This document shows, piece by piece, positions 1 to 64,000 of a DNA stretch of 64,000 bases; positions within the stretch are counted from its first letter, which is position 1; every line of letters starts with the position of its first letter. The stretch lies in contig NZ_FXTM01000005.1 of the NCBI RefSeq assembly GCF_900182585.1, forward strand, positions 32,049 through 96,048. The letters are read 5' to 3'. This DNA is from Balnearium lithotrophicum (lineage in GTDB: Bacteria > Aquificota > Aquificia > Desulfurobacteriales > Desulfurobacteriaceae). The notes below the pieces were generated by a model. That model saw nothing but the letters and a program-made list of their open reading frames with translations, was not told where the DNA came from and searched no databases. A program made the translations under genes and the position numbers.

Positions 1-388
1 CGTTACTTCCAATTTCTGTACCTTCACCTATGTACGAAAAGTCACCTATGTAACATTCTTTTCCAATCTTTACATTTTGAGAAATAGTTGCTCTTTCAGA
101 AATTTCCGGCTTTGGGAGATTTTCGGGATAAAATCTCTGAAGGAGCTTGGCAAATACGACGTAGGGCTCCTCGCAGACAACCTGAGGAATTTTTAATCCC
201 TCAATGACACTACCTGTTAAAACTGCCGAGGCTTTTGTTTCCTTGAGGAACCTTTTGTATTTAGGGTTTGTTAAAAACGTTAAGTCACCTTTCTTTGCCC
301 TGTGAATTTCCGAAATTCCCTCTATTTCAACGTTACCGTCACCTACAAGTTTGCAGTTGTACTCCTTTGCTATCTCCTCTAACTTCAT
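1..388 (-). CDS. lpxD: UDP-3-O-acylglucosamine N-acyltransferase (LpxD). N-terminal part only, as the gene continues past the window edge.
   Basis: Reverse translation from 388 gives MKLEEIAKEYNCKLVGDGNVEIEGISEIH followed by hexapeptide-repeat-like sequence. The position directly downstream of skp and bamA matches the conserved bamA-skp-lpxD order. Its ATG overlaps the skp stop (ATGA). Confidence 0.75.
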   Translation of the reverse strand, partial: MKLEEIAKEYNCKLVGDGNVEIEGISEIHRAKKGDLTFLTNPKYKRFLKETKASAVLTGSVIEGLKIPQVVCEEPYVVFAKLLQRFYPENLPKPEISERATISQNVKIGKECYIGDFSYIGEGTEIGSN

Positions 389-930
389 TTTCCTGCCTGC
401 TCATTGTAGAGCTTGATTATTCTATCTGTTAAATCGTACTTCTCATCGGCAGCTATTACTCCTGCCTCCCTCACCTCAACAATCATAGGAATGTTCTTTT
501 CCTTTCTGTAGTTTTGAATGAGTTTTACAACTTCCTTAATAATTTCGGTTGTGTACTTCCTCTCTAAGTTGGCAACCTCCATCTGAGCATCCTGCTGAAA
601 TCTCTGTAAATCCCTTATCTTCTGCTGAAGCAAATCCTCCTTCTTCTCCTTTTCCTGCTTGCTCAGAACTGGGCTTTGGAGTTCCTGCTTAATCTTCTCA
701 ATCTCCTTCCTCATCTTCTCTATTTTGCTCTTTGCCTGATTAATCTTTGACTCTATTAAGCTCTTTGCCTGCTTACCTTTATTTGATTCATTGATAATTT
801 TCTGCATATCCACGTAGTAAACTGCAAAGTTTTTTACATTTAAGTTCTTTTTCTCCGCTGATAGAGAAATATTTGGATTTACAAATGTTGCCAAAAGTAG
901 AGCTGTAACTGTTAAAAGCCCCTTTCTCAT
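385..930 (-). CDS. skp: Periplasmic chaperone Skp (OmpH family)
   Basis: Signal peptide followed by a long, charged coiled-coil region typical of Skp. Located between bamA and lpxD. I prefer the start at 930 (MRKG) because a GGAGG sits 5 nt upstream; the six-frame ORF runs to 942. Confidence 0.8.
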   Translation of the reverse strand: MRKGLLTVTALLLATFVNPNISLSAEKKNLNVKNFAVYYVDMQKIINESNKGKQAKSLIESKINQAKSKIEKMRKEIEKIKQELQSPVLSKQEKEKKEDLLQQKIRDLQRFQQDAQMEVANLERKYTTEIIKEVVKLIQNYRKEKNIPMIVEVREAGVIAADEKYDLTDRIIKLYNEQAGK

Positions 931-945
931 AAAAACCTCCATTAT

Positions 946-3243
946 TTAGAAGTAACTTCCCATTCCAAAGTGCCACTCTGAGGAGCTCTCTCCGCTCCTC
1001 CTGTCAAGCTTCCAACCCAAATCGAGCCTGATTGGTCCCATCGGTGTTAAAACCCTGAGTCCTATACCGGCAGACTTCCTCATATCGCCCAATTTATACT
1101 CGTCCCACCAGCCGCCACCTACATCGATGAAGCCTATGAGCCTCAACATCCTTGTTACATCGTAGCCTAATTCAAAATTGAAAATTAACTCCCTGTTTGC
1201 ACCTTCAGGGTCACCATTTCTGTCCTTAGGACCGGCCTCACCCCACTTGAATCCCCTAACGCTCGTATCACCTCCAACGTAGAACCTATAATCAATGGGA
1301 AGTTTACTCGTATTTCCAAAGGCATCTGCATAACCTACTTTCGCGTGGACCGATGCAATGAAGGGGAGCTCCCAATCAACAGGCAGGTCGTTAAAGTTAA
1401 AGTAGTAAGCATACTCACCAACTAACTTGTAAAAGTCCTTATCCCCACCTAAGAAGTTTCCTGCCAACTGAGTGGTTAATTTAAAGTAATCCCCTTTATG
1501 GGGTAAGAACTTATTATCCCTTAAGTCCCTTGAAACAAAAAAGGTTGACATTCCTATTGTTTCCGTTCCTTCCTCATCCTTGACAATTTCAGGGGCATCC
1601 TCATCGATATCCGTAATCTTGTCCCTCTCTATCAGGTATCCCAATCCTACCTTCCAGTCCTCCCACAGTCTCCTACTTACGAGAGCTGAAACACCTGTCT
1701 TTTTCGAAGTGTACGTAAAGTACTCATACCTATTGTTGTAAGCACTCGTAGAGAGAGTCTGCGGTCTATCCAGCCACCACCTGTGGTTGTAGTTGATGTA
1801 GAAGTCCAAAACCCTTGAACCAAACTGTAGGTTAACAGAGCCTGAGTCTCCCGTTCCAAAGAGGTTACCCTTTGAAACACTTACCATTCCAACAAGCTTT
1901 GAAACAGAACTGTAACCTGCTCCTACTGAAAATACTCCCGTCAATCTCTCCTTAACATTAACTTTTACATCAACTTTGTTGCTCCCTCCTACTACTTTTG
2001 GCTTAACATCAACATTTTCAAAATATCCTGTATTGAACAGTCTCCTAATAGACCTTTCAAGGCGTACCGTGTTGAATATCCCAGTTTCGTAGAGGTCCAA
2101 CTCTCTTCTTATTGTTCTGTCTCTCGTTGCAACGTTACCGGTTATGTTAATCCACCTAACGTAGGCTCTTTCTCCTTCATATATGTAAAAAGTGACATCT
2201 GCCGTATGTTTTTCCCTGTTGAGGGAAACCTCTGGAGATACATTTGCAAATATAAAGCCAATCTCTCCGTACTTTCTAACGATTTTCCTTTTTAGTTTCT
2301 CAATCTCCTTCTGGTTGTACCTCTTACCGGGGCGAATTCTCTTATCCAACTTTAGAAAGTCCTTTGAGGAGAACAGTTTGTTTCCAACAAACCTGATTCT
2401 GCCAAACCTGTAAGGCTTTCCCTCTCTAAGTATCCTGTAAACTACCTTGTAGCAGGAGTTACCCATACTGACGACTTCTGGTTCTCCTATCTCAACGTCC
2501 AAGTATCCCCTTTCCTTGTAGAGCTCCTCTATCCTCTTAACGTCCTCCTCAAGGTTTTCCCTTGAAAGGGGTGCATTAAACCTCAAGTGGAGAATGGATT
2601 TCTCCTTTGTTAGAAGGACATCTTTTATATCACCGGAGCTAATCTTTTTATTTCCCTTAATTTCTATCTCACATACGTTTGCTTTCCTTCCTTCGTTTAT
2701 AATAAACGTAACAACAGCCCTTGTGGGAGAAATCCTGTCTATTGTATAGTAGACCTCAGTTCCGGGGAAACCTTTCTTGAGGTAAATCTCCTGGATTTTC
2801 TCCTTTAGAGTATCCAAGTACTTGTAATCAAGAGGCTTTTTAAGTTTAGTCTCCTCTCCCTCTTCAGTTACAAGTCCCAGTTCTTCCTTCAGTTTTTTAC
2901 TCGATATGGACGAGTTTCCCTTGAATACAATATCCGTGATAATGGGTTTCTCCTTGACAAAGTATCTTAAGATAAGTCCCCTCTTTCCTTCCTTTACATC
3001 GACAGATATGTTTTCAAAATACCCCAATTTAAAGAGTCTCTTTATGTCTTCGGATACTGCTTTAGGGGAAAATTCCCTTCCAGGTTTTTCAGATATGTAG
3101 TAAAGAATCGTACTTTTGGGAACGGATTCATTACCTATAATTTCAACTTTTTCTATAATTTTTTCCTTCTCTGTAGCTTGAGAATATCCGGAAAAGGCAG
3201 TGATTAACGTTAAAAACAGTACTATGATTAGCCTCAATTCCAC
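946..3243 (-). CDS. bamA: Outer membrane protein assembly factor BamA (POTRA repeats plus C-terminal beta-barrel)
   Basis: 765 aa with a signal peptide, repeated POTRA-like segments and a C-terminal Omp85 barrel ending in aromatic residues (GSYF). The start appears to be GTG at 3243. Confidence 0.9.
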   Translation of the reverse strand: MELRLIIVLFLTLITAFSGYSQATEKEKIIEKVEIIGNESVPKSTILYYISEKPGREFSPKAVSEDIKRLFKLGYFENISVDVKEGKRGLILRYFVKEKPIITDIVFKGNSSISSKKLKEELGLVTEEGEETKLKKPLDYKYLDTLKEKIQEIYLKKGFPGTEVYYTIDRISPTRAVVTFIINEGRKANVCEIEIKGNKKISSGDIKDVLLTKEKSILHLRFNAPLSRENLEEDVKRIEELYKERGYLDVEIGEPEVVSMGNSCYKVVYRILREGKPYRFGRIRFVGNKLFSSKDFLKLDKRIRPGKRYNQKEIEKLKRKIVRKYGEIGFIFANVSPEVSLNREKHTADVTFYIYEGERAYVRWINITGNVATRDRTIRRELDLYETGIFNTVRLERSIRRLFNTGYFENVDVKPKVVGGSNKVDVKVNVKERLTGVFSVGAGYSSVSKLVGMVSVSKGNLFGTGDSGSVNLQFGSRVLDFYINYNHRWWLDRPQTLSTSAYNNRYEYFTYTSKKTGVSALVSRRLWEDWKVGLGYLIERDKITDIDEDAPEIVKDEEGTETIGMSTFFVSRDLRDNKFLPHKGDYFKLTTQLAGNFLGGDKDFYKLVGEYAYYFNFNDLPVDWELPFIASVHAKVGYADAFGNTSKLPIDYRFYVGGDTSVRGFKWGEAGPKDRNGDPEGANRELIFNFELGYDVTRMLRLIGFIDVGGGWWDEYKLGDMRKSAGIGLRVLTPMGPIRLDLGWKLDRRSGESSSEWHFGMGSYF

Positions 3244-3251
3244 CCCCGATT

Positions 3252-4421
3252 CTAATCGTCGGTGCTAATAATACCACACCTCCTTGGCAGAATAATAGAA
3301 AAGCAAGAGCCCTTTCCCTCTTCACTTTCAACCCTTACCTTTCCCCCTAACTTTTCTACGGCTAATTTAACGATTGATAGACCTAATCCCGTTCCTCCCA
3401 TTTTCCTTGACCTTGACTTCTCTACTCTGTAGAACCTCTCAAATATGAAGGGAATGTGTGACTTTGGAATTCCAACGCCGGTATCACACACTCTCACTTC
3501 ATCCTCATTCTGGTGTTTTATGTAGGTTATTTCAACCCTTCCCCCATCTCTGTTGTACTTTACTGCATTGTCTATTAAATTCTTGAGTGCTGCATGGAGG
3601 AGTTTTCTGTCTGCACAAACCTCAGTATTTTCATCAACGTTGACAGAAAATGTTATACCTCTTTTCTCAGCTATTTCCATTAGATGGCTTGTAATACTGT
3701 TTATAATTGGTAAAAGTTTCAATTTTTTCGGCTTTAACGTTAAATTTGTGCTTTCAAGGAGGGAAAGGGTTATAAGGTCTTCGATTAACTGTTCCATGTA
3801 TTCTATCCTCTCCTGAGCTTTTTTTATGTATTTAATCGCCCTTTCGTTTCTTCTACAAACATCCTCTAAAGTTTCTAAGGATATCTTAAGTGCTGCAAGT
3901 GGGGTTTTAAGCTCATGAGAAGCATTAGCTATGAAGTTCTTCTTTAAGTTTTCGTACTTTCTCATCGGTGTCTGGTCAATTAGGAGGAGAACTTTTTCAT
4001 CGAGGTCTGAACCAAAAATAACTTGAACGTATCTATCGTTAATTTTCTTATCGTTCCATACTCTGTAACTTTCGTTGAAGGCCTCGTTTATCAGTGATAC
4101 TACGTCGAAATTTTTTATTACCTGGTAAAAAAATTTGCCTGTATCGTTCTCATCTATTCCAAGGAGTTCCCTTGCAAACCTGTTTGTAAATACGATTCTT
4201 CCGTAAGGGTCCATAATAACAATTCCTTCCTTTATAAGGCTGAGAGCTCTACCAAGTAACTTTGACCTATCTATGTATTGAGCTTTTTTTTCCTTTTTCT
4301 TTTCCTCTCTAACCCTGAAAAGGACTTCTTCCCTCTTTCTCTTTTCCCTAACGGCAATTCCCATGAAAATTACCATGAGAAAAAAGGAAAAGAGAAAAAG
4401 CGCTAAAAAGAGCCCACTCAA
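3252..4421 (-). CDS. Sensor histidine kinase (N-terminal TM helix, PAS domain, HisKA, HATPase_c). No response regulator lies next to it.
   Basis: H-box ASHELKTPL, N-box NLIDNAVKYN, and G-boxes DTGVGIP and GGTGLGLSIV. A PAS-like segment follows a single N-terminal TM helix. TTG start at 4421. Confidence 0.85.
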   Translation of the reverse strand: MSGLFLALFLFSFFLMVIFMGIAVREKRKREEVLFRVREEKKKEKKAQYIDRSKLLGRALSLIKEGIVIMDPYGRIVFTNRFARELLGIDENDTGKFFYQVIKNFDVVSLINEAFNESYRVWNDKKINDRYVQVIFGSDLDEKVLLLIDQTPMRKYENLKKNFIANASHELKTPLAALKISLETLEDVCRRNERAIKYIKKAQERIEYMEQLIEDLITLSLLESTNLTLKPKKLKLLPIINSITSHLMEIAEKRGITFSVNVDENTEVCADRKLLHAALKNLIDNAVKYNRDGGRVEITYIKHQNEDEVRVCDTGVGIPKSHIPFIFERFYRVEKSRSRKMGGTGLGLSIVKLAVEKLGGKVRVESEEGKGSCFSIILPRRCGIISTDD

Positions 4422-4451
4422 TACCTCTGTTTGTTATCGTCTAAAGAATAG

Positions 4452-6108
<1,657 letters not shown>

Positions 6109-6940
6109 CTTGCAGCCGTTACGATTTTACTCGTTGAAACGAAATCCACAGGTAAATTCCTGATTTTTGGAAGCCTATCTATCGTTATTCCACCTGAGAG
6201 CTCTATTCTTACTTCCTCCTTCTTCTCCTTTATCCTTTTTACACCTTTCTCAACGTCCTCATCCCTCCAATTGTCAAGCATAACTATATCAACGAGCTCA
6301 ATGACCTTTATTAAATCCTCTATCTGCTCCATATTTTCAACTTCCACCTCAATCTTTGTAGTTACAGGAATGTTTTTAGAAATTTCCCTTACAGCCCTTT
6401 CGATACTTCCAAATGCCTTAATGTGATTGTCCTTTACCATAACTGCATCGTAAAGGCCAAACCTGTGGTTGAGAGCTCCTCCAACCTTAGTTGCATACTT
6501 TTCAAGAACCCTTAGTCCTGGGGTTGTCTTCCTCGTATCAAGAAGCTTAATCTTTGAACCCTTTAACCCATCTACATACTTCCTTGTCTCGGTAGCTATT
6601 CCTGAAAGCCTTTGAACAATGTTTAAGGACGTTCTTTCTCCCGTTAGAATTACCTTTAAGTTTCCCTCCATCTCACAGATAACGTCACCCTTCTTAAAGG
6701 GTTTTCCCTCCTCAATGTACCAATTAAAAGAGATTTCCTTAGATAGAACCCTGTAAACCATTTCGAAAAATGGAGCCCCGCAGAAAATTCCGCCTTCCTT
6801 AGCTATTAGACAGGCCTTACCTGAAATGTCTGAAAGGGAGGAGGTGGTAATGTCTCCCAAGTAACCTAAATCCTCGTTTAAAAAGTTTAGAATTAAGTTT
6901 TTAACGTAGAGCTCATTCATTAAAACCCTCCGGAGGAAGT

Positions 6941-7480
6941 ATGGTAAATATACCCAATATAATAACCTTAATCAGAATATTTTTAGTTCCGGTATTCATC
7001 ATGTCCGTATTCTACGGAAAATTTAAAGAAGCTTTAAGTATTTTCTTCTTCGCAGCCTTAAGCGATGCACTGGATGGATTTTTAGCGAGAAAGTTCAACA
7101 AGGTAACAATGTTGGGAGTAATATTGGACCCCCTTGCCGACAAGGCACTTATAGATTCCGGCTATTTCCTTCTCTCCTACACGGGAAAGTACATTCCTAT
7201 CTGGCTAACAGTTATAGTTTTAAGTAGGGACGTTTTAATACTAATGGGAAGCTGGATTCTTTCAATCTTTAACAAAATGGATAGGATTAAGCCTACCTAT
7301 TTAGGAAAGGCTACTGCATTTCTGCAGTTCTTCACACTTCTTGCAACCCTTCTAAAACTCAACTGTGGTTTTCCAAATGGTAGTATTTTAGGTGTACTGT
7401 TTTTTACCACTGCAATTTTTACAGTTGCTTCAGCTCTCCAATATACCTATAGGGGGATTAAGGAGCTAAACGGTGCGTAA
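6941..7480 (+). CDS. pgsA: CDP-alcohol phosphatidyltransferase (CDP-diacylglycerol--glycerol-3-phosphate 3-phosphatidyltransferase-like)
   Basis: Motif DALDGFLAR...G...D...D (DALDGFLARKFNKVTMLGVILDPLADK) in a multi-TM protein. Confidence 0.8.
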   Translation: MVNIPNIITLIRIFLVPVFIMSVFYGKFKEALSIFFFAALSDALDGFLARKFNKVTMLGVILDPLADKALIDSGYFLLSYTGKYIPIWLTVIVLSRDVLILMGSWILSIFNKMDRIKPTYLGKATAFLQFFTLLATLLKLNCGFPNGSILGVLFFTTAIFTVASALQYTYRGIKELNGA

Positions 7481-8537
7481 CTATCTTACCGAAATTTATC
7501 TTACATCAACGGTAATTCTCCTTCTAATTTTACTATTTCTGTTCGAACCGGCCCTCTTGCCATTCTTCATCGCTTCTGCAGTAGCCTACGTGTTCTATCC
7601 GGTTTTCCTCTTCTTTAACAATTTAACGGGAAATAGAAGGAGATTCTCAGCGTTTTTGACTTTACTCACAATGTTTTTAGTCCTTTCCTTTGCACTGTTT
7701 ATTCTGATTCCATCGATAATTGAGCAGATTCAGAGTTTCCTAAATTTCCTCCCAATCCTGTTTGAAAAATTGGATTCATTCTTTATTAAATTTTTCGGCA
7801 AGCATTTCCCACTTCTACACCCGTTCAAACTTACAACATTGAAGGAAATAATCAACGAAATTTATCAGAAATTTGGAACTATTCCAATAGCAAACCTAAT
7901 TTCAAAACTCTTTTCTGGATTTTTTTCTGCAATATCAATTATTATTAATCTGATTGTTATTCCGTTCCTCACCTACTACCTTCTCATAAATTCCAGAAAA
8001 ATTGTTAGAATTTATCTGTTAATCGCTCCCTGTTCAATTCAGAAGGAGTTAAAACTACTCCTCCAGAAAGTCCACAGCTCCCTTTCAAGCTATCTAATAG
8101 GCCAGATGGCAGTTGCCCTCTTTGTCGGTCTCTACATTGCAATAGGACTCCTTTTTGTCGGTATCAAGTACTCACTGCTCATTGGCTTTGTTGCAGGAGT
8201 CCTCAACATGATACCTTACGTGGGTTTCTTTTCAGGCCTTGTACCATCACTACTCCTGGCTATCTTTGACAACGGAACACTTGAAGCAGTGATTGGAGTT
8301 CTTACAGTCTTTTTAACGGAGGTGGGGCTCGAAAATCTCATATATCCGTTAATTATGAGCAGAACAACGGGAGTCAACCCTATACTCATCCTACTCTCCA
8401 TATTCTTGGGAGGTTACTTAGGCGGTCTTTTAGGTATTGTAATTGGAGTTCCCTTAGCTGTTATTTTGGTTCCCATTTTTGAAAGCTTTATAGAAAAGAA
8501 GGAGAGGTTAAAGAGTGCTTGTGGGAGTAACGGGTAA
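7473..8537 (+). CDS. AI-2E family transporter (PerM/YhhT-like permease)
   Basis: 354-aa polytopic membrane protein with a hydrophobicity pattern and length typical of the AI-2E family. Overlaps the pgsA stop. Confidence 0.55.
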   Translation: MRNYLTEIYLTSTVILLLILLFLFEPALLPFFIASAVAYVFYPVFLFFNNLTGNRRRFSAFLTLLTMFLVLSFALFILIPSIIEQIQSFLNFLPILFEKLDSFFIKFFGKHFPLLHPFKLTTLKEIINEIYQKFGTIPIANLISKLFSGFFSAISIIINLIVIPFLTYYLLINSRKIVRIYLLIAPCSIQKELKLLLQKVHSSLSSYLIGQMAVALFVGLYIAIGLLFVGIKYSLLIGFVAGVLNMIPYVGFFSGLVPSLLLAIFDNGTLEAVIGVLTVFLTEVGLENLIYPLIMSRTTGVNPILILLSIFLGGYLGGLLGIVIGVPLAVILVPIFESFIEKKERLKSACGSNG

Positions 8538-9078
8538 CATCGGTTCCGGGAAGTCAACTCTATGTAAATTTTTAGAACTTGAGGGCTTTCCTGTATTTTA
8601 TGCAGACATCATCGGAAAGAGGGCCTTATACAGAGTGAAGGAAAAACTGTTAGAAACCTTTGGTAGTGAAATTTTCAAAGAAAAAGGGGAGATTGATACT
8701 AAAAAGATTTCAAGTATCGTATTCTCCTCACCGAAAAAGTTGAAAACTCTTACAGAAATAACACACCCGTTGATAAAAGAGGAAATATTGAGAATAAGGG
8801 ACGAGTTTTCTGACGAGGTTGTATTTGTTGAAGCTGCAGTTCTAATAGAGGCAGGCTGGATGGATATCTGCGATAAAATTGTTTTGGTTTTTGCATACAG
8901 AGGACAGAGAATTCTAAGGGCTTCGAGGAAGTTTGGCTTAAGGGAAACTTTAAGGAGGGATTCCCTTCAAAAACCCTACAGTGAAAAGTTAAAATATGCC
9001 GACTACTTAATCTGCAATACGGGGGATTTAATCCACCTGAAGGAGCAGACAATTTCCCTACTGAAGGAGCTCCAATGA
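8515..9078 (+). CDS. coaE: Dephospho-CoA kinase
   Basis: P-loop GVTGNIGSGKST at the N-terminus and a length of about 190 aa. Confidence 0.85.
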   Translation: MLVGVTGNIGSGKSTLCKFLELEGFPVFYADIIGKRALYRVKEKLLETFGSEIFKEKGEIDTKKISSIVFSSPKKLKTLTEITHPLIKEEILRIRDEFSDEVVFVEAAVLIEAGWMDICDKIVLVFAYRGQRILRASRKFGLRETLRRDSLQKPYSEKLKYADYLICNTGDLIHLKEQTISLLKELQ

Positions 9079-9884
9079 GAATTTTACTGGTGGGAGATGT
9101 TGTAGGAAGGCCGGGGAGGAGAGCTCTCCACCTCTACCTTGAGGAGAACAGGAATAAGTTTGACGTATGTATAGCAAACGGTGAAAACGCAGCAGGGGGA
9201 TTTGGGTTAACAGAGAAGATTGTCAATAAGCTACTTTCTTACGGTGTAAACGTTATAACTGGGGGAAACCACACGTTTGACAAAAAGGAAATTTACCAGT
9301 TCATAGATAAGTATCCGATTCTAAGACCGGCAAACTATCCTGAGGGAGCTCCGGGAAGGGGATTTCTAACCTTTGATTTTGAGGGTACAAAAATCTCAGT
9401 TATCAACCTCATGGGTAGGGTATTTATGGAGTGCCTCGATAACCCATTTAGGAAGTTCGATGAAATTTACGAGAGTAACGAAGCGGATATCGTTATTGTT
9501 GACTTTCACGGTGAAGCATCATCTGAGAAACAGGCCTTTGGGTTCTACGTGGATGGGAAGGCAACTGCCGTATTTGGAACCCATACACACGTTCAGACCT
9601 CAGACCTGAGAAGGTTACCCTCAGGCACCCTATACATAACGGATGCCGGAATGTGCGGAGCTCTCAACTCAGTAATAGGGATAGAACCTAAAGAGGGAAT
9701 AGAGAGGTTTGTTAAACAGTTACCTGTAAGGTTCAAAGTTCCAGAGAAGGCTGAACTCATTCAGTTCTGCGGTGTTCTCTTTGAAGTCGACGACAGATTC
9801 AGAGTAGTTAGGTATGAGAGAATTTACGAAATATACGAGAGGAGAGAGGATGGCAGTTATACTAGACGGGAAAGCCCTATCTAA
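9075..9884 (+). CDS. ymdB: YmdB-like metallophosphoesterase (TIGR00282 family, 2',3'-cyclic-nucleotide phosphodiesterase)
   Basis: MRILLVGDVVGRPGRRAL N-terminus and GNHTFD, GTHTH metallophosphatase motifs. Confidence 0.8.
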   Translation: MRILLVGDVVGRPGRRALHLYLEENRNKFDVCIANGENAAGGFGLTEKIVNKLLSYGVNVITGGNHTFDKKEIYQFIDKYPILRPANYPEGAPGRGFLTFDFEGTKISVINLMGRVFMECLDNPFRKFDEIYESNEADIVIVDFHGEASSEKQAFGFYVDGKATAVFGTHTHVQTSDLRRLPSGTLYITDAGMCGALNSVIGIEPKEGIERFVKQLPVRFKVPEKAELIQFCGVLFEVDDRFRVVRYERIYEIYERREDGSYTRRESPI

Positions 9885-10707
9885 AAAGATAAGAAACTCT
9901 TTGAAGAATGAGGTTAAGGAACTGAAGGAAAAATTTGGAAGACCTCCCTCTTTAGCAGTTGTACTGGTTGGAAACAACCCTGCAAGTGAAATTTACGTGA
10001 GGAACAAGATAAAGGCCTGCAGTGAAGTGGGGATAGATTCCATAGACAGAAGGCTTCCCGAGACGGTAACACAGGAGGAGCTTAACTCCATTGTAAAGGA
10101 GCTGAACGAAGACCCCAACGTTGATGGAATAATCGTTCAACTTCCACTTCCCAACGGTCTGTCCTGCAGGGAGGTTGTCAACTACATATCACCTGAGAAG
10201 GACGTTGATGGCTTCCACCCCGTTAATGTTGGAAAGTGTACTTTGGGGCTGTACGACCAGGGACTAATGCCGTGCACTCCTGCAGGCGTTATGAAGTTTT
10301 TTGAGGAGTACAATATCCCACTACAGGGAAAGAACGCAGTAATGGTTGGTCACAGTAACATAGTCGGAAAACCCCTTGCAAATATGCTGATAAATGCAAA
10401 TGCAACGGTTTCTGTCTGCCACGTCTATACTAAGGACCTTTCCCACTACACAAGGTACGCAGACGTACTCTGCGTTGCTACAGGTGTTCCAGGCCTAATA
10501 AAGGCAGACATGGTTAAGGAGGGAGCTGTAGTCATTGATATAGGAATCAGCAGGGTAAATGGTAAGATTGTTGGTGATGTCGATTTTGAGGGTGTAAAGG
10601 AGAAGGTCTCAGCAATAACTCCAGTTCCTGGAGGAGTAGGACCTATGACGATTACGATGCTCCTTTACAATACGGTAAAAGCCTTTAAGATGAGGAACGG
10701 TATTTGA
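9850..10707 (+). CDS. folD: Bifunctional methylenetetrahydrofolate dehydrogenase/cyclohydrolase
   Basis: MAVILDGKALSKKIR start, VGNNPAS..YVRNK motif and a C-terminal PVPGGVGPMT. RBS GGAGAGAGGA before the ATG at 9850. Confidence 0.9.
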   Translation: MAVILDGKALSKKIRNSLKNEVKELKEKFGRPPSLAVVLVGNNPASEIYVRNKIKACSEVGIDSIDRRLPETVTQEELNSIVKELNEDPNVDGIIVQLPLPNGLSCREVVNYISPEKDVDGFHPVNVGKCTLGLYDQGLMPCTPAGVMKFFEEYNIPLQGKNAVMVGHSNIVGKPLANMLINANATVSVCHVYTKDLSHYTRYADVLCVATGVPGLIKADMVKEGAVVIDIGISRVNGKIVGDVDFEGVKEKVSAITPVPGGVGPMTITMLLYNTVKAFKMRNGI

Positions 10708-10898
10708 AGGTAATCCCCTACGTTGATAACGAAAAGTGTATCGGTTGTAAAATCTGTGAGGAGGTTTGTCCTCACGGAGTATTTGTCATGAGTGAGAGCA
10801 AGGCAGTGGTTATGTATCCCGAAAGGTGTAACGGTTGTGGTCTCTGTGTGGAGAACTGTCCTGTCGATGCCATAACGTTGAAGTGGACAGACCTGTAG
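10704..10898 (+). CDS. Small 2x[4Fe-4S] ferredoxin
   Basis: Two CxxCxxCxxxCP motifs (CIGCKICEEVCP and CNGCGLCVENCP) in 64 aa. Overlaps the folD stop by 4 nt. Confidence 0.8.
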   Translation: MKVIPYVDNEKCIGCKICEEVCPHGVFVMSESKAVVMYPERCNGCGLCVENCPVDAITLKWTDL

Positions 10899-10910
10899 AA
10901 GGAGAGAAAA

Positions 10911-11372
10911 ATGATTTTTCTACTTAAGTCCATTTATCTTTACTCAATTTCTCTGTGGGTAGGAGCTCTCTTCTTCTTTACTGCAGTTGGAGCTCCATTG
11001 GCATTTAGAGTACTTCCCAAGGAGGAGGCTGGAAAGTACACAGGAGCCGTCTTTCCGAAGTACTTCTCCTTAGGATACATTTTTGGAATTTTAGCCCTCC
11101 TCTCGTTCTACCTTTTGGTCAGGGAAAATTTAGGAGTTGTTTCTTCAGTAAACCTACTAATTTTGATATTGATGAACCTGTCCAACTTTATAAACGGCCT
11201 GTTAATCGTTCCAAAGGCGGGAATTCTAAAGGCTGAGTTTTACATGACGAAGGAAAAATCCCTTTACGACAGATTTTTAAAACTCCATGCAGTTTCAATG
11301 GCCCTAAACGGAATAAATGTTATTTTAGGCCTTATGTCTGTCGGTTTAACCTCTCTCTACTTAACATTTTAG
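10911..11372 (+). CDS. DUF4149-like (TMEM205-like) integral membrane protein
   Basis: 153 aa with four predicted TM helices; no recognisable catalytic motifs. Confidence 0.45.
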   Translation: MIFLLKSIYLYSISLWVGALFFFTAVGAPLAFRVLPKEEAGKYTGAVFPKYFSLGYIFGILALLSFYLLVRENLGVVSSVNLLILILMNLSNFINGLLIVPKAGILKAEFYMTKEKSLYDRFLKLHAVSMALNGINVILGLMSVGLTSLYLTF

Positions 11373-11380
11373 GGGAAGCA

Positions 11381-11698
11381 ATGACTTTAAAGCAGTACTT
11401 TTACTCAGTTGTTGTAACTTCAATTGTTTTAGCCGTTTCCCTCTTTGCCCTTCAGAACTTTCAGGATGTTGAGGTTACAATTCCATTCATCGGTGTTTTT
11501 AAAACAAAGCTCTTTGTTGTTATAGTTTTCTCCTTTTTTTCCGGATTTTTAACTGCCGGATTTCTCTCACTCATATTTAAGATTTTTTCAATTCCTTCAA
11601 ACATAAAACGAAAAAGGGAAAAGAACGTTGAGGATAGACCAGTTTCTAAAGGTAGCGAGAATAGTAAAGAGGAGAAGTCTGGCAAAGGAGCTCTGTGA
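11381..11698 (+). CDS. Small two-TM membrane protein (LapA/DUF1049-like) with a lysine-rich tail
   Basis: Two hydrophobic helices followed by a KRKREK...charged tail. The 3' end overlaps the next gene by 71 nt. Confidence 0.4.
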   Translation: MTLKQYFYSVVVTSIVLAVSLFALQNFQDVEVTIPFIGVFKTKLFVVIVFSFFSGFLTAGFLSLIFKIFSIPSNIKRKREKNVEDRPVSKGSENSKEEKSGKGAL

Positions 11699-11915
11699 CG
11701 ACGGCGTAGTTAAGGTTAACGGAGCTCCAGCCAAGCCCTCGAGGGAAGTAAAAGTAGGAGACGTTGTAGAGGTTGATACGATAAGCAGGTTTTTAAAGTT
11801 CAGAGTCCTTGAAGTTCCGATTTCAAAGTCAGTCTCAAAGAAAAAAGCCAGAGAGTTAGTAGAAGTTATCGAAGACAGAAAGAAGGATATAAGGGACATT
11901 ATTGACCTTATATAG
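11628..11915 (+). CDS. S4-domain RNA-binding protein (Hsp15/YbcJ-like)
   Basis: [48 protein letters not shown] is a canonical S4 fold signature. Start appears to be TTG at 11628. Confidence 0.7.
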   Translation: [95 protein letters not shown]

Positions 11916-11925
11916 GGGTTACAGG

Positions 11926-13509
11926 ATGGGAAGTTTTTTGGAAAGAGTCCTTGAAAATATTGAGGAGAGTCCTGAAAAGACGGCCTTTGTTAGGAAGGAA
12001 AATGGTAAATACAGGGAACTAACATTCAGGGACTTTGGGAACCAGATATCAACGTTGGAGGAGCTCCTTAGGGGAATCTCTCCTGAGGACAGGGTTGTCA
12101 TCTTCATGGAGAATAGACCCGAGTGGGTATCGTCACTCTTTTCTATTCTTTTCTTAGGGGGAATTGCCGTTCCCGTTGACTACCTCCTCACTCCCGAGGA
12201 GCTCTTTAACATTTTAAAGGACTCACAGCCCAAGTACCTCATAACAAGCTCTCAAAACTTAAAGACTGCGGAGAAGGCGGTCTCAAACTTGGGCTACCAC
12301 GTGAGAGTGATAAACGTTGACGATATCGAATGGAGGGAGGGGAAAATTCAGTACAGAAGGAGACGTTTGGACGAGGTAATCCTCATCCTCTACACATCCG
12401 GAACCACAGGAAACCCTAAAGGGGTTATGCTTACACTTGGAAACTTAGACCACAATATAAGGGCTGTTGAGAACTTGGGATTTTTAAGGGAGGACGACAG
12501 GTTTGTCGCAATACTTCCCTTCCACCATACGTACCCCCTCATGGCAACTGCAGTCCTGCCGGTTTCACTGAAGCTTCCACTCGTCTTTATTGAAAAGCTC
12601 ACCCCAACAGACATCCTATCAACGGTAAATGAGCAGAACGTTACGATAATGGTGGGAGTTCCCAAACTCTACCAGGTGATACACCACAACATAATGGCAG
12701 AAATTAAAAAACTACCTCCGGTAAAGAGAAGGTTGATAGAGGGAGCCCTTAAGCTCTTCAGGAAGGGAGCTCCAACTTCTGTCAAAAGGAGGTTCTTCTC
12801 AAAGGTTCACGAGAGGATAGGTAGGAACTTACGGTTTATGATAAGTGGTGGAGCAAAGCTGAGCGAGGATGTCTGGAGAGACCTTGAAGCTATGGGATTT
12901 AACATTTTGGAAGGGTACGGTTTGACCGAAACCTCACCTCTGATATCTGTCAACAGGCCCGATAGGAAGAGAATAGGAACGGCAGGACCTCCTGTCGATG
13001 AGGTTGAAGTAAAGGTTACGGAGAAGGGAGAGATAATTGTAAGGGGCCCTAACGTTATGAAGGGCTACTACAACAAACCTGAGGAGACCAGAAAAGTCAT
13101 AAAGGACGGCTGGTTCTACACGGGAGACCTTGGGTTTGTCGATGAGGATGGATTTATACACATAACGGGAAGGACCAAGGAAGTAATAGTCCTTGAGAGT
13201 GGCAAGAATGTGTATCCAGAGGATATAGAGATAGAGCTCCTTAAAAGTCCCTACATCTTAGAGGTGGGGGTTTTCTACTCTGATGGAAGGCTCAGAGCTC
13301 TCGTTAGGCCCGACTTTGAGCTCTTAGTTGACGAGGGCGTTTCAGACGTTAAATCCTTCATAAAAAAGGAGATAAACAGACTTTTAAGGGGATTTCAGCC
13401 CTACAAGAAGATTAAGGAGTTCAAGATTGTTGACAGGGAGCTCCCAAGGACGAGGATAGGAAAACTGAGGAGGTTTCTCCTTCCTAAAGTTTGGGAAGAG
13501 GTAGAGTGA
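11926..13509 (+). CDS. AMP-dependent synthetase/ligase (long-chain acyl-CoA synthetase-like)
   Basis: AMP-binding motif YTSGTTGNPKGV, then GYGLTET and a C-terminal acyl-adenylate domain. I prefer the start at ATG 11926 (MGSFLERV), after the S4 gene stop; the ORF extends to 11902. Confidence 0.8.
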   Translation: MGSFLERVLENIEESPEKTAFVRKENGKYRELTFRDFGNQISTLEELLRGISPEDRVVIFMENRPEWVSSLFSILFLGGIAVPVDYLLTPEELFNILKDSQPKYLITSSQNLKTAEKAVSNLGYHVRVINVDDIEWREGKIQYRRRRLDEVILILYTSGTTGNPKGVMLTLGNLDHNIRAVENLGFLREDDRFVAILPFHHTYPLMATAVLPVSLKLPLVFIEKLTPTDILSTVNEQNVTIMVGVPKLYQVIHHNIMAEIKKLPPVKRRLIEGALKLFRKGAPTSVKRRFFSKVHERIGRNLRFMISGGAKLSEDVWRDLEAMGFNILEGYGLTETSPLISVNRPDRKRIGTAGPPVDEVEVKVTEKGEIIVRGPNVMKGYYNKPEETRKVIKDGWFYTGDLGFVDEDGFIHITGRTKEVIVLESGKNVYPEDIEIELLKSPYILEVGVFYSDGRLRALVRPDFELLVDEGVSDVKSFIKKEINRLLRGFQPYKKIKEFKIVDRELPRTRIGKLRRFLLPKVWEEVE

Positions 13510-14318
13510 TGGAGTTTTCAAAGATTCAGGGAACGGGAAACGACTTTATCATTATCGACAACAGGGACGGCAAGTTTGATAAATTCTGCGGAGATTTCCC
13601 AGTTGATTCAGTGGTAAGAAAAGTTTGTGAGAGGAGAAGGGGAGTAGGGGCAGACGGTCTTATTCTGATTGAAAGTTCAGAAGTTGCAGACTTTAAGTGG
13701 AGGTTCTTTAACTCAGACGGCTCCGTTGCTGAAATGTGCGGAAACGGAGCAAGGTGTGCATCGAGGTTTGCCTACGAAAGGGGAATAGCTCCTGAAAGAA
13801 TGAGGTTTGAAACGCTGGCCGGAATTGTTGAATCTGAGGTAAGGGGACCTTCAGTAAAGGTTAGATTAACCCCACCTACCGATTTAAAACTGAACATAAA
13901 TGCGGAGGGGTTAAACGTTCATTACATAAATACGGGAGTTCCTCACGTTGTTGTACTTGTTGAAAGGTTAGACCAGATTGACGTTGAGAAGTTGGGAAGG
14001 AAACTGAGGTTCTCAGAGGTCTTCTCTCCAAAGGGTGCAAATGTCAACTTTGTTGAGGTAATGTTGGATAGGATTAGAGTAAGAACTTACGAAAGGGGAG
14101 TTGAGGGGGAGACGTTGGCCTGTGGGACAGGTTCTGTTGCATCTGCAATTGTCTCATCGCTCATCTTTAAACTTAAACCTCCCGTTGAGGTTGAAGTAGG
14201 AATGGGAGAGAGGTTAAGGGTTTACTTTGATGGTGAACTAAGGGAGGTTTTTTTGGAAGGTCCTACAGTATGGGTCTACGATGGTAAACTAAGGGAGGAG
14301 CTCCTTGGAGGAGCTTAA
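13509..14318 (+). CDS. dapF: Diaminopimelate epimerase
   Basis: MEFSKIQGTGNDFIIIDN N-terminus and two catalytic Cys regions (MCGNGARC and LACGTGS). Confidence 0.9.
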   Translation: MEFSKIQGTGNDFIIIDNRDGKFDKFCGDFPVDSVVRKVCERRRGVGADGLILIESSEVADFKWRFFNSDGSVAEMCGNGARCASRFAYERGIAPERMRFETLAGIVESEVRGPSVKVRLTPPTDLKLNINAEGLNVHYINTGVPHVVVLVERLDQIDVEKLGRKLRFSEVFSPKGANVNFVEVMLDRIRVRTYERGVEGETLACGTGSVASAIVSSLIFKLKPPVEVEVGMGERLRVYFDGELREVFLEGPTVWVYDGKLREELLGGA

Positions 14319-14391
14319 AAAGTTTGTTGAATTTCTCAACCTCATAGGTTACAACGAAGTTAGATTAAGAGAGAAAACTGGAGATGGGGCA

Positions 14392-14973
14392 ATGAATCCG
14401 ATTGAGGAACTTGAAAAGCTGAAGGAAGAGGCACTTAAGTGCTGTAGGTGCAGACTCTGTAAACACAGGACTCACGTAGTGTTTGGGGAGGGAGACCCTC
14501 AAACCGACCTCATGTTTGTAGGTGAGGCTCCGGGAGAACAGGAAGACCTTCAGGGAAGACCCTTTGTCGGAAGGGCTGGACAGCTGCTTACGAGGTTTTT
14601 AAACCTTTACGGCGTTTCAAGGGAGAAAATCTACATAACAAACGTTGTTAAGTGCAGACCACCTAACAACAGAAACCCTGCTCCTGACGAGATAGAGGCC
14701 TGCTACCCTTTCCTTGAGAAACAGATAGAGTTAATCTCTCCAAAGGTTATCTTCTGCTTGGGGGCTTTTGCTGCAAGAACTGTTCTGAACCTCCCTGAAA
14801 AAACTCCGATTTCAAAAATAAGGGGAAAGGAACAGAGAATAAGAGTAGGTGATAGAGAAGTTACTGTTATACCTACGTTCCATCCGGCATACCTACTTAG
14901 GAACAGAAGGGGGGAGCCTGAATTTCAGAAGGATTTGGAAAGAGCTCTTTCAATTGCAGGTTTCCTAAAGTGA
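14392..14973 (+). CDS. Family 4 uracil-DNA glycosylase (thermophilic UDGa type, 4Fe-4S)
   Basis: GEAPGEQEDLQGRPFVGRAGQLL motif with a preceding CCRCRLC and a later HPAYLLR. I prefer MNPIEEL at 14392 as the start; the ORF could extend to 14305 (TTG). Confidence 0.75.
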   Translation: MNPIEELEKLKEEALKCCRCRLCKHRTHVVFGEGDPQTDLMFVGEAPGEQEDLQGRPFVGRAGQLLTRFLNLYGVSREKIYITNVVKCRPPNNRNPAPDEIEACYPFLEKQIELISPKVIFCLGAFAARTVLNLPEKTPISKIRGKEQRIRVGDREVTVIPTFHPAYLLRNRRGEPEFQKDLERALSIAGFLK

Positions 14974-15623
14974 TGGAAAGGGAAGCTTTAATCGAAAGGG
15001 TAAGGAAGGTTAAGGAAATTTTGGATAGGTACTTTCCCGAGGCCTACAAACCAAGGAGAACACCATTAGAACAGGCTGTCTTTACCGTTTTAAGCCAGAA
15101 CACAACTGACAGACAGGCAGAAAGGTGTTTAGAGAATCTGAAAAATTTGACAGGGAACAGACTCCTGTTAATCAAGGACCTCCCTGAAGAAAAAGTCATT
15201 GAGGCAATTAAACCCTGTGGGATGTACAACCAAAAGTACAGAGCTCTCAAATCTCTACTTTTTGACTGGAAGGAGTTAGAGGAAAAGTTAAGGGTTCTTC
15301 CAGAGAGGGAGGCAATAGAGCTCCTCAAGTCCTACCCATTTATCGGCTCAAAAACGGCAAGGGTTATACTTACGTTTGGATTTGGAAAGAATACATTTCC
15401 AATAGATACCCACTGCAGGAGAGTGCTGAGCAGGTTGGGAATTTTTCCCAAGGACTGGAGTTTGGATGAGATTTCGGAGTTTATGGAGGAAAACTTTTCG
15501 GCAGAATTCAACAGGAAGCTCCACTACGACCTGATAAGAGTTGGAAGGAAGTTCTGTAAACCTAAAAAACCAAGGTGTGAAGAGTGCCCCCTTAGGGAAG
15601 TTTGCAAATTTCACAAAGTTTAA
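14970..15623 (+). CDS. HhH-GPD superfamily DNA glycosylase (endonuclease III-like, 4Fe-4S)
   Basis: HhH-GPD core (FIGSKTARVIL) and a C-terminal CxxxxxxCxxCxxxxxC (CKPKKPRCEECPLREVC). Confidence 0.7.
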   Translation: MMEREALIERVRKVKEILDRYFPEAYKPRRTPLEQAVFTVLSQNTTDRQAERCLENLKNLTGNRLLLIKDLPEEKVIEAIKPCGMYNQKYRALKSLLFDWKELEEKLRVLPEREAIELLKSYPFIGSKTARVILTFGFGKNTFPIDTHCRRVLSRLGIFPKDWSLDEISEFMEENFSAEFNRKLHYDLIRVGRKFCKPKKPRCEECPLREVCKFHKV

Positions 15624-15633
15624 AAGGGAGAAA

Positions 15634-16842
15634 ATGGAGTTTTACATAGGCTTTGACAGAGCTCTTGAAATTATCTCCTCACAGGAATTTTTACTTCCTT
15701 CAGAATTTGCTTCCCTCTTTGACTCGTACGGCAGGGTTTTGAGGGAGAATTTAATTGCAGATAGGGACGACCCGCCTGCCCCGGTTTCTGCAATGGACGG
15801 CTATGGAGTGAAGAAGGAAGATATTAAATCAATCCCTGCGAAATTGAAAGTTGTTGGAGAGGTTCCAGCAGGAAAAATTCCTAACATTAAAGTTAGCAAG
15901 GGAGAGGCTGTAAAGCTCTTTACCGGCTCCTTAGTTCCAGAGGGGGTTGATACTGTAGTTCCCGTTGAGGAAACTGAAGGCTCGGGAGAGTTCGTCGTTA
16001 TAAAAAAATCGTATCCACAGGGGCAGAATGTTAGGTTAAGGGGTGAAAACTACAAGGTTGGCGATATTCTTGTAGAAGAGGGAGCTGTTCTGAGAGCCCC
16101 AGAGGTTGGAATAGCTGCATCTATTGGAAAACCTTATCTAAGGGTGTCGTCCAAACCGAGAGTAGGAATTATCACAACGGGAAACGAAATTTTAGAACCC
16201 TGGGATGATTTGGATTCTATCTCTCAGATACACAATACAAATGCCTATACTCTTTACTCCCTTGTAAAGGAATCGGGAGGAGAGCCTATCTATTTAGGGA
16301 TATTGAAGGACTCAAAGGATGAAACGGCTGAAAGAATTCACAAGGGAATAGAGACCTGTGATGTCCTCATTACAACCGGTGGCGTTTCAATGGGAGACTA
16401 CGACTTTGTCAAACAGGTTGTTAAGGAATTGGGTATAGAGGTTCTATTTTACAAAGTAAGAGTAAAACCGGGAAAACCTGTCCTCTTTGGAAAGAGGGGA
16501 AGTAAGTTTTTCTTTGGACTACCGGGATTTCCCGTTTCTACAGTTGTTAGCTTCAACCTCTTTGTTCTTCCACTGTTAAGAAAAATTCAGGGAGCAAGGG
16601 AACTGTTTAGAAAGAGGGTTAAAGCAAAACTTTTAATGGATTTCAAGAGAAGAAAAGCAGAAAGAAGGGAGTTTGTCAGGGCAGAACTTATCAATAAAGA
16701 CGGTAAATTTCTTGTAAAACCCCTAAGGAAGCAGGGGTCAGGAGTTCTAACTTCCCTTGTTGGGGGTAAAGTTCTCATGATGGTTCCTGAAGGAATAAGG
16801 GAGATAAAATTCGGTAGTGAAGTTGAGGTTGTTCTTATTTAA
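15634..16842 (+). CDS. moeA: Molybdopterin molybdenumtransferase MoeA
   Basis: MoeA N/linker/MoCF-binding pattern including GGVSMGDYD. ATG at 15634 is preceded by AAGGGAGAAA. Confidence 0.85.
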   Translation: MEFYIGFDRALEIISSQEFLLPSEFASLFDSYGRVLRENLIADRDDPPAPVSAMDGYGVKKEDIKSIPAKLKVVGEVPAGKIPNIKVSKGEAVKLFTGSLVPEGVDTVVPVEETEGSGEFVVIKKSYPQGQNVRLRGENYKVGDILVEEGAVLRAPEVGIAASIGKPYLRVSSKPRVGIITTGNEILEPWDDLDSISQIHNTNAYTLYSLVKESGGEPIYLGILKDSKDETAERIHKGIETCDVLITTGGVSMGDYDFVKQVVKELGIEVLFYKVRVKPGKPVLFGKRGSKFFFGLPGFPVSTVVSFNLFVLPLLRKIQGARELFRKRVKAKLLMDFKRRKAERREFVRAELINKDGKFLVKPLRKQGSGVLTSLVGGKVLMMVPEGIREIKFGSEVEVVLI

Positions 16843-16852
16843 GGGAGGATGA

Positions 16853-17536
16853 ATGGTTCCTGTAGTTTCCTTTATTGGCTATCACAACTCAGGTAAAACA
16901 ACGTTTGCAACAGAGGTTGTAAAGATTTTAAAGGAAAGAGGATATAAGGTAGGAGTTCTAAAGTCCACGAAACACAGACAGTTAATAACCGATACTCCTG
17001 GAAAGGACTCATTTAAGTACAGGGAAGCAGGGGCTGACGCTGTAGGAATAGTTTCTCCAGATGAATTGGTTTTATTTCAGGATATAGATAGGGATAGTTT
17101 AGATCTTAATTTCCTATCCTTTCTGCTCTTTGGCGAATACGATATAGTTGTGTGTGAGGGATTCAAAAATGCCGACGTTCCGAAAATAGAGGTTTTAAAG
17201 AAGGAAAACTCCGAAAAACCCCTGTTTAAGAAGGTGGAAAACGTAATAGCCGTTATTTCCGATTTTCCCGTTGAAGAAGGAATTAGGAGATTTAATAGAA
17301 ATGACTACGATAAGGTAGCAAAATTTCTAATAGAAAACTTTATAGAAAAAGGAACAGAAGGATTTGAGAATGAGGTGGAGCTCTTCATAAATGGAAAGAA
17401 AATCCCAATAAAATACTACGATGGAGAAACGCTGAGAGAGATTCTTAACAGTTTTATAAAGCCTTTAAAGGGAATAGAGTATCCTGTTAAGAGAATGGAC
17501 GTTAGGATTGTTAGAGGGAAGGGAAGGAGAAGTTGA
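16853..17536 (+). CDS. mobB: Molybdopterin-guanine dinucleotide biosynthesis adapter MobB with a C-terminal extension of about 60 aa
   Basis: P-loop GYHNSGKTTF at the N-terminus, as in MobB. Confidence 0.75.
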   Translation: MVPVVSFIGYHNSGKTTFATEVVKILKERGYKVGVLKSTKHRQLITDTPGKDSFKYREAGADAVGIVSPDELVLFQDIDRDSLDLNFLSFLLFGEYDIVVCEGFKNADVPKIEVLKKENSEKPLFKKVENVIAVISDFPVEEGIRRFNRNDYDKVAKFLIENFIEKGTEGFENEVELFINGKKIPIKYYDGETLREILNSFIKPLKGIEYPVKRMDVRIVRGKGRRS

Positions 17537-18185
17537 ACTCTGATAGCAAATTTTGAAAGGAACCAACAAATTTGACCTTTCCTCTTTCTAAAAAGATGAC
17601 TCTATCGGAAAGTTCCTTTATTTCAAATGGGTCATGGGTTATGTGTATTACCGTTGTTTTTTCCTTAAGGTCTTTGAGAAAGGGTATTAGTGACGTCTTT
17701 GTAAAAAAATCGAGTTGATTCAGTGGTTCGTCAAGAATTAGAAGATGGGGTTTTGAGAGAAGAGCTCTAACTATGGCTACCCTTTGAGCTTCTCCCCCGG
17801 AAATTTTGGAGGGTATCTCCTGAAGAATTTCTGAGATTCCAAAGTGTTGAGAAATTTCTTCTATTTCTCTTAGTTTAGGTTTTAGACCTCTCACTTTAAA
17901 CGGGAAACACAGATTTTCTAAAACGTTCATATGAGGAAAAAGAGAAGGGGTCTGGGAAATATAGGCTATCCTTCGCTCTTCAATGGGAAGGTTTGTAATG
18001 TCTTTTCCATTAAGGTAAATCCTTCCTTTGTCAGGTTTTTCTATTCCAGTAATTATTTTTACAGTCATGCTCTTACCTGCACCACTCCTTCCGAAGATGA
18101 AAAAGTACTCCTTTTCCTCTACCTCAAATGAAACCGATAGTTCAAACTTAGAGAGCTTCTTTTTGAAGTTGACCTCAAGAAACAC
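17511..18185 (-). CDS. ABC transporter ATP-binding protein (molybdate/tungstate type, short form without TOBE domain)
   Basis: Walker A GRSGAGKS, signature LSGGEAQRVAIVRAL and Walker B LILDEP. Confidence 0.8.
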   Translation of the reverse strand: MFLEVNFKKKLSKFELSVSFEVEEKEYFFIFGRSGAGKSMTVKIITGIEKPDKGRIYLNGKDITNLPIEERRIAYISQTPSLFPHMNVLENLCFPFKVRGLKPKLREIEEISQHFGISEILQEIPSKISGGEAQRVAIVRALLSKPHLLILDEPLNQLDFFTKTSLIPFLKDLKEKTTVIHITHDPFEIKELSDRVIFLERGKVKFVGSFQNLLSEFNFSFPSL

Positions 18186-18963
18186 GGGAATATCTCCTGT
18201 AAGGTAGGGATAGAACGATGGAAAAAATTACCAAACTCAGAAAAGTTACAAGAGCAGCTATCGGCGTTGAGGAACTTAAGCCGTAATTTTCAAAACGCTC
18301 GTACATCAAGATAGGAATCGTCTTTGGATAGTAGGCTACTATTAGGAGAGCTCCCATTTCACTCACAGCCCTGGCAAAGGCAAGAACGGCTCCCCTTAAA
18401 ATAAAGGGAATACTCAGAGGAAAAATTATCAACCTGAAAACTTTAAACGGAGAGGCACCTAAAGTCCTGGCTGTCCAGATTAACTCCCTATTGACAGATT
18501 CAAACCCGGCAAGTGATGATGCTACAATGTACGAGATACTGACAAAACACATAACAACAACTATTCCGTAGATAGTATCTACAAACGTTATTCCCAACTT
18601 GGAAAGGAGCTCTCCTAAAAGGGACTTTGAATTTAGAAGTTCCAGAAATATTATTCCAACGGCAGCGTGTGGAATTACTATAGGTAAGTCAAAGAGTCCT
18701 TCTAAAAATTTCCTTCCTTTAAAGTAGCTTTGAGAGAGAACGTATGCTACAGGAACTCCCAACGTAACTCCTAAAATCGTTGAAAGGGTTGCTCCCTCAA
18801 ACGTAGTAAAGAGGGCATTCCAAACTTCCCTGTCCTTTAGAGTTTTAAGGAAACTTTCCGTGTTAAGGGAAAAAAGTAGATGAAGAATAGGGAGGATTAC
18901 AAATAAGAACGATAAGGTAGAAAAGGTTAAGATTAAGAACTTAAAGTAACTTCTTTTTCTCAT
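18175..18963 (-). CDS. ABC transporter permease (ModB/WtpB-like)
   Basis: 262 aa with six TM helices and an EAA-like loop (ARTLGASPFKVFRLIIFP). Confidence 0.75.
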   Translation of the reverse strand: MRKRSYFKFLILTFSTLSFLFVILPILHLLFSLNTESFLKTLKDREVWNALFTTFEGATLSTILGVTLGVPVAYVLSQSYFKGRKFLEGLFDLPIVIPHAAVGIIFLELLNSKSLLGELLSKLGITFVDTIYGIVVVMCFVSISYIVASSLAGFESVNRELIWTARTLGASPFKVFRLIIFPLSIPFILRGAVLAFARAVSEMGALLIVAYYPKTIPILMYERFENYGLSSSTPIAALVTFLSLVIFSIVLSLPYRRYSRVS

Positions 18964-19916
18964 TTCTTAATTAAAATAGGAGGATACATAGGTTCCTGAT
19001 AGTTCCTCCTTAAAATTTCTGCTCCTTTTCCTGAAATTATAAAATCTTCCCAGAGTTTAGCCTCTTTTGGATGGGGAGCTCCCAACACGGTAGTAATTCC
19101 GTAAACTATTGGTTTTCCCTTAATCAACTTCCCATTCGCCAACTTAACATAAACTTTTGAATAAAAGTCCTTAAACTTGATACTGGATAAGTTTATTTCA
19201 GGAGGTAACTCTACAAATTTTAGCTTGTGTTGAAGAGCTACACTTTTGTACTCGAATGCGTAATCTATAGTGCCACTCTCGAGTAATCCTAAGAGAGCAA
19301 CAGCTTTTGGTCTTATAAAAATGTGATGGTTCGTCTTTAAGCTATTTGGAACGGTAATTAAGATTCCATCCTGTTCCCTTGCTAAAGAGAGATTGGAATT
19401 TGACAGGAGACTCTCAAATATTGGCTTTTTGTAGTAAAAATCAGCCAAACTTAAGGCCATAAGAGTTCTGTATCCACAAGGGTCAAGGTTCGGATTTGAG
19501 AAACCCCATTTAACATTACTTTTCTTCAGAATCTCGTACCAGTTGTTCTCATTAATTTCATTAGAGTATTTAGAACTATTAGTGTAACAGAGAACGAGTT
19601 CGTTTCTTGCGAATGCATAAACGTGGTTTGAGAACTTTGGAAACATCAACTTGGGAATCAATGAATAATCGGCACTTGCAACAACATCACAAGGCTTCTT
19701 TAAATCTATTACCTTTCTTATTGCCTGTACACTACCACTCGGTTCAAGTCTTACATCAATTTCAGGATGTAAACGTTCAAACTCCTTCTTAGCAGCCTCA
19801 AACGGCACAGTTAAACTGCCTGCATGAAATACTATTAAATTGACTTTATCTGCTGAAAAAGAAGGAAAAGGGAAAATAGCAAAAAATAACAAAATAAAAT
19901 GAAAATATTTCATCAT
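18960..19916 (-). CDS. Periplasmic oxyanion-binding protein (ModA/WtpA-like molybdate/tungstate binding)
   Basis: Signal peptide plus a solute-binding fold of about 300 aa. Co-oriented with, and overlapping, the permease and ATPase genes. Placement beside moeA-mobB supports a Mo/W role. Confidence 0.65.
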   Translation of the reverse strand: MMKYFHFILLFFAIFPFPSFSADKVNLIVFHAGSLTVPFEAAKKEFERLHPEIDVRLEPSGSVQAIRKVIDLKKPCDVVASADYSLIPKLMFPKFSNHVYAFARNELVLCYTNSSKYSNEINENNWYEILKKSNVKWGFSNPNLDPCGYRTLMALSLADFYYKKPIFESLLSNSNLSLAREQDGILITVPNSLKTNHHIFIRPKAVALLGLLESGTIDYAFEYKSVALQHKLKFVELPPEINLSSIKFKDFYSKVYVKLANGKLIKGKPIVYGITTVLGAPHPKEAKLWEDFIISGKGAEILRRNYQEPMYPPILIKK

Positions 19917-19944
19917 ACAATCTCCTATAAAGCTAAATAAAAAT

Positions 19945-20793
19945 CTATTCTTTCTCCACCTTAATTAAGTGGTGGGAGAGTCCTGCCTTGTCCTTATCAA
20001 TTCCGAAAGCGTAGGCCATTATCTCCGGTAAAAAGGAGGATGGAACGTTTGGGGGATTTTCCATGTTTGTTTGGTAAATATCAAATGATTTGAAACATAA
20101 AGGACAGGGTGTAGCAACGATGTCCGCACCTACTTTTTTAACTCCTCCCAAAATTCTACCAAGCTTTTTTAAAGTCATTGATTTGTCCGTAAAGAAGGCG
20201 TGATATCCACAGCAGGCATCTTTTCCCTCAAAGTCATCAACAACCTCAGCTCCTAATGCCTTAAGTATCTCCTGAAGGGAAGATGGGTTGTCACTATTAT
20301 CTATTGCTATTTCTTTTGGATAGAGAACGTGGCAACCGTAGTAAGCCGCAACTTTCCAGCCTTTTAAAGGTCTCCTTACAGCCTTTTTAATTCTTTCGTA
20401 TCCTACAACATCCCTGAAAAAGTCCAAAAGGTGATAAATTTTATTTGTTCCTCTGTATTCGAGTCCTTCTTCCCTTAACAGTTCGTTTATCTCATCCCTG
20501 AGTTTTTTATTGGTGTCGAGAGCTCTCTTTGCTTTTGCAATAACCATGTAACACGTATTACAAGAAATCAGCATATCTAAACCTTGAGCTTCGGCAAGAG
20601 CAATGTTCCTTGCATTTATTGCATAAGATAGTTTTCTGTTCTCCTCATCAATTGTATTCCCACCACAACAGGTAGTTTCCTCTAAAAGGCCAAGGTCAAC
20701 GTCCAACCTTCTAAAAGTCTCCTTCATCGTTTCAAACATATGGGCATCCTGTCCCTGAAAACAGCATCCTTGATAAAACCCTATCCTAATCAC
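19945..20793 (-). CDS. Fumarate reductase/succinate dehydrogenase subunit E-type (HdrB-like, two CCG domains), copy 1
   Basis: Two Cys-rich CCG motifs (TTCCGGNTIDE and ACCGYHAFF) with further conserved Cys (CPLC). Confidence 0.8.
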   Translation of the reverse strand: MIRIGFYQGCCFQGQDAHMFETMKETFRRLDVDLGLLEETTCCGGNTIDEENRKLSYAINARNIALAEAQGLDMLISCNTCYMVIAKAKRALDTNKKLRDEINELLREEGLEYRGTNKIYHLLDFFRDVVGYERIKKAVRRPLKGWKVAAYYGCHVLYPKEIAIDNSDNPSSLQEILKALGAEVVDDFEGKDACCGYHAFFTDKSMTLKKLGRILGGVKKVGADIVATPCPLCFKSFDIYQTNMENPPNVPSSFLPEIMAYAFGIDKDKAGLSHHLIKVEKE

Positions 20794-21908
20794 TATTCAC
20801 CTCCAAAAAGTCCTTTTAACTTTGAAATGAGGCCCTTTGAGCTCTCCCCCTTCTCGTGAACCCTATCAACTATCGTACATATATCGGCCTTGAAGATATC
20901 ACTGACCATCTTGTCAATCTTCCTAACATGGGAGAAGTCCAAGTCAAGAGCTCTGTCCTCTTTAGAGAGAATTTCAAGGTATATGTCCCTAAACTTCATA
21001 AGTCCCTTTGTAGGCTTAGGAACTTCCCACACTTCAACTCCCATCTCCGTATAGGTCTTGGTGAGTTTTTCCCTTGCCTCCCTATTTCCGTAAACCTCTT
21101 CAGGCAGGTAGAGCCTGTTAATCTGTCCCGTGGCGTATATCCAATCAACAAAGTGTTTGAGCTTTTTGGCTCCAGGCTTATCAGTAAACCCTTTCTTAAC
21201 GGCCTGTCCTCTCAAGTTCTGAATGTCCTCAGCAGGCTTTACTCCCTTTGGACAAACGTACAGACACTTCTGACACTGAACACAGCTCCAAAGTCCTCCA
21301 GAGATTGAGTACCTTATTCTCTTTTCTTTTGCGGTTTCTATGTCCCTTCTATCAACCTGAAATCTATAGGCCCTTGAGAACGCAAAGGGCCCCCTGTACC
21401 TATCGTTGTCGGCAACAGCTTCACATTCGGAGTAGCATGAAAAGCAGAGCATACAGTGAATCTGGTCTTTGTAGGCCTCCAGCTCCTCAGGATAGATAAT
21501 GCTCTCGTGCATCGGGTCGCTCGGAACAACTCTCGGGTCTGGGACAAGCCACGGAATTAGGGTTTTCATCTTTTCAATTGGTTTATCAATATCAACAACC
21601 AAGTCCTTTATAACTCTCATGTGGTTGAGAGGTTCTACTCTCAGAGGCTTTCCTTTCCAGGTCTCAACCAGCTCCTTCATAGGAGTCTTACATGCAAGTT
21701 TTGTTTTTCCGTTAACCTTCATGGAACAGGAACCACAGACCTCACTCCTGCAGAAAGCCCTGAAGGCCAAAGTCGGGTCAATGTTGTCCTTTATGTAGAG
21801 AAGGGCATTTAGTAATGTACCCTCAACGGGAACTTCATAATCCTTATAGTAAGGAGCTTGGTCCTTTTCAGGGTCGTATCTAAAAACTCTGAGTATTGCG
21901 GTTTCCAT
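20793..21908 (-). CDS. Fumarate reductase/succinate dehydrogenase iron-sulfur subunit, copy 1, with a C-terminal extension of about 50 aa
   Basis: 2Fe-2S motif (CRSEVCGSCSMKVNG), 4Fe-4S motif CMLCFSCYSEC and 3Fe-4S motif CVQCQKCLYVCP. Confidence 0.85.
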   Translation of the reverse strand: METAILRVFRYDPEKDQAPYYKDYEVPVEGTLLNALLYIKDNIDPTLAFRAFCRSEVCGSCSMKVNGKTKLACKTPMKELVETWKGKPLRVEPLNHMRVIKDLVVDIDKPIEKMKTLIPWLVPDPRVVPSDPMHESIIYPEELEAYKDQIHCMLCFSCYSECEAVADNDRYRGPFAFSRAYRFQVDRRDIETAKEKRIRYSISGGLWSCVQCQKCLYVCPKGVKPAEDIQNLRGQAVKKGFTDKPGAKKLKHFVDWIYATGQINRLYLPEEVYGNREAREKLTKTYTEMGVEVWEVPKPTKGLMKFRDIYLEILSKEDRALDLDFSHVRKIDKMVSDIFKADICTIVDRVHEKGESSKGLISKLKGLFGGE

Positions 21909-21919
21909 AACTATCCTCC

Positions 21920-23614
21920 TTAGTACTTCCTTTCCTCAGGTGGAAACTTCTTGATAACTACAGGTTTCCAAGAAAGTTCGTAAGAGCCATCCTCTTTAAG
22001 TTTAATTACAGAGTGCTTTAAGAAGTTTTTATCGTCCCTATTAGGAAAGTCCTTTCTTGCATGAGCTCCCCTGCTTTCCTTCCTCTCTATAGCAGGGACG
22101 GCAATAGCAGGAGCCAAATCAACTAAGTTGAGAAACTCAAGGGCTGTGATTAAATCGGTGTTAAACTTTTTACTTGAATCGTAAACTTTTATGTGTTTAG
22201 CCCTTTCCTTTATCTCGTAAAGTTTTTCCAATCCTTCCTTCATTGAGGACTCTTCCCTAAATACTCCAAAGTGTTTCATCATAACGTTCCCAAGCTCTTT
22301 CCTCAGGTCGGCAATTTTTTCCTTTCCATCAGATTCCATAAGCTCAAGAATCCTTCTCTCATCATCTTTGACCTTTGCCAGTGAAGGAGTTGTCTCAGGA
22401 GCTTCATCGGCATACTTAACCGCTTCAAGGGCCGTTAATCTCCCGTAAACCAAAACATCAAGGAGTGAGTTTCCTCCAAGTCTGTTTGCTCCGTGAACAG
22501 AAACACAAGCACACTCACCTGCTGCATAGAGTCCCTTAATAGGGGTTCTTCCTAACTTATCCGTATCAATTCCGCCCATTGAGTAGTGAGCCGTTGGAGC
22601 AATTGGAATTGGTTCCTTAACAGGGTCAACTCCCTCGTAAAGAATTGCATGCTCTCTCGTTTGAGGAAGCCTCTCGTTTATTTTCTCCTCACCTAAGTGG
22701 GTTAAATCCAAACAGATGTAGTCACCATTTGGCCCGCAACCCCTACCTTCATCAATTTCTGTCTGTATAGCTCTTGCAACAATATCCCTTGGAGCAAGCT
22801 CCATCTTCTCGGGAGCATACCTTTTCATGAATCTTTCACCTTCCTTATTTCTCAGGTAACCACCTTCTCCCCTTGCTCCCTCTGTAACTAAAATTCCCGT
22901 TTTTGCAAGTCCTGTAGGGTGAAACTGAATGAATTCCATATCCTTTAAAGGTAATCCAGCTCTAAGTACAGCTGCAGTTCCGTCTCCCGTATTTCCTAAG
23001 GCATTTGAAGTCCTGTTCCAGTAAACCCTTGCATGTCCTCCGGTAGCTAAAATTACAGCCTTAGTCTTTATTAGGTGAACTCCCCCATTTCTAATATCCC
23101 AGGCTGTTATTCCCTCAACCCTTTCTCCGTTGTGAATAATTGAGAGGAGAAACCACTCGTTTAAGAAAGTCACATTGTTCTTTAAACACTGCTCGTACAA
23201 CGTTTGAAGTATGTAAAACCCTGTCTTATCAGCTGCATAGCATGTTCTCGGAAAGGATGCACCTCCGAAAGGCCTTTGAGCTATTCTTCCATCAGGTCTT
23301 CTTGAAAAGGGAACCCCTCTGTGGGCTATATCGTATATAACAGCTGCCCCCATTTTACACATTATGTCAACGGCATCCTGGTCAGCTAAGAAGTCGCTCC
23401 CCTTTACGGTATCGTAAGCATGGGCCTCAGGGCTATCTCCAACGGAGTGGGTTAAAACTGCGTTAATTCCCCCCTCGGCAGCTCCAGTGTGGGAACGCGT
23501 AGGATAAACCTTTGTTATAACTGCAACCTTTAAAATTGTGTTTTCGGCCGTCCAGAGTGCAGAGTAGAGTCCTGCTCCTCCGCCACCAACTATAACTATG
23601 TCGTACTCTATCAT
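21920..23614 (-). CDS. Fumarate reductase/succinate dehydrogenase flavoprotein subunit, copy 1
   Basis: Dinucleotide fold DIVIVGGGGAG, covalent-FAD His region RSHTGAAEGG, and an active site HPTG...R...H. I prefer the start at 23614 (MIEYD) with GGAGG 8 nt upstream; the ORF extends to 23629. Confidence 0.9.
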   Translation of the reverse strand: MIEYDIVIVGGGGAGLYSALWTAENTILKVAVITKVYPTRSHTGAAEGGINAVLTHSVGDSPEAHAYDTVKGSDFLADQDAVDIMCKMGAAVIYDIAHRGVPFSRRPDGRIAQRPFGGASFPRTCYAADKTGFYILQTLYEQCLKNNVTFLNEWFLLSIIHNGERVEGITAWDIRNGGVHLIKTKAVILATGGHARVYWNRTSNALGNTGDGTAAVLRAGLPLKDMEFIQFHPTGLAKTGILVTEGARGEGGYLRNKEGERFMKRYAPEKMELAPRDIVARAIQTEIDEGRGCGPNGDYICLDLTHLGEEKINERLPQTREHAILYEGVDPVKEPIPIAPTAHYSMGGIDTDKLGRTPIKGLYAAGECACVSVHGANRLGGNSLLDVLVYGRLTALEAVKYADEAPETTPSLAKVKDDERRILELMESDGKEKIADLRKELGNVMMKHFGVFREESSMKEGLEKLYEIKERAKHIKVYDSSKKFNTDLITALEFLNLVDLAPAIAVPAIERKESRGAHARKDFPNRDDKNFLKHSVIKLKEDGSYELSWKPVVIKKFPPEERKY

Positions 23615-23629
23615 TAAAAAAACCTCCAT

Positions 23630-23834
23630 ATAATTAGATTGTTTTTATTTTATGAATTTTCTCAATCAATACTAATTTTACAAAATTTTTACAATTTATT
23701 TAAGCTGACTTTCAGGAGAAAGTTTCCAATTCAAATTCCAATTCTGAAATTAATAAATTGATAGAAATAACTATAAATAAGAGATAAAATCTCACAATAA
23801 ATGATAATGATAAAGAAAAACTCAGGGAGGTTGT
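23630..23834. promoter_or_regulatory. Divergent AT-rich control region between the two paralogous fumarate reductase operons. It carries direct repeats TTTTACAA x2 (23676-23694) and TTCCAATTC x2 (23724-23744), plus a GAAAgTTTC palindrome (23718-23726).
   Basis: 205 bp of non-coding DNA at about 20% GC between divergent start codons. Repeats are read directly from the sequence. Confidence 0.5.
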
Positions 23835-25535
23835 ATGCTTCAGTACGACATTTTAATAGTAGGTGCCGGAGGTGGTGGCCTCTATGCGGCTCTGGAAACG
23901 AGCAAAAGAAAGGGGCTTAGAGTCGCAGTAATAAGTAAGGTTTTTCCTACACGCTCCCATACGGGGGCAGCTCAAGGAGGAATAAACGCGGCCTTGGGGA
24001 ACGTAGCTCCAGACAGTCCTGAAAAGCACACTTACGACACTGTAAAGGGAAGCGATTTCTTGGCCGACCAGGACGCTGTTGAGCTTATGTGTGATATGGC
24101 CCCAAAGATAATAAGGGAAATGGAACACATGGGTCTTCCCTTCTCGAGGTTAAAGGACGGAAGGATAGCTCAGAGGCCTTTTGGAGGAGCTTCATTTCCA
24201 AGGACCTGTTACGCAGCTGATAAAACAGGACATGTCATGCTCCAAACCCTTTACGAGCAGTGTTTAAAAAACGAGGTGACTTTCTTAAACGAGTGGTTTG
24301 CTCTCAATCTAATTCACAATGGAGAGAGAATATCAGGAATAGTAGCCATAAACCTTAAAACTGGAGAAGTTGAAGGAATCAGAGCAAAGGCTGTTATTCT
24401 TGCAACGGGGGGACATGGGAGAATTTACTGGAACAGAACCTCAAATGCCTTAGGAAATACGGGAGATGGTCCTGCAATGGCCTTAAGGGCAGGAGTCCCC
24501 CTTAAGGATATGGAGTTTGTTCAGTTTCACCCTACAGGACTTAGGAGAACCGGGATTTTAGTCACAGAAGGAGCAAGGGGAGAGGGTGGTTACTTAATAA
24601 ACAAAAATGGTGAAAGATTTATGAAAAGGTACGCTCCAGAAAAGATGGAGCTCGCTCCAAGAGATTTGGTTTCAAGGGCTATAGAGACAGAGATAATGGA
24701 GGGAAGGGGATTTAAAGACTCTGAGGGTAACGAATTTGTTTACCTCGATTTGAGGCACTTAGGAAGGGACAAAATATTGGAGAGACTCCCTCAAATTAGA
24801 GAACTTGCAATTGATTTTGAGGGAGTTGACCCTATAGAGGAACCTATTCCTGTAAGACCAACAGCTCACTACTCAATGGGCGGAATTGATGCAGATAAGT
24901 TTGGAAGAACTCCTCTAAAGGGACTCTATGCAGTGGGAGAGTGCGCTTGTATTTCCGTTCACGGAGCAAACAGGCTTGGAGGAAACTCACTCCTTGATAT
25001 CGTTGTCTTTGGAAAGATTGCCGGAGAGGATGCTGTTAATTTTGTTTCGGAAGTTAGTTTCTCAGATTTCAGCGAATCTGCGGTTAAGGATGAAGAGAGG
25101 AAAATTGAGAGGCTGTTTGAAAATGAGGGGACGGAAAAACTCCATCAGCTCAGGAGTGAACTTTCAGATGCAATGAGTAGAGGTGTTGGCATATTCAGGG
25201 AAGAGAAAAGGATGAAGGAAGCCCTTGAGAAGGTAAGGGAGATTAAGGAAAGGGCTAAAAAGCTTAAAGTTTACGATAGAGAAAGGTGCTTTAACACAAA
25301 TCTCCAGCAGACGTTAGAATTTCTAAATATGGTTGAGGTTGCAGAGACAATTGCCTTTTCGGCCATAGAGAGGAGGGAGAGTAGAGGAGCTCACTATAGA
25401 ACGGACTATCCGAAGAGGGACGATGAAAATTTCTTAAAACACTCTCTAACTATTAGAAAGGAAGATGGAGAGCTCTCAATCTCCTGGAAGCCCGTAAAGA
25501 TAACAAAGTTCCAGCCTGAAGAGAGAAAGTACTAA
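23835..25535 (+). CDS. Fumarate reductase/succinate dehydrogenase flavoprotein subunit, copy 2
   Basis: DILIVGAGGGG and RSHTGAAQGG motifs. Near-colinear paralog of the copy-1 flavoprotein (roughly two-thirds identical by eye). RBS GGGAGG present. Confidence 0.9.
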   Translation: MLQYDILIVGAGGGGLYAALETSKRKGLRVAVISKVFPTRSHTGAAQGGINAALGNVAPDSPEKHTYDTVKGSDFLADQDAVELMCDMAPKIIREMEHMGLPFSRLKDGRIAQRPFGGASFPRTCYAADKTGHVMLQTLYEQCLKNEVTFLNEWFALNLIHNGERISGIVAINLKTGEVEGIRAKAVILATGGHGRIYWNRTSNALGNTGDGPAMALRAGVPLKDMEFVQFHPTGLRRTGILVTEGARGEGGYLINKNGERFMKRYAPEKMELAPRDLVSRAIETEIMEGRGFKDSEGNEFVYLDLRHLGRDKILERLPQIRELAIDFEGVDPIEEPIPVRPTAHYSMGGIDADKFGRTPLKGLYAVGECACISVHGANRLGGNSLLDIVVFGKIAGEDAVNFVSEVSFSDFSESAVKDEERKIERLFENEGTEKLHQLRSELSDAMSRGVGIFREEKRMKEALEKVREIKERAKKLKVYDRERCFNTNLQQTLEFLNMVEVAETIAFSAIERRESRGAHYRTDYPKRDDENFLKHSLTIRKEDGELSISWKPVKITKFQPEERKY

Positions 25536-25544
25536 GGGGGAGTT

Positions 25545-26513
25545 ATGGAAAGTAGGAAGGTAACTTTTAGAATAAGGAGGTTTAATCCCAAAAAGGACGA
25601 AAAGCCCTACTATCAGGACTTTGAGTTGGAAGTTTCAAGGGGAATGACAATTCTCGAAGCCCTTCAGCAAATTAAGGATACTCAGGAACCAACCCTTTCC
25701 TTTAGGGCATACTGCAGGAGTGCAATTTGTGGTTCGTGTGCAGTAAAGGTCAACGGCTTTCCTAAGCTCGCCTGTAAGACACAGGTTTTTAACGAACTTG
25801 ATAAGTTTCGAACTAATACATTAACAATAGAACCCTTAGACAACATGGAAGTTGTAAGGGATTTAATCGTAGATTGGGACAAGCCTATAGATAAATTGAA
25901 AAAAATGAGAACTTACCTTATTCCAAATCCGGAGGTTGTTCCAAGTACTCTGGATGAAGAGAGCCGGGTTTACCCTGAGGAGCTTAAAAAGTTTGATACC
26001 TTTACAGACTGTATCCTCTGTACTTCCTGTTTCTCCTCGTGTACAGCCTCTCAGTTGGACGAGAACTACGGAGGTCCCTTCCAACTTTCAAGGGTTTACA
26101 GGTTTGCAGTTGACCCGAGGGATGCTTTAGGGAAAGAAAGGTCAAAGGTAGGTTATGCCTTTGATATGTGGAACTGTGTAAGGTGCAACAAGTGTGCCGA
26201 TGTTTGTCCAAAGCACATATCACCTGTTGATGGAATTATGAAGTTAAGGGGACTCTCTATTGAGGCCGGCCTTAGAAACAATCCCGGTGCAAGACACGTC
26301 ATGGCATTCTACAAGTCTCTCCTTGATTCTGGAATGTTAAACGAGGTTCTACTTCCTCTGAGAACGAAGGGAATTAAGGGAATTTTGGAAAACCTTCCCG
26401 TTGGGATAAAGATGATTTTGAAGGGGAAAGCCCACTCTCCTATTCAAAAGCCGATTTCTGAACACGAGAAATTGGTAAAACTAGTTAAATTAGCCATGGA
26501 GTTGGAGGTTTAG
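25545..26513 (+). CDS. Fumarate reductase/succinate dehydrogenase iron-sulfur subunit, copy 2
   Basis: CRSAICGSCAVKVNG, CILCTSCFSSC and CVRCNKCADVCP cluster motifs. Confidence 0.85.
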   Translation: MESRKVTFRIRRFNPKKDEKPYYQDFELEVSRGMTILEALQQIKDTQEPTLSFRAYCRSAICGSCAVKVNGFPKLACKTQVFNELDKFRTNTLTIEPLDNMEVVRDLIVDWDKPIDKLKKMRTYLIPNPEVVPSTLDEESRVYPEELKKFDTFTDCILCTSCFSSCTASQLDENYGGPFQLSRVYRFAVDPRDALGKERSKVGYAFDMWNCVRCNKCADVCPKHISPVDGIMKLRGLSIEAGLRNNPGARHVMAFYKSLLDSGMLNEVLLPLRTKGIKGILENLPVGIKMILKGKAHSPIQKPISEHEKLVKLVKLAMELEV

Positions 26514-26515
26514 GT

Positions 26516-27373
26516 ATGAAGGAGTATGCATTCTATCCAGGATGTGCGGCAAAGGGGGCCTCTAAGGAGCTCTACGAGTCAACTATAGCAGTTTCAAATA
26601 AACTCGGTCTAAAACTTAGAGAGCTCCCTCAGTTCAGCTGCTGTGGAGCTGGGGTTCTTGAGGAGGTAAAGGAAGCTGTTGACTTAGTTGTAAATGCCAG
26701 AAACATTGCCTATGCAGAGAGGGAAAATTTAGACATCGTAACAGTTTGTAGCACATGCCTTTTGGTCTTGAGGAAGACAAAGTACCTACTTGATAACGAT
26801 AAAAAACTGAGGGAGGAGGTAAACGAGCTCCTTTCTGAAGTAGGACTTGAATATAAAGGAACGGGCCAGATTAAGCACTTTCACTGGGTTTTACTTGAGG
26901 AGTTTGGAGAGGAGGAATTGAGAAAAAGGGTTGAAAAGCCACTTTCAGGAATAAAGGTCTATCCGTACTACGGATGTCATACCGTTAGGCCTTACGATAT
27001 TTTAGGGTTTGAACCTTCTGAAAATCCGCAGTCGCTAGAGAGGATTATAAGAGCTCTCGGGGCAGAGCCTGTATCCGGAAGGAGAAACTTGGAGTGCTGT
27101 GGATTCCATGCCTTTTGGCCGGCTCCAAAAATCAGCATGAGGCTAACGGGACTCAACCTTAAGGATGCTAACGATTTTGGAGCCGACTGTATAGTAACTC
27201 CCTGCCCTTTGTGCCACATGAATTTAGATGCAAACCAGAAGAGAGCTCTAAGCGAAGTTGGAGAAAACTTCCAGATTCCCGTTCTCCACTTACCTCAGTT
27301 GGTTGGAATTGCCCTCGGAATTGAGCCTAAGAAACTGGGACTCCACAGAAATATTGTTCCTGTTAACTGCTAA
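26516..27373 (+). CDS. Fumarate reductase/succinate dehydrogenase subunit E-type (two CCG domains), copy 2
   Basis: CCG motifs QFSCCGAGV and ECCGFHAFW, plus CPLCHMN. Confidence 0.8.
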   Translation: MKEYAFYPGCAAKGASKELYESTIAVSNKLGLKLRELPQFSCCGAGVLEEVKEAVDLVVNARNIAYAERENLDIVTVCSTCLLVLRKTKYLLDNDKKLREEVNELLSEVGLEYKGTGQIKHFHWVLLEEFGEEELRKRVEKPLSGIKVYPYYGCHTVRPYDILGFEPSENPQSLERIIRALGAEPVSGRRNLECCGFHAFWPAPKISMRLTGLNLKDANDFGADCIVTPCPLCHMNLDANQKRALSEVGENFQIPVLHLPQLVGIALGIEPKKLGLHRNIVPVNC

Positions 27374-27442
27374 TGGAGGGATTTTTCCCTCCACTCCCCT
27401 TTCCAATATAATTTCCTCAAAATGTAAATACCGGAGGATAGA

Positions 27443-29113
27443 ATGGTTATTCTCCTCTTTCTGACAGCTGCCGTTATATTTGCAGTTGCTTATATAACCT
27501 ACGGTAGATTTTTGAGAGACAGGGTTTTTAAACTGAAAAAGGAGAATAAAACTCCTGCCCACGAATTTAGAGACGGTGTTGATTACGTTCCAGCCCCAGC
27601 CCCCGTCCTCTTGGGACACCACTTTTCCTCGATTGCAGGAGCAGGTCCCATCGTTGGTCCTATAACTGCAGCATCATCTTGGGGATGGTTACCTGCCTAT
27701 CTATGGGTTCTCATAGGAAACATCTTTATCGGCGGCGTTCACGATATGAGCTCTTTAGTTGCATCAATTAGAAACAAGGCAAAGTCAATTGCAGAAATAG
27801 GGGGAATGTACCTTTCAAAGAGGGCTGGATTTTTGTTTAAGCTCTTCATCTGGCTTGCACTCCTCTACGTTGTTGCCGTTTTCATAAACGTTGCTCAGAT
27901 AACCTTTAACGCCAAGGTTCCGTTGATTGAGGGTGGAAAAGTTGTAGAGCTCCTTCCTATAGGTGGAGGTGTAGCAACGTCTGCACTAATCTACATAGTC
28001 CTTGCCGTTATTTTCGGGATTTTAATCTACAGGTTCAATCTATCCTTAAAAGTGACAACTGCAGTTTTTGTCATTTTAGTCTATCTGGCAGTCTACGTTG
28101 GACAGCTCTTTCCGATTAACCTTTCCCCCAACGTTTGGAACGTAGTTTTGCTCATATACGTTGCCGTTGCATCGGTTACTCCGGTTTGGATTCTCCTCCA
28201 GCCGAGGGACTACCTTTCAAGTTTCCTTCTGTACGGAGCTCTAATTGGAGCTGGCCTTGGGATTCTCCTATCGTTTGGGAAGTTTCAGCCTCACATTCCT
28301 GCCTTTTTAGGATTTAACAGCGACATTGGACCACTCTTTCCCCTTCTCTTTGTAGTTATTGCCTGCGGTTCAATTTCAGGATTTCACTCGTTAGTTTCGT
28401 CGGGAACAACATCTAAACAGCTAAACAGTGAACCCGACGCTCTAACCGTTGGTTACGGGGCAATGCTCTTAGAGGGAATCGTTGCAGTTATGTCAGTCAT
28501 CTTTGTCCTCATTCTCACAGTTCCAGAGTTTCAAATTCTGAAGAAGAACGTCGCAGCGATTTATGGAACGGGAGTTGGGAGGTTTATGTCAATTCTTGGA
28601 ATTCCTGAAAATATAGGTGTTGCATTTGGAATGCTTGCCCTCTCTTCCTTTATACTTACAAGTACAGATACAGGTACAAGACTTGCCCGCTACGTTTTTA
28701 CAGAATTAACGGGAGTTACAAACAGATTCGTTGCAACGGGGATTTCCCTCATTATTCCAGCTATTTTAGTTTTCCTAAAGTACAAAGACCCCGCTACGGG
28801 AAAGGTTCTTCCCGTCTGGAAAGCCCTCTGGCCTGTATTTGGAGCTACGAACCAACTTATAGCGGCACTTTCCCTGTTTGTCGTTATGGTTTGGATGATT
28901 AAAACCGGAAAGTACTGGTTTGTCACAGGAATTCCCTCTCTCTTTATGGCAGTTATAACACTCTGGGCTTTAGTTATGCTCTTTTTAAAGTGGAAATTTA
29001 CGGTAATAGGAGTTGCAGCCCTAATTCAGGTTTTCTTAGCCCTCTGGATTTTTTACGAAGGTTTCTTAGCACTTAAAAAACTTAGAGAGGAGACTTTTAA
29101 TGGCGGAGGCTAA
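27443..29113 (+). CDS. cstA: Carbon starvation protein A family transporter (CstA, peptide/pyruvate transporter family)
   Basis: 556-aa polytopic membrane protein with CstA-like conserved segments (HHFSSIAGAGPIVGP and GFHSLVSSGTTSKQ). Confidence 0.85.
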   Translation: MVILLFLTAAVIFAVAYITYGRFLRDRVFKLKKENKTPAHEFRDGVDYVPAPAPVLLGHHFSSIAGAGPIVGPITAASSWGWLPAYLWVLIGNIFIGGVHDMSSLVASIRNKAKSIAEIGGMYLSKRAGFLFKLFIWLALLYVVAVFINVAQITFNAKVPLIEGGKVVELLPIGGGVATSALIYIVLAVIFGILIYRFNLSLKVTTAVFVILVYLAVYVGQLFPINLSPNVWNVVLLIYVAVASVTPVWILLQPRDYLSSFLLYGALIGAGLGILLSFGKFQPHIPAFLGFNSDIGPLFPLLFVVIACGSISGFHSLVSSGTTSKQLNSEPDALTVGYGAMLLEGIVAVMSVIFVLILTVPEFQILKKNVAAIYGTGVGRFMSILGIPENIGVAFGMLALSSFILTSTDTGTRLARYVFTELTGVTNRFVATGISLIIPAILVFLKYKDPATGKVLPVWKALWPVFGATNQLIAALSLFVVMVWMIKTGKYWFVTGIPSLFMAVITLWALVMLFLKWKFTVIGVAALIQVFLALWIFYEGFLALKKLREETFNGGG

Positions 29114-29444
29114 AAGTTTAAGTGAAAAGGTATTTTTCATCGCAACTGGAATCAGGCTCCACTTAAAGGAATACTTTTTGAGAATTACTGGACTTTTCAA
29201 ACAATACGAATACTGCATCTCCTTTCCCTCAATTCCTGAGGGTTTAAAGGCTGAGAAGTACTTGAAGGAGTTTAAGGCCGTATCAATTCCAATTCCAAAC
29301 GAGATTTTTGAAGGTTGTGGAGTAGGTATTTTGGTTAAGGAGGAAGACCTTGAAAATCTGTTAAAACACTTAAAGGAAAAGGGAATTTTAGTTTCCGGTG
29401 TATTTAAGAGGGAGGGAGAAAAATTTGTTGAGGTGAAGCGTTGA
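29100..29444 (+). CDS. Small cytoplasmic protein of unknown function, possibly DUF3343-like. Translationally coupled to cstA and gpsA.
   Basis: 114-aa ORF whose start overlaps the cstA stop and whose end overlaps the gpsA start. No recognisable motif. Confidence 0.4.
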   Translation: MAEAKSLSEKVFFIATGIRLHLKEYFLRITGLFKQYEYCISFPSIPEGLKAEKYLKEFKAVSIPIPNEIFEGCGVGILVKEEDLENLLKHLKEKGILVSGVFKREGEKFVEVKR

Positions 29445-30418
29445 AAATAGCAGTTTTGGGCTCTGGAAGCTGGGGTTCGGCACTCTCCATCCACTTTGGA
29501 AGGAACGAATTTGATGTTGTTCAGTGGTGCAGAGAGAGGGAGGTTTCTGAGGAAATTAACTCCTTTAGGGAGAATAGAACCTATCTTCCCGGATTTAAGT
29601 ATCCGGAAAGGGTAAGGGCAACTTCCTCCGTTGAAAGAGCTTTAGAGGGTGTGGAGATTGTTTTCTCTGTAATACCAACTCAGTTTACAGCCTCTTTCTG
29701 GAGGGACAATAAGGAGCTCCTACATGGAAAATCCTTGGTCTGTGCGAGTAAGGGAATAGAGATTGAAAGTTTAAAAACGCTCTCTGAACTTTACGGTGAG
29801 ATATTTGGCTCTTTAGAGAACTATTACGTCCTCTCGGGTCCAACCTTCGCGAGGGAAATTGCTTCAGGTCTTCCTGCTGCAGCTGTTGTATCAAATGAAA
29901 ACTTGGAGAGGGCTCTCAATATAGTTAAGCTCCTAAATACTCCCTCCTTCAGGCTCTATGCCTCGAGTGATGTTAAGGGAGTTGAATTGGGGGGAGCTCT
30001 GAAGAACGTTATTGCAATCGCAACGGGAATTTCCGATGGCATGGGATTTGGAAACAACGCAAGGGCAGCACTGATAACGAGGGGACTCCACGAAATTAAG
30101 AGGCTTGGAAGGAAATTGGGAGCAAGGGAGGAAACCTTTTACGGCCTTTCGGGAGTCGGCGACCTTGTTCTAACCTGTACAGGAGACCTTTCAAGGAACA
30201 GACAGTTTGGAATCTCAATAGCCAAAGGAGATAGGAGGGAAGGAAACTTCGTCGTTGAGGGTGTTTACACAGTAAAGGCCGTTCATGAGCTATCCAAGAG
30301 GCTAAACATTGAGATGCCAATATCTGAGGCCGTATATAGAATTATCTATGATGGAGTTGAACCGAAGGAGGTAATAAGGGAGCTCCTTTCAAGGCCTGTA
30401 AAGGAGGAAAGCAGTTAA
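29441..30418 (+). CDS. gpsA: NAD(P)H-dependent glycerol-3-phosphate dehydrogenase
   Basis: MKIAVLGSGSWGSALS Rossmann start and conserved GpsA core (GLKNVIAIA-like: ALKNVIAIATG). Confidence 0.9.
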   Translation: MKIAVLGSGSWGSALSIHFGRNEFDVVQWCREREVSEEINSFRENRTYLPGFKYPERVRATSSVERALEGVEIVFSVIPTQFTASFWRDNKELLHGKSLVCASKGIEIESLKTLSELYGEIFGSLENYYVLSGPTFAREIASGLPAAAVVSNENLERALNIVKLLNTPSFRLYASSDVKGVELGGALKNVIAIATGISDGMGFGNNARAALITRGLHEIKRLGRKLGAREETFYGLSGVGDLVLTCTGDLSRNRQFGISIAKGDRREGNFVVEGVYTVKAVHELSKRLNIEMPISEAVYRIIYDGVEPKEVIRELLSRPVKEESS

Positions 30419-30888
30419 TGGGATGTTGCAACTTTGGAAGAGAAGATGAGGAATTTCCGTTTGAAACAGAGGCAGAGAAACTAATAGAGGGAATAAATCC
30501 CCAGTGGAAGTTAAATAGAACATTCAGGGTAAGAACAAAAAAGGAGGAAATCAAGAGGAAGCTTGAATCTGTAAGGAATGCACTTATTGGTTTTCCAGAA
30601 GAGGGAAAAATCAACTATCTAATATCGCTAATGGAAAGACCTATTCCGGAGGAAAATAGGGATAAATTTTCCTTTATAGTTGATAAATACCTCATTCCCT
30701 TTTTAAACAGGTTGGTTTTTTACAGGGTTAACGAGCCGGAAGGGGCTGAGGAGCTTAAGTTGATAATCGAGGAAATTTTTAAAGAGGTTTCAACTTTTAA
30801 AAAGAGGTTGAGGGAAAAGGAGATAGAATCTGCTTTGGATGTACTGATTGGAGCTCTATACCAGCAGCTGGAGGAGGGAAATGATTGA
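30418..30888 (+). CDS. Hypothetical acidic cytoplasmic protein (156 aa), no recognisable domain
   Basis: ORF coupled by ATGA-type overlap to gpsA and overlapping the phoU start. N-terminal MGCCNFG, otherwise charged and helical. Confidence 0.45.
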   Translation: MGCCNFGREDEEFPFETEAEKLIEGINPQWKLNRTFRVRTKKEEIKRKLESVRNALIGFPEEGKINYLISLMERPIPEENRDKFSFIVDKYLIPFLNRLVFYRVNEPEGAEELKLIIEEIFKEVSTFKKRLREKEIESALDVLIGALYQQLEEGND

Positions 30889-31591
30889 AAAGTACGTTTT
30901 AGACCTTGATGAGCTTAAGAAGAGTTTTATTGAAATGGCAGATATGTCTAAAAAGATAATAAACGATGCCATGGAATCCCTCATGGAGAGGGACAAGGAA
31001 AGAGCAAAAGCCACGTACCAGTACGATAGACTCATTGACCTTAAGGAACTTGAAATTGAGGAGAGGTGCATAAGAATTCTTGCCCTCTACTCACCCGAAG
31101 CTGCAGATTTGAGATTGGTTGTTTCCATTCTAAAGAGCATAGTTGACCTTGAAAGAATAGGTGACTTGGCAAGGGATATATGTGAAACGGCAATTAGGCT
31201 TTCAGAAGTTCCACCAATAAAGCCCTACGTTGACCTTCCGAGGATGCTTAAAATTGTTTCAGACATGCTGAAGGACTCAGTAATGTCCCTTTTAAGGGGT
31301 GATGTTGAGCTTGCAAAGGATGTTATAGACAGGGACGATATCGTTGACAGCTTCTACGAAAGGCTCTTCGATGAACTTGTTGAAATTTCTCGGAAAAATC
31401 CTGAGAGTGCTGCAGTTGCCGTCAGACTGATACTCGTAATCAAGTCCTTAGAAAGGGTAGGGGACCACGCAACAAACATTGCAGAGTACGCAATTTACTA
31501 CAAAACGGGGGATGTTGTTAAGCACAAAAAGGCTCAGGAGTACCTGAAAAAACTTAAAGAGAAGGAGAAGAATGAGAATAGAGGAGATTAA
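30881..31591 (+). CDS. phoU: PhoU-family protein (phosphate signalling/metal-binding PhoU fold)
   Basis: Two PhoU repeats with motifs DLERIGDLARDICE and SLERVGDHATNIAEY. RBS GGAGGAGGG before the ATG at 30881. Confidence 0.85.
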   Translation: MIEKYVLDLDELKKSFIEMADMSKKIINDAMESLMERDKERAKATYQYDRLIDLKELEIEERCIRILALYSPEAADLRLVVSILKSIVDLERIGDLARDICETAIRLSEVPPIKPYVDLPRMLKIVSDMLKDSVMSLLRGDVELAKDVIDRDDIVDSFYERLFDELVEISRKNPESAAVAVRLILVIKSLERVGDHATNIAEYAIYYKTGDVVKHKKAQEYLKKLKEKEKNENRGD

Positions 31592-32429
31592 ACCTCCAAA
31601 GAGCGATGCTCCGAGAATTTTAATTTTGTTTATCCTAATAATCCTAATTGGTATTGCCCTCTTTCAGTCTGTTAAGGTCATAGAGACAGGTGAAGTAGGT
31701 GTAAGGTTAAGGCTTGGAAAGATTGATAGAGAGGAACTGTACCCTGGCGTCCACTTCCTCATTCCTATCATTGATAGAGTAGTTATCTTTTCAACGAGGG
31801 TGAACAAGATAGACTTTTTGAATGCAAAGGGGAACCCCGTTACGGCTCTGAGTGTTGAGGGACTCCCTGCAAAGTTGGACATAACCGTTCTGTACAGAAT
31901 AATTCCCGACAAGGCCGATGAAATATACAGGAATTTCGGAACGGACTATGCAGAAAAAATAGTTGTTCCAATTGTCAGGGAAACTGTTAGAAACGTTGTA
32001 GCCCAGTACAAAATAGAAGATTTGTATTCAACAAACAGGGGAAAGCTTCAGAAGGAAATATACGAGAGGGTAAAGGAGAAGCTTAAAAGTTCAAACATCG
32101 ATATCGTTGACGTTCTACTTAGAAACGTAGCCCTTCCTAAAAAGGTTGTTGAGAAAATTGAGGAGAAGCTGAGGGCCAAAGAAGAAGCCGAGAAGATGAA
32201 GTACGTTATTGAGAGGGAGAAGTTAGAGGCTCAGAGAAAGATTACAGAGGCAAAGGGTATTGCAGAGTCAAACAGGATAATTTCAGACTCCCTCTCTGAA
32301 AAGTACCTCCAGTGGTACTATCTAAAAACACTAAAGGAGCTCGCTTCAAGTCCTAACAATACATTTGTAATAACACCCTACGACCAGAAGCTCATTCCTA
32401 TGCTCAACCTAAACGGAAAAACAAAATGA
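31572..32429 (+). CDS. SPFH/band-7 (prohibitin/HflC-like) membrane protein
   Basis: N-terminal TM helix followed by an SPFH domain, then a coiled-coil C-terminus (KLRAKEEAEKMKYVIEREKLEAQRK). Confidence 0.8.
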   Translation: MRIEEIKPPKSDAPRILILFILIILIGIALFQSVKVIETGEVGVRLRLGKIDREELYPGVHFLIPIIDRVVIFSTRVNKIDFLNAKGNPVTALSVEGLPAKLDITVLYRIIPDKADEIYRNFGTDYAEKIVVPIVRETVRNVVAQYKIEDLYSTNRGKLQKEIYERVKEKLKSSNIDIVDVLLRNVALPKKVVEKIEEKLRAKEEAEKMKYVIEREKLEAQRKITEAKGIAESNRIISDSLSEKYLQWYYLKTLKELASSPNNTFVITPYDQKLIPMLNLNGKTK

Positions 32430-33232
32430 TTCAGAATCCCCTAATCTTCTTAGGCTATGACTTTGGAATTAATGCCCTGATTTCCTCAATCCTTGCCGGT
32501 CTTTCCTGTTCTTTAATCGGTTCCTACGTGGTTTTGAGGAAGATGAGTTTTGCAGGAGCAGGGCTCTCACACGTTGCATTTGCCGGAGTTGCTTTTGGTT
32601 TTTTATTGGGAATATCTCCAATACTGTCTGCCTTTCTATTTTCAGTACTGGCCTCTTTTGTCCTATGGTACTTTCAAACGAAGAAGGGACTCCATTTTGA
32701 TACCACAATGGGAATAATTTTTGCTACAAGCATGGCTTTAGCCGTTATTTTTTTAAGTCTTTCAAAAACTTACGGAGCTGCAGTCCTTTCGTACCTCTTT
32801 GGAAGTCCGTTAGCGGTTGAGAAAGTTGATATAACAGTTCTCGCTCTCGTATCGGTAACCGTTTTAATCTTCTACATTCTCTTCTGGAGGGAAATATACC
32901 TCATTAGCTTTAGTGAGGAGATTGCAAAGGCATCGGGTTACAACGTTGAACTAATCACTCTAATTATGAGCTTTTTGGTAGCTTCCGTTGTTACGCTCTC
33001 TTTAAAGTCCGTTGGAGCTCTTTTAGTATTTTCCCTCTTGGTTATCCCTTCTGCATCTGCCTATAAACTTGCCAAGAGCTACTTTCAGTACATCCTCTAC
33101 TCAGTTATGTTTGGCCTTCTGTCTGGAGCTTTAGGAATGTTAATATCCTTTTCCTTGGATGCACCTTCAGGAGCCACAATAACCTTGGTTTCCTTTCTGC
33201 TCTTCCTCTTAACAAACTTAAAGTCCCAATAA
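32426..33232 (+). CDS. ABC-3 family metal transporter permease (ZnuB/MntB/TroC-like). No ATPase or binding protein lies adjacent.
   Basis: Signature LRKMSFAGAGLSHVAFAGVAFG, typical of ABC-3 permeases, in a protein with about 8 TM helices. Confidence 0.8.
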   Translation: MIQNPLIFLGYDFGINALISSILAGLSCSLIGSYVVLRKMSFAGAGLSHVAFAGVAFGFLLGISPILSAFLFSVLASFVLWYFQTKKGLHFDTTMGIIFATSMALAVIFLSLSKTYGAAVLSYLFGSPLAVEKVDITVLALVSVTVLIFYILFWREIYLISFSEEIAKASGYNVELITLIMSFLVASVVTLSLKSVGALLVFSLLVIPSASAYKLAKSYFQYILYSVMFGLLSGALGMLISFSLDAPSGATITLVSFLLFLLTNLKSQ

Positions 33233-33928
33233 CTCCTTTAATTTTAATGCATTAAAGACAGCACTTCCATCTGCAGTGTTGTTGAAGAAGGCGGCTTTCA
33301 CCCTTGATTTAGCCTTCCTAATCCTCTCTGAAATCTCCCTTAGCTCATCATCGGAGTAGCTACCTCTGTAGAGCTCCTTTCCGTGAAACCTGAAGTAGGA
33401 GAGCTCCTCCGTCCCATTACAGTCCCTCAACCAGTTTAAGCCCTCCGGAAAGTATGAACAGACAACAGTTGTTTTTATTTCCTTTAGAAAATCCTTCCAA
33501 TCGCTGTTTCTCAACTCAACGGAAATCAAAATTCCCTCATTACCGAACCTGTCAATCAAGGAGTTTAGAAACTCCAAATTCCTTTGATTTGGTCTAAAGC
33601 TACTTGGAAACTGGGCAAGTAAGCAAATGAGTCTTTCACCTAAAATCTCCTTTACTTCAAGAAAGGGAGAAATGTTTTCATCTGTCAGTTTTCTGTAGTG
33701 GGTTATTCCTCGGTAGAGCTTAAAGACAAAACCTAAACTCTCGCCGTCCCTCTTTAACCTTTTCAGGGAAGATTTTTTCGGTAGCCTGTAGAAGGTTGAA
33801 TTAACCTCTAAACCGTTAAAGTGCTTTGAGTAAAATGAAAGCCACTTACTCTGAGGTAAATCCTCAGGGTAGAAGATTCCCCTCCACTCCCTGTAGAAAA
33901 AACCGCTGATCCCTACAAAAACCATCAC
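33218..33928 (-). CDS. DUF72 family protein
   Basis: GISGFFYREW...FYPE...LSFYSKHFNGLEVNSTFYRLP is the DUF72 hallmark. Confidence 0.75.
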   Translation of the reverse strand: MMVFVGISGFFYREWRGIFYPEDLPQSKWLSFYSKHFNGLEVNSTFYRLPKKSSLKRLKRDGESLGFVFKLYRGITHYRKLTDENISPFLEVKEILGERLICLLAQFPSSFRPNQRNLEFLNSLIDRFGNEGILISVELRNSDWKDFLKEIKTTVVCSYFPEGLNWLRDCNGTEELSYFRFHGKELYRGSYSDDELREISERIRKAKSRVKAAFFNNTADGSAVFNALKLKELLGL

Positions 33929-33946
33929 TGCAGTTAGGGGGGGAGA

Positions 33947-35272
33947 TTAAGCCTCCCCGAAAACTCTCTTGAATATGTAGTCTACGTGCTTGGTGTGGTA
34001 GGAAAGGTCAAAGATTTCCTCTATCTCCTCCTTAGATAAGACCTTTCTAACCCTCTCATCCTTTAGAAGGAGCTCCTTAAACTCAACTCCCTCCTTCCAG
34101 ACCTTCATCGCATTCTCCTGAACAACTGCGTAGGCATCCTCCCTTGAAAGTCCTCCCTTTTCGATGAGAGTTAGAAGAACTCTCTGGCTGAAGATTAGTC
34201 CTTTGAGGAGGTTTAGGTTCTTCAACATGTTTTCTGGATAAACAACCAAGTTTTCCATGAGGTTTGCAAACTTCTGAAGCATGTAGTCAAGGGCTATACA
34301 GGCATCTGGAAAGACCGTTCTCTCTGTTGATGAGTGGGAAATGTCCCTTTCGTGCCAGAGGGGAACATTCTCCATACCGACTATTGATGCACTCCTTACA
34401 ACCCTTGCAAGTCCACAGAGCCTTTCAGAGAGTATTGGATTCCTCTTATGGGGCATTGCAGAAGAACCTTTCTGACCCTTTCTAAAGGGCTCTTCAACCT
34501 CCCTGACCTCAGTCCTCTGAAGGTGTCTAATTTCTGTGGCAAACTTCTCTATGGAGGATGCCGTTAGGGCAAGGGAGTTAAGAAACTCAGCGTGTCTATC
34601 CCTCTGGACAACCTGGTTTGAGGCCTTTGCGTGTCCTATTCCTAACTTCTTACACGTGAGCTCCTCAACCCTTGGGTCAATATTTGCAAACGTTCCAACT
34701 GCTCCAGAGAGCTTACCTACAGCTGCCCTCTCCGTTGCGGCCTTTACCCTCTCGTAGTTTCTCCTCATTTCGTCGTACCAAATCGCAAGCTTTAAGCCGA
34801 ATGTTATGGGTTCAGCGTGTATTCCGTGGGTCCTTCCAACCATAACCGTCATTTTGTGCTCGAATGCCCTCTTTTTTATGGCCTCCATTACCCTTTCAAT
34901 ATCCTTTAGTAGGAGCTCCCCAGCCTGCTTTATTTGAAGTGCAAAGGCTGTATCCAACATATCTGAAGATGTCATACCGAAGTGGAGGTACTTTGCCTCA
35001 TCTCCAACAATTTCCCTTATGTACGTCAGGAAGGCTATAACGTCGTGGTTTGTTACTTCCTCTATCTCGGAAATCCTCTTTGTATCGAAATCCTTCTCTC
35101 CCTTTAGGTATGGTTCAACCTTTTCCTTTATTTTTTCAACGGCCTCCTTTGGAATTTTTCCAATCTCTGCCCAGCTTTCAGCAGCAGCCACTTCAACCTT
35201 TAACCAGTTTTTCAGTTTGTTCTGCTCGTCCCAGATTCTTCCCATCTCAGGCAGTGTATAGCGAGGTATCAT
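33947..35272 (-). CDS. purB: Adenylosuccinate lyase
   Basis: MIPRYTLPEM start, fumarate-lyase signature GSSAMPHKRNP and a 441-aa length. Confidence 0.9.
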   Translation of the reverse strand: MIPRYTLPEMGRIWDEQNKLKNWLKVEVAAAESWAEIGKIPKEAVEKIKEKVEPYLKGEKDFDTKRISEIEEVTNHDVIAFLTYIREIVGDEAKYLHFGMTSSDMLDTAFALQIKQAGELLLKDIERVMEAIKKRAFEHKMTVMVGRTHGIHAEPITFGLKLAIWYDEMRRNYERVKAATERAAVGKLSGAVGTFANIDPRVEELTCKKLGIGHAKASNQVVQRDRHAEFLNSLALTASSIEKFATEIRHLQRTEVREVEEPFRKGQKGSSAMPHKRNPILSERLCGLARVVRSASIVGMENVPLWHERDISHSSTERTVFPDACIALDYMLQKFANLMENLVVYPENMLKNLNLLKGLIFSQRVLLTLIEKGGLSREDAYAVVQENAMKVWKEGVEFKELLLKDERVRKVLSKEEIEEIFDLSYHTKHVDYIFKRVFGEA

Positions 35273-35306
35273 TCTCTCCTCCTGAATTTTTGAAGGGAAT
35301 TATATT

Positions 35307-36668
35307 TCACTCCAAAATCTCCTTAGCCGTTTCTTCGGCAAGTTTTGTGCAATCGTTGACTCCAACTCCCCTGTAGGCATTTGAGCAGAAGTGAAGGTTT
35401 CCAATCCTCCTTCCCAATTCAAAAATCCTGTCAACCCTTTCAGAGTGTCCAAGACTGTAGTGGGGAATGCCCTTTTCGTGCTTAAAAACTTTAATAAACT
35501 CCGGGTAGTGACGAATCTTCATAATTCTCCTTAACTCCTTCAGAGAAATTTCAACGAGCTCCTCCTCTGAAAGCCCTGCAAGCTCTGGCTGTCTTGCTCC
35601 TCCTACCATAACCCTTATGAGTACCTTTCCCTCTGGAGCTCTGTTTGGAAAAACGGAGCTGTCCCAGAGAGCTCCCAAAATCTTCCTACCTTCACTCTTC
35701 GGGATTAAAAATCCAAATCCGTCAAGGTCGTGACCCAAACCTTTACTTTGAAAACCTAAGGCAACAACGGAAATTGGAGAGTACTCTATCTGGGAAAGGA
35801 GGTGTGAGAGCTCCTCGTTAACGGACTTTAAGAGCTCCGATGCAGAGTAGGCAGGAGTTGAAAGAATCAAGTGTTCAAACTCATCAGATTTCTCCTCTCC
35901 TCCTTCTCTCCAGGTAACAACCCAGTATTTTCCTCTTTTTTCAATATTCTCTGTACTTACGCCGGTTTTAAGGTCGTTTCCAAGTTTTTCAGAAAGGGCA
36001 TTGATAAGGTCGCTAACCCCTCCGACAAAGGAAGTCAAAACTCCCCCCGGCCCTGCAGGTCCAGATGAGGAACCCTTAGACTCCTTCATCTTGGCAATTA
36101 ATCCCTTTATCAAACCGCCGTACTTTTTCTCCAATTGGTAGATGGCCGGAAATGAAGCCTTCAAGCTCATCCTTTCGGGGTCACCTGCAAAAATTCCTGC
36201 AACCATAGGGTCTAAAAGTTTTTCTAAGGCCTCCTCTCCGATTCTCCTCCTTGCAAAGTCTGCCAGCGTTTCGTCTGACAAATCCCTTTTTGGAGGGACA
36301 AAAAGTTCTCCAACCAACCTTAACTTTCCCTTCCAGCTTAAAAGGTAGGAGGAGAGAAAGGCAATTGGGTTTTCGGGAAGCCTCACTAACCTCCCGTTTG
36401 TATAGATAAACCTCTTTCTTGACTTATCGGAGCTCCTGTAGAGTTTATCCTCTATTCCCAAAGCCTTTACAAGGTTTAAGGTGTAGGGTTTTCCGTCCAA
36501 GAATCCGTTTGGTCCCGTTTCAACGATGTATCCCTTCTCGTAAACGGTCCTCATCTTTCCACCGGGTCTCTCTTCTCTCTCAAGAACAGTAACATCAGCT
36601 CCGCCCCTTTTTAGATAAAAGGCAACGGAAAGGCCAGAAACTCCTGCTCCTACAACGCAGACCTTCAT
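35307..36668 (-). CDS. hemY: Protoporphyrinogen/coproporphyrinogen oxidase (HemY family, FAD)
   Basis: MKVCVVGAGVSGLSVAFYL dinucleotide fold in an amine-oxidase-like protein of 453 aa. Confidence 0.8.
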   Translation of the reverse strand: MKVCVVGAGVSGLSVAFYLKRGGADVTVLEREERPGGKMRTVYEKGYIVETGPNGFLDGKPYTLNLVKALGIEDKLYRSSDKSRKRFIYTNGRLVRLPENPIAFLSSYLLSWKGKLRLVGELFVPPKRDLSDETLADFARRRIGEEALEKLLDPMVAGIFAGDPERMSLKASFPAIYQLEKKYGGLIKGLIAKMKESKGSSSGPAGPGGVLTSFVGGVSDLINALSEKLGNDLKTGVSTENIEKRGKYWVVTWREGGEEKSDEFEHLILSTPAYSASELLKSVNEELSHLLSQIEYSPISVVALGFQSKGLGHDLDGFGFLIPKSEGRKILGALWDSSVFPNRAPEGKVLIRVMVGGARQPELAGLSEEELVEISLKELRRIMKIRHYPEFIKVFKHEKGIPHYSLGHSERVDRIFELGRRIGNLHFCSNAYRGVGVNDCTKLAEETAKEILE

Positions 36669-36680
36669 TTCTACTCCAAA

Positions 36681-37616
36681 TTAGTTTTTTCTTAATTTAT
36701 TTATTTCTTCAGAGATTGCAGATATTAAAAGGGGGTGTTTGTGGTCCAACTTAACTCTCCTGTAGTCTAACCCTAAATCCCTGGCCAGATTCCCGTACTC
36801 AACATCAAGCTCGTAAAGTGTTTCTATGTGCTCAGAAACAAAACTTATCGGAAAAACAACAACCCTTTTAAATCCCTCCTCTCCAATTCTCCTTAACGTT
36901 TCCTCCGTTGAGGGTTCCAACCACTCTATGGGGCCAACTTTGCTCTGGTAAGAAATTCTGAACTTGTACTCAGGGAAAGACCTCATGACTTCTGAAATGG
37001 TTCTTCTAATCTCCTCGGGGTACGGATCCTTCTTTTCCTCAACAAAGTACTTTGGAAGGCTGTGGGCGGAAAAGAGAACGACCGTTTTATCAGAGGGTAG
37101 ATTCCTTAACTCCTTTTTTAAAAGCTCCCTTATCCAGTTTAGGTAATTTCTATTTAGAGTCCACGATTTAACGTGTCTTATCTCCGTCTTTCCCTTTAGT
37201 AACTTATCCACATCCCTGATACAGGCCCCGACAGTTCCGTAGGAAAATTGGGGGTAGAGGGTTATGTGGTAGAGTTTCTCAACTCCACTTTTTAGAATTT
37301 CCTCTGCAATTTTCTCAAGGAGTGGCTCTGAGTAGAGCATTCCTAAAAATGTTTTTAATCCTACATTCTCCTCAACTAACCTTGACTGTTCCACCGAGTT
37401 TTTAACCAAGGGGCTCCCTCCCCCTATTGCCTCGTACTGAGGTTTAACCTTTGGAGCTCTGAAAGTTGCTATTAAGTAGGCAAGGGGCTTTTGAAAAATC
37501 TTTGGAACTCCAAAGTTAATAAGGTCTCTATCTGAAAAGAGCCTGTAGAGAAAGGGCTTAATCTCTTTTAAGTTTGAGGGAGCTCCCATGTACGTAATTA
37601 AAACGGCTTCTCTCAT
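36681..37616 (-). CDS. hemH: Ferrochelatase
   Basis: Ferrochelatase N-terminus (LITYMGAPSNLKEIKPFLYRLFSDRDLI) and conserved His region SAHSLP. Confidence 0.85.
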   Translation of the reverse strand: MREAVLITYMGAPSNLKEIKPFLYRLFSDRDLINFGVPKIFQKPLAYLIATFRAPKVKPQYEAIGGGSPLVKNSVEQSRLVEENVGLKTFLGMLYSEPLLEKIAEEILKSGVEKLYHITLYPQFSYGTVGACIRDVDKLLKGKTEIRHVKSWTLNRNYLNWIRELLKKELRNLPSDKTVVLFSAHSLPKYFVEEKKDPYPEEIRRTISEVMRSFPEYKFRISYQSKVGPIEWLEPSTEETLRRIGEEGFKRVVVFPISFVSEHIETLYELDVEYGNLARDLGLDYRRVKLDHKHPLLISAISEEINKLRKN

Positions 37617-38030
37617 CTACTCTCCAATAATTTTGATAATTACCTTCTTTGGCCTTTGACCGTCAAACTCTGCATAGAAAATCTCCTGCCAGGGGCCGAG
37701 GTCTAACTTTCCGTCCGTTATAGGAAGGACCACCTGAAGGTGAACAAGGAGATTTTTCAAATGGGCATCACCGTTGTCCTCACCCGTTCTGTGGTGTTTG
37801 TAGTCAGGTCTAAAGGGAGCCAATTCTTCCAGCCACTCCCAGATATCCTCGTGGAGCCCTTCCTCATCGTCCTGAATTATCACGGCTGCAGTCAGGTGCA
37901 TTGCAGAGACGAGGCACAGTCCCTCCTTGACTCCGGACTTTTTAACTGCCTCCTTAACAGTATCCGTAATCCTTATTAAGTCTCTCCTCTTTTTCGTATT
38001 AAAGGTCAAGTACTCTGTGTAGCTCTTCAT
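37617..38030 (-). CDS. yjbQ: YjbQ/UPF0047 family protein (secondary thiamine-phosphate synthase fold)
   Basis: 137 aa with conserved UPF0047 segments ([15 protein letters not shown] and [22 protein letters not shown]). Confidence 0.7.
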
Positions 38031-38103
38031 AGAGGCCTCCTTAAAAATTTGAAAATGATACTACATCGGAACAATTTAAATTAAAAACTTTCAGGAGGAG
38101 AAA

Positions 38104-38685
38104 ATGTACTCTGTTGCCATTGTAGGAGGAGGACCTGCAGGACTCTCCTGTGTACTGACACTTGCAGATGGAGCAAGGAGGTTTGACTTTGCCAAAGAGA
38201 AGAAGTTTTTAGTTGTTGACAGCGGTTCTTCGGATGTCCTTAAGGCCGTTTTAAACAACGTTCCGGGAGTTAAAAGGGGAACAACGGGAGAGGAGTACTT
38301 AAACCTTCTAAGGGCTCAGGTAGAGGAGTTTGAGGATGTTAATATCGTTGAAGGGGAGGTCTGTGAGGTTAACGGGGAGAAGGGAAACTTTACAGTGGTT
38401 CTATCGGATGGAAGGGAATTTAAAAGCGAAATAGTTGTCTTTTCAACGGGATTTCACTCCTTCAACGTAAAAACTGAATTGGTTGAAGTTATTCCACATC
38501 CAAGGTCTCCAAGGCCTGGAAAGATTGCACTTAAACCGAAAGCAGAGGGAGTTTACATTGCAGGGCTTTCTGCAGGAGAGATAACAATGGTTGCAGTGGC
38601 TTCAGGGAGTGGAGTTGACGTAGCTTGCAGGATACTGTCGGATTGGGCAGGAAAGGTTGTTGTAGGCCACGACTCCATCAAGTAG
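38104..38685 (+). CDS. Small FAD-binding oxidoreductase-like protein (193 aa) with only the FAD dinucleotide fold
   Basis: [13 protein letters not shown] dinucleotide motif at the N-terminus and [22 protein letters not shown] near the C-terminus. No central NAD(P)H-binding domain and no CxxC. Confidence 0.55.
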
Positions 38686-38716
38686 AATATCGGCAATTCC
38701 ATTTAGGAGAGAGGAA

Positions 38717-39901
38717 ATGAGAATAGGAACGCCTCTATCGCACAACGCTACAAAGATTCTCCTTTTAGGAAGCGGGGAGTTGGGCAAGGAGTTTGTAATT
38801 GAAGCAATGAGGTTGGGAGTTGAGGTTATCGCCGTTGATTCGTACCAGGGAGCTCCTGCCCAGCAGGTTGCCCACAGGTACTACGTTGTTGATATGAAGG
38901 ACGGAAAGCAGCTCAGAAATATCGTTTACAGGGAAAAACCGGACTTTATAGTTCCGGAAATTGAGGCAATAGATACCAACATGCTCATTGAGCTTGAAAA
39001 GGAGGGTTTTAACGTCGTCCCTTGTGCAAAGGCAACAAAGATAACTATGGACAGAATTGGAATAAGGAGACTGGCAGCAGAGGAGTTGGGTTTAAAGACC
39101 TCAAAGTACAGGTTTGCAGAAACCTATGAGGAGTACAAAAGGGCAGTAGAGGAGTTGGGATTTCCCGTTGTCGTAAAGCCCGTCATGAGCTCCTCAGGAA
39201 AAGGACAGAGTGTAGTTAAGAGTGAAGAGGAATTAGAAAAAGCCTTTAAATATGCAAAGGAGAACGCAAGGGGAAAGGGAAATGCCCTCATCATTGAGGA
39301 ATTCATAAACTTTGATTTTGAAATAACCCTCCTAACAGTTAGAACAAAAAATCAGGGAACACTTTTCTGCGAGCCTATAGGCCACAGACAGGTTGAAGGG
39401 GACTACCACGAGAGCTGGCAGCCTCAACCTATGAGCGAAGCTGCCCTTTCTAAGGCAAAGGAGATGGCCAAAAAAGTTACTGATGCTTTGGGAGGGTACG
39501 GAATATTTGGCTGTGAATTCTTCGTTAAGGGCGATACGGTTTGGTTCAGTGAGGTCTCCCCGAGGCCCCACGATACGGGAATGGTAACGATGGCAAGCCA
39601 GAACATGAGCGAGTTTGAAATTCACCTGAGGGCAATCTTGGGACTTCCCATACACATTGAGCTGATTTCCCCGGGGGCTTCGTACTGCTTCCATGCAAGG
39701 ACAAACTCTGTAGCTCCATCGTACGAAGGAATAGAGGAAGCCCTTAAAGAGCCGAACGTCTGGGTCAGGATATTTGGAAAGCCAACGACAAGGCCAAAGA
39801 GGAGAATGGGCGTTGCCGTTGCAAGGGCTGAAACCGTTGAAAAAGCAAGGGAGAAGGCAAAGAGGGCTGCAGAGTCGATGAGGGTGATAGAGGAGCTCTA
39901 A
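38717..39901 (+). CDS. purT: Formate-dependent phosphoribosylglycinamide formyltransferase
   Basis: [26 protein letters not shown]-terminus and an ATP-grasp core; 394 aa. Confidence 0.9.
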
Positions 39902-39902
39902 G

Positions 39903-40457
39903 TTGGAAAAGGTTGCAACCTTTGCAGGTGGGTGCTTCTGGTGCATTGAGGAGGCTTTTAGTAAACTGCCGGGAGTAGTTGAGGTTACTCCCGGTTACTC
40001 GGGAGGAAACTCAGAAAACCCTACCTACGAGGAGGTCTGTACTGGCAAAACGGGACACGTTGAGGCAGTTCAAGTTAAGTACAATCCTAAAGAGGTTTCA
40101 TACAGGGAGCTCCTCATAACCTTCCTGACCTCCATTGACCCGACAGACAGAAACGGCCAGTTTGCAGATAGGGGAAGTCAGTACAGACCTGTTATCTTCT
40201 ACCACGATGAAGAGCAGAAGGAACTTGCAGAGAAAGCCCTCAAGATTCTTTCGGAGAGTTCCCTCTTTTCAGACCCTATAGCAGTAGAAGTAAGACCCTT
40301 CAAAAACTTTTACCCTGCCGAGGAGTACCACAGGAGGTACTTTGAAAGGGAGCCCATGCACTACTATTACTACAAGGAGGTCTCCGGAAGAAAGGCCTAC
40401 TGTGAAATAGTTTGGAAGAAAAAGGGAGGAAAGGAGCTCCTTGAGAAAAACCTTTAA
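39903..40457 (+). CDS. msrA: Peptide methionine sulfoxide reductase MsrA
   Basis: Catalytic motif FAGGCFWCIEEAF. Confidence 0.9.
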   Translation: MEKVATFAGGCFWCIEEAFSKLPGVVEVTPGYSGGNSENPTYEEVCTGKTGHVEAVQVKYNPKEVSYRELLITFLTSIDPTDRNGQFADRGSQYRPVIFYHDEEQKELAEKALKILSESSLFSDPIAVEVRPFKNFYPAEEYHRRYFEREPMHYYYYKEVSGRKAYCEIVWKKKGGKELLEKNL

Positions 40458-41184
40458 GGCTTACTCCATCCAGTTTGAATCTTTCCCTTGTGGATTTAAG
40501 AAAAACTACTCAAAGTTCCTTACCCTTTTAAACCTGTGTGAGAGGGACTCTTTAGTTGTAGCTCCCGAGGTTTTTCCTACGGGATTTTGCTACAAAAATA
40601 TTGATGAGGCTGTTAGATTTTCGGAGAAGGTCTGTAACGACCTTATGGGATTTTCCGAAGGCCTTAATCTAACGGTAGTTTTCTCCGTTTTTGAAAGAAT
40701 TAATGGAAAACTTTTTAATTCGATTAAAGTTCTAAGCAACGGCAGGGAGCTCCTTTCAAGGCCAAAGGTTAAGCTCTTTAAGCCCGGAGGTGAGGGTGAG
40801 TACTTTACGGAAGGAAGATTGGAAGACCTAAAAGTCGCGAAAACTCCATTTGGAGTCGTTGCTCCCGTTGTCTGTTTTGAGCTTAGGTTCTTTGAAATTT
40901 TAAAGAGACTGAAGGAGCTGGGAGGAGAGGTCTTTACAGTTTCAGCCCAGTGGGGAAGGGCAAGAAAGTTCCACTGGGAAATCCTAATCAGAAGCAGGGC
41001 TTTAGAACTCCAGAGGTTTTTCGTAGGAGCAAACGGAACGGGGAAGGAGATGGGAGGGAGCTCTGCGATAGTTGACCCTTGGGGAAGAGTCATTTCAGAG
41101 GCCGGAGATTCTGAAGGGATAATTTCTGGAAGTATTGACTTAAAAGTTATCAATCAAGTTGAGAAGAAATTACCACTAAACTAA
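40441..41184 (+). CDS. Carbon-nitrogen hydrolase (nitrilase superfamily) protein
   Basis: Glu (APE), Lys, and a Cys in VVCFELRF, consistent with the E-K-C triad; 247 aa. Confidence 0.65.
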   Translation: MRKTFKAYSIQFESFPCGFKKNYSKFLTLLNLCERDSLVVAPEVFPTGFCYKNIDEAVRFSEKVCNDLMGFSEGLNLTVVFSVFERINGKLFNSIKVLSNGRELLSRPKVKLFKPGGEGEYFTEGRLEDLKVAKTPFGVVAPVVCFELRFFEILKRLKELGGEVFTVSAQWGRARKFHWEILIRSRALELQRFFVGANGTGKEMGGSSAIVDPWGRVISEAGDSEGIISGSIDLKVINQVEKKLPLN

Positions 41185-44100
41185 CAAACTCTCTCCTCTA
41201 ATCTCCTTTCAAACAGCCTTTTCATTCTTTCCCTTAAAAAGTAGTCTATCGTTTCAACCCTGATTTTTATAGAGCCTGACGGCCTGTTCTCGTCAATCTC
41301 GTGGAAGGTAAAGTAGGGAGTTCCTGTCTTTTCAACGATTTCCTCAACAACCGAATAGATGGGGGCATCGTGTCCGCACCTGAAGGACGAAAGGTCAAGG
41401 AGCGCAATGTTTGGATGTCTTGAGCCGTAGAGAGCTCCCCAGACCTTTTTAGTACTGTTTTCACTGTAGGCCTTTTTCCAGATATCCCTTATTTTAAACG
41501 GGTCTCTATCGGGAAATACTCTCTTTAAAAATTCGTCTGTCAAAGGTAGTGAATCTATCGTTAAAATCGGATATCCCAACTTCTGGAGCTCCTCAGTTAT
41601 CCCGTGGTTTATTCCTGGGTCGTTGTGGTAAGGCCTTCCTAAAACTAAAATTGCTATTCTTCCCTCAGACTCAACTCTCCTTAAAATTTCCTCTCCCAAC
41701 TTTCTCATCTCACTCTGGTACTCGGATAGAGCTCTAAATCCCTCATCAACAGCCCTGTCGCTCTCCCTTCTTGTCAATTTCAAAATCTCCTTAAAGGCCT
41801 CGTACATTTCCCATCTTAGGAGTTCCTCATCGTCAAAGTGCAGGAGAGGGTCAAGGTAGACTATTCCATTCTTTTTAAAAATGTCCTCCTCCTTTGTTAA
41901 AACGGACCTTACCGAAATCGGGGTTGCCGTAACTGTAGGACATGCATGGGAACCTTCAGCATCCTTAAACATTCCCCTTAACGTTGCAACCTTTGGAAAG
42001 AGAATAACGTCGGGCTTTTTCTTTATCAAATTCCTTATATGTGCAAGGGCAACCTTACTTGGAAAGCATGGGTCTATAGCCCCTCCTCGGAGTTCCTCCC
42101 TCACCATCCTTTCAGATGTGTAGTCGGAGAAAACAAAGTTTTCAACCCCTAACGACTCCAAGTACCCCCTGAAAAATGGAGTTAGTGAATAGAAGTTAAG
42201 AACTCTCGGAATTCCAATTTTTAACTTTTTCCTCGTACCAATAACTCTTCTTCTGCTTAGAATTCCAAATCTCCTCTCTTCGTAAACTTTTCTAACTGGA
42301 TAGCTTTCAAAGACTTTCTTAGCTGAAATTTCCTGTAAGTTTGGATTTTCTCTCTTTATTCTGTTGATTTTCTTTACAACTTCTTTCACGTCGGAAATGT
42401 CCGTTACAGTTCCCTTTTCACAGGGAGCAATTATGTAGAGTCTATCTCCGGATTGGGTTTTAACGTTAATAAACGTTCTCTGACACCTGTTTGTACAGAA
42501 GTTACACCTTGTTGTTTCGTCGCTCTTTACTTCAAAGTCAAGGTTTATAAGCCTGTCAAGGCCTATAAAGGAGGTTCTCCCAGTGTAGTTCCTCATTGCC
42601 TCAACGGCAGCTCCAAAGGCTCCGGCCTCACCGGTTATCGGGTGGACTAAAATTTCTGCGTCCGGAACTTTCTCCTTTATGAAGTCGTACTGGGCCTTAA
42701 CTGCTGCAAGGTTCCTCTGTGTTCCCCCCTGAAGGAGGAATCTCCTTCCAAGTCTCCTAAGGTTCGGTTCTTTAACGACGTAGAGCCATATATTTTTCGG
42801 CAGAACCTTTGCAAGGCCCGCCATTATCTCGTGGGGTTCCCATCCAAGCCTTTGAAAGTTAACAATGTCCTGTTCCAAAAAGACAGCACAGCCAAAGTTG
42901 AACCTTGGAGCGTACTCTGCCTTAAAGGCAACATCAGCAAACTCTTCGACCCTGTATCCAAATTTTTCCGCCGTTGACTGGAGAAAGTAACCGTTTCCCG
43001 CTGAGCACTGGGTATTCAGCTTAAAGTCCTTAACCTCTCCGTTTCTCAGAATCATTACCTTAATGTCCTGACCTCCAACATCAACTATAACGTCAATGTC
43101 TTCAAAGAAGTGCTTTGCAGAAATTGTGTGAGCCACAGTTTCAACGACTGCAACATCGGCACCTATTGTCTCCTTTAGCATCTCCTTAGCATATCCCGTT
43201 GTCCCGACGGAGAGAATCTGGAGCTCCGCGCCGTTTTCCTCTATCTGTTCCTTCAAACTTCTAACAACCTCTTTAGTATCAGAGAGGGGATTTCCCTTAG
43301 AAAGTGTGTAGGCAGTTGCAAGGAGTTCCCCATTTTCATCAATCAAAACGGCCTTTGTTGAAGTGGAGCCTCCGTCTATTCCCAAAAATGCTTTAACTTT
43401 CTCTCCCGGTTTAAACTCCCTCGGTTTAAATGGCTTTACCCCGTACTTTTCCCTAAACTCCTCTAAACTCTCCCCCGGCTTTAAGAGTCCCCTCTCCCCA
43501 GTTTTCCTCTTTAAATAAACAAGGGACTTCCTAAATTCCAAAAGTCCTTCCATTCCCCTGTAGGGACTCTCTTCGTAGTTTGAGTAGAGAGCTCCACCGA
43601 TTGCCGCATAGAGGTGTGAGTTTTTAGGAAGGAGTACAGAACTTTCGTCAAAATCAATTCCCTTTTCTCTCCACATCTTTTCAAGGTGGTATTTCCAGGC
43701 CTCAACTAATGCCGGAAAGTAGGTGTTTGGACCCCCCAATAGAAGAACGACCGGCCTTAGAGTGTGTCCCCTCGTTAAAACTGCCAAGTTCTGGATGACT
43801 ATTGCATTGAAGAGGGAAATTAGAAGCTCGTCTGATGGAACACCTGCCTTCTGGAGGCTGTTTATATCGGTTTCTGCAAAGACGCCGCATTTTGCTGCAA
43901 CGGGATGCACTTTTTGAGGATTAAACCCTACCTTCGTTGCAATCTCAGGAGGGATTTTTAATTTTGAGACGATTCTATCTATAGTGGCTCCCGTTCCGCC
44001 GGCACACTTATCGTTCATCGTTGTAACTTTTCTCCTTACACCACCGGCATCTATCCAGAAAATCATCTTTGCATCCTGACCGCCCAGTTCAACAACGGAG

Positions 44101-44381
44101 TTAACTTCAGGATGAAGAGTTTCAACTGCAAGGCTTACAGCATTTACCTCTTGAACAAACTTTACATTTAGAACCCTTGCAATGTCTCCTCCACCGCTTC
44201 CGGTCATAAAGAGCTGAAACTCCTTTCCTGCTATCTCCTCAAATTTTTTAAGGAGCTCTGCTACTTTTTCAGACTGCTTTGCCTCATGCCTTGTATAGTG
44301 GCTAAAGACAATTTCATTGTTCTCATTCAGCAAAACGCCCTTAACGGTAGTTGAGCCTACATCTATTCCGGCTTTAAACAT
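41181..44381 (-). CDS. Large fusion protein (1066 aa). Two BadF/BadG/BcrA/BcrD-type ATPase activase domains in tandem, then a 2-hydroxyacyl-CoA dehydratase / double-cubane-cluster-protein-like Cys-containing C-terminal domain.
   Basis: Two ASKHA/activase starts (GIDVGSTTVKGVLL and LGIDGGSTSTKAVLID). C-terminal region has CNFCTNRC and further Cys (SHACPT, FRCGHDAPIY). ATG at 44381 overlaps the tetR stop by 1 nt. Confidence 0.75.
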   Translation of the reverse strand: MFKAGIDVGSTTVKGVLLNENNEIVFSHYTRHEAKQSEKVAELLKKFEEIAGKEFQLFMTGSGGGDIARVLNVKFVQEVNAVSLAVETLHPEVNSVVELGGQDAKMIFWIDAGGVRRKVTTMNDKCAGGTGATIDRIVSKLKIPPEIATKVGFNPQKVHPVAAKCGVFAETDINSLQKAGVPSDELLISLFNAIVIQNLAVLTRGHTLRPVVLLLGGPNTYFPALVEAWKYHLEKMWREKGIDFDESSVLLPKNSHLYAAIGGALYSNYEESPYRGMEGLLEFRKSLVYLKRKTGERGLLKPGESLEEFREKYGVKPFKPREFKPGEKVKAFLGIDGGSTSTKAVLIDENGELLATAYTLSKGNPLSDTKEVVRSLKEQIEENGAELQILSVGTTGYAKEMLKETIGADVAVVETVAHTISAKHFFEDIDVIVDVGGQDIKVMILRNGEVKDFKLNTQCSAGNGYFLQSTAEKFGYRVEEFADVAFKAEYAPRFNFGCAVFLEQDIVNFQRLGWEPHEIMAGLAKVLPKNIWLYVVKEPNLRRLGRRFLLQGGTQRNLAAVKAQYDFIKEKVPDAEILVHPITGEAGAFGAAVEAMRNYTGRTSFIGLDRLINLDFEVKSDETTRCNFCTNRCQRTFINVKTQSGDRLYIIAPCEKGTVTDISDVKEVVKKINRIKRENPNLQEISAKKVFESYPVRKVYEERRFGILSRRRVIGTRKKLKIGIPRVLNFYSLTPFFRGYLESLGVENFVFSDYTSERMVREELRGGAIDPCFPSKVALAHIRNLIKKKPDVILFPKVATLRGMFKDAEGSHACPTVTATPISVRSVLTKEEDIFKKNGIVYLDPLLHFDDEELLRWEMYEAFKEILKLTRRESDRAVDEGFRALSEYQSEMRKLGEEILRRVESEGRIAILVLGRPYHNDPGINHGITEELQKLGYPILTIDSLPLTDEFLKRVFPDRDPFKIRDIWKKAYSENSTKKVWGALYGSRHPNIALLDLSSFRCGHDAPIYSVVEEIVEKTGTPYFTFHEIDENRPSGSIKIRVETIDYFLRERMKRLFERRLEERVC

Positions 44382-44941
44382 TACCCCTCCAAAATTCCTT
44401 TAAAAGCGAGATTGACAAGCTCCTCTACTGCCTCATCAATATTTACCTTCCCCTCAACGATTCCCTTTCCTGTTTCTAAAAAAGCTCCAACAATCGCCCT
44501 CGATACAACTTGGACGTTGCAACTTCTAACAAGGCCTAACTTCATTCCCGTTAAAAGGGAGTGTTCAACGAGAGAGTAGACTTTTTTGAAAAATTCCTCA
44601 ATGAGCCTGTCAAACTCAGGATTTAACTTGTGAGGGTGATTGAGAATGAGAAGGGCCAACTCCCTATCTTCCTCAAAGAGACTTAAGAGACTCCTCAAGT
44701 TTTCCCTTAACTGGTCGACGGGATTTTCCCTCGGTAGGAGCTTTAACTTTGAGGATATTTCAAGAACAAGCTCCTCAAGAACCCTCTTGTAAACATCGTT
44801 TTTGTTTTTGAAGTAGAGGTAAAACGTTCCCCTTGCAATTCCTAAAGAATTAACAATGTCTGAAACCGTTAAATTGTAGAAACCCTTTTCTGAAAAGAGC
44901 TTCCTTGCCCTTTTAAGGATTTCCCTCTCCCTTGTTTTCAA
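44381..44941 (-). CDS. TetR/AcrR family transcriptional regulator
   Basis: N-terminal HTH with TetR signature (FSEKGFYNLTVSDIVNSLGIARGTFYLYFKNK). TTG start at 44941. First gene of an operon with the activase fusion. Confidence 0.85.
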   Translation of the reverse strand: MKTREREILKRARKLFSEKGFYNLTVSDIVNSLGIARGTFYLYFKNKNDVYKRVLEELVLEISSKLKLLPRENPVDQLRENLRSLLSLFEEDRELALLILNHPHKLNPEFDRLIEEFFKKVYSLVEHSLLTGMKLGLVRSCNVQVVSRAIVGAFLETGKGIVEGKVNIDEAVEELVNLAFKGILEG

Positions 44942-44952
44942 CTTCTACCCCC

Positions 44953-44972
44953 TGAACTGACACGTCAGTTCA
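44953..44972. promoter_or_regulatory. Palindromic operator candidate TGAACTGAC-ac-GTCAGTTCA, 12 bp upstream of the tetR start
   Basis: 9+9 bp perfect inverted repeat with a 2-nt centre, read directly from the sequence. This is typical TetR-operator architecture and position. Confidence 0.6.
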
Positions 44973-45013
44973 ATACTAATTCCAAAGTGGTAAAATTTCA
45001 ACCGGAGGGAAGG

Positions 45014-45547
45014 ATGAGAAAGGGCTTACTTTTAGGGATGGTAATTTTCCTATCGGGATGTGTCACCTCAGGGGGAGAGAGGATAAACTCAATCGAAGCA
45101 CAACTCCAGGTTTTAAAGTTGGAAAATGAGAATTTGAAGAAGGAGGTTTCGGAGCTCCAAAAGAGGCTTGTGTCCCAGAGAGAGGGGTTAGCTAAACTTT
45201 CTACTCAGTTTGAAAATTTAAGAGAGAAGAGTTCTCATTTGGAGGTTAATAACATTAAATTAAAGAAAAACATTAATCAAATTTTAATATCTACCAAGAA
45301 ACTAAAAGATGAACAGAAAAAACAGTTATCTAAAATTGAATCTGAAATTATTAGTCTAAGAAAGAATATCGACTCTTTAAAGGGAGAAATTCAAAATTTG
45401 GAATCCTGCTGTAAATCAAATACTGAAAACACCAGCAGTTTAGAGAAAAATGTAAAAGACTTAGAAGTTAGAGTTGAAAAATTGGAAGAAAAAGTTAAAA
45501 ATTTAAGAATCCCTTCAATTAAAATTGAAAAGGTAAAGCCTAAATAA
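45014..45547 (+). CDS. Coiled-coil lipoprotein (lipobox LSGC), function unknown
   Basis: MRKGLLLGMVIFLSGC signal/lipobox, followed by about 150 aa of heptad-repeat, Leu/Glu/Lys/Asn-rich sequence. RBS GGAGGGA before the ATG at 45014 (the ORF could extend to 44987). Confidence 0.6.
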   Translation: MRKGLLLGMVIFLSGCVTSGGERINSIEAQLQVLKLENENLKKEVSELQKRLVSQREGLAKLSTQFENLREKSSHLEVNNIKLKKNINQILISTKKLKDEQKKQLSKIESEIISLRKNIDSLKGEIQNLESCCKSNTENTSSLEKNVKDLEVRVEKLEEKVKNLRIPSIKIEKVKPK

Positions 45548-46052
45548 AAGACTTTATTAAAATAAAGAGTAAGACGAGGGAAGCAATTAGAATGATTGCA
45601 TTTGAGGTGTAGGAACGTTTATAGGAAGACGCCACCTCCTTAAAGTTACTGCTAAGTTTACTGGGAACTCTCCTTTCCACCTCTTTTAAGAGCTCCTTAA
45701 ATCCATCTACAGAGTCATCGACGACTGCAAGTTTCCCGTCCTTAGATGAAATAAAGAGGAAATATCTTCTTCCAGGAGTTAATGAAATTTCCTCAATCTC
45801 ATTCCAATTTATTTTTTTCCTTCCAGTAATTCCAAAAACCTCAATTCCATCGTTAGATACAGTCACCTTTTTCTTCAGGAGAAAGAAAAAGTATCCAACA
45901 ACGGGAAGGACGAGGAGAAGGAAAACAACGGAGGTAAGGGAGAACTTCCCCGACCTGTAGAGGAGAGCTCCAAAGAAGAGTGAGTAGGAAACAACCAAAA
46001 GGGCGTAGGAAATCAGTGTAAACCAATCCGTTCTAAATTCCTTTCTATCCAT
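45540..46052 (-). CDS. Membrane protein with a bacterial PH-like domain (YdbS/bPH-type topology)
   Basis: Two N-terminal TM helices, a soluble region of about 80 aa, and a C-terminal TM helix; 170 aa. Confidence 0.45.
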   Translation of the reverse strand: MDRKEFRTDWFTLISYALLVVSYSLFFGALLYRSGKFSLTSVVFLLLVLPVVGYFFFLLKKKVTVSNDGIEVFGITGRKKINWNEIEEISLTPGRRYFLFISSKDGKLAVVDDSVDGFKELLKEVERRVPSKLSSNFKEVASSYKRSYTSNAIILIASLVLLFILIKSFI

Positions 46053-47262
46053 TTAACCTCTCAATAACTGCCTTTTTAAACCTTTCCAGTCCCTCTACAA
46101 TATTTTCCATTGAGGTTGCATAGGAAAGCCTCAAATATCCAGGGGAACCGAAAGCTGTTCCGGGAACAACGGCTATCTTAGCCTCCTCTAAAAGGTACTC
46201 AGCAAGGTCAAAGTCATCCTTAAATCTACCCTTTTCTATCAGCTCCTTGACGTTTGGAAAGGCGTAAAATGCCCCTTTAGGCATTAGGCACGAAACTCCA
46301 GGAATCTTGTTTAATTTCTCAACCATATATCTCCTTCTCTCATCGTAAGCCTTAATCCAGTCGTTCAAAAAGTCCTTTGGCTTAACAAGAGCTGCAACTG
46401 CTGCCTTTTGTGCGATTGAATTTACATTTGAAATTGACTGAGAATTAATTTTAATCATCGCATCAATTATTTCCTTAGGACCTGCTGCATAACCAACTCT
46501 CCATCCCGTCATTGCAAAGGTCTTTGAAAGGGCATTAATAGTAACCGTAACCTCTTTAATCTCTTCAGAAATAGAGGCAGTGCTCGTGTGCTTAAATCCG
46601 TCGTAGGTTAGCTTCTCGTAACACTCGTCGGACGCTATTAAAATTCCCCTCTCTGCACAGAATTTTCCAATCCTTTCCAACTCCTCCTTCGGAATAACTG
46701 CTCCTGTTGGGTTGTGGGGAGTACAGATGATTATTAATTTAGTTTTACTCGTAACGGCAGGCTCTATATCCTCCAGTGTTAGTGTAAAGTTCTTTACTTC
46801 CTTCGTTTCAACAAAAACAGGTTTTCCCCCTGCAAACTTAACCTGTTCAGGGTACGTAACCCAGTAAGGTTTAGGAATTATTACTTCATCTCCTTCCTCA
46901 ATCACAGAGAGCATCAGATTAAAGAGAGCCTGTTTAGCTCCGTCTGTTATAACAATTTGCTCCGGTTCGTAGTCAATGTTGTTCTCATTCTTTAACTTGT
47001 AGGCAACAGCCTCCCTTAACTCAGGGATACCTGCAGGTGGAGTGTACTTTGTAAATCCCATATCGATTGCTTCCTTTGCAGCTTCTTTTACGTGTTCAGG
47101 GGTGTCAAAGTCCGGTTCACCGGCACCAAAGCCTATTACATCAATCCCCTTTGCTCTCAACTCTTTAGCCTTGCTTGTTATCGCCATTGTAGGAGATGGC
47201 GACATATTTAAAACTCTCTTTGACAGCTCCATTACGTCCCCCTGTAAAATTGTCGTTGACAT
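46045..47262 (-). CDS. aspC: Aspartate/aromatic aminotransferase (class I PLP-dependent)
   Basis: LSKRVLNMSPSPT N-terminal consensus, PLP-lysine region (SKTFAMTGWRVGY) and a 405-aa length. An alternative start at 47232 (MELSK) is possible. Confidence 0.85.
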   Translation of the reverse strand: MSTTILQGDVMELSKRVLNMSPSPTMAITSKAKELRAKGIDVIGFGAGEPDFDTPEHVKEAAKEAIDMGFTKYTPPAGIPELREAVAYKLKNENNIDYEPEQIVITDGAKQALFNLMLSVIEEGDEVIIPKPYWVTYPEQVKFAGGKPVFVETKEVKNFTLTLEDIEPAVTSKTKLIIICTPHNPTGAVIPKEELERIGKFCAERGILIASDECYEKLTYDGFKHTSTASISEEIKEVTVTINALSKTFAMTGWRVGYAAGPKEIIDAMIKINSQSISNVNSIAQKAAVAALVKPKDFLNDWIKAYDERRRYMVEKLNKIPGVSCLMPKGAFYAFPNVKELIEKGRFKDDFDLAEYLLEEAKIAVVPGTAFGSPGYLRLSYATSMENIVEGLERFKKAVIERLNG

Positions 47263-47310
47263 TTTACACCCTTATTTATACCTTTCCCACCAATCACGGC
47301 AGGAGGAAGA

Positions 47311-47695
47311 GATGAAAGGGAACAGGTGCCTAACAGCAGAACAGATGAAAGAACTGAAGGAAATCTTGGAAAAGAAAAGGGAAGAAGTTTTAGAGGACAT
47401 AAAGAGAGGACTTGAGGAGAATGCCCATTCAGAGAGGGAAGTAGGAGACATTGTTGACATGTCAACCGACGAAATTTTGAGAACTTTTGAGATGAGAATC
47501 AGGGATAGGGAAGCAAAGTACCTAAAGAAGATAGAAAAAGCCTTGAGGAAAATTGAAGAGGGAACTTACGGGATATGTGAAAACTGTGGAGCATGTATTA
47601 AGTACGAAAGACTTAAGCTGAGACCTGTAGCGGAGCTCTGCATAAAGTGTAAGTTAGAGCAGGAGAAGATTGAAAGGAAGTTTGGAGAGGAATAG
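47311..47695 (+). CDS. dksA: DksA/TraR family C4-type zinc-finger protein
   Basis: Coiled-coil region plus C-terminal CxxC...CxxC (CENCGACI...CIKCK). RBS GGAGGAAGAG before the ATG at 47311. The long six-frame ORF from 47042 is an antisense artefact over aspC. Confidence 0.75.
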
Positions 47696-47700
47696 CTAAA

Positions 47701-47718
47701 GGGGGGCTAACGCCCCCT
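47701..47718. terminator. GC-rich hairpin GGGGGGC-taac-GCCCCCT between convergent dksA and speH
   Basis: Perfect 6-7 bp G/C stem in the 34-bp convergent gap; flanked by A-rich/T-rich runs on either strand. Confidence 0.45.
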
Positions 47719-47729
47719 CCAACAAACAC

Positions 47730-48119
47730 TCAGCCTACACTTGCGCAGAATGTAACTTCCTCGTTTTCGTTAACAACACCCCTAAAGTGAACGTTCTTTT
47801 CAACCCTTTCAGGATTTAACTTATCTACTATGTAATCAAAGGCCTTGAAGGCGTTTTCATGGTCTCCACACGTATAGACATCTATGGCAACGTATCCATG
47901 CTCAGGCCAAGTGTGGAAGGATAGGTGAGATTCTGAAATAACAACAACCCCCGTCGCCCCGTAGGGCTCAAACTGATGGTAGTAGGCTGAGAGCTTGTTG
48001 AGGTTGGCGTGTTTCACTGCCCCCTCAAAGATTTCTGCCATACTTTCGGCAGACTTAAGGACTTCCGGGTCGCAGCCGTAAAGGTCTGCTACGATGTGGA
48101 CGCCGAGGGTCTTGGCCAT
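47730..48119 (-). CDS. speH: S-adenosylmethionine decarboxylase proenzyme (class 1A, SpeH type)
   Basis: Autoprocessing site ESHLSFHTWPE and a length of about 125 aa. Confidence 0.85.
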   Translation of the reverse strand: MAKTLGVHIVADLYGCDPEVLKSAESMAEIFEGAVKHANLNKLSAYYHQFEPYGATGVVVISESHLSFHTWPEHGYVAIDVYTCGDHENAFKAFDYIVDKLNPERVEKNVHFRGVVNENEEVTFCASVG

Positions 48120-48153
48120 TTTCCTTCCTCCTCTATTTGTGTTTTAATAGAAA

Positions 48154-49698
48154 TTGGCAAAAGTCCTCCCCTTGCCGCGTATAATTATATGCTTAGTTAA
48201 GAAAAAGTTAAGGGATATTTGGAGGGGAAAGATAGAAAAGCCCGTTGTATACGTGTTCTTCCTCTCATTCCTTGTTTTAACGGTTAAGGAGCTCCAAACT
48301 CCCTACTTTCCACTTCTCTTTCTATCGACCCTTCTAATTTTTCTCAACTACTCACTCAGGTTTAGAGTCAGGGAGCTCCTACCGGGAATAATTTTTGTCG
48401 CTGTTCTTTTAGGAGTTTCATCCCTCTTAAGTAGACCTCCTGGAAACCAAAATGTAAGAGAAGTTCTTTGGATTAAGGAGCTCCCAAATGAAGAAAAAGT
48501 TGCAGTTCTTGAGGGTCATAAGTACATAAAGCTAAAGGATGACGCCCTTCCCGGTGACAAAGTTAATTTAAACGGAAGATTGGTTGAAAGGAGTAACTTC
48601 TCCCTTGAAAAAGTCAGGTATGAACTTTACAGGAAATTGGAGGAAAACATTGACTATCCCATATCCTCTCTCGTTGGAGCGGTTACGTTAGGATTAAGGT
48701 ACGAGCTTCCCGATTCAATCAAAGGGTACTTTTCCTTAGCCGGCATCTACCACTTTTTAGCAATATCGGGCCTTCACGTTGGAATTGTTGTCGGTTTCCT
48801 TTCCCTCCTTTTCAAAACCTTAAGAATAAGAAGGCCTGTGACTCTATCCTCCATCCTAATTCTTCCCCTTATTCCCCTAACGGGCCTCACTCCTTCTGTC
48901 TTAAGAGCATACCTCTTTACGTTTCTCTTAGGTTTGGGATTGGAAGGCTACAGAAAAGTAAATCCTCTTTATCTTTTGGGTGTCGTTCTTCTAATAAGCG
49001 TTACTTTCACAGAGTTTAACTTGTCTGCAGCCCTATCTTTTTGTGCAGTAGGTGGCATACTGTTAGCACTAAAGGGAAGGGAAAATTGGTGGTTAAAAAC
49101 GTTAAAAGTTTCCATCTCTCCGGTTTTATTTACACTTCCATTAGTTTTAACCGTTTTTGGAACGTTCAACTTATTAAGTTGGATTAATTCAATCGTTTCA
49201 ACATTCTTGTTCGTTCCCTTTCTCGTATCCTCATTCGCAGAACAAATTACATTCGGAAAGTCAGAACTTATCAACAACTTAACAGAAAACTTGGGATTTT
49301 TCTTTATAGAGAGCTCCAAGTTCCTCTTTAAACTGACAAAGTGGGCAGTTGTTCACTGTGAGGTTCCCCTCTTTATCTCCGGAGCTGTAATGGTTTTAAG
49401 CCTCTTTTTAATTCTATTCTCTAAACCGATCTACGGCTTTGTTCCTTCCATCTTATTAATTATCTACTCTCTTATTTTTCCAACCTATATTACTAAAAAT
49501 GTCTTTATCGATGGAAAGAAGCTCAACTCTTTCTACTTCATATCAACAGAAGGTCAGAGGTATAGTAATTCCAAAATAGAGAGCAACTACGTCCTTCCCT
49601 ACACGAGGGAGCTCCTCTTTAAAAGTAAACTTGTCGATTTAAGGTTGAGGAAAAATTGTTCTAAAATTCCCAAAACAAAAAGGAAGAGAGGTCGGTAA
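48154..49698 (+). CDS. comEC: ComEC/Rec2-related membrane protein (DUF4131 plus competence domain). It lacks a C-terminal metallo-beta-lactamase domain.
   Basis: Competence-domain signature LAISGLHVGIVVGF and multiple TM helices. The true start is uncertain and may lie downstream of 48154. Confidence 0.65.
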   Translation: MAKVLPLPRIIICLVKKKLRDIWRGKIEKPVVYVFFLSFLVLTVKELQTPYFPLLFLSTLLIFLNYSLRFRVRELLPGIIFVAVLLGVSSLLSRPPGNQNVREVLWIKELPNEEKVAVLEGHKYIKLKDDALPGDKVNLNGRLVERSNFSLEKVRYELYRKLEENIDYPISSLVGAVTLGLRYELPDSIKGYFSLAGIYHFLAISGLHVGIVVGFLSLLFKTLRIRRPVTLSSILILPLIPLTGLTPSVLRAYLFTFLLGLGLEGYRKVNPLYLLGVVLLISVTFTEFNLSAALSFCAVGGILLALKGRENWWLKTLKVSISPVLFTLPLVLTVFGTFNLLSWINSIVSTFLFVPFLVSSFAEQITFGKSELINNLTENLGFFFIESSKFLFKLTKWAVVHCEVPLFISGAVMVLSLFLILFSKPIYGFVPSILLIIYSLIFPTYITKNVFIDGKKLNSFYFISTEGQRYSNSKIESNYVLPYTRELLFKSKLVDLRLRKNCSKIPKTKRKRGR

Positions 49699-51488
49699 TG
49701 CTTGAACACCTTGGAGAATTCAAGAGAACCCACTACTGTGGAGATGTAACTGGAAAGGACGTTGGAGATAGAGTAAGGGTTGCAGGTTGGGTTGACTCAA
49801 CGAGGGACCACGGAGGAGTTGTTTTTGTTGACCTAAGGGACAGAACGGGGAAGGTTCAGGTTGTCTTTTCACCTGAAATCTCCGAGGAAATCGTTGAGAG
49901 GGCTAAAAAACTTAGGGATGAGTTTGTGATAGCCGTTGAGGGAGAGGTTAGGAGGAGACCTCCGGGAACTGAAAACCCGAAACTTAAAACGGGACAGGTT
50001 GAAATATATGCTGAGAAATTACAAATCCTGAACAAATCCCTTCCGCTTCCGTTCCCTATAGAGGACGATGTAAAGGTTGGGGAGGAGACAAGGTTAAAGT
50101 ATAGATTCCTTGACTTGAGAAGAAAAAAAATGGCTGAAAACATTATCTTCCGTCATAGACTCTATCAGATTACAAGGAGAGTCTTTAACGAGGAGGGATT
50201 TGTAGAGATTGAAACTCCATACCTTACAAAGAGTACTCCTGAGGGAGCAAGGGACTTTTTGGTTCCGAGCAGAATCTATCCCGGTAAGTTCTACGCCCTT
50301 CCTCAGTCCCCACAGCTCTTTAAACAGATTCTAATGGTTTCGGGATTTGACAGGTACTACCAGATTGCAAGGTGCTTCAGAGATGAGGACTTGAGGGCAG
50401 ACAGGCAGCCAGAGTTTACACAGATTGATTTTGAAATGTCCTTTGTAACTGAAAGGGACGTGATGGACGTTGCAGAGAGGCTTTTGAGGGAGCTCTACTC
50501 GGAGCTCTTAGGGGTTGAAATTGGTGAAATTCCCGTGATGACCTACGATGAGGCAATGGACAGATTTGGAACGGATAGACCGGACACGAGGTTTGGACTT
50601 GAGCTAAAGGAGATTACGGACATTGCCAAGGAGTGTCAGTTTAAGGTATTTAGAACTGTTGCTGAGAAGGGAGGAATAGTTAAGGCTATTAACTTTAAAG
50701 GTGGAGCGAAGCTCTCGAGGAAGGAAATAGACGAACTTACAAAGTTTGTTGGAATATACGGAGCGAAGGGACTTGCCTGGATAAAGGTTCTCTCGGAAGG
50801 GCTCCAATCCCCAATTGTTAAGTTCTTCTCAGAAGGAGAGATGAACAGGATACTTGAAAGGTTAGAGGCTGAGGTTGGGGATATTCTCTTCTTCGTTGCA
50901 GACAAAAAGGACGTCGTTAACCAGGCACTTGCAAACCTGAGGCTGAAACTTGGAAAGATGGCAGGGCTGATTGATGAAGACAAGGTTAACGTTCTCTGGG
51001 TTGTAGACTTTCCAATGTTTGAGTGGAACGAGGACGAAAACAGGTGGGAAGCTCTCCACCATCCGTTTACAAGCCCGAAGGAGGAGGATGTAGAGATTCT
51101 CCTTGAATCTCCAGAAAAGGTCAGGGCAAGGGCATACGACATGGTACTAAACGGCGTTGAAATAGGTGGAGGAAGTATCCGTATCCACAGGGAGGACATT
51201 CAGGAAAAGGTCTTCAAGGTTATAGGCCTTTCGGATGAGGAGGCGAAGGAGAGGTTCGGTTTCCTACTTGAAGCTCTAAAGTACGGAGCTCCACCCCACG
51301 GAGGAATGGCTTTTGGACTTGACAGGCTGTGTGCAATCATGAGAAAAGAAGAGTCAATCAGGGACGTTATAGCATTTCCGAAGACTCAGAGGGGACAGTG
51401 TTTACTTACAGGAGCTCCAGATACAGTAAGGGAGGAGCAGTTGGAAGAGCTTCACATAAAAATTGAATCTGAAGAGAACGAAGAATAG
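49698..51488 (+). CDS. aspS: Aspartate--tRNA ligase
   Basis: 596 aa with an anticodon-binding OB fold at the N-terminus, class II motifs (FRDEDLRADRQPEFTQID and GGGSIRIHR), and a GAD insertion. Confidence 0.95.
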   Translation: MLEHLGEFKRTHYCGDVTGKDVGDRVRVAGWVDSTRDHGGVVFVDLRDRTGKVQVVFSPEISEEIVERAKKLRDEFVIAVEGEVRRRPPGTENPKLKTGQVEIYAEKLQILNKSLPLPFPIEDDVKVGEETRLKYRFLDLRRKKMAENIIFRHRLYQITRRVFNEEGFVEIETPYLTKSTPEGARDFLVPSRIYPGKFYALPQSPQLFKQILMVSGFDRYYQIARCFRDEDLRADRQPEFTQIDFEMSFVTERDVMDVAERLLRELYSELLGVEIGEIPVMTYDEAMDRFGTDRPDTRFGLELKEITDIAKECQFKVFRTVAEKGGIVKAINFKGGAKLSRKEIDELTKFVGIYGAKGLAWIKVLSEGLQSPIVKFFSEGEMNRILERLEAEVGDILFFVADKKDVVNQALANLRLKLGKMAGLIDEDKVNVLWVVDFPMFEWNEDENRWEALHHPFTSPKEEDVEILLESPEKVRARAYDMVLNGVEIGGGSIRIHREDIQEKVFKVIGLSDEEAKERFGFLLEALKYGAPPHGGMAFGLDRLCAIMRKEESIRDVIAFPKTQRGQCLLTGAPDTVREEQLEELHIKIESEENEE

Positions 51489-51514
51489 GGAGGATTCTCT
51501 CCTCCCTTTACTTT
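51488..51514. terminator. Hairpin GGGAGGA-ttctc-TCCTCCC followed by TTTACTTT. Candidate bidirectional terminator between aspS and the bfr-like gene.
   Basis: 7-bp perfect stem immediately after the aspS stop, with a T-rich tail. Confidence 0.5.
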
Positions 51515-52005
51515 AAAAACTCCATGTTCATCAAATCCTCTAAAAGTCCCTGTAAATCCTCCTCGTGTTCAACCTCATCCGTCATTATCTGAAGTGCAAT
51601 GTTGTAGGTAACAGGGTCTATGTCCTTTGTAAATTTAACAATTTTGTTGTAAGTATCTATTGCACACTGTTCTCCCTTAATGTTCTGCTCCAGAATCTGC
51701 TTAACAAAGGGATTTTCAGGTGAGTCGTAACCGCAGTTTGTAAGCTCAAACCACTTCTTTGGAGTCAGAACAGGTGTTCCGCCAAGCTCTAAAATCCTCA
51801 TTGCAAGCATATCTGCATGGCGGAGCTCATCCTGGGCGTGCTGTACAAGTTCAGCAGCAACTGCCGACTTCATAGGTCCCTTAACAACCTTTGAGCCTAT
51901 CCAGTACTGGTAGTACGCAAGCCATTCATCACAGAGAGCTCTGTTTAGGAGCTCCACAATCCTATCTGCATGTTCCCCAACAAGTTCCCTTGCCTTTGTT
52001 CCCAT
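51508..52005 (-). CDS. Bacterioferritin-like ferritin-superfamily protein
   Basis: Di-iron ligand regions resembling Bfr (ELRHADMLAMRILELGG and DEVEHEEDL); 165 aa. Confidence 0.65.
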   Translation of the reverse strand: MGTKARELVGEHADRIVELLNRALCDEWLAYYQYWIGSKVVKGPMKSAVAAELVQHAQDELRHADMLAMRILELGGTPVLTPKKWFELTNCGYDSPENPFVKQILEQNIKGEQCAIDTYNKIVKFTKDIDPVTYNIALQIMTDEVEHEEDLQGLLEDLMNMEFLK

Positions 52006-52077
52006 GGTACCTCCTTTCTCCTTTTAATTAAATTTCTCTTACTTCTTCAACTTAATGCCAAAGTTTCTATTTGCAAA

Positions 52078-52707
52078 CTATTCACATTTAGCTCTTCTTA
52101 TAAAGAGCTCTACCTTCTCCCTATCCTTAATCCCAGGAGCTCTCTCAACGCCGCTGCTTACATCAATGGCGTAAGGATTAACCTCTTTTATAGCATCCCT
52201 CACGTTCTCAGGATTTAGACCACCGGAGAGAATCAGAGGAATTTGGGGAAACCTCTCCTTTACAGCCCTTGCTATTTCCCAGTTAAACGTTTTTCCAGTT
52301 CCCCCGTAGGAGCTTTCGGAGTAGGTATCAAGGAGGAGAGCTCTAATTTTTCCGATGTAGGGTTCTATTTTCTCAACTTCGTCAATCGATTTAAGCCTGA
52401 AAACTTTTATTACTCTTTCCTTTCCTATGTATTCACACTCCTCAGGAGACTCATCTCCATGAAGTTGTGCAAAGTCAAGGTTTGCGTAGCTTAGAATCTC
52501 CAAAATTGCATGGAGGTCTTCGTTGACAAATACACCGACCTTGAAAATAAAAGGAGGTAAACCTTGAGTTATCCTTCTCACCTCTTTCGCCTTTATAAAC
52601 CTCTTGCTTTTTGGATAGAGGATAAAGCCAACCGCATCAGCTCCGGCCTTAACAGTAATTAAAGCATCATTTAAATTTGTTATTCCACAGACCTTCACTC
52701 TAACCAT
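52078..52707 (-). CDS. trpF: Phosphoribosylanthranilate isomerase
   Basis: MVRVKVCGITNLNDA start and a (beta/alpha)8 protein of about 210 aa. It is a lone trp gene here. Confidence 0.8.
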   Translation of the reverse strand: MVRVKVCGITNLNDALITVKAGADAVGFILYPKSKRFIKAKEVRRITQGLPPFIFKVGVFVNEDLHAILEILSYANLDFAQLHGDESPEECEYIGKERVIKVFRLKSIDEVEKIEPYIGKIRALLLDTYSESSYGGTGKTFNWEIARAVKERFPQIPLILSGGLNPENVRDAIKEVNPYAIDVSSGVERAPGIKDREKVELFIRRAKCE

Positions 52708-52755
52708 TTATTACTCCTCCTTTTAATGTTTATTTATTCTAAACCTTTTCTTATC

Positions 52756-52792
52756 TGACAAAATTTGTCATAAATCATGACAAAAATTGTCA
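52756..52792. promoter_or_regulatory. Two palindromic sites, TGACAAAATTTGTCA (52756-52770) and TGACAAAAATTGTCA (52778-52792), 22 bp centre to centre. Candidate enhancer-binding-protein upstream activating sequences.
   Basis: Inverted repeats read directly from the sequence, roughly 60-90 bp upstream of a sigma54-like -24/-12 element. Confidence 0.5.
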
Positions 52793-52843
52793 CTTTGTTA
52801 AATAAATAGGATTTATTTTTCTACTGCTCAAAAAGTTTGCAGT

Positions 52844-52860
52844 TTGGTATAAAATTTGCT
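52844..52860 (+). promoter_or_regulatory. Sigma54-type promoter candidate, TTGGTAT-aaaat-TTGCT. GG at 52846-47 (-24) and GC at 52858-59 (-12).
   Basis: Exact GG-N10-GC spacing with a TTGC core, about 40 bp upstream of the pilin ATG at 52900. Confidence 0.5.
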
Positions 52861-52899
52861 TATACTTTAAGTTGGAAAACAAAATTTAGGAGGTGTTTT

Positions 52900-53400
52900 A
52901 TGAGAAGGGCATTTACACTTGTTGAACTGTTAATCGTTATTGCAATTATTGCAATTCTCGCAGCAATTGCAATTCCTCAGTTCAGTAAGTACAAACAGAG
53001 AGCTTACGTTGCGGCAATGAAATCGGATGCTCACAATATTATTGCTGCAGAAGAGGCCTACTTTGCTTCACAAGATAAATATGCAACAGGTGATTTAGTT
53101 AACTACAGCAATGGTAAACTTCAATTAAAAGATTCTAATGGAAACGTTGTAGCTGAAGTTCCCCTTTCAAATAATGTTGTGATGTTAAAAGTTGAAGGCA
53201 ATGAAGCTAACCTTACAGTAACTAAGGATAAAAAAGCTACTTCTGGAAGTGAAGCAATTGCCAGTTTAACTTGCTCTGATGGCTCACCAGGGTACGGATT
53301 TGCCCTTGGACATGAATATATGAAAAGTAATAATAATTATGTTCCATATGTTGAGTTTAACTCATGCACTGACAAAGCACCCGTAGAAAAATTACAATAA
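52900..53400 (+). CDS. Type IV pilin (major pilin candidate), class III signal peptide
   Basis: MRRAFTLVELLIVIAIIAILAAIAIPQF prepilin leader with Glu+5, and C-terminal Cys residues for a disulfide loop. RBS AGGAGG before the ATG at 52900. Confidence 0.85.
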   Translation: MRRAFTLVELLIVIAIIAILAAIAIPQFSKYKQRAYVAAMKSDAHNIIAAEEAYFASQDKYATGDLVNYSNGKLQLKDSNGNVVAEVPLSNNVVMLKVEGNEANLTVTKDKKATSGSEAIASLTCSDGSPGYGFALGHEYMKSNNNYVPYVEFNSCTDKAPVEKLQ

Positions 53401-53405
53401 ATCTT

Positions 53406-53431
53406 AGGCCCCTATTGGGGCTTCTTCTTTT
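53406..53431 (+). terminator. Hairpin AGGCCCC-tatt-GGGGCTT followed by CTTCTTTT. Candidate intrinsic terminator or attenuator after the first pilin gene.
   Basis: GC stem and T-rich tail read directly in the 49-bp gap between the pilin genes. Confidence 0.5.
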
Positions 53432-53449
53432 AAAGGAAATTGAAGTAAA

Positions 53450-53929
53450 ATGTTCAAAAAAGAAGGATTCACGTTAGTTGAAGTTTTAATAGTAATTGTA
53501 ATTATTAGTATTCTAACAACAATAGCTATAGCTTCATTTAAAATATACAAAACTCTTACAAGAAACTCAATTGCTCTATATGACCTTAAAAATTTAATAA
53601 ATGATGAACTTGCTTACTATTCAATAAATCAGAAATTCGCTCCCTTTTCTGCAGAAGATGTAACTCAAAACGGAATAATTAGAGTAGATGGTTTTGAACA
53701 CAAGTATCTATCAAAGGATATTAGGGCTGTTGCAAAAGTTAATGGAAGCTATGCGAACTTTTGCACAAAGCATACTTACGGCGATAAAATATACGCATAT
53801 CAAACAGAAAACGATATGATTTACTGGAAGAAAAGTTCAATAGGCTATCCGTTACAGGACGATGACTGCCCCGATGCAACTCCAAACAACGACTTTGTAG
53901 GGTGGCATACGCTGGCTCAAAAACAGTAG
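53450..53929 (+). CDS. Type IV pilin-like protein (second, divergent pilin/pseudopilin)
   Basis: MFKKEGFTLVEVLIVIVIISIL prepilin-type N-terminal methylation motif, with C-terminal Cys residues. Confidence 0.8.
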   Translation: MFKKEGFTLVEVLIVIVIISILTTIAIASFKIYKTLTRNSIALYDLKNLINDELAYYSINQKFAPFSAEDVTQNGIIRVDGFEHKYLSKDIRAVAKVNGSYANFCTKHTYGDKIYAYQTENDMIYWKKSSIGYPLQDDDCPDATPNNDFVGWHTLAQKQ

Positions 53930-53998
53930 AAATCCCCCAAAGATATTCTCAATCCTATATTTAAATCTCCAAAAACTCAAATTAAAAGAGGTAAAGAT

Positions 53999-55234
53999 AT
54001 GTTTGAAACAAAAATTCCCGAAAGAAGGTGTTCGTTTTGCGGTAGGGGTCAGAATGAAGTAGAGGCTTTAATAACCGGTCCAAAGGGTGTAGCAATTTGT
54101 AACGTATGCGTTGATGAGTGTTACAAGATGCTCCATGAGAATGAGGAGAGTAAAAAGGGAGCTCCTGTCAGCATAGACAAACTCCCAACTCCAAAGGAGA
54201 TTAAGGAGTTCTTAGACCAATACGTAATAGGTCAGGAGGAGGCCAAAAAGATTCTCTCCGTTGCAGTTTACAACCACTACAAGAGGATACTTTCAGGTGG
54301 AACTGTTGACGATGTAGAGATTGAAAAGAGCAACATTCTCCTTATAGGCCCGACAGGTTCAGGAAAAACGCTCCTTGCAAGGTCTCTTGCAAAGCTCCTT
54401 GACGTTCCCTTTGCAATTGCAGATGCAACAACCCTAACTGAGGCTGGATATGTAGGTGAGGACGTTGAGAACATTCTGTTAAGGCTCATTCAGGCTGCAG
54501 ACTACGATATTGAGAAGGCTGAGAGGGGAATTATCTACATTGATGAGATAGACAAGATTTCGAGAAAGAGTGAAAATCCATCAATAACGAGGGATGTTTC
54601 GGGGGAAGGCGTTCAGCAGGCATTACTTAAAATTTTAGAGGGAACTATTGCAAACGTTCCTCCTCAGGGTGGAAGAAAGCACCCTCATCAGCAGTACATT
54701 CAGATTGATACATCAAACATCCTGTTCATCTGTGGTGGAGCATTTGTAGGACTTGAAGAGATAATTTCAAGGAGAATTGGAAAGGGAAGTTTGGGATTTA
54801 CCGCAGACGTTGACAAGAAAAAGTTGGAGAGGGACGAACTTTTAAAGCACGTTGAGCCTGACGACCTTGTTAAGTTTGGGCTCATTCCGGAGCTCATAGG
54901 AAGGCTTCCTGTTGTTGCAACCCTTAAGGAGTTGGGAGAGGAGGACTTAGTCAGGGTTTTAACAGAGCCTAAAAACGCTTTAGTTAAACAGTACAAGAAG
55001 ATGCTTGAGCTTGAAGGTGTAGAGCTAGAGTTTACAGAGGGAGCTCTAAGGGAAATTGCAAGGGAAGCGATAAGGAGAAAGACGGGAGCAAGAGGACTCA
55101 GGGCAATCATGGAAAAGCTCATGACGGACGTTATGTTTGAAGTTCCTACGAGAAAGGACATAAAGAAGGTTATAATTGATGAGGAATCTGTAAAGACGGG
55201 AAAGCCGAAGTACGAACTGACCAAAGCATCTTAG
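53999..55234 (+). CDS. clpX: ATP-dependent Clp protease ATP-binding subunit ClpX
   Basis: N-terminal zinc-binding CSFCGR...CNVC, Walker A GPTGSGKT, Walker [10 protein letters not shown] and the pore loop GYVGED. Confidence 0.95.
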
Positions 55235-55243
55235 GGGGAAAAG

Positions 55244-55999
55244 TTGAGGAGGCTTTTAATAGCTGGAAACTGGAAGATGAACAAAACTGTTCCTGAAGCA
55301 CTCTCACTCGTTAGGGAACTTAAAAAACTTGTAAGTGATGTGAACGATAGAGACATTCTTGTCTGTCCTCCATTTACAGCCCTCTATCCTGTTGGAAAGG
55401 AGCTTAAGGGTTCAAACATCCTCTTAGGTGCTCAGAATATGTTCTACGAGGAAAAGGGAGCATTTACCGGGGAAATTTCTCCAATTATGCTAAAGGATGT
55501 TGGAGCTTCCTACGTAATATTGGGGCACTCGGAGAGAAGACACATATTCGGAGAGACCGACGATTTAATCAATAAAAAGGTCATCTCTGCAGCAAAGCAT
55601 GGTTTAACACCTATTCTGTGTGTTGGAGAGCTCTTAGAGGAGAGAGAGAGGGGAGAGACGGAAGTAGTCGTTGAAAGACAGGTTAGGGAAGGGCTCAAAG
55701 GATTAAGTAGGGAGAGTGAGTTTGTAATAGCCTACGAGCCGGTCTGGGCGATAGGGACGGGAAAGACGGCAACTCCGGAGCAGGCCCAGGAAGTCCACAA
55801 ATTTATAAGGGGACTTCTATCGGAAATTTTTGACAGCGAAAAGGCAAAGAGAGTTAGAATTCTCTACGGTGGAAGTGTAAAACCTGAAAATGCTAAGAGT
55901 TTGCTTGAGATGTCCGACATTGATGGAGCTCTCGTTGGAGGAGCAAGCCTTAAGGCAGAGAGCTTTTCGAAAATAGTTAAGTTTGATAGGGAGGAGTAA
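55244..55999 (+). CDS. tpiA: Triosephosphate isomerase
   Basis: AGNWKMN start (TTG), catalytic GHSERR and EPVWAIGTG motifs. Confidence 0.95.
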   Translation: MRRLLIAGNWKMNKTVPEALSLVRELKKLVSDVNDRDILVCPPFTALYPVGKELKGSNILLGAQNMFYEEKGAFTGEISPIMLKDVGASYVILGHSERRHIFGETDDLINKKVISAAKHGLTPILCVGELLEERERGETEVVVERQVREGLKGLSRESEFVIAYEPVWAIGTGKTATPEQAQEVHKFIRGLLSEIFDSEKAKRVRILYGGSVKPENAKSLLEMSDIDGALVGGASLKAESFSKIVKFDREE

Positions 56000-56280
56000 T
56001 GTTTACGTTTCTCTTGATAGTTCACGCACTCCTGGCCCTTCTTCTTATTCTTGTTGTCATTATCCAGCCGGGTCAGAGTGAAGGTGGAGTTGCAATGATG
56101 GGTGGAACTGCAACGGGCTCTGCATTTGGAGCTGAGACAGGAGCAGTTCTAACGAAAACAACGGCGGTTTTGGGTGCACTTTTTCTACTAAATTCACTGC
56201 TCCTTTCAGTTGTCGGTTCAAAGTACTTGGGACAGTCCTCAGTTGTAGAAAAGGTAAAGGTTGAGAAGAGGGCAAAGTGA
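55999..56280 (+). CDS. secG: Preprotein translocase subunit SecG
   Basis: 93 aa with two TM helices and a Gly-rich loop (GQSEGGVAMMGGTATGSAFG). Coupled to the tpiA stop, matching the conserved tpiA-secG pair. Confidence 0.8.
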   Translation: MFTFLLIVHALLALLLILVVIIQPGQSEGGVAMMGGTATGSAFGAETGAVLTKTTAVLGALFLLNSLLLSVVGSKYLGQSSVVEKVKVEKRAK

Positions 56281-56813
56281 GGTTCTTCCTCCTTACCCTT
56301 ATTTTCTCCATTTTCCTTTTCGGATGTGAAAATAAACCAGTATCCTATCCCTCAGGAAGTATAGAAACCTCAGCCTACTTTTCACCTAAGGGTGGCTGCA
56401 CAAGGGAGATTGTTAATTTAATAAACCACTCCCATAGGAATATAGATATTGCTATTTACTCTTTTACAAGCAGGAGAATAGCAAAAGCCTTGATTGATGC
56501 CCACAACAGGGGAGTAAAGGTTAGAGTAATAATAGACGAGGGGAACGGTAAGTCCCGATTCTGCGTAGGCCCACTCCTTCAAAGTGCAGGTATAGAGGTA
56601 AGATACAAAAGGGGAAGCGGTGGTGGGCTTATGCACAACAAGTATGCAATTTACGATAATAAAATAGTATCAACGGGAAGTTTCAACTGGACAGGAAGTG
56701 CTGAGCGAAGGAACGATGAGAATTTGGTTGTTATTAAGAATAATGGAAAATTGATTAAACTCTACAGGAAAAACTTTGAAAAACTCTGGAAGTTGGCAGG
56801 TTTAACAAATTGA
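56277..56813 (+). CDS. Phospholipase D-family (Nuc-like) nuclease/phosphodiesterase, secreted lipoprotein
   Basis: Signal peptide with lipobox LFGC and a single HKD motif (LMHNKYAIYDNKIVSTGSFNWTGSAERRNDEN); 178 aa. Confidence 0.75.
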   Translation: MRFFLLTLIFSIFLFGCENKPVSYPSGSIETSAYFSPKGGCTREIVNLINHSHRNIDIAIYSFTSRRIAKALIDAHNRGVKVRVIIDEGNGKSRFCVGPLLQSAGIEVRYKRGSGGGLMHNKYAIYDNKIVSTGSFNWTGSAERRNDENLVVIKNNGKLIKLYRKNFEKLWKLAGLTN

Positions 56814-59425
56814 ACCTCGAGGCTTTAAAGGAAAAGTACTTTGAAAAGTTAGAGAAGGCAAAAGAGTTCCATTACAGAAAAAAAACGGGCTTTGAAGTTG
56901 CCGAAGAACTGAAAAAAGCTTTGGATGCCCTGTTAAAGCCCGCTTTTAAAGAGTTCTTTGGAAAGTGGGATATTCCTGTAGCTCTCTTTGCCTTGGGGGG
57001 TTACGGAAGGGGAGAGCTAAACTTCCACTCAGATATAGACGTTAACTTGATTTACGCTGGAAAACTCTCTGAAGCCCACACTGAGGACATTGAGGGTTTC
57101 TACTACTTTCTACTCTCACTTAACAGGGACCTGGGGTTTTCACCAAGGAGCGTGGACGAGGCTTTGGAGCTCTCAAAGAGCGACCTCTCAATCTTCACAA
57201 ATATCCTCCAGAGGAGGTTTTTAACAGGAGAAGAGGAGATAGAGGAAAAGTTAGGAGGTCTCCTTTCCGAATTTATCAGGAAAAACAGGAAAAACCTGGT
57301 CAATGAGATTTTATCTGCAAGAAGGGATAGATACAGGCGTTTTTACGGAACTGTTTACTACCAGGAACCAAATGTGAAGGAGAGTAAGGGAGGACTCAGG
57401 GACCTACATGAGGCCTTCTGGATAGCAAAGGTTGTTTTTGGTATAGAGAACTATTCAGGATTTTTAGACAGAAAGATTTTAGACAGACAGAGCTTCAGGG
57501 AGGCAATTTCAGCCTATGACTTTTTACTCAGAGTGAGGAATCAATTACACCTCTTGGCCGGGAGGAAGAGCGACATCCTCTCATTTGAGATGCAGAGGGA
57601 GGTTGCAACATTCTTCGGGTTTCCCTTAGATAGGCAGGGGGTTGAGCTATTTATGAAGAACTACTTCAACTCTGCAACAGACATAGCCGTTACAACTAAG
57701 GAGGTAATAAAGACCTCTTTGGAGGAGCTCCAGGAGGAAAAAAAGGAGTTTCCATTTATACTGAGTGAAAATCGGGAAGACTTTGGGGAGTTTTTTGCAG
57801 AGAGGGGAACCCTTTACATCAAGGAGGAGTTTAAGAGCTCCATTTTAAAGGAGCCGAAACTGGTTCTAAAGGGATTCAAGATTCTACAGGAAACAGGTTA
57901 TTCAATGTCTGCAGAGACCTTTTCAATCTTTAAACTCTCTGCAGAAACCCAGAAAAACAGGTTCAGGGGAAAGAGGGTTTTAAGGGAGTTTAAAGGTATC
58001 TTAAAAAACCAGAAGAGGCTCTCCTTTGTTTTGGAGGCCATGCACGATACGAAAGTTTTGGGAGCTCTCATTCCAGACTTTGAGAGGTTGAGGGGACACT
58101 TTCAGTACGACACGTACCACAAGTTTACAACGGACATTCACTCAATTCTGACCGTTAGGGAGCTTGAAAAGTTAGAGGAAAAGGGAACAAATGAGACATC
58201 CGTTCAGGAGAAGGAGAAACTCTCGCAGATTCTAAAGGACTTGGAAAAACCTCAAACCCTCTACGTTGCAGCCCTCTTTCACGACATAGGAAAGGGAAAA
58301 CCGGGAAAACACGAGATTGTAGGTTCAAAGCTAACAGAGAAGTACACATCTGTAATGGGCTTTTCAGAGGAGGAGATTGAGGAAATATCTTGGCTTGTGA
58401 GAAACCACCTCCTCATGTCCCACCTTGCGTTTAGAAGGGACATAACGGATCCTAACCTGATTGAAAAATTCAAGGAGGAGTGTAAAACTGAGGAGAAGTT
58501 GAAGAAGCTCTTTTTACTAACCTATGCAGACATTAAGGCAGTTGGGCCCGGTGCTTGGGATAATTGGAAGAGCTCCCTTCTCTGGCAGCTCTACAATACA
58601 ACGTACAACTTATTTGTAGAGAATAAAACGGCAGAGGAGCTCATTGAGGAGAAGCTAAAGAGGAGAAGGGAAAAGGTTAAGGAGTTATTAAAGGGAAAAA
58701 TAAAACCGGAGTCTGTTGAGAGGTTCTTTAAAAATGCAGACAGGGATTACCTAATTACTTACTCATCCTCAGAAATCTCAAAACACCTCTTAATGATGAA
58801 GGAAATCAGAAGGGAGGGAAGGGAGTACGAGTTCTACCACGAGAGCTTCCCCGATATGGGATACACGAAATTGACGATAGTTACAAAGTACAGAAGGGGG
58901 CTCTTTAACAGAGTTGCAGGGCTTCTTTCATACTTAGGTATAAACATCAAGGGAGCAAACATAAACAGGGCAATTGAGGACGACTGCGACTGTATGGTCT
59001 ATACGATTCAGGTTTCAACTGTAGCTGATGAGGCTTTACCCTGCGATACGGTTGAAAGGTTGGAGAAAAAATTGAGGGAGCTCTACGAGGGAAGGTTAAA
59101 CTTTGAGGAGATAGAAGTTGTTATGAGACCAAAGGCTTTTAGAAGAAACGTTCCAATTCCTGAAACGAAGGTAAAGGTTGACAATAGAACGTCTGAAAAG
59201 TACACGATAGTTGAGGTTTCAACTCTTGATAGGTTGGGCGTTCTCTACACAATAACGAAAATTCTTTTGGAGGAAAAAACGAGGCTCAGGAGAGCTCTCA
59301 TAACAACGGAAGGAAACAGGGTAATAGACAGCTTCTACATAACAGACATGGATTATAAAAAAATTACCGATGAGGAGAGAATAAATTCCCTAAAGGAGAG
59401 AATAGAGGAAGCAATTAGACCCTAA
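56810..59425 (+). CDS. glnD: [Protein-PII] uridylyltransferase/uridylyl-removing enzyme GlnD
   Basis: NTase motif GGYGRGEL, HD domain (FHDIGKG) and two C-terminal ACT-like domains; 871 aa. Confidence 0.85.
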   Translation: MNLEALKEKYFEKLEKAKEFHYRKKTGFEVAEELKKALDALLKPAFKEFFGKWDIPVALFALGGYGRGELNFHSDIDVNLIYAGKLSEAHTEDIEGFYYFLLSLNRDLGFSPRSVDEALELSKSDLSIFTNILQRRFLTGEEEIEEKLGGLLSEFIRKNRKNLVNEILSARRDRYRRFYGTVYYQEPNVKESKGGLRDLHEAFWIAKVVFGIENYSGFLDRKILDRQSFREAISAYDFLLRVRNQLHLLAGRKSDILSFEMQREVATFFGFPLDRQGVELFMKNYFNSATDIAVTTKEVIKTSLEELQEEKKEFPFILSENREDFGEFFAERGTLYIKEEFKSSILKEPKLVLKGFKILQETGYSMSAETFSIFKLSAETQKNRFRGKRVLREFKGILKNQKRLSFVLEAMHDTKVLGALIPDFERLRGHFQYDTYHKFTTDIHSILTVRELEKLEEKGTNETSVQEKEKLSQILKDLEKPQTLYVAALFHDIGKGKPGKHEIVGSKLTEKYTSVMGFSEEEIEEISWLVRNHLLMSHLAFRRDITDPNLIEKFKEECKTEEKLKKLFLLTYADIKAVGPGAWDNWKSSLLWQLYNTTYNLFVENKTAEELIEEKLKRRREKVKELLKGKIKPESVERFFKNADRDYLITYSSSEISKHLLMMKEIRREGREYEFYHESFPDMGYTKLTIVTKYRRGLFNRVAGLLSYLGINIKGANINRAIEDDCDCMVYTIQVSTVADEALPCDTVERLEKKLRELYEGRLNFEEIEVVMRPKAFRRNVPIPETKVKVDNRTSEKYTIVEVSTLDRLGVLYTITKILLEEKTRLRRALITTEGNRVIDSFYITDMDYKKITDEERINSLKERIEEAIRP

Positions 59426-60929
59426 CGACAAAACCTCCCCTCCTCGGGTCTCCTCCGCCCGAAAACTTGAAGTCAACGGACTGAACTCCTCCAAAGAAGA
59501 GGCTCTTCTCCTTGAAAAGTGTCGTTCTGTAATGCCTTCTAATTTCATCTATCGTACTCTCAGGAAATCCCGGCTCTACAAAGACCTCTCCATTTTCGTA
59601 GTGGAGCCTCGGGGCTGAGACGCTATCAGCCACGCCCATTTTAAAACATAGGTAGTTTAGAATGGTTTGAACTATTGCGCTCCTTATCCTGTTGCTACCG
59701 GCGCTTCCTAAGAGGAGGAGGGGTTTTCCATCCCTAAAAACTGCCGTTGGGGACATCATAGAAGGAAGCCTTACGTAGGGAGGCCACTTAAAGAAGCCCA
59801 AAGGATTTAAATCCTCCTCTCCCAACATGTTGTTTAGCATAACACCGGTTTTTGGAATTAAAACACCGGAACCCTCGCCGTTTGTCGTTGTAACTGAAAC
59901 ACCGTTACCCTCAGAGTCTAGAACGCATATGTGGGTTGTATTTCCCCAAAGATTTAATTTGTTCTTAAAAAGGTTGTGGTAGGAGTCTATAATTTCATCC
60001 CTGTTTAGTATCCCTTCAAATCCCTCCTCGTGAAGATGCCCGTTGACAAAGTCCTTTCTAAACTTCTGAGTTGTTCTCATGGACTCAATGAGAGCTCCAG
60101 CGTGGAGAACTGAACCCCATTCGTCAAATTCAACCCTTGAGAGAAGTTTAAGTGTAAATCCTATAAGAATCCCGCCGGAGGATGGAGGGGGATTTGTAAA
60201 GACCTCGTAGTCCTTGAAATTTACCTTAATGGGTTTTCTCTCAACTACCTTGTACCTCTCAAGGTCCTCCTTCCTAAGTATTCCTCCCCTCTCCCTCATA
60301 ATTCTATCTATCTCATCGGCAATCTCCCCCTCGTAAAAAGCCCACTGACCTTCCTCAGAAAGGAGCTCCAAAAAATCGGCATAGTCGGGATTTTTAAATT
60401 CCCTTTCACTGTCTATGAGTTTTCCGTCGGGAGCGTAGAGCTCCCTTGACTCGGGAGTTGCAGTAAATATCGGTTCAAGGAGCTTAATGAAAGAAGCCTG
60501 GAGTTTTGAAAGCTTTACTCCCCTCTTTGCATACTCAACAGCAACGGAGAGAACCTCCCTTAGAGGGAGCTTCCCCCTTTCTGTGTGAACCCTTAAGAGA
60601 CCTGCAACAAATCCGGGAACGGCAACTGAACCGGCTCCTATGTGGAAGGTCTGCTTGGTGTCTCCAAAGTCAACCTCAATGGGATAGAATTCAGGAGATT
60701 CAATCCTTTTTGGGGGAACGTCCACAAAAAAGTCGTAGAGGAGAGGTCGTTCAGAACCTGAAACGGCGAGGAGAAACCCTCCGCCACCTGCCGATGTCAG
60801 AGCAGGTTCAGTAATCGGTGCGGAAAAACAGGCTGCAACTGCAGCATCAAAGGCGTTACCTCCAGCCTTTAAGATTTCAGCTCCTGCCTCTGCTGTAAGT
60901 CTATCTCCGGCCGCAACTACTCCCTTCAA
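59415..60929 (-). CDS. ggt: Gamma-glutamyltranspeptidase
   Basis: Autoprocessing/nucleophile site TTHICVLD, GGGGFLL and a C-terminal GGGDPRRGG. Confidence 0.85.
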   Translation of the reverse strand: MKGVVAAGDRLTAEAGAEILKAGGNAFDAAVAACFSAPITEPALTSAGGGGFLLAVSGSERPLLYDFFVDVPPKRIESPEFYPIEVDFGDTKQTFHIGAGSVAVPGFVAGLLRVHTERGKLPLREVLSVAVEYAKRGVKLSKLQASFIKLLEPIFTATPESRELYAPDGKLIDSEREFKNPDYADFLELLSEEGQWAFYEGEIADEIDRIMRERGGILRKEDLERYKVVERKPIKVNFKDYEVFTNPPPSSGGILIGFTLKLLSRVEFDEWGSVLHAGALIESMRTTQKFRKDFVNGHLHEEGFEGILNRDEIIDSYHNLFKNKLNLWGNTTHICVLDSEGNGVSVTTTNGEGSGVLIPKTGVMLNNMLGEEDLNPLGFFKWPPYVRLPSMMSPTAVFRDGKPLLLLGSAGSNRIRSAIVQTILNYLCFKMGVADSVSAPRLHYENGEVFVEPGFPESTIDEIRRHYRTTLFKEKSLFFGGVQSVDFKFSGGGDPRRGGFVVRV

Positions 60930-62000
60930 CTACTCCTCCATTCTTACGAGGGACTTCTTTACAACAGATTTTAGGTCCTTCGTTCTTCTATACTCTTCTA
61001 TCTGGAGCTCCGCCTGAGTTGGAAGTGAGATTAAATCGACCAAAACTCTTGCACTCTCTCTCAGTCTCCCAAACCTCTTCCCGTACTCCTTAACAATCTC
61101 GTGGAGCTCCCTTCCAACCGTTGTGGTTCCTTCCCTCTTCACAAATTTTCCCTTTAAACCGTACCTTGCTGCATTCCACTTGTTTTGAACGTGTATCTGG
61201 TGAAAGTCAATCTGAACCTCCTTTATTAGGGAGAGTTCCCCAAGGATAACGGCTAAAGTTGCAAGCCCCTCAATTCTCCTAAAGCTTGAAACGGAATCGC
61301 AGACCCTGAGCTCAACGGTTCCAAAGTCAGGCCTTAACCTGACGTCCCACCAGACGTCCTTTAGCGATTCAATTAAACCTGCCTCCTTTAACCTCTCGTA
61401 GAGCTCCACAAACTCACCGTATTCTGAGAACTGCTGGGGTATTCCTGCCCTTGGAAGCTGTTCAAAGATTTTAGTCCTGTAGGAGAGAATTCCCGTATTT
61501 CTCCCTCTAAAGAAGGGAGATGAGGCAGAGAGTGCAAGGAAGAGGGGTAGGTACTTAACGTACAGGTTGTATGCATTTAGAGCTCTCTCTTCGTCAGGAA
61601 ATCCGACGTGGATGTGGAGGCCGTAAATCAGGAAGTTGCGAAGGACCTCCTGAAACTCCTCCAGGAGTTTCAAGTACCTATCGTTCTCCGTAACTCTAAT
61701 CCTTGAAGGGTCTGCAAAGGGATGGGTTCCCGAAGCTGAAAGGAAAAAGCTTTCATTATCTCCCATCTCCAAAACTTCCCTTACCGATTCTCGGAGCTCC
61801 TCAACGGCTTCCTCCGGTGATTCGTTTACTCCAGTTACAAACTCGACCATAGATTGAAGGAATTCCTTTTGAACGTTGGGATTTTTGATATTTTCAAAAA
61901 TGACCTTTGATTTGGGAGTTAATTCAAAGCTCTCCCTGTCAAGAATTTGGACCTCAAGTTCAATTCCGACCGTAAAGGGCTTAGACTTTTTAAACTTCAC
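60930..62000 (-). CDS. ybdK: Glutamate--cysteine ligase family 2 (YbdK-type carboxylate-amine ligase)
   Basis: 356-aa GCS2-fold protein with conserved N-terminal GIELEVQ and GLHIHVG motifs. Confidence 0.75.
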   Translation of the reverse strand: MKFKKSKPFTVGIELEVQILDRESFELTPKSKVIFENIKNPNVQKEFLQSMVEFVTGVNESPEEAVEELRESVREVLEMGDNESFFLSASGTHPFADPSRIRVTENDRYLKLLEEFQEVLRNFLIYGLHIHVGFPDEERALNAYNLYVKYLPLFLALSASSPFFRGRNTGILSYRTKIFEQLPRAGIPQQFSEYGEFVELYERLKEAGLIESLKDVWWDVRLRPDFGTVELRVCDSVSSFRRIEGLATLAVILGELSLIKEVQIDFHQIHVQNKWNAARYGLKGKFVKREGTTTVGRELHEIVKEYGKRFGRLRESARVLVDLISLPTQAELQIEEYRRTKDLKSVVKKSLVRMEE

Positions 62001-62015
62001 AACTTCCTCAAAAGT

Positions 62016-63158
62016 TTAAATCTTAAAGATATCTTCCAAAATGTCCTCTTCAACCTCGTGGGGGAGCCTGTGGGAGATAACCGATGAGATTAGGGATGTA
62101 GCAACAATTATTAGAAGAAGGGAAACGTAGGTTTCCTCATCTATAAGTCCACTCTTTAGACCGAAGAGGGAGGCAACAATTCCAAAGGTCAGCCTCATGT
62201 TGAAAAATAGTCCTGCAAGCTTATACACCGTTCCCCTGAAGAGGTTTGCTGTGGCATAAACTGTTCCAACGTACTTTGTAATAAAGGCAACAGAGCCCAA
62301 AAACAGGGAGAGAAAAATTACCTTCAGATTGATGACCGATAATTTTACAGAGTAACCGGCCTTAAAGAAGAAGAAGGGAGCTAAAAATCCAAATATTATG
62401 GCCTTTATCTTCTTCTCTATTACGTGGTCCTTCCTAAAGAGCTCTGCAAAGAAAATTCCCGTTGTAAACGCCAAAACTGCTTCATTGATGTGGACGGTTT
62501 CAGATAGGAAACCCAGAGAAACCAAAACTAATAGAATGAACCTCGTTTTAAACTCAATCTGGTTTCCCTCGTACCTCTTAAAGAGCCTCTCTCCCCACTT
62601 AGGAAGCCTCAGGAGTAGGAGAATCAGGGCAATTGAAAAGAGTATATTGTAGATGTTTATCCCTTCAAAGAGGAAGCTCAGGGCCATCATACTTGATATA
62701 TCAACAACCATTGCGGCAGACAGTAAAACCTGACCTGTAGTGTGTTTTAAAAGTCCCTTCTCCTTAAGCAGAGGGTAAACAAGTGCCAGTGACGTCGTTG
62801 AGAGAGCAATCCCTATTAAGAGGGAAGCCTCGAAGGAATAATTTAAGATGTGATGGGAGACGTAGAAGATACTCACAAGGGGGAAGAAGAAAGAGGAGAA
62901 GCCTATGAATATGCTCTTGAAAAAGTTCCTCTTCATAAGTTCCGGGTCCGTTTCAAGGCCTGCAAAGAACATAAGTCCCAAAAGCCCTACGTTCGATAGG
63001 AAATCAATCCACCTAAGGTCTCCCAACTTAAGAAAGTTTGAGGCAAAAACTCCAGAGAGAATTTCAAAGATAGCCGACGAAAACCCGAGTTCTAAAGCAC
63101 CTATTCCTGCAGCTATTATTAGAAGGCTTACAATTAAACTTTCTGTGTGAAGTTTCAT
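62016..63158 (-). CDS. Cation:proton antiporter (CPA family Na+/H+ exchanger-like)
   Basis: 380 aa with 10-12 TM helices and a Na+/H+-exchanger-like hydrophobic pattern. Confidence 0.6.
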   Translation of the reverse strand: MKLHTESLIVSLLIIAAGIGALELGFSSAIFEILSGVFASNFLKLGDLRWIDFLSNVGLLGLMFFAGLETDPELMKRNFFKSIFIGFSSFFFPLVSIFYVSHHILNYSFEASLLIGIALSTTSLALVYPLLKEKGLLKHTTGQVLLSAAMVVDISSMMALSFLFEGINIYNILFSIALILLLLRLPKWGERLFKRYEGNQIEFKTRFILLVLVSLGFLSETVHINEAVLAFTTGIFFAELFRKDHVIEKKIKAIIFGFLAPFFFFKAGYSVKLSVINLKVIFLSLFLGSVAFITKYVGTVYATANLFRGTVYKLAGLFFNMRLTFGIVASLFGLKSGLIDEETYVSLLLIIVATSLISSVISHRLPHEVEEDILEDIFKI

Positions 63159-63186
63159 AAAAACCTCCGTAGAAAGGATACCAGAA

Positions 63187-63939
63187 ATGAGGAACGTTAA
63201 ACTAACATTGGAGTACTTGGGAACGAACTACTACGGATGGCAGATTATTCCGGGGAAACCGACTGTTCAGGGAAAACTTAAGGAAGCTCTCGAAAAAATA
63301 CTTCAACACGAGGTAAAGGTTACAGGAGCAAGCAGGACAGATGCGGGAGTCCACGCCTTGGGTCAGGTTGCAAACTTTAAAACAGTGAAGGAGATTGAAC
63401 TCTACAGGTTGCAGAGAGCTCTCAACGGCATACTTCCACCTGATATAAAGGTGATTGATGTTGAGGAAGTCCCTTCTAATTTTGATTCAAGGAGGTGGGC
63501 AAGGGGAAAGAGGTACAGGTACAGGATTTTTAACAGGGACGTTCCGAGTCCCTTTGAGTACAGAAGGAGCTGGTTCATTCCCTACGAATTGGACATAGAG
63601 GGTATGAGAGAAGCCTCAAGATTTTTGATTGGAGTTCACGACTTTTCTTCCTTCTGTAAAAAGGATAGGAAGAGGGAGGTAAATCCCTTAAGGGAGGTTA
63701 ATGAGATAGAGATTTTCAGAGATGGCAACACGATTGAACTTGTCTTTTACGGCCGTTCATTCTTAAGGCATATGGTTAGGGTAATGGTTGCTACACTCGT
63801 TGAGGTCGGAAGGGGAAAGTTAAAGCCGACCGAGGTAAAGGAAATTTTGGAGGAAAGGAACAGAGAGAGAGCTCCCTTCTTAGCACCTCCTGACGGCCTT
63901 TACCTTGAAAAGGTCTACTACGGGGACTATCCTTATTGA
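63187..63939 (+). CDS. truA: tRNA pseudouridine(38-40) synthase TruA
   Basis: Catalytic Asp region GASRTDAGVHALGQV and a 250-aa length. Confidence 0.9.
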   Translation: MRNVKLTLEYLGTNYYGWQIIPGKPTVQGKLKEALEKILQHEVKVTGASRTDAGVHALGQVANFKTVKEIELYRLQRALNGILPPDIKVIDVEEVPSNFDSRRWARGKRYRYRIFNRDVPSPFEYRRSWFIPYELDIEGMREASRFLIGVHDFSSFCKKDRKREVNPLREVNEIEIFRDGNTIELVFYGRSFLRHMVRVMVATLVEVGRGKLKPTEVKEILEERNRERAPFLAPPDGLYLEKVYYGDYPY

Positions 63940-63968
63940 AAACAATTTTCAATAAAAAGGGGTTAGGA

Positions 63969-64000
63969 ATGGCAAAGTTTGTTACTCTCGTAATCTTAGA
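63969..64000 (+). CDS. Start of an unidentified ORF (MAKFVTLVIL...) running off the window edge
   Basis: ATG at 63969 preceded by AAAGGGG. Only 10 codons are visible. Confidence 0.25.
   Translation, partial: MAKFVTLVIL

Follow-up and report, generated by a model that had tools for sequence, protein, structure and literature searches.

What do two adjacent sets of genes resembling fumarate reductases do in Balnearium lithotrophicum, a strictly anaerobic, obligately H2-dependent, CO2-fixing and sulfur-reducing vent autotroph? At positions 19945-27373 of the window (the whole 64-kb stretch of DNA that was analyzed), two divergent three-gene operons each encode a flavoprotein (A), an iron-sulfur (FeS) protein (B) and a double-CCG protein (E). 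We favor, with a probability of about 0.6, the interpretation that the two operons specify isoenzymes of a non-classical type E (SdhABE-type) fumarate reductase, ancient paralogs that differ mainly in regulation and tuning. By analogy, the most likely task of both copies is fumarate reduction in CO2 fixation.

Gene content and cofactor ligands

Copy 1 lies on the minus strand and comprises E1 (19945..20793, 282 aa), an HdrB-like, SdhE-type subunit with two Pfam CCG domains, B1 (20793..21908, 371 aa), with Fer2_3 and 4Fe-4S dicluster domains followed by a C-terminal tail of ~130 residues, and A1 (21920..23614, 564 aa; TIGR01812, 803 bits). Copy 2, on the plus strand, comprises A2 (23835..25535, 566 aa; TIGR01812, 852 bits), B2 (25545..26513, 322 aa; Fer2_3 and 4Fe-4S dicluster) and the SdhE-type E2 (26516..27373, 285 aa; two CCG domains, E 6e-32). 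Both flavoproteins matched FAD_binding_2 and Succ_DH_flav_C (E 1e-114 and 1e-118). E1 is identical to RefSeq WP_142934435.1 of B. lithotrophicum, and A2 to WP_142934441.1. The ORF coordinates are exactly those of an earlier, sequence-only reading, and the ORF positions and domains bear out its description of two type E (A/B/CCG) operons arranged head to head. The ORF list starts A1 at 23629 and the public gene call at the ATG at 23614, which has GGAGG 8 nt upstream; translation probably does not begin at the upstream in-frame ATG, 23629.

Sequence analysis agreed with the same reading that the enzymes face the cytoplasm and have neither a Tat signal nor an SdhC/D-type anchor. A Tat leader is absent from A1 and A2, in which the GxGxxG dinucleotide fold lies right at the N-terminus, and both align to the SdhA model of 8-methylmenaquinol:fumarate reductase (MFR) only from model position 48. 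From 19-residue hydropathy windows, no transmembrane segment was predicted for B1, B2, E1 or E2; the sole window over the usual threshold falls in A1, on a helix of its C-terminal half. No SdhC/D-type gene occurs within or beside either operon. There is no pseudo-paralog here: A1 and A2 keep the FAD-His and every catalytic residue, B1 and B2 all cluster cysteines, and E1 and E2 all ten conserved CCG cysteines. The third cluster motif of B1 and B2 is CxxCxxCxxxCP, which would imply a second [4Fe-4S] cluster instead of a [3Fe-4S]. In an AF2 model of B1 (pLDDT 88.5), residues 1-244 superposed on FrdB of E. coli (TM 0.91), and residues 240-340, in the tail, formed a confident helical domain. The tail is kept across Aquificota B1-type proteins; HdrC chains were weaker structural matches. 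The best NCBIfam match of B2 was PRK12576 (276 bits, under the cut-off of 344).

Among the closest characterized systems are the type E (non-classical) succinate:quinone oxidoreductases, such as SdhABEF of Sulfolobus/Acidianus (PMC2754724), which share with Balnearium the covalent-FAD histidine, the extra cysteine in the third cluster motif, the lack of a transmembrane anchor, and an SdhE with two CCG motifs and ten cysteines. Balnearium differs in having no gene for an SdhF-like small subunit and in being a bacterial, anaerobic host; while the archaeal enzyme is an aerobic succinate:caldariellaquinone reductase, those of Balnearium would be expected, by analogy, to reduce fumarate with a naphthoquinol. 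The MFR (SdhABE) of Wolinella succinogenes and Campylobacter jejuni (PMC2680327), which acts as a fumarate reductase only, has the same sdhABE layout, type E FeS pattern and CCG anchor. Its SdhE was the top NCBIfam equivalog for E2 and, narrowly, for E1, and MFR was among the best for B1 and B2, but all scores against MFR equivalogs were far under the cut-offs. In addition, MFR is exported via a Tat leader of ~40 residues and has non-covalent FAD (Ala for His), whereas both Balnearium copies have the His and no leader. In the TfrB of methanogens (TfrAB/HdrBC), an HdrC-like and an HdrB-like module are fused, and the B tail and E are their counterparts; HdrB structures were matched by E1 and E2 (E about 1e-38) and HdrC weakly by the B1 model. 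In Balnearium, however, separate genes encode the FeS and CCG modules, scores against the TfrA/TfrB equivalogs were well under the cut-offs, and no link to CoM/CoB was seen. Compared with E. coli FrdABCD/SdhCDAB (type D/type C), the flavoprotein catalytic residues and the first 240 residues of B are shared, but Balnearium has no membrane-spanning C/D subunits, a third cluster predicted to be [4Fe-4S] and not [3Fe-4S], and long C-terminal B tails.

From these likenesses, we propose that a cytoplasmic flavoprotein with covalent FAD would convert fumarate to succinate for the reductive TCA (rTCA) cycle, with electrons delivered via an FeS subunit predicted to carry a [2Fe-2S] and two [4Fe-4S] clusters. 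With its HdrC-like C-terminal tail, this subunit presumably clamps the HdrB-like double-CCG subunit. The latter would replace a transmembrane anchor and is thought to sit on the inner membrane face; by analogy we infer that both complexes associate with the membrane, and menaquinol is the assumed donor.

Age, conservation and expression of the pair

A1 and A2 are 68% identical and colinear, with one 2-residue gap (E = 0), B1 and B2 are 43% identical (2e-86), and E1 and E2 38% (7e-68), all far beyond chance. Each copy is 74-89% identical to its orthologs in other genera versus 38-68% to its own paralog, so the pair predates the radiation of the Desulfurobacteriaceae. Other Aquificota and Lebetimonas (Nautiliales) have solitary copy-1-type operons. 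The colinearity and similarity of the A genes, their adjacency in inverted orientation, and the grouping of A2 with copy-1-type Aquificota flavoproteins (bootstrap 99) could speak for a recent in-place tandem (inverted) duplication of the operon, in which B and E diverged fast and gene conversion possibly kept the A genes alike. We regard this scenario as highly improbable. Over four genera, A1 and A2 each form a monophyletic clade (bootstrap 100/100), A1 grouped with a solitary Aquificota operon (95) and not with A2 (3), and no region of A had raised A1-A2 identity relative to A1-L085 or A2-L085 (L085 being another of the loci compared). The B1+B2 and E1+E2 groupings were recovered in 0/100 bootstraps: E1 fell in an SdhE subfamily with other Aquificota and Nautiliales (bootstrap 96), E2 in one with Chlorobi, Firmicutes and Campylobacterota, and a split with 100% bootstrap support separates them. 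That A and E have conflicting histories points to old paralogy or to the recruitment of subunits rather than to anything recent. Thus, of the previously suggested duplication followed by divergence, the similarity and colinearity of the A genes stood, but the paralogy is older than the family, B and E are far diverged, and E1 and E2 belong to different subfamilies.

Publications on relatives already describe this pair and show its expression. In Thermovibrio ammonificans (eLife 2017, PMC5441870) it is the head-to-head pair Theam_1270-1275, with all six proteins in the proteome, and Desulfurobacterium thermolithotrophum HR11 (AEM 2025, PMC12724263) has "two fumarate reductase operons" (GFV12_01890-01915), whose copies we assigned to locus tags by gene order. 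Both species have orthologous genes in the same head-to-head order as Balnearium and share flanking genes with it, and at 90% identity the E1 proteins of T. ammonificans and Balnearium cluster together. Both papers name them rTCA fumarate reductases and show the proteins to be made; the two copies are not told apart there by subfamily, flavin-site residue or upstream element, and the menaquinol donor is an assumption. We also found the pair in Phorcysia and in one metagenomic Desulfurobacteriaceae contig. Among the flanks common with relatives, DapF and a UDG-family uracil-DNA glycosylase adjoin copy 1; the tungstate transporter genes wtpABC start within 28 nt after copy 1 in Balnearium but not in the other genera.

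In HR11 at 2 uM H2, A and B of copy 1 rose 18-fold and 8-fold, respectively, alongside rTCA enzymes, while the copy-2 orthologs were abundant and changed 1.3-2.4-fold, TMT intensities being only roughly comparable between proteins (PMC12724263). In nitrate-grown T. ammonificans, copy-1 proteins reached 2-3 times the level of copy 2 (NSAF% 0.09/0.11/0.18 versus 0.07/0.03/0.05; PMC5441870), so a housekeeping role of copy 2 is not uniform. One contig from a metagenome-assembled genome (L002) has copy 2 but has lost copy 1, of which a ~100-nt E1 remnant is left; it is a co-assembled contig, in which an artefact is possible. In the literature on these operons we found no description of such a deletion with its 100-nt scar. 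We infer that the regulation of the relatives' copies holds in Balnearium too. Copy 2 would then be the standing enzyme of a pair kept side by side throughout the Desulfurobacteriaceae, and copy 1 the conditional one. Copy 1 is set apart by its own conserved upstream repeat, an FrdA-like Glu, the SdhE subfamily of its E subunit and the greater length of its FeS tail; in D. thermolithotrophum, H2 limitation strongly induces it, and one lineage has apparently lost it.

Direction of the reaction and electron donor

The sequence-only reading held that donor and direction could not be read from the sequence, which was essentially right, although one weak marker differs between the copies. Five residues past the FAD-His, A1 has a Glu, as E. 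coli FrdA does, and A2 a Gln, as in SdhA; in the E. coli enzymes, Glu versus Gln at this flavin site is documented to bias towards reduction versus oxidation. The Glu is fixed in 7/7 Aquificota copy-1-type flavoproteins examined and, among the relatives sampled, was found in that clade, in E. coli FrdA and at two unrelated loci; the literature on these operons yielded no description of this Gln→Glu change in the Aquificota copy-1 clade. The Gln of A2 is shared by nearly every relative, among them the Chlorobi and Aquificaceae flavoproteins. Both are lineages that fix CO2 by the rTCA cycle. Since they have the Gln, the marker is a poor predictor of direction in this subfamily.

This residue, together with the scores against TIGR01816 'sdhA_forward' (A2 744, just above the cut-off of 727; A1 725.5, just below), is what favors the proposal that one copy is a succinate dehydrogenase (succinate:quinone reductase) and the other the rTCA fumarate reductase. 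Yet an obligate anaerobic H2 autotroph makes a succinate-oxidizing role unlikely: the host belongs to a family of strict anaerobes whose growth is confined to H2 plus CO2, and all six orthologs are made autotrophically in two cultured relatives. In the published HR11 data both copies rise with rTCA enzymes under H2 limitation, and the abundant copy-2 orthologs do not fall. Furthermore, succinate oxidation is endergonic with a menaquinone pool, as established bioenergetics holds, and in the characterized bacterial type E enzyme, the MFR of W. succinogenes, oxidation of succinate could not be detected. We therefore give this division of labor a very small chance. Even less credible is that one copy is part of a soluble five-subunit NADH-dependent fumarate reductase as in Hydrogenobacter thermophilus, which belongs to the same phylum; the local motif FIQFHPTGLAKTG is common to A1 and Aquificaceae flavoproteins, but the latter form a separate clade. 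The subunits in Aquifex/Hydrogenobacter are FrdA, a 27-kDa FrdB, and proteins of 59.5, 53 (Nox-like) and 19 kDa (DmsB-like), encoded by scattered genes, and none has the size or name of a ~32-kDa CCG protein, whereas the Balnearium B is long-tailed and co-operonic with a CCG protein and no Nox-like or DmsB-like gene adjoins the operons.

A different donor for copy 1 deserves more weight, although we still consider it unlikely. Its HdrB-like subunit might keep thiol/disulfide or persulfide chemistry and accept electrons from a low-molecular-weight thiol, a sulfane-sulfur carrier or a soluble partner instead of a quinol; copy 1 would then be a bacterial analogue of the methanogen thiol:fumarate reductase, and copy 2 the quinol enzyme. 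The host respires sulfur, the type E literature derives SdhE from a thiol:fumarate reductase ancestor, and a 2026 genome survey stated that Aquificota have to reduce fumarate by "a different mechanism" than that of the classical quinol enzymes, leaving the donor open. The best PDB relatives of E1 were HdrB chains (E 8e-38), and E1 had equal scores for HdrB and SdhE (176 and 179 bits), while E2 leaned towards MFR_anch_SdhE (291 versus 223 bits, both under the cut-offs); these equal scores, however, reflect overall divergence and not HdrB affinity. Likewise, the ten HdrB-type cysteines are invariant in E1, but equally so in SdhE of known quinone-linked enzymes. In three solitary copy-1-type operons of uncultured Aquificota, B and E are separated by a rhodanese whose CRxGxR active site is intact. 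Against this, the operon-embedded family is tiny (16 clusters), no homolog was found in the window or in Desulfurobacteriaceae loci, the Lebetimonas operon has none, and the operon has no linked thiol cofactor pathway.

Intergenic region and copy-1 upstream element

The A1 and A2 starts are separated by an AT-rich spacer of 220 bp (23615..23834), the putative promoter region out of which both operons would be transcribed divergently. Consensus promoter scans of this spacer performed no better than on shuffled sequence. When it was read and aligned with those of three other genera, the only long invariant block of the four-genus alignment was a 20-nt element, TTGTAAAAATTTTGTAAAAT (23675..23694, minus strand), about 60-80 nt upstream of the A1 start. 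The element is a direct repeat, with TTGTAAAA occurring twice at 11-nt spacing, and the literature on these operons yielded no description of it. It is absent from L002, in which copy 1 is deleted, and from solitary copy-1-type operons. Within the window it is unique at <=3 mismatches (0.01 expected), and it recurs with 0-1 mismatch in the loci L082, L083 and L086. We consider this repeat a candidate promoter or operator of copy 1.

Composition and class of the two operons

The divergent pair was analyzed gene by gene, and the limits proposed for it by the sequence-only reading (19945-27373) were found to enclose six genes exactly. Copy 1, on the minus strand, comprises E1 (19945-20793; two Pfam CCG domains), B1 (20793-21908; an SdhB/FrdB iron-sulfur protein according to Pfam and NCBIfam) and the SdhA/FrdA flavoprotein A1 (21920-23614; TIGR01812, 803 bits). 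Copy 2, on the plus strand, comprises the flavoprotein A2 (23835-25535; TIGR01812, 852 bits), B2 (25545-26513; SdhB/FrdB by the same two databases) and the double-CCG protein E2 (26516-27373; two Pfam CCG domains). Gaps between genes do not exceed 11 nt in either operon. An alternative in-frame ATG exists for A1 at 23629; the public gene call starts at the ATG at 23614, which is preceded by GGAGG at proper spacing, and with this start the divergent spacer spans 23615-23834.

Alignment to E. coli FrdA and SdhA revealed that A1 and A2 keep the motifs RSHTGAA(E/Q)GG, HPTG, TEGARGEGG, APRD, AHYSMGG, and GANRLGGNS, with the FAD-linking histidine and all dicarboxylate-site residues intact. Motifs for the [2Fe-2S] and the first [4Fe-4S] cluster can be read in both B1 and B2. 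Their third cluster motif is CxxCxxCxxxCP (CVQCQKCLYVCP in B1, CVRCNKCADVCP in B2), as opposed to CxxxxxCxxxCP in E. coli (CHSIMNCVSVCP in SdhB), and the extra cysteine is the type-E mark of a second [4Fe-4S] cluster replacing [3Fe-4S] (PMC2754724, PMC2680327). All ten CCG cysteines occur in E1 and E2 and were invariant in 45/45 homologs. Residues 1-244 of B1, as modelled by AlphaFold (pLDDT 88.5), overlay E. coli FrdB (TM 0.91), and residues 240-340 form a confident helical domain with HdrC chains as weaker structural matches. E1 matched structures of HdrB, the heterodisulfide reductase subunit, at an E-value of about 1e-38. Sequence and fold searches found no type-E complex II among solved structures.

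Neither flavoprotein appears to be exported. A1 and A2 place the GxGxxG Rossmann fold at the very N-terminus and align to NF042982 (the model of SdhA from 8-methylmenaquinol:fumarate reductase, MFR) from model position 48, which leaves no room for a signal peptide. Neither B nor E had a predicted transmembrane helix in either copy, and no anchor gene of the SdhC/D or FrdC/FrdD type was found within the operons or their flanks. The sole hydropathy peak over the usual threshold (1.77, A1 residues 493-511) was judged to be a helix of a soluble flavoprotein rather than a membrane segment, since the C-terminal half, where it occurs, aligns well within a family that lacks membrane-spanning members. 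These results, together with intact ligands and two CCG domains in each E subunit, agree with what had been read from the sequence, i.e., type-E operons of flavoprotein, FeS, and CCG subunits with neither a Tat signal nor an SdhC/D-type anchor. Loss of the FAD histidine or of cluster ligands from one copy, which would have made it a pseudo-paralog, was discarded, as both ligand sets are complete.

Judged by their sequence features, the assignment of both copies to type E holds. They share the FAD histidine, the dicarboxylate-site residues, the extra cysteine of the third motif, and two CCG domains without an anchor. Archaeal type-E enzymes also have a small SdhF, whereas no SdhF-like small ORF is conserved in either operon; bacterial SdhABE enzymes such as MFR likewise lack it (PMC2680327), so its absence is compatible with the bacterial branch.

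Membership in other named classes was rejected. On the one hand, MFR has a periplasmic SdhA with a Tat signal and an N-terminal extension of ~40 residues (PMC2680327), and its FAD is non-covalently bound with Ala at the histidine position, whereas A1 and A2 have no leader and both carry His. Scores of copy 1/copy 2 against the MFR models (NF042982, NF042952, and NF042965) also fell under the equivalog cut-offs (622/647 vs 1100 for A, 193/231 vs 600 for B, and 179/291 vs 500 for E). In the methanogen thiol:fumarate reductase TfrAB, the FeS domain and two CCG domains form a single polypeptide (TfrB), whereas B and E are separate genes here, and again the scores were under the cut-offs (160/187 vs 385 for NF004898, 485/530 vs 718 for NF004900). 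HdrB itself occurs in the context of HdrA/HdrC genes, unlike E1 and E2, which accompany SdhA/SdhB and score 176 and 223 against TIGR03288 (cut-off 345). On the other hand, the classical types A-D would be expected to have one or two membrane-spanning anchors, of which there are none in the operons or flanks. The FrdABCDE enzyme of Hydrogenobacter and Aquifex consists of a ~27-kDa FrdB and Nox-like, DmsB-like, and 59-kDa subunits from dispersed genes, and its subunit list names no CCG protein (PMC10052474). By contrast, B here has a mass of 36-43 kDa and shares its operon with a CCG protein, and no Nox-like, DmsB-like or 59-kDa partner is adjacent to the operons. Subunit composition in the Aquifex list thus excludes the five-subunit NADH-dependent fumarate reductase of Hydrogenobacter, and the E1 subfamily was rejected as a CCG part of that enzyme, since the same list has no CCG-sized or CCG-named subunit (PMC10052474).

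Distribution and ancestry of the pair

A2 and E1 have exact matches among the RefSeq proteins of Balnearium lithotrophicum (Desulfurobacteriaceae, Aquificota), a strictly anaerobic vent chemolithoautotroph living on H2, CO2, and S0 at 70-75 °C. The head-to-head pair is also present in D. thermolithotrophum HR11, Phorcysia thermohydrogeniphila, T. ammonificans (Theam_1270-1275), and one metagenomic Desulfurobacteriaceae contig, and in none of the remaining loci from the flavoprotein scan. Theam_1270-1275 were described as the fumarate reductase of the reductive TCA (rTCA) cycle, with the CCG proteins tentatively named "fumarate reductase associated protein" (eLife 2017, PMC5441870), and HR11 was reported to encode "two fumarate reductase operons" (AEM 2025, PMC12724263). 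With RefSeq annotation and two papers already covering the pair, its novelty is low; the window contributes an ortholog and comparative detail, not a new system.

Copies 1 and 2 are 68% identical in the colinear A subunits, 43% in B, and 38% in E. Bootstrapped neighbour-joining trees of homologs retrieved by the searches recovered A1, A2, B1, B2, and E2 each as a monophyletic clade across genera with bootstrap 100 (63 for E1). E1 belongs to a subfamily with other Aquificota and Nautiliales (bootstrap 96), parted by a 100% split from the subfamily of E2, Chlorobi, Firmicutes, and Campylobacterota. B1 grouped with its counterpart from a solitary Aquificota operon (bootstrap 100), and a grouping of B1 with B2 was never recovered. 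A2, in turn, was sister to A1 plus the solitary Aquificota flavoprotein (99% support), so the histories of A and E disagree. Gene conversion between the inverted A genes was rejected, as sliding-window identity between A1 and A2 nowhere exceeds that of either to the flavoprotein of L085 (a solitary copy-1-type operon of uncultured Aquificota), and clustering by species is not seen in the A1 and A2 clades. From these sequence comparisons we conclude that the copies reflect ancient paralogy, and that B2 and E2 are possibly of other origin. Duplication followed by divergence, as originally proposed, stands insofar as the flavoproteins are similar and colinear; a recent duplication in place does not, since the trees show old paralogy. 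Copy-1-type operons also stand alone in Lebetimonas (A-B-E) and uncultured Aquificota. In loci of Chlorobiales and Chloroherpeton, L015 (9760-11766) and L018 (9763-11766), tandem FeS genes for a short (~250 aa) and a long (~350 aa) protein lie between the flavoprotein and CCG genes.

Expression, regulation, and function of the two copies

All six proteins were detected in the nitrate-grown proteome of T. ammonificans (PMC5441870), with NSAF% values of 0.09 (E1), 0.11 (B1), 0.18 (A1), 0.07 (A2), 0.03 (B2), and 0.05 (E2). For HR11, copies were assigned by combining the tables of PMC12724263 with the gene order of the HR11 record, in which HypF (GFV12_01885) is followed by E2, B2, A2, A1, B1, and E1. 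In these tables, the copy-2 orthologs are abundant (normalised intensities of about 2000-4600) and change 1.3-2.4-fold, and the A and B subunits of copy 1 are low at 43 uM H2 (about 120-180) and up 18- and 8-fold at 2 uM H2; E1 was detected without quantification. Table S3 names GFV12_01890 as the flavoprotein subunit (FdrA) of fumarate reductase, an apparent labelling slip, as by gene order this is the 286-aa copy-2 CCG subunit (3360-4220 in the HR11 record).

The best-supported picture is that of two cytoplasm-facing type-E fumarate reductase isoenzymes that would supply the rTCA cycle. In each, the CCG subunit would accept electrons from a donor, and the three clusters of B would carry them on to FAD, a path and catalytic direction that we draw from host physiology and expression in relatives. 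By analogy with the type-E literature (PMC2754724, PMC2680327), the donor may be menaquinol and the complexes may bind the membrane monotopically; both expression studies (PMC5441870, PMC12724263) assume membrane-bound, menaquinol-dependent enzymes. Succinate oxidation by one copy, suggested by the sequence-only reading, is unlikely. The fifth residue past the FAD histidine is Glu in A1 and Gln in A2, corresponding to Glu49 of E. coli FrdA and Gln50 of SdhA, a position that in E. coli shifts efficiency towards reduction or oxidation. Glu is fixed in 7/7 Aquificota copy-1-type flavoproteins examined; nearly all other relatives, the Chlorobi and Aquificaceae flavoproteins among them, have Gln. 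Within this subfamily the site marks copy 1 as specially tuned rather than copy 2 as a dehydrogenase.

Copy 1 is also set apart by its FeS subunit and its upstream region. The C-terminus of B1 is ~50 residues longer, and this tail is conserved across Aquificota with a flexible amphipathic end. A third kind of FeS subunit (341-342 aa, 42-47% identical to B1) in D. atlanticum and Desulfurobacterium sp. (P0131-P0135) shares part of the tail, with the last ~30 residues missing, and may be either a divergent copy 1 or a third paralog. Located 60-80 nt upstream of A1 and in its direction, a 20-nt element (TTGTAAAAATTTTGTAAAAT; 23675-23694, minus strand) consists of TTGTAAAA repeated at 11-nt spacing. 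No other long block of the spacer is invariant in all four genera; the element occurs once in the window and is absent where copy 1 is absent. We regard it as a good candidate promoter or operator for the H2-dependent induction. Scans for sigma-70 promoters and terminators gave counts at or near shuffled expectation, and an Rfam scan of 15000-32000 had no match. In the metagenome-assembled contig L002 (CAZQLZ010000108.1), whose A2 is 86% identical, the flanking genes lead directly into A2-B2-E2, and all that is left of E1 is a remnant (3348-3448, ~100 nt, 79% identical to window positions 20465-20564), bounded by a gene for a UDG-family uracil-DNA glycosylase and by the A2 ortholog. It thus appears that this Phorcysia-like lineage has lost copy 1 and its neighbours by deletion but retained copy 2, which fits an accessory role for copy 1, although the contig is co-assembled and may contain an artefact.

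An alternative is that copy 1 is linked to thiols or persulfides. The hint comes from three solitary copy-1-type operons of uncultured Aquificota, in which a rhodanese of 132-135 aa is embedded between the FeS and CCG genes (L085 7485-7892, L089 7445-7843, L090 5463-5861) with an intact active-site loop (CRAGVRS in L089, CRSGVRS in L085). However, rhodanese is absent from the Desulfurobacteriaceae loci (tblastn against these and the window gave insignificant matches only), and the operon-embedded family is small, with 16 metagenomic clusters in a database of 5.8 billion proteins. Such a link is possible. It seems rather improbable to us that copy 1 represents a distinct, uncharacterised class of fumarate reductase of thermophilic rTCA autotrophs (Aquificota, Nautiliales), in which the HdrB-like module takes thiol, persulfide or other non-quinol input. 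The marks of this class would be the E1-type CCG subunit, the long HdrC-like FeS tail, and, in Aquificota, the Glu near the FAD histidine. If true, copy 1 would be turned on under H2 scarcity as a route of high affinity or distinct energetics, and this would answer what a 2026 survey asked, namely by what means Aquificota without classical anchors reduce fumarate. That survey considered anchors of the classical C/D kind alone and made no mention of CCG proteins, and according to it fumarate reduction is the one rTCA step for which the electron donor in Aquificota has yet to be settled.

The ancient coexistence of two type-E isoenzymes in one family provides a natural comparison for enzyme tuning: in a relative, H2 limitation induces one copy, a natural variant does without one, and the two differ at the flavin-site residue that biases direction in E. 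coli. The subfamily split, the Glu marker, the upstream repeat, the deletion scar, and the sister operons with rhodanese are modest leads to open biochemistry. L089 and L090 also contain a 208-aa ORF between A and B with a weak, sub-threshold match to Uma2 nucleases.

Neighbouring genes

The flanks vary between genera (wtpABC here vs ArsP in Desulfurobacterium and Phorcysia on one side; CstA here vs HypF or a helicase in other genera on the other), so neither operon has a conserved accessory partner. The tungstate transporter genes wtpA/B/C (17511-19916, minus strand) begin 28 nt past the E1 stop codon, across a gap that contains GGAGA as ribosome-binding site and lacks a hairpin of terminator type. 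In Balnearium, copy 1 and wtpABC may for these reasons share a transcript; the linkage does not occur in Desulfurobacterium or Phorcysia. Just beyond wtpABC are the molybdopterin cofactor genes MoeA and MobB (15541-17536, plus strand). On the other side, 70 nt after E2, are genes for a 556-aa CstA-family transporter and a small protein of 114 aa resembling Se/S carriers (PF11823) at 27443-29444 (plus strand), unconserved in other genera. Elsewhere in the window, and unrelated to the fumarate reductase operons, a 1066-aa fusion of a BcrAD/BadFG ATPase and DUF2229, resembling CoA-enzyme activases, is encoded at 41181-44381 (minus strand).
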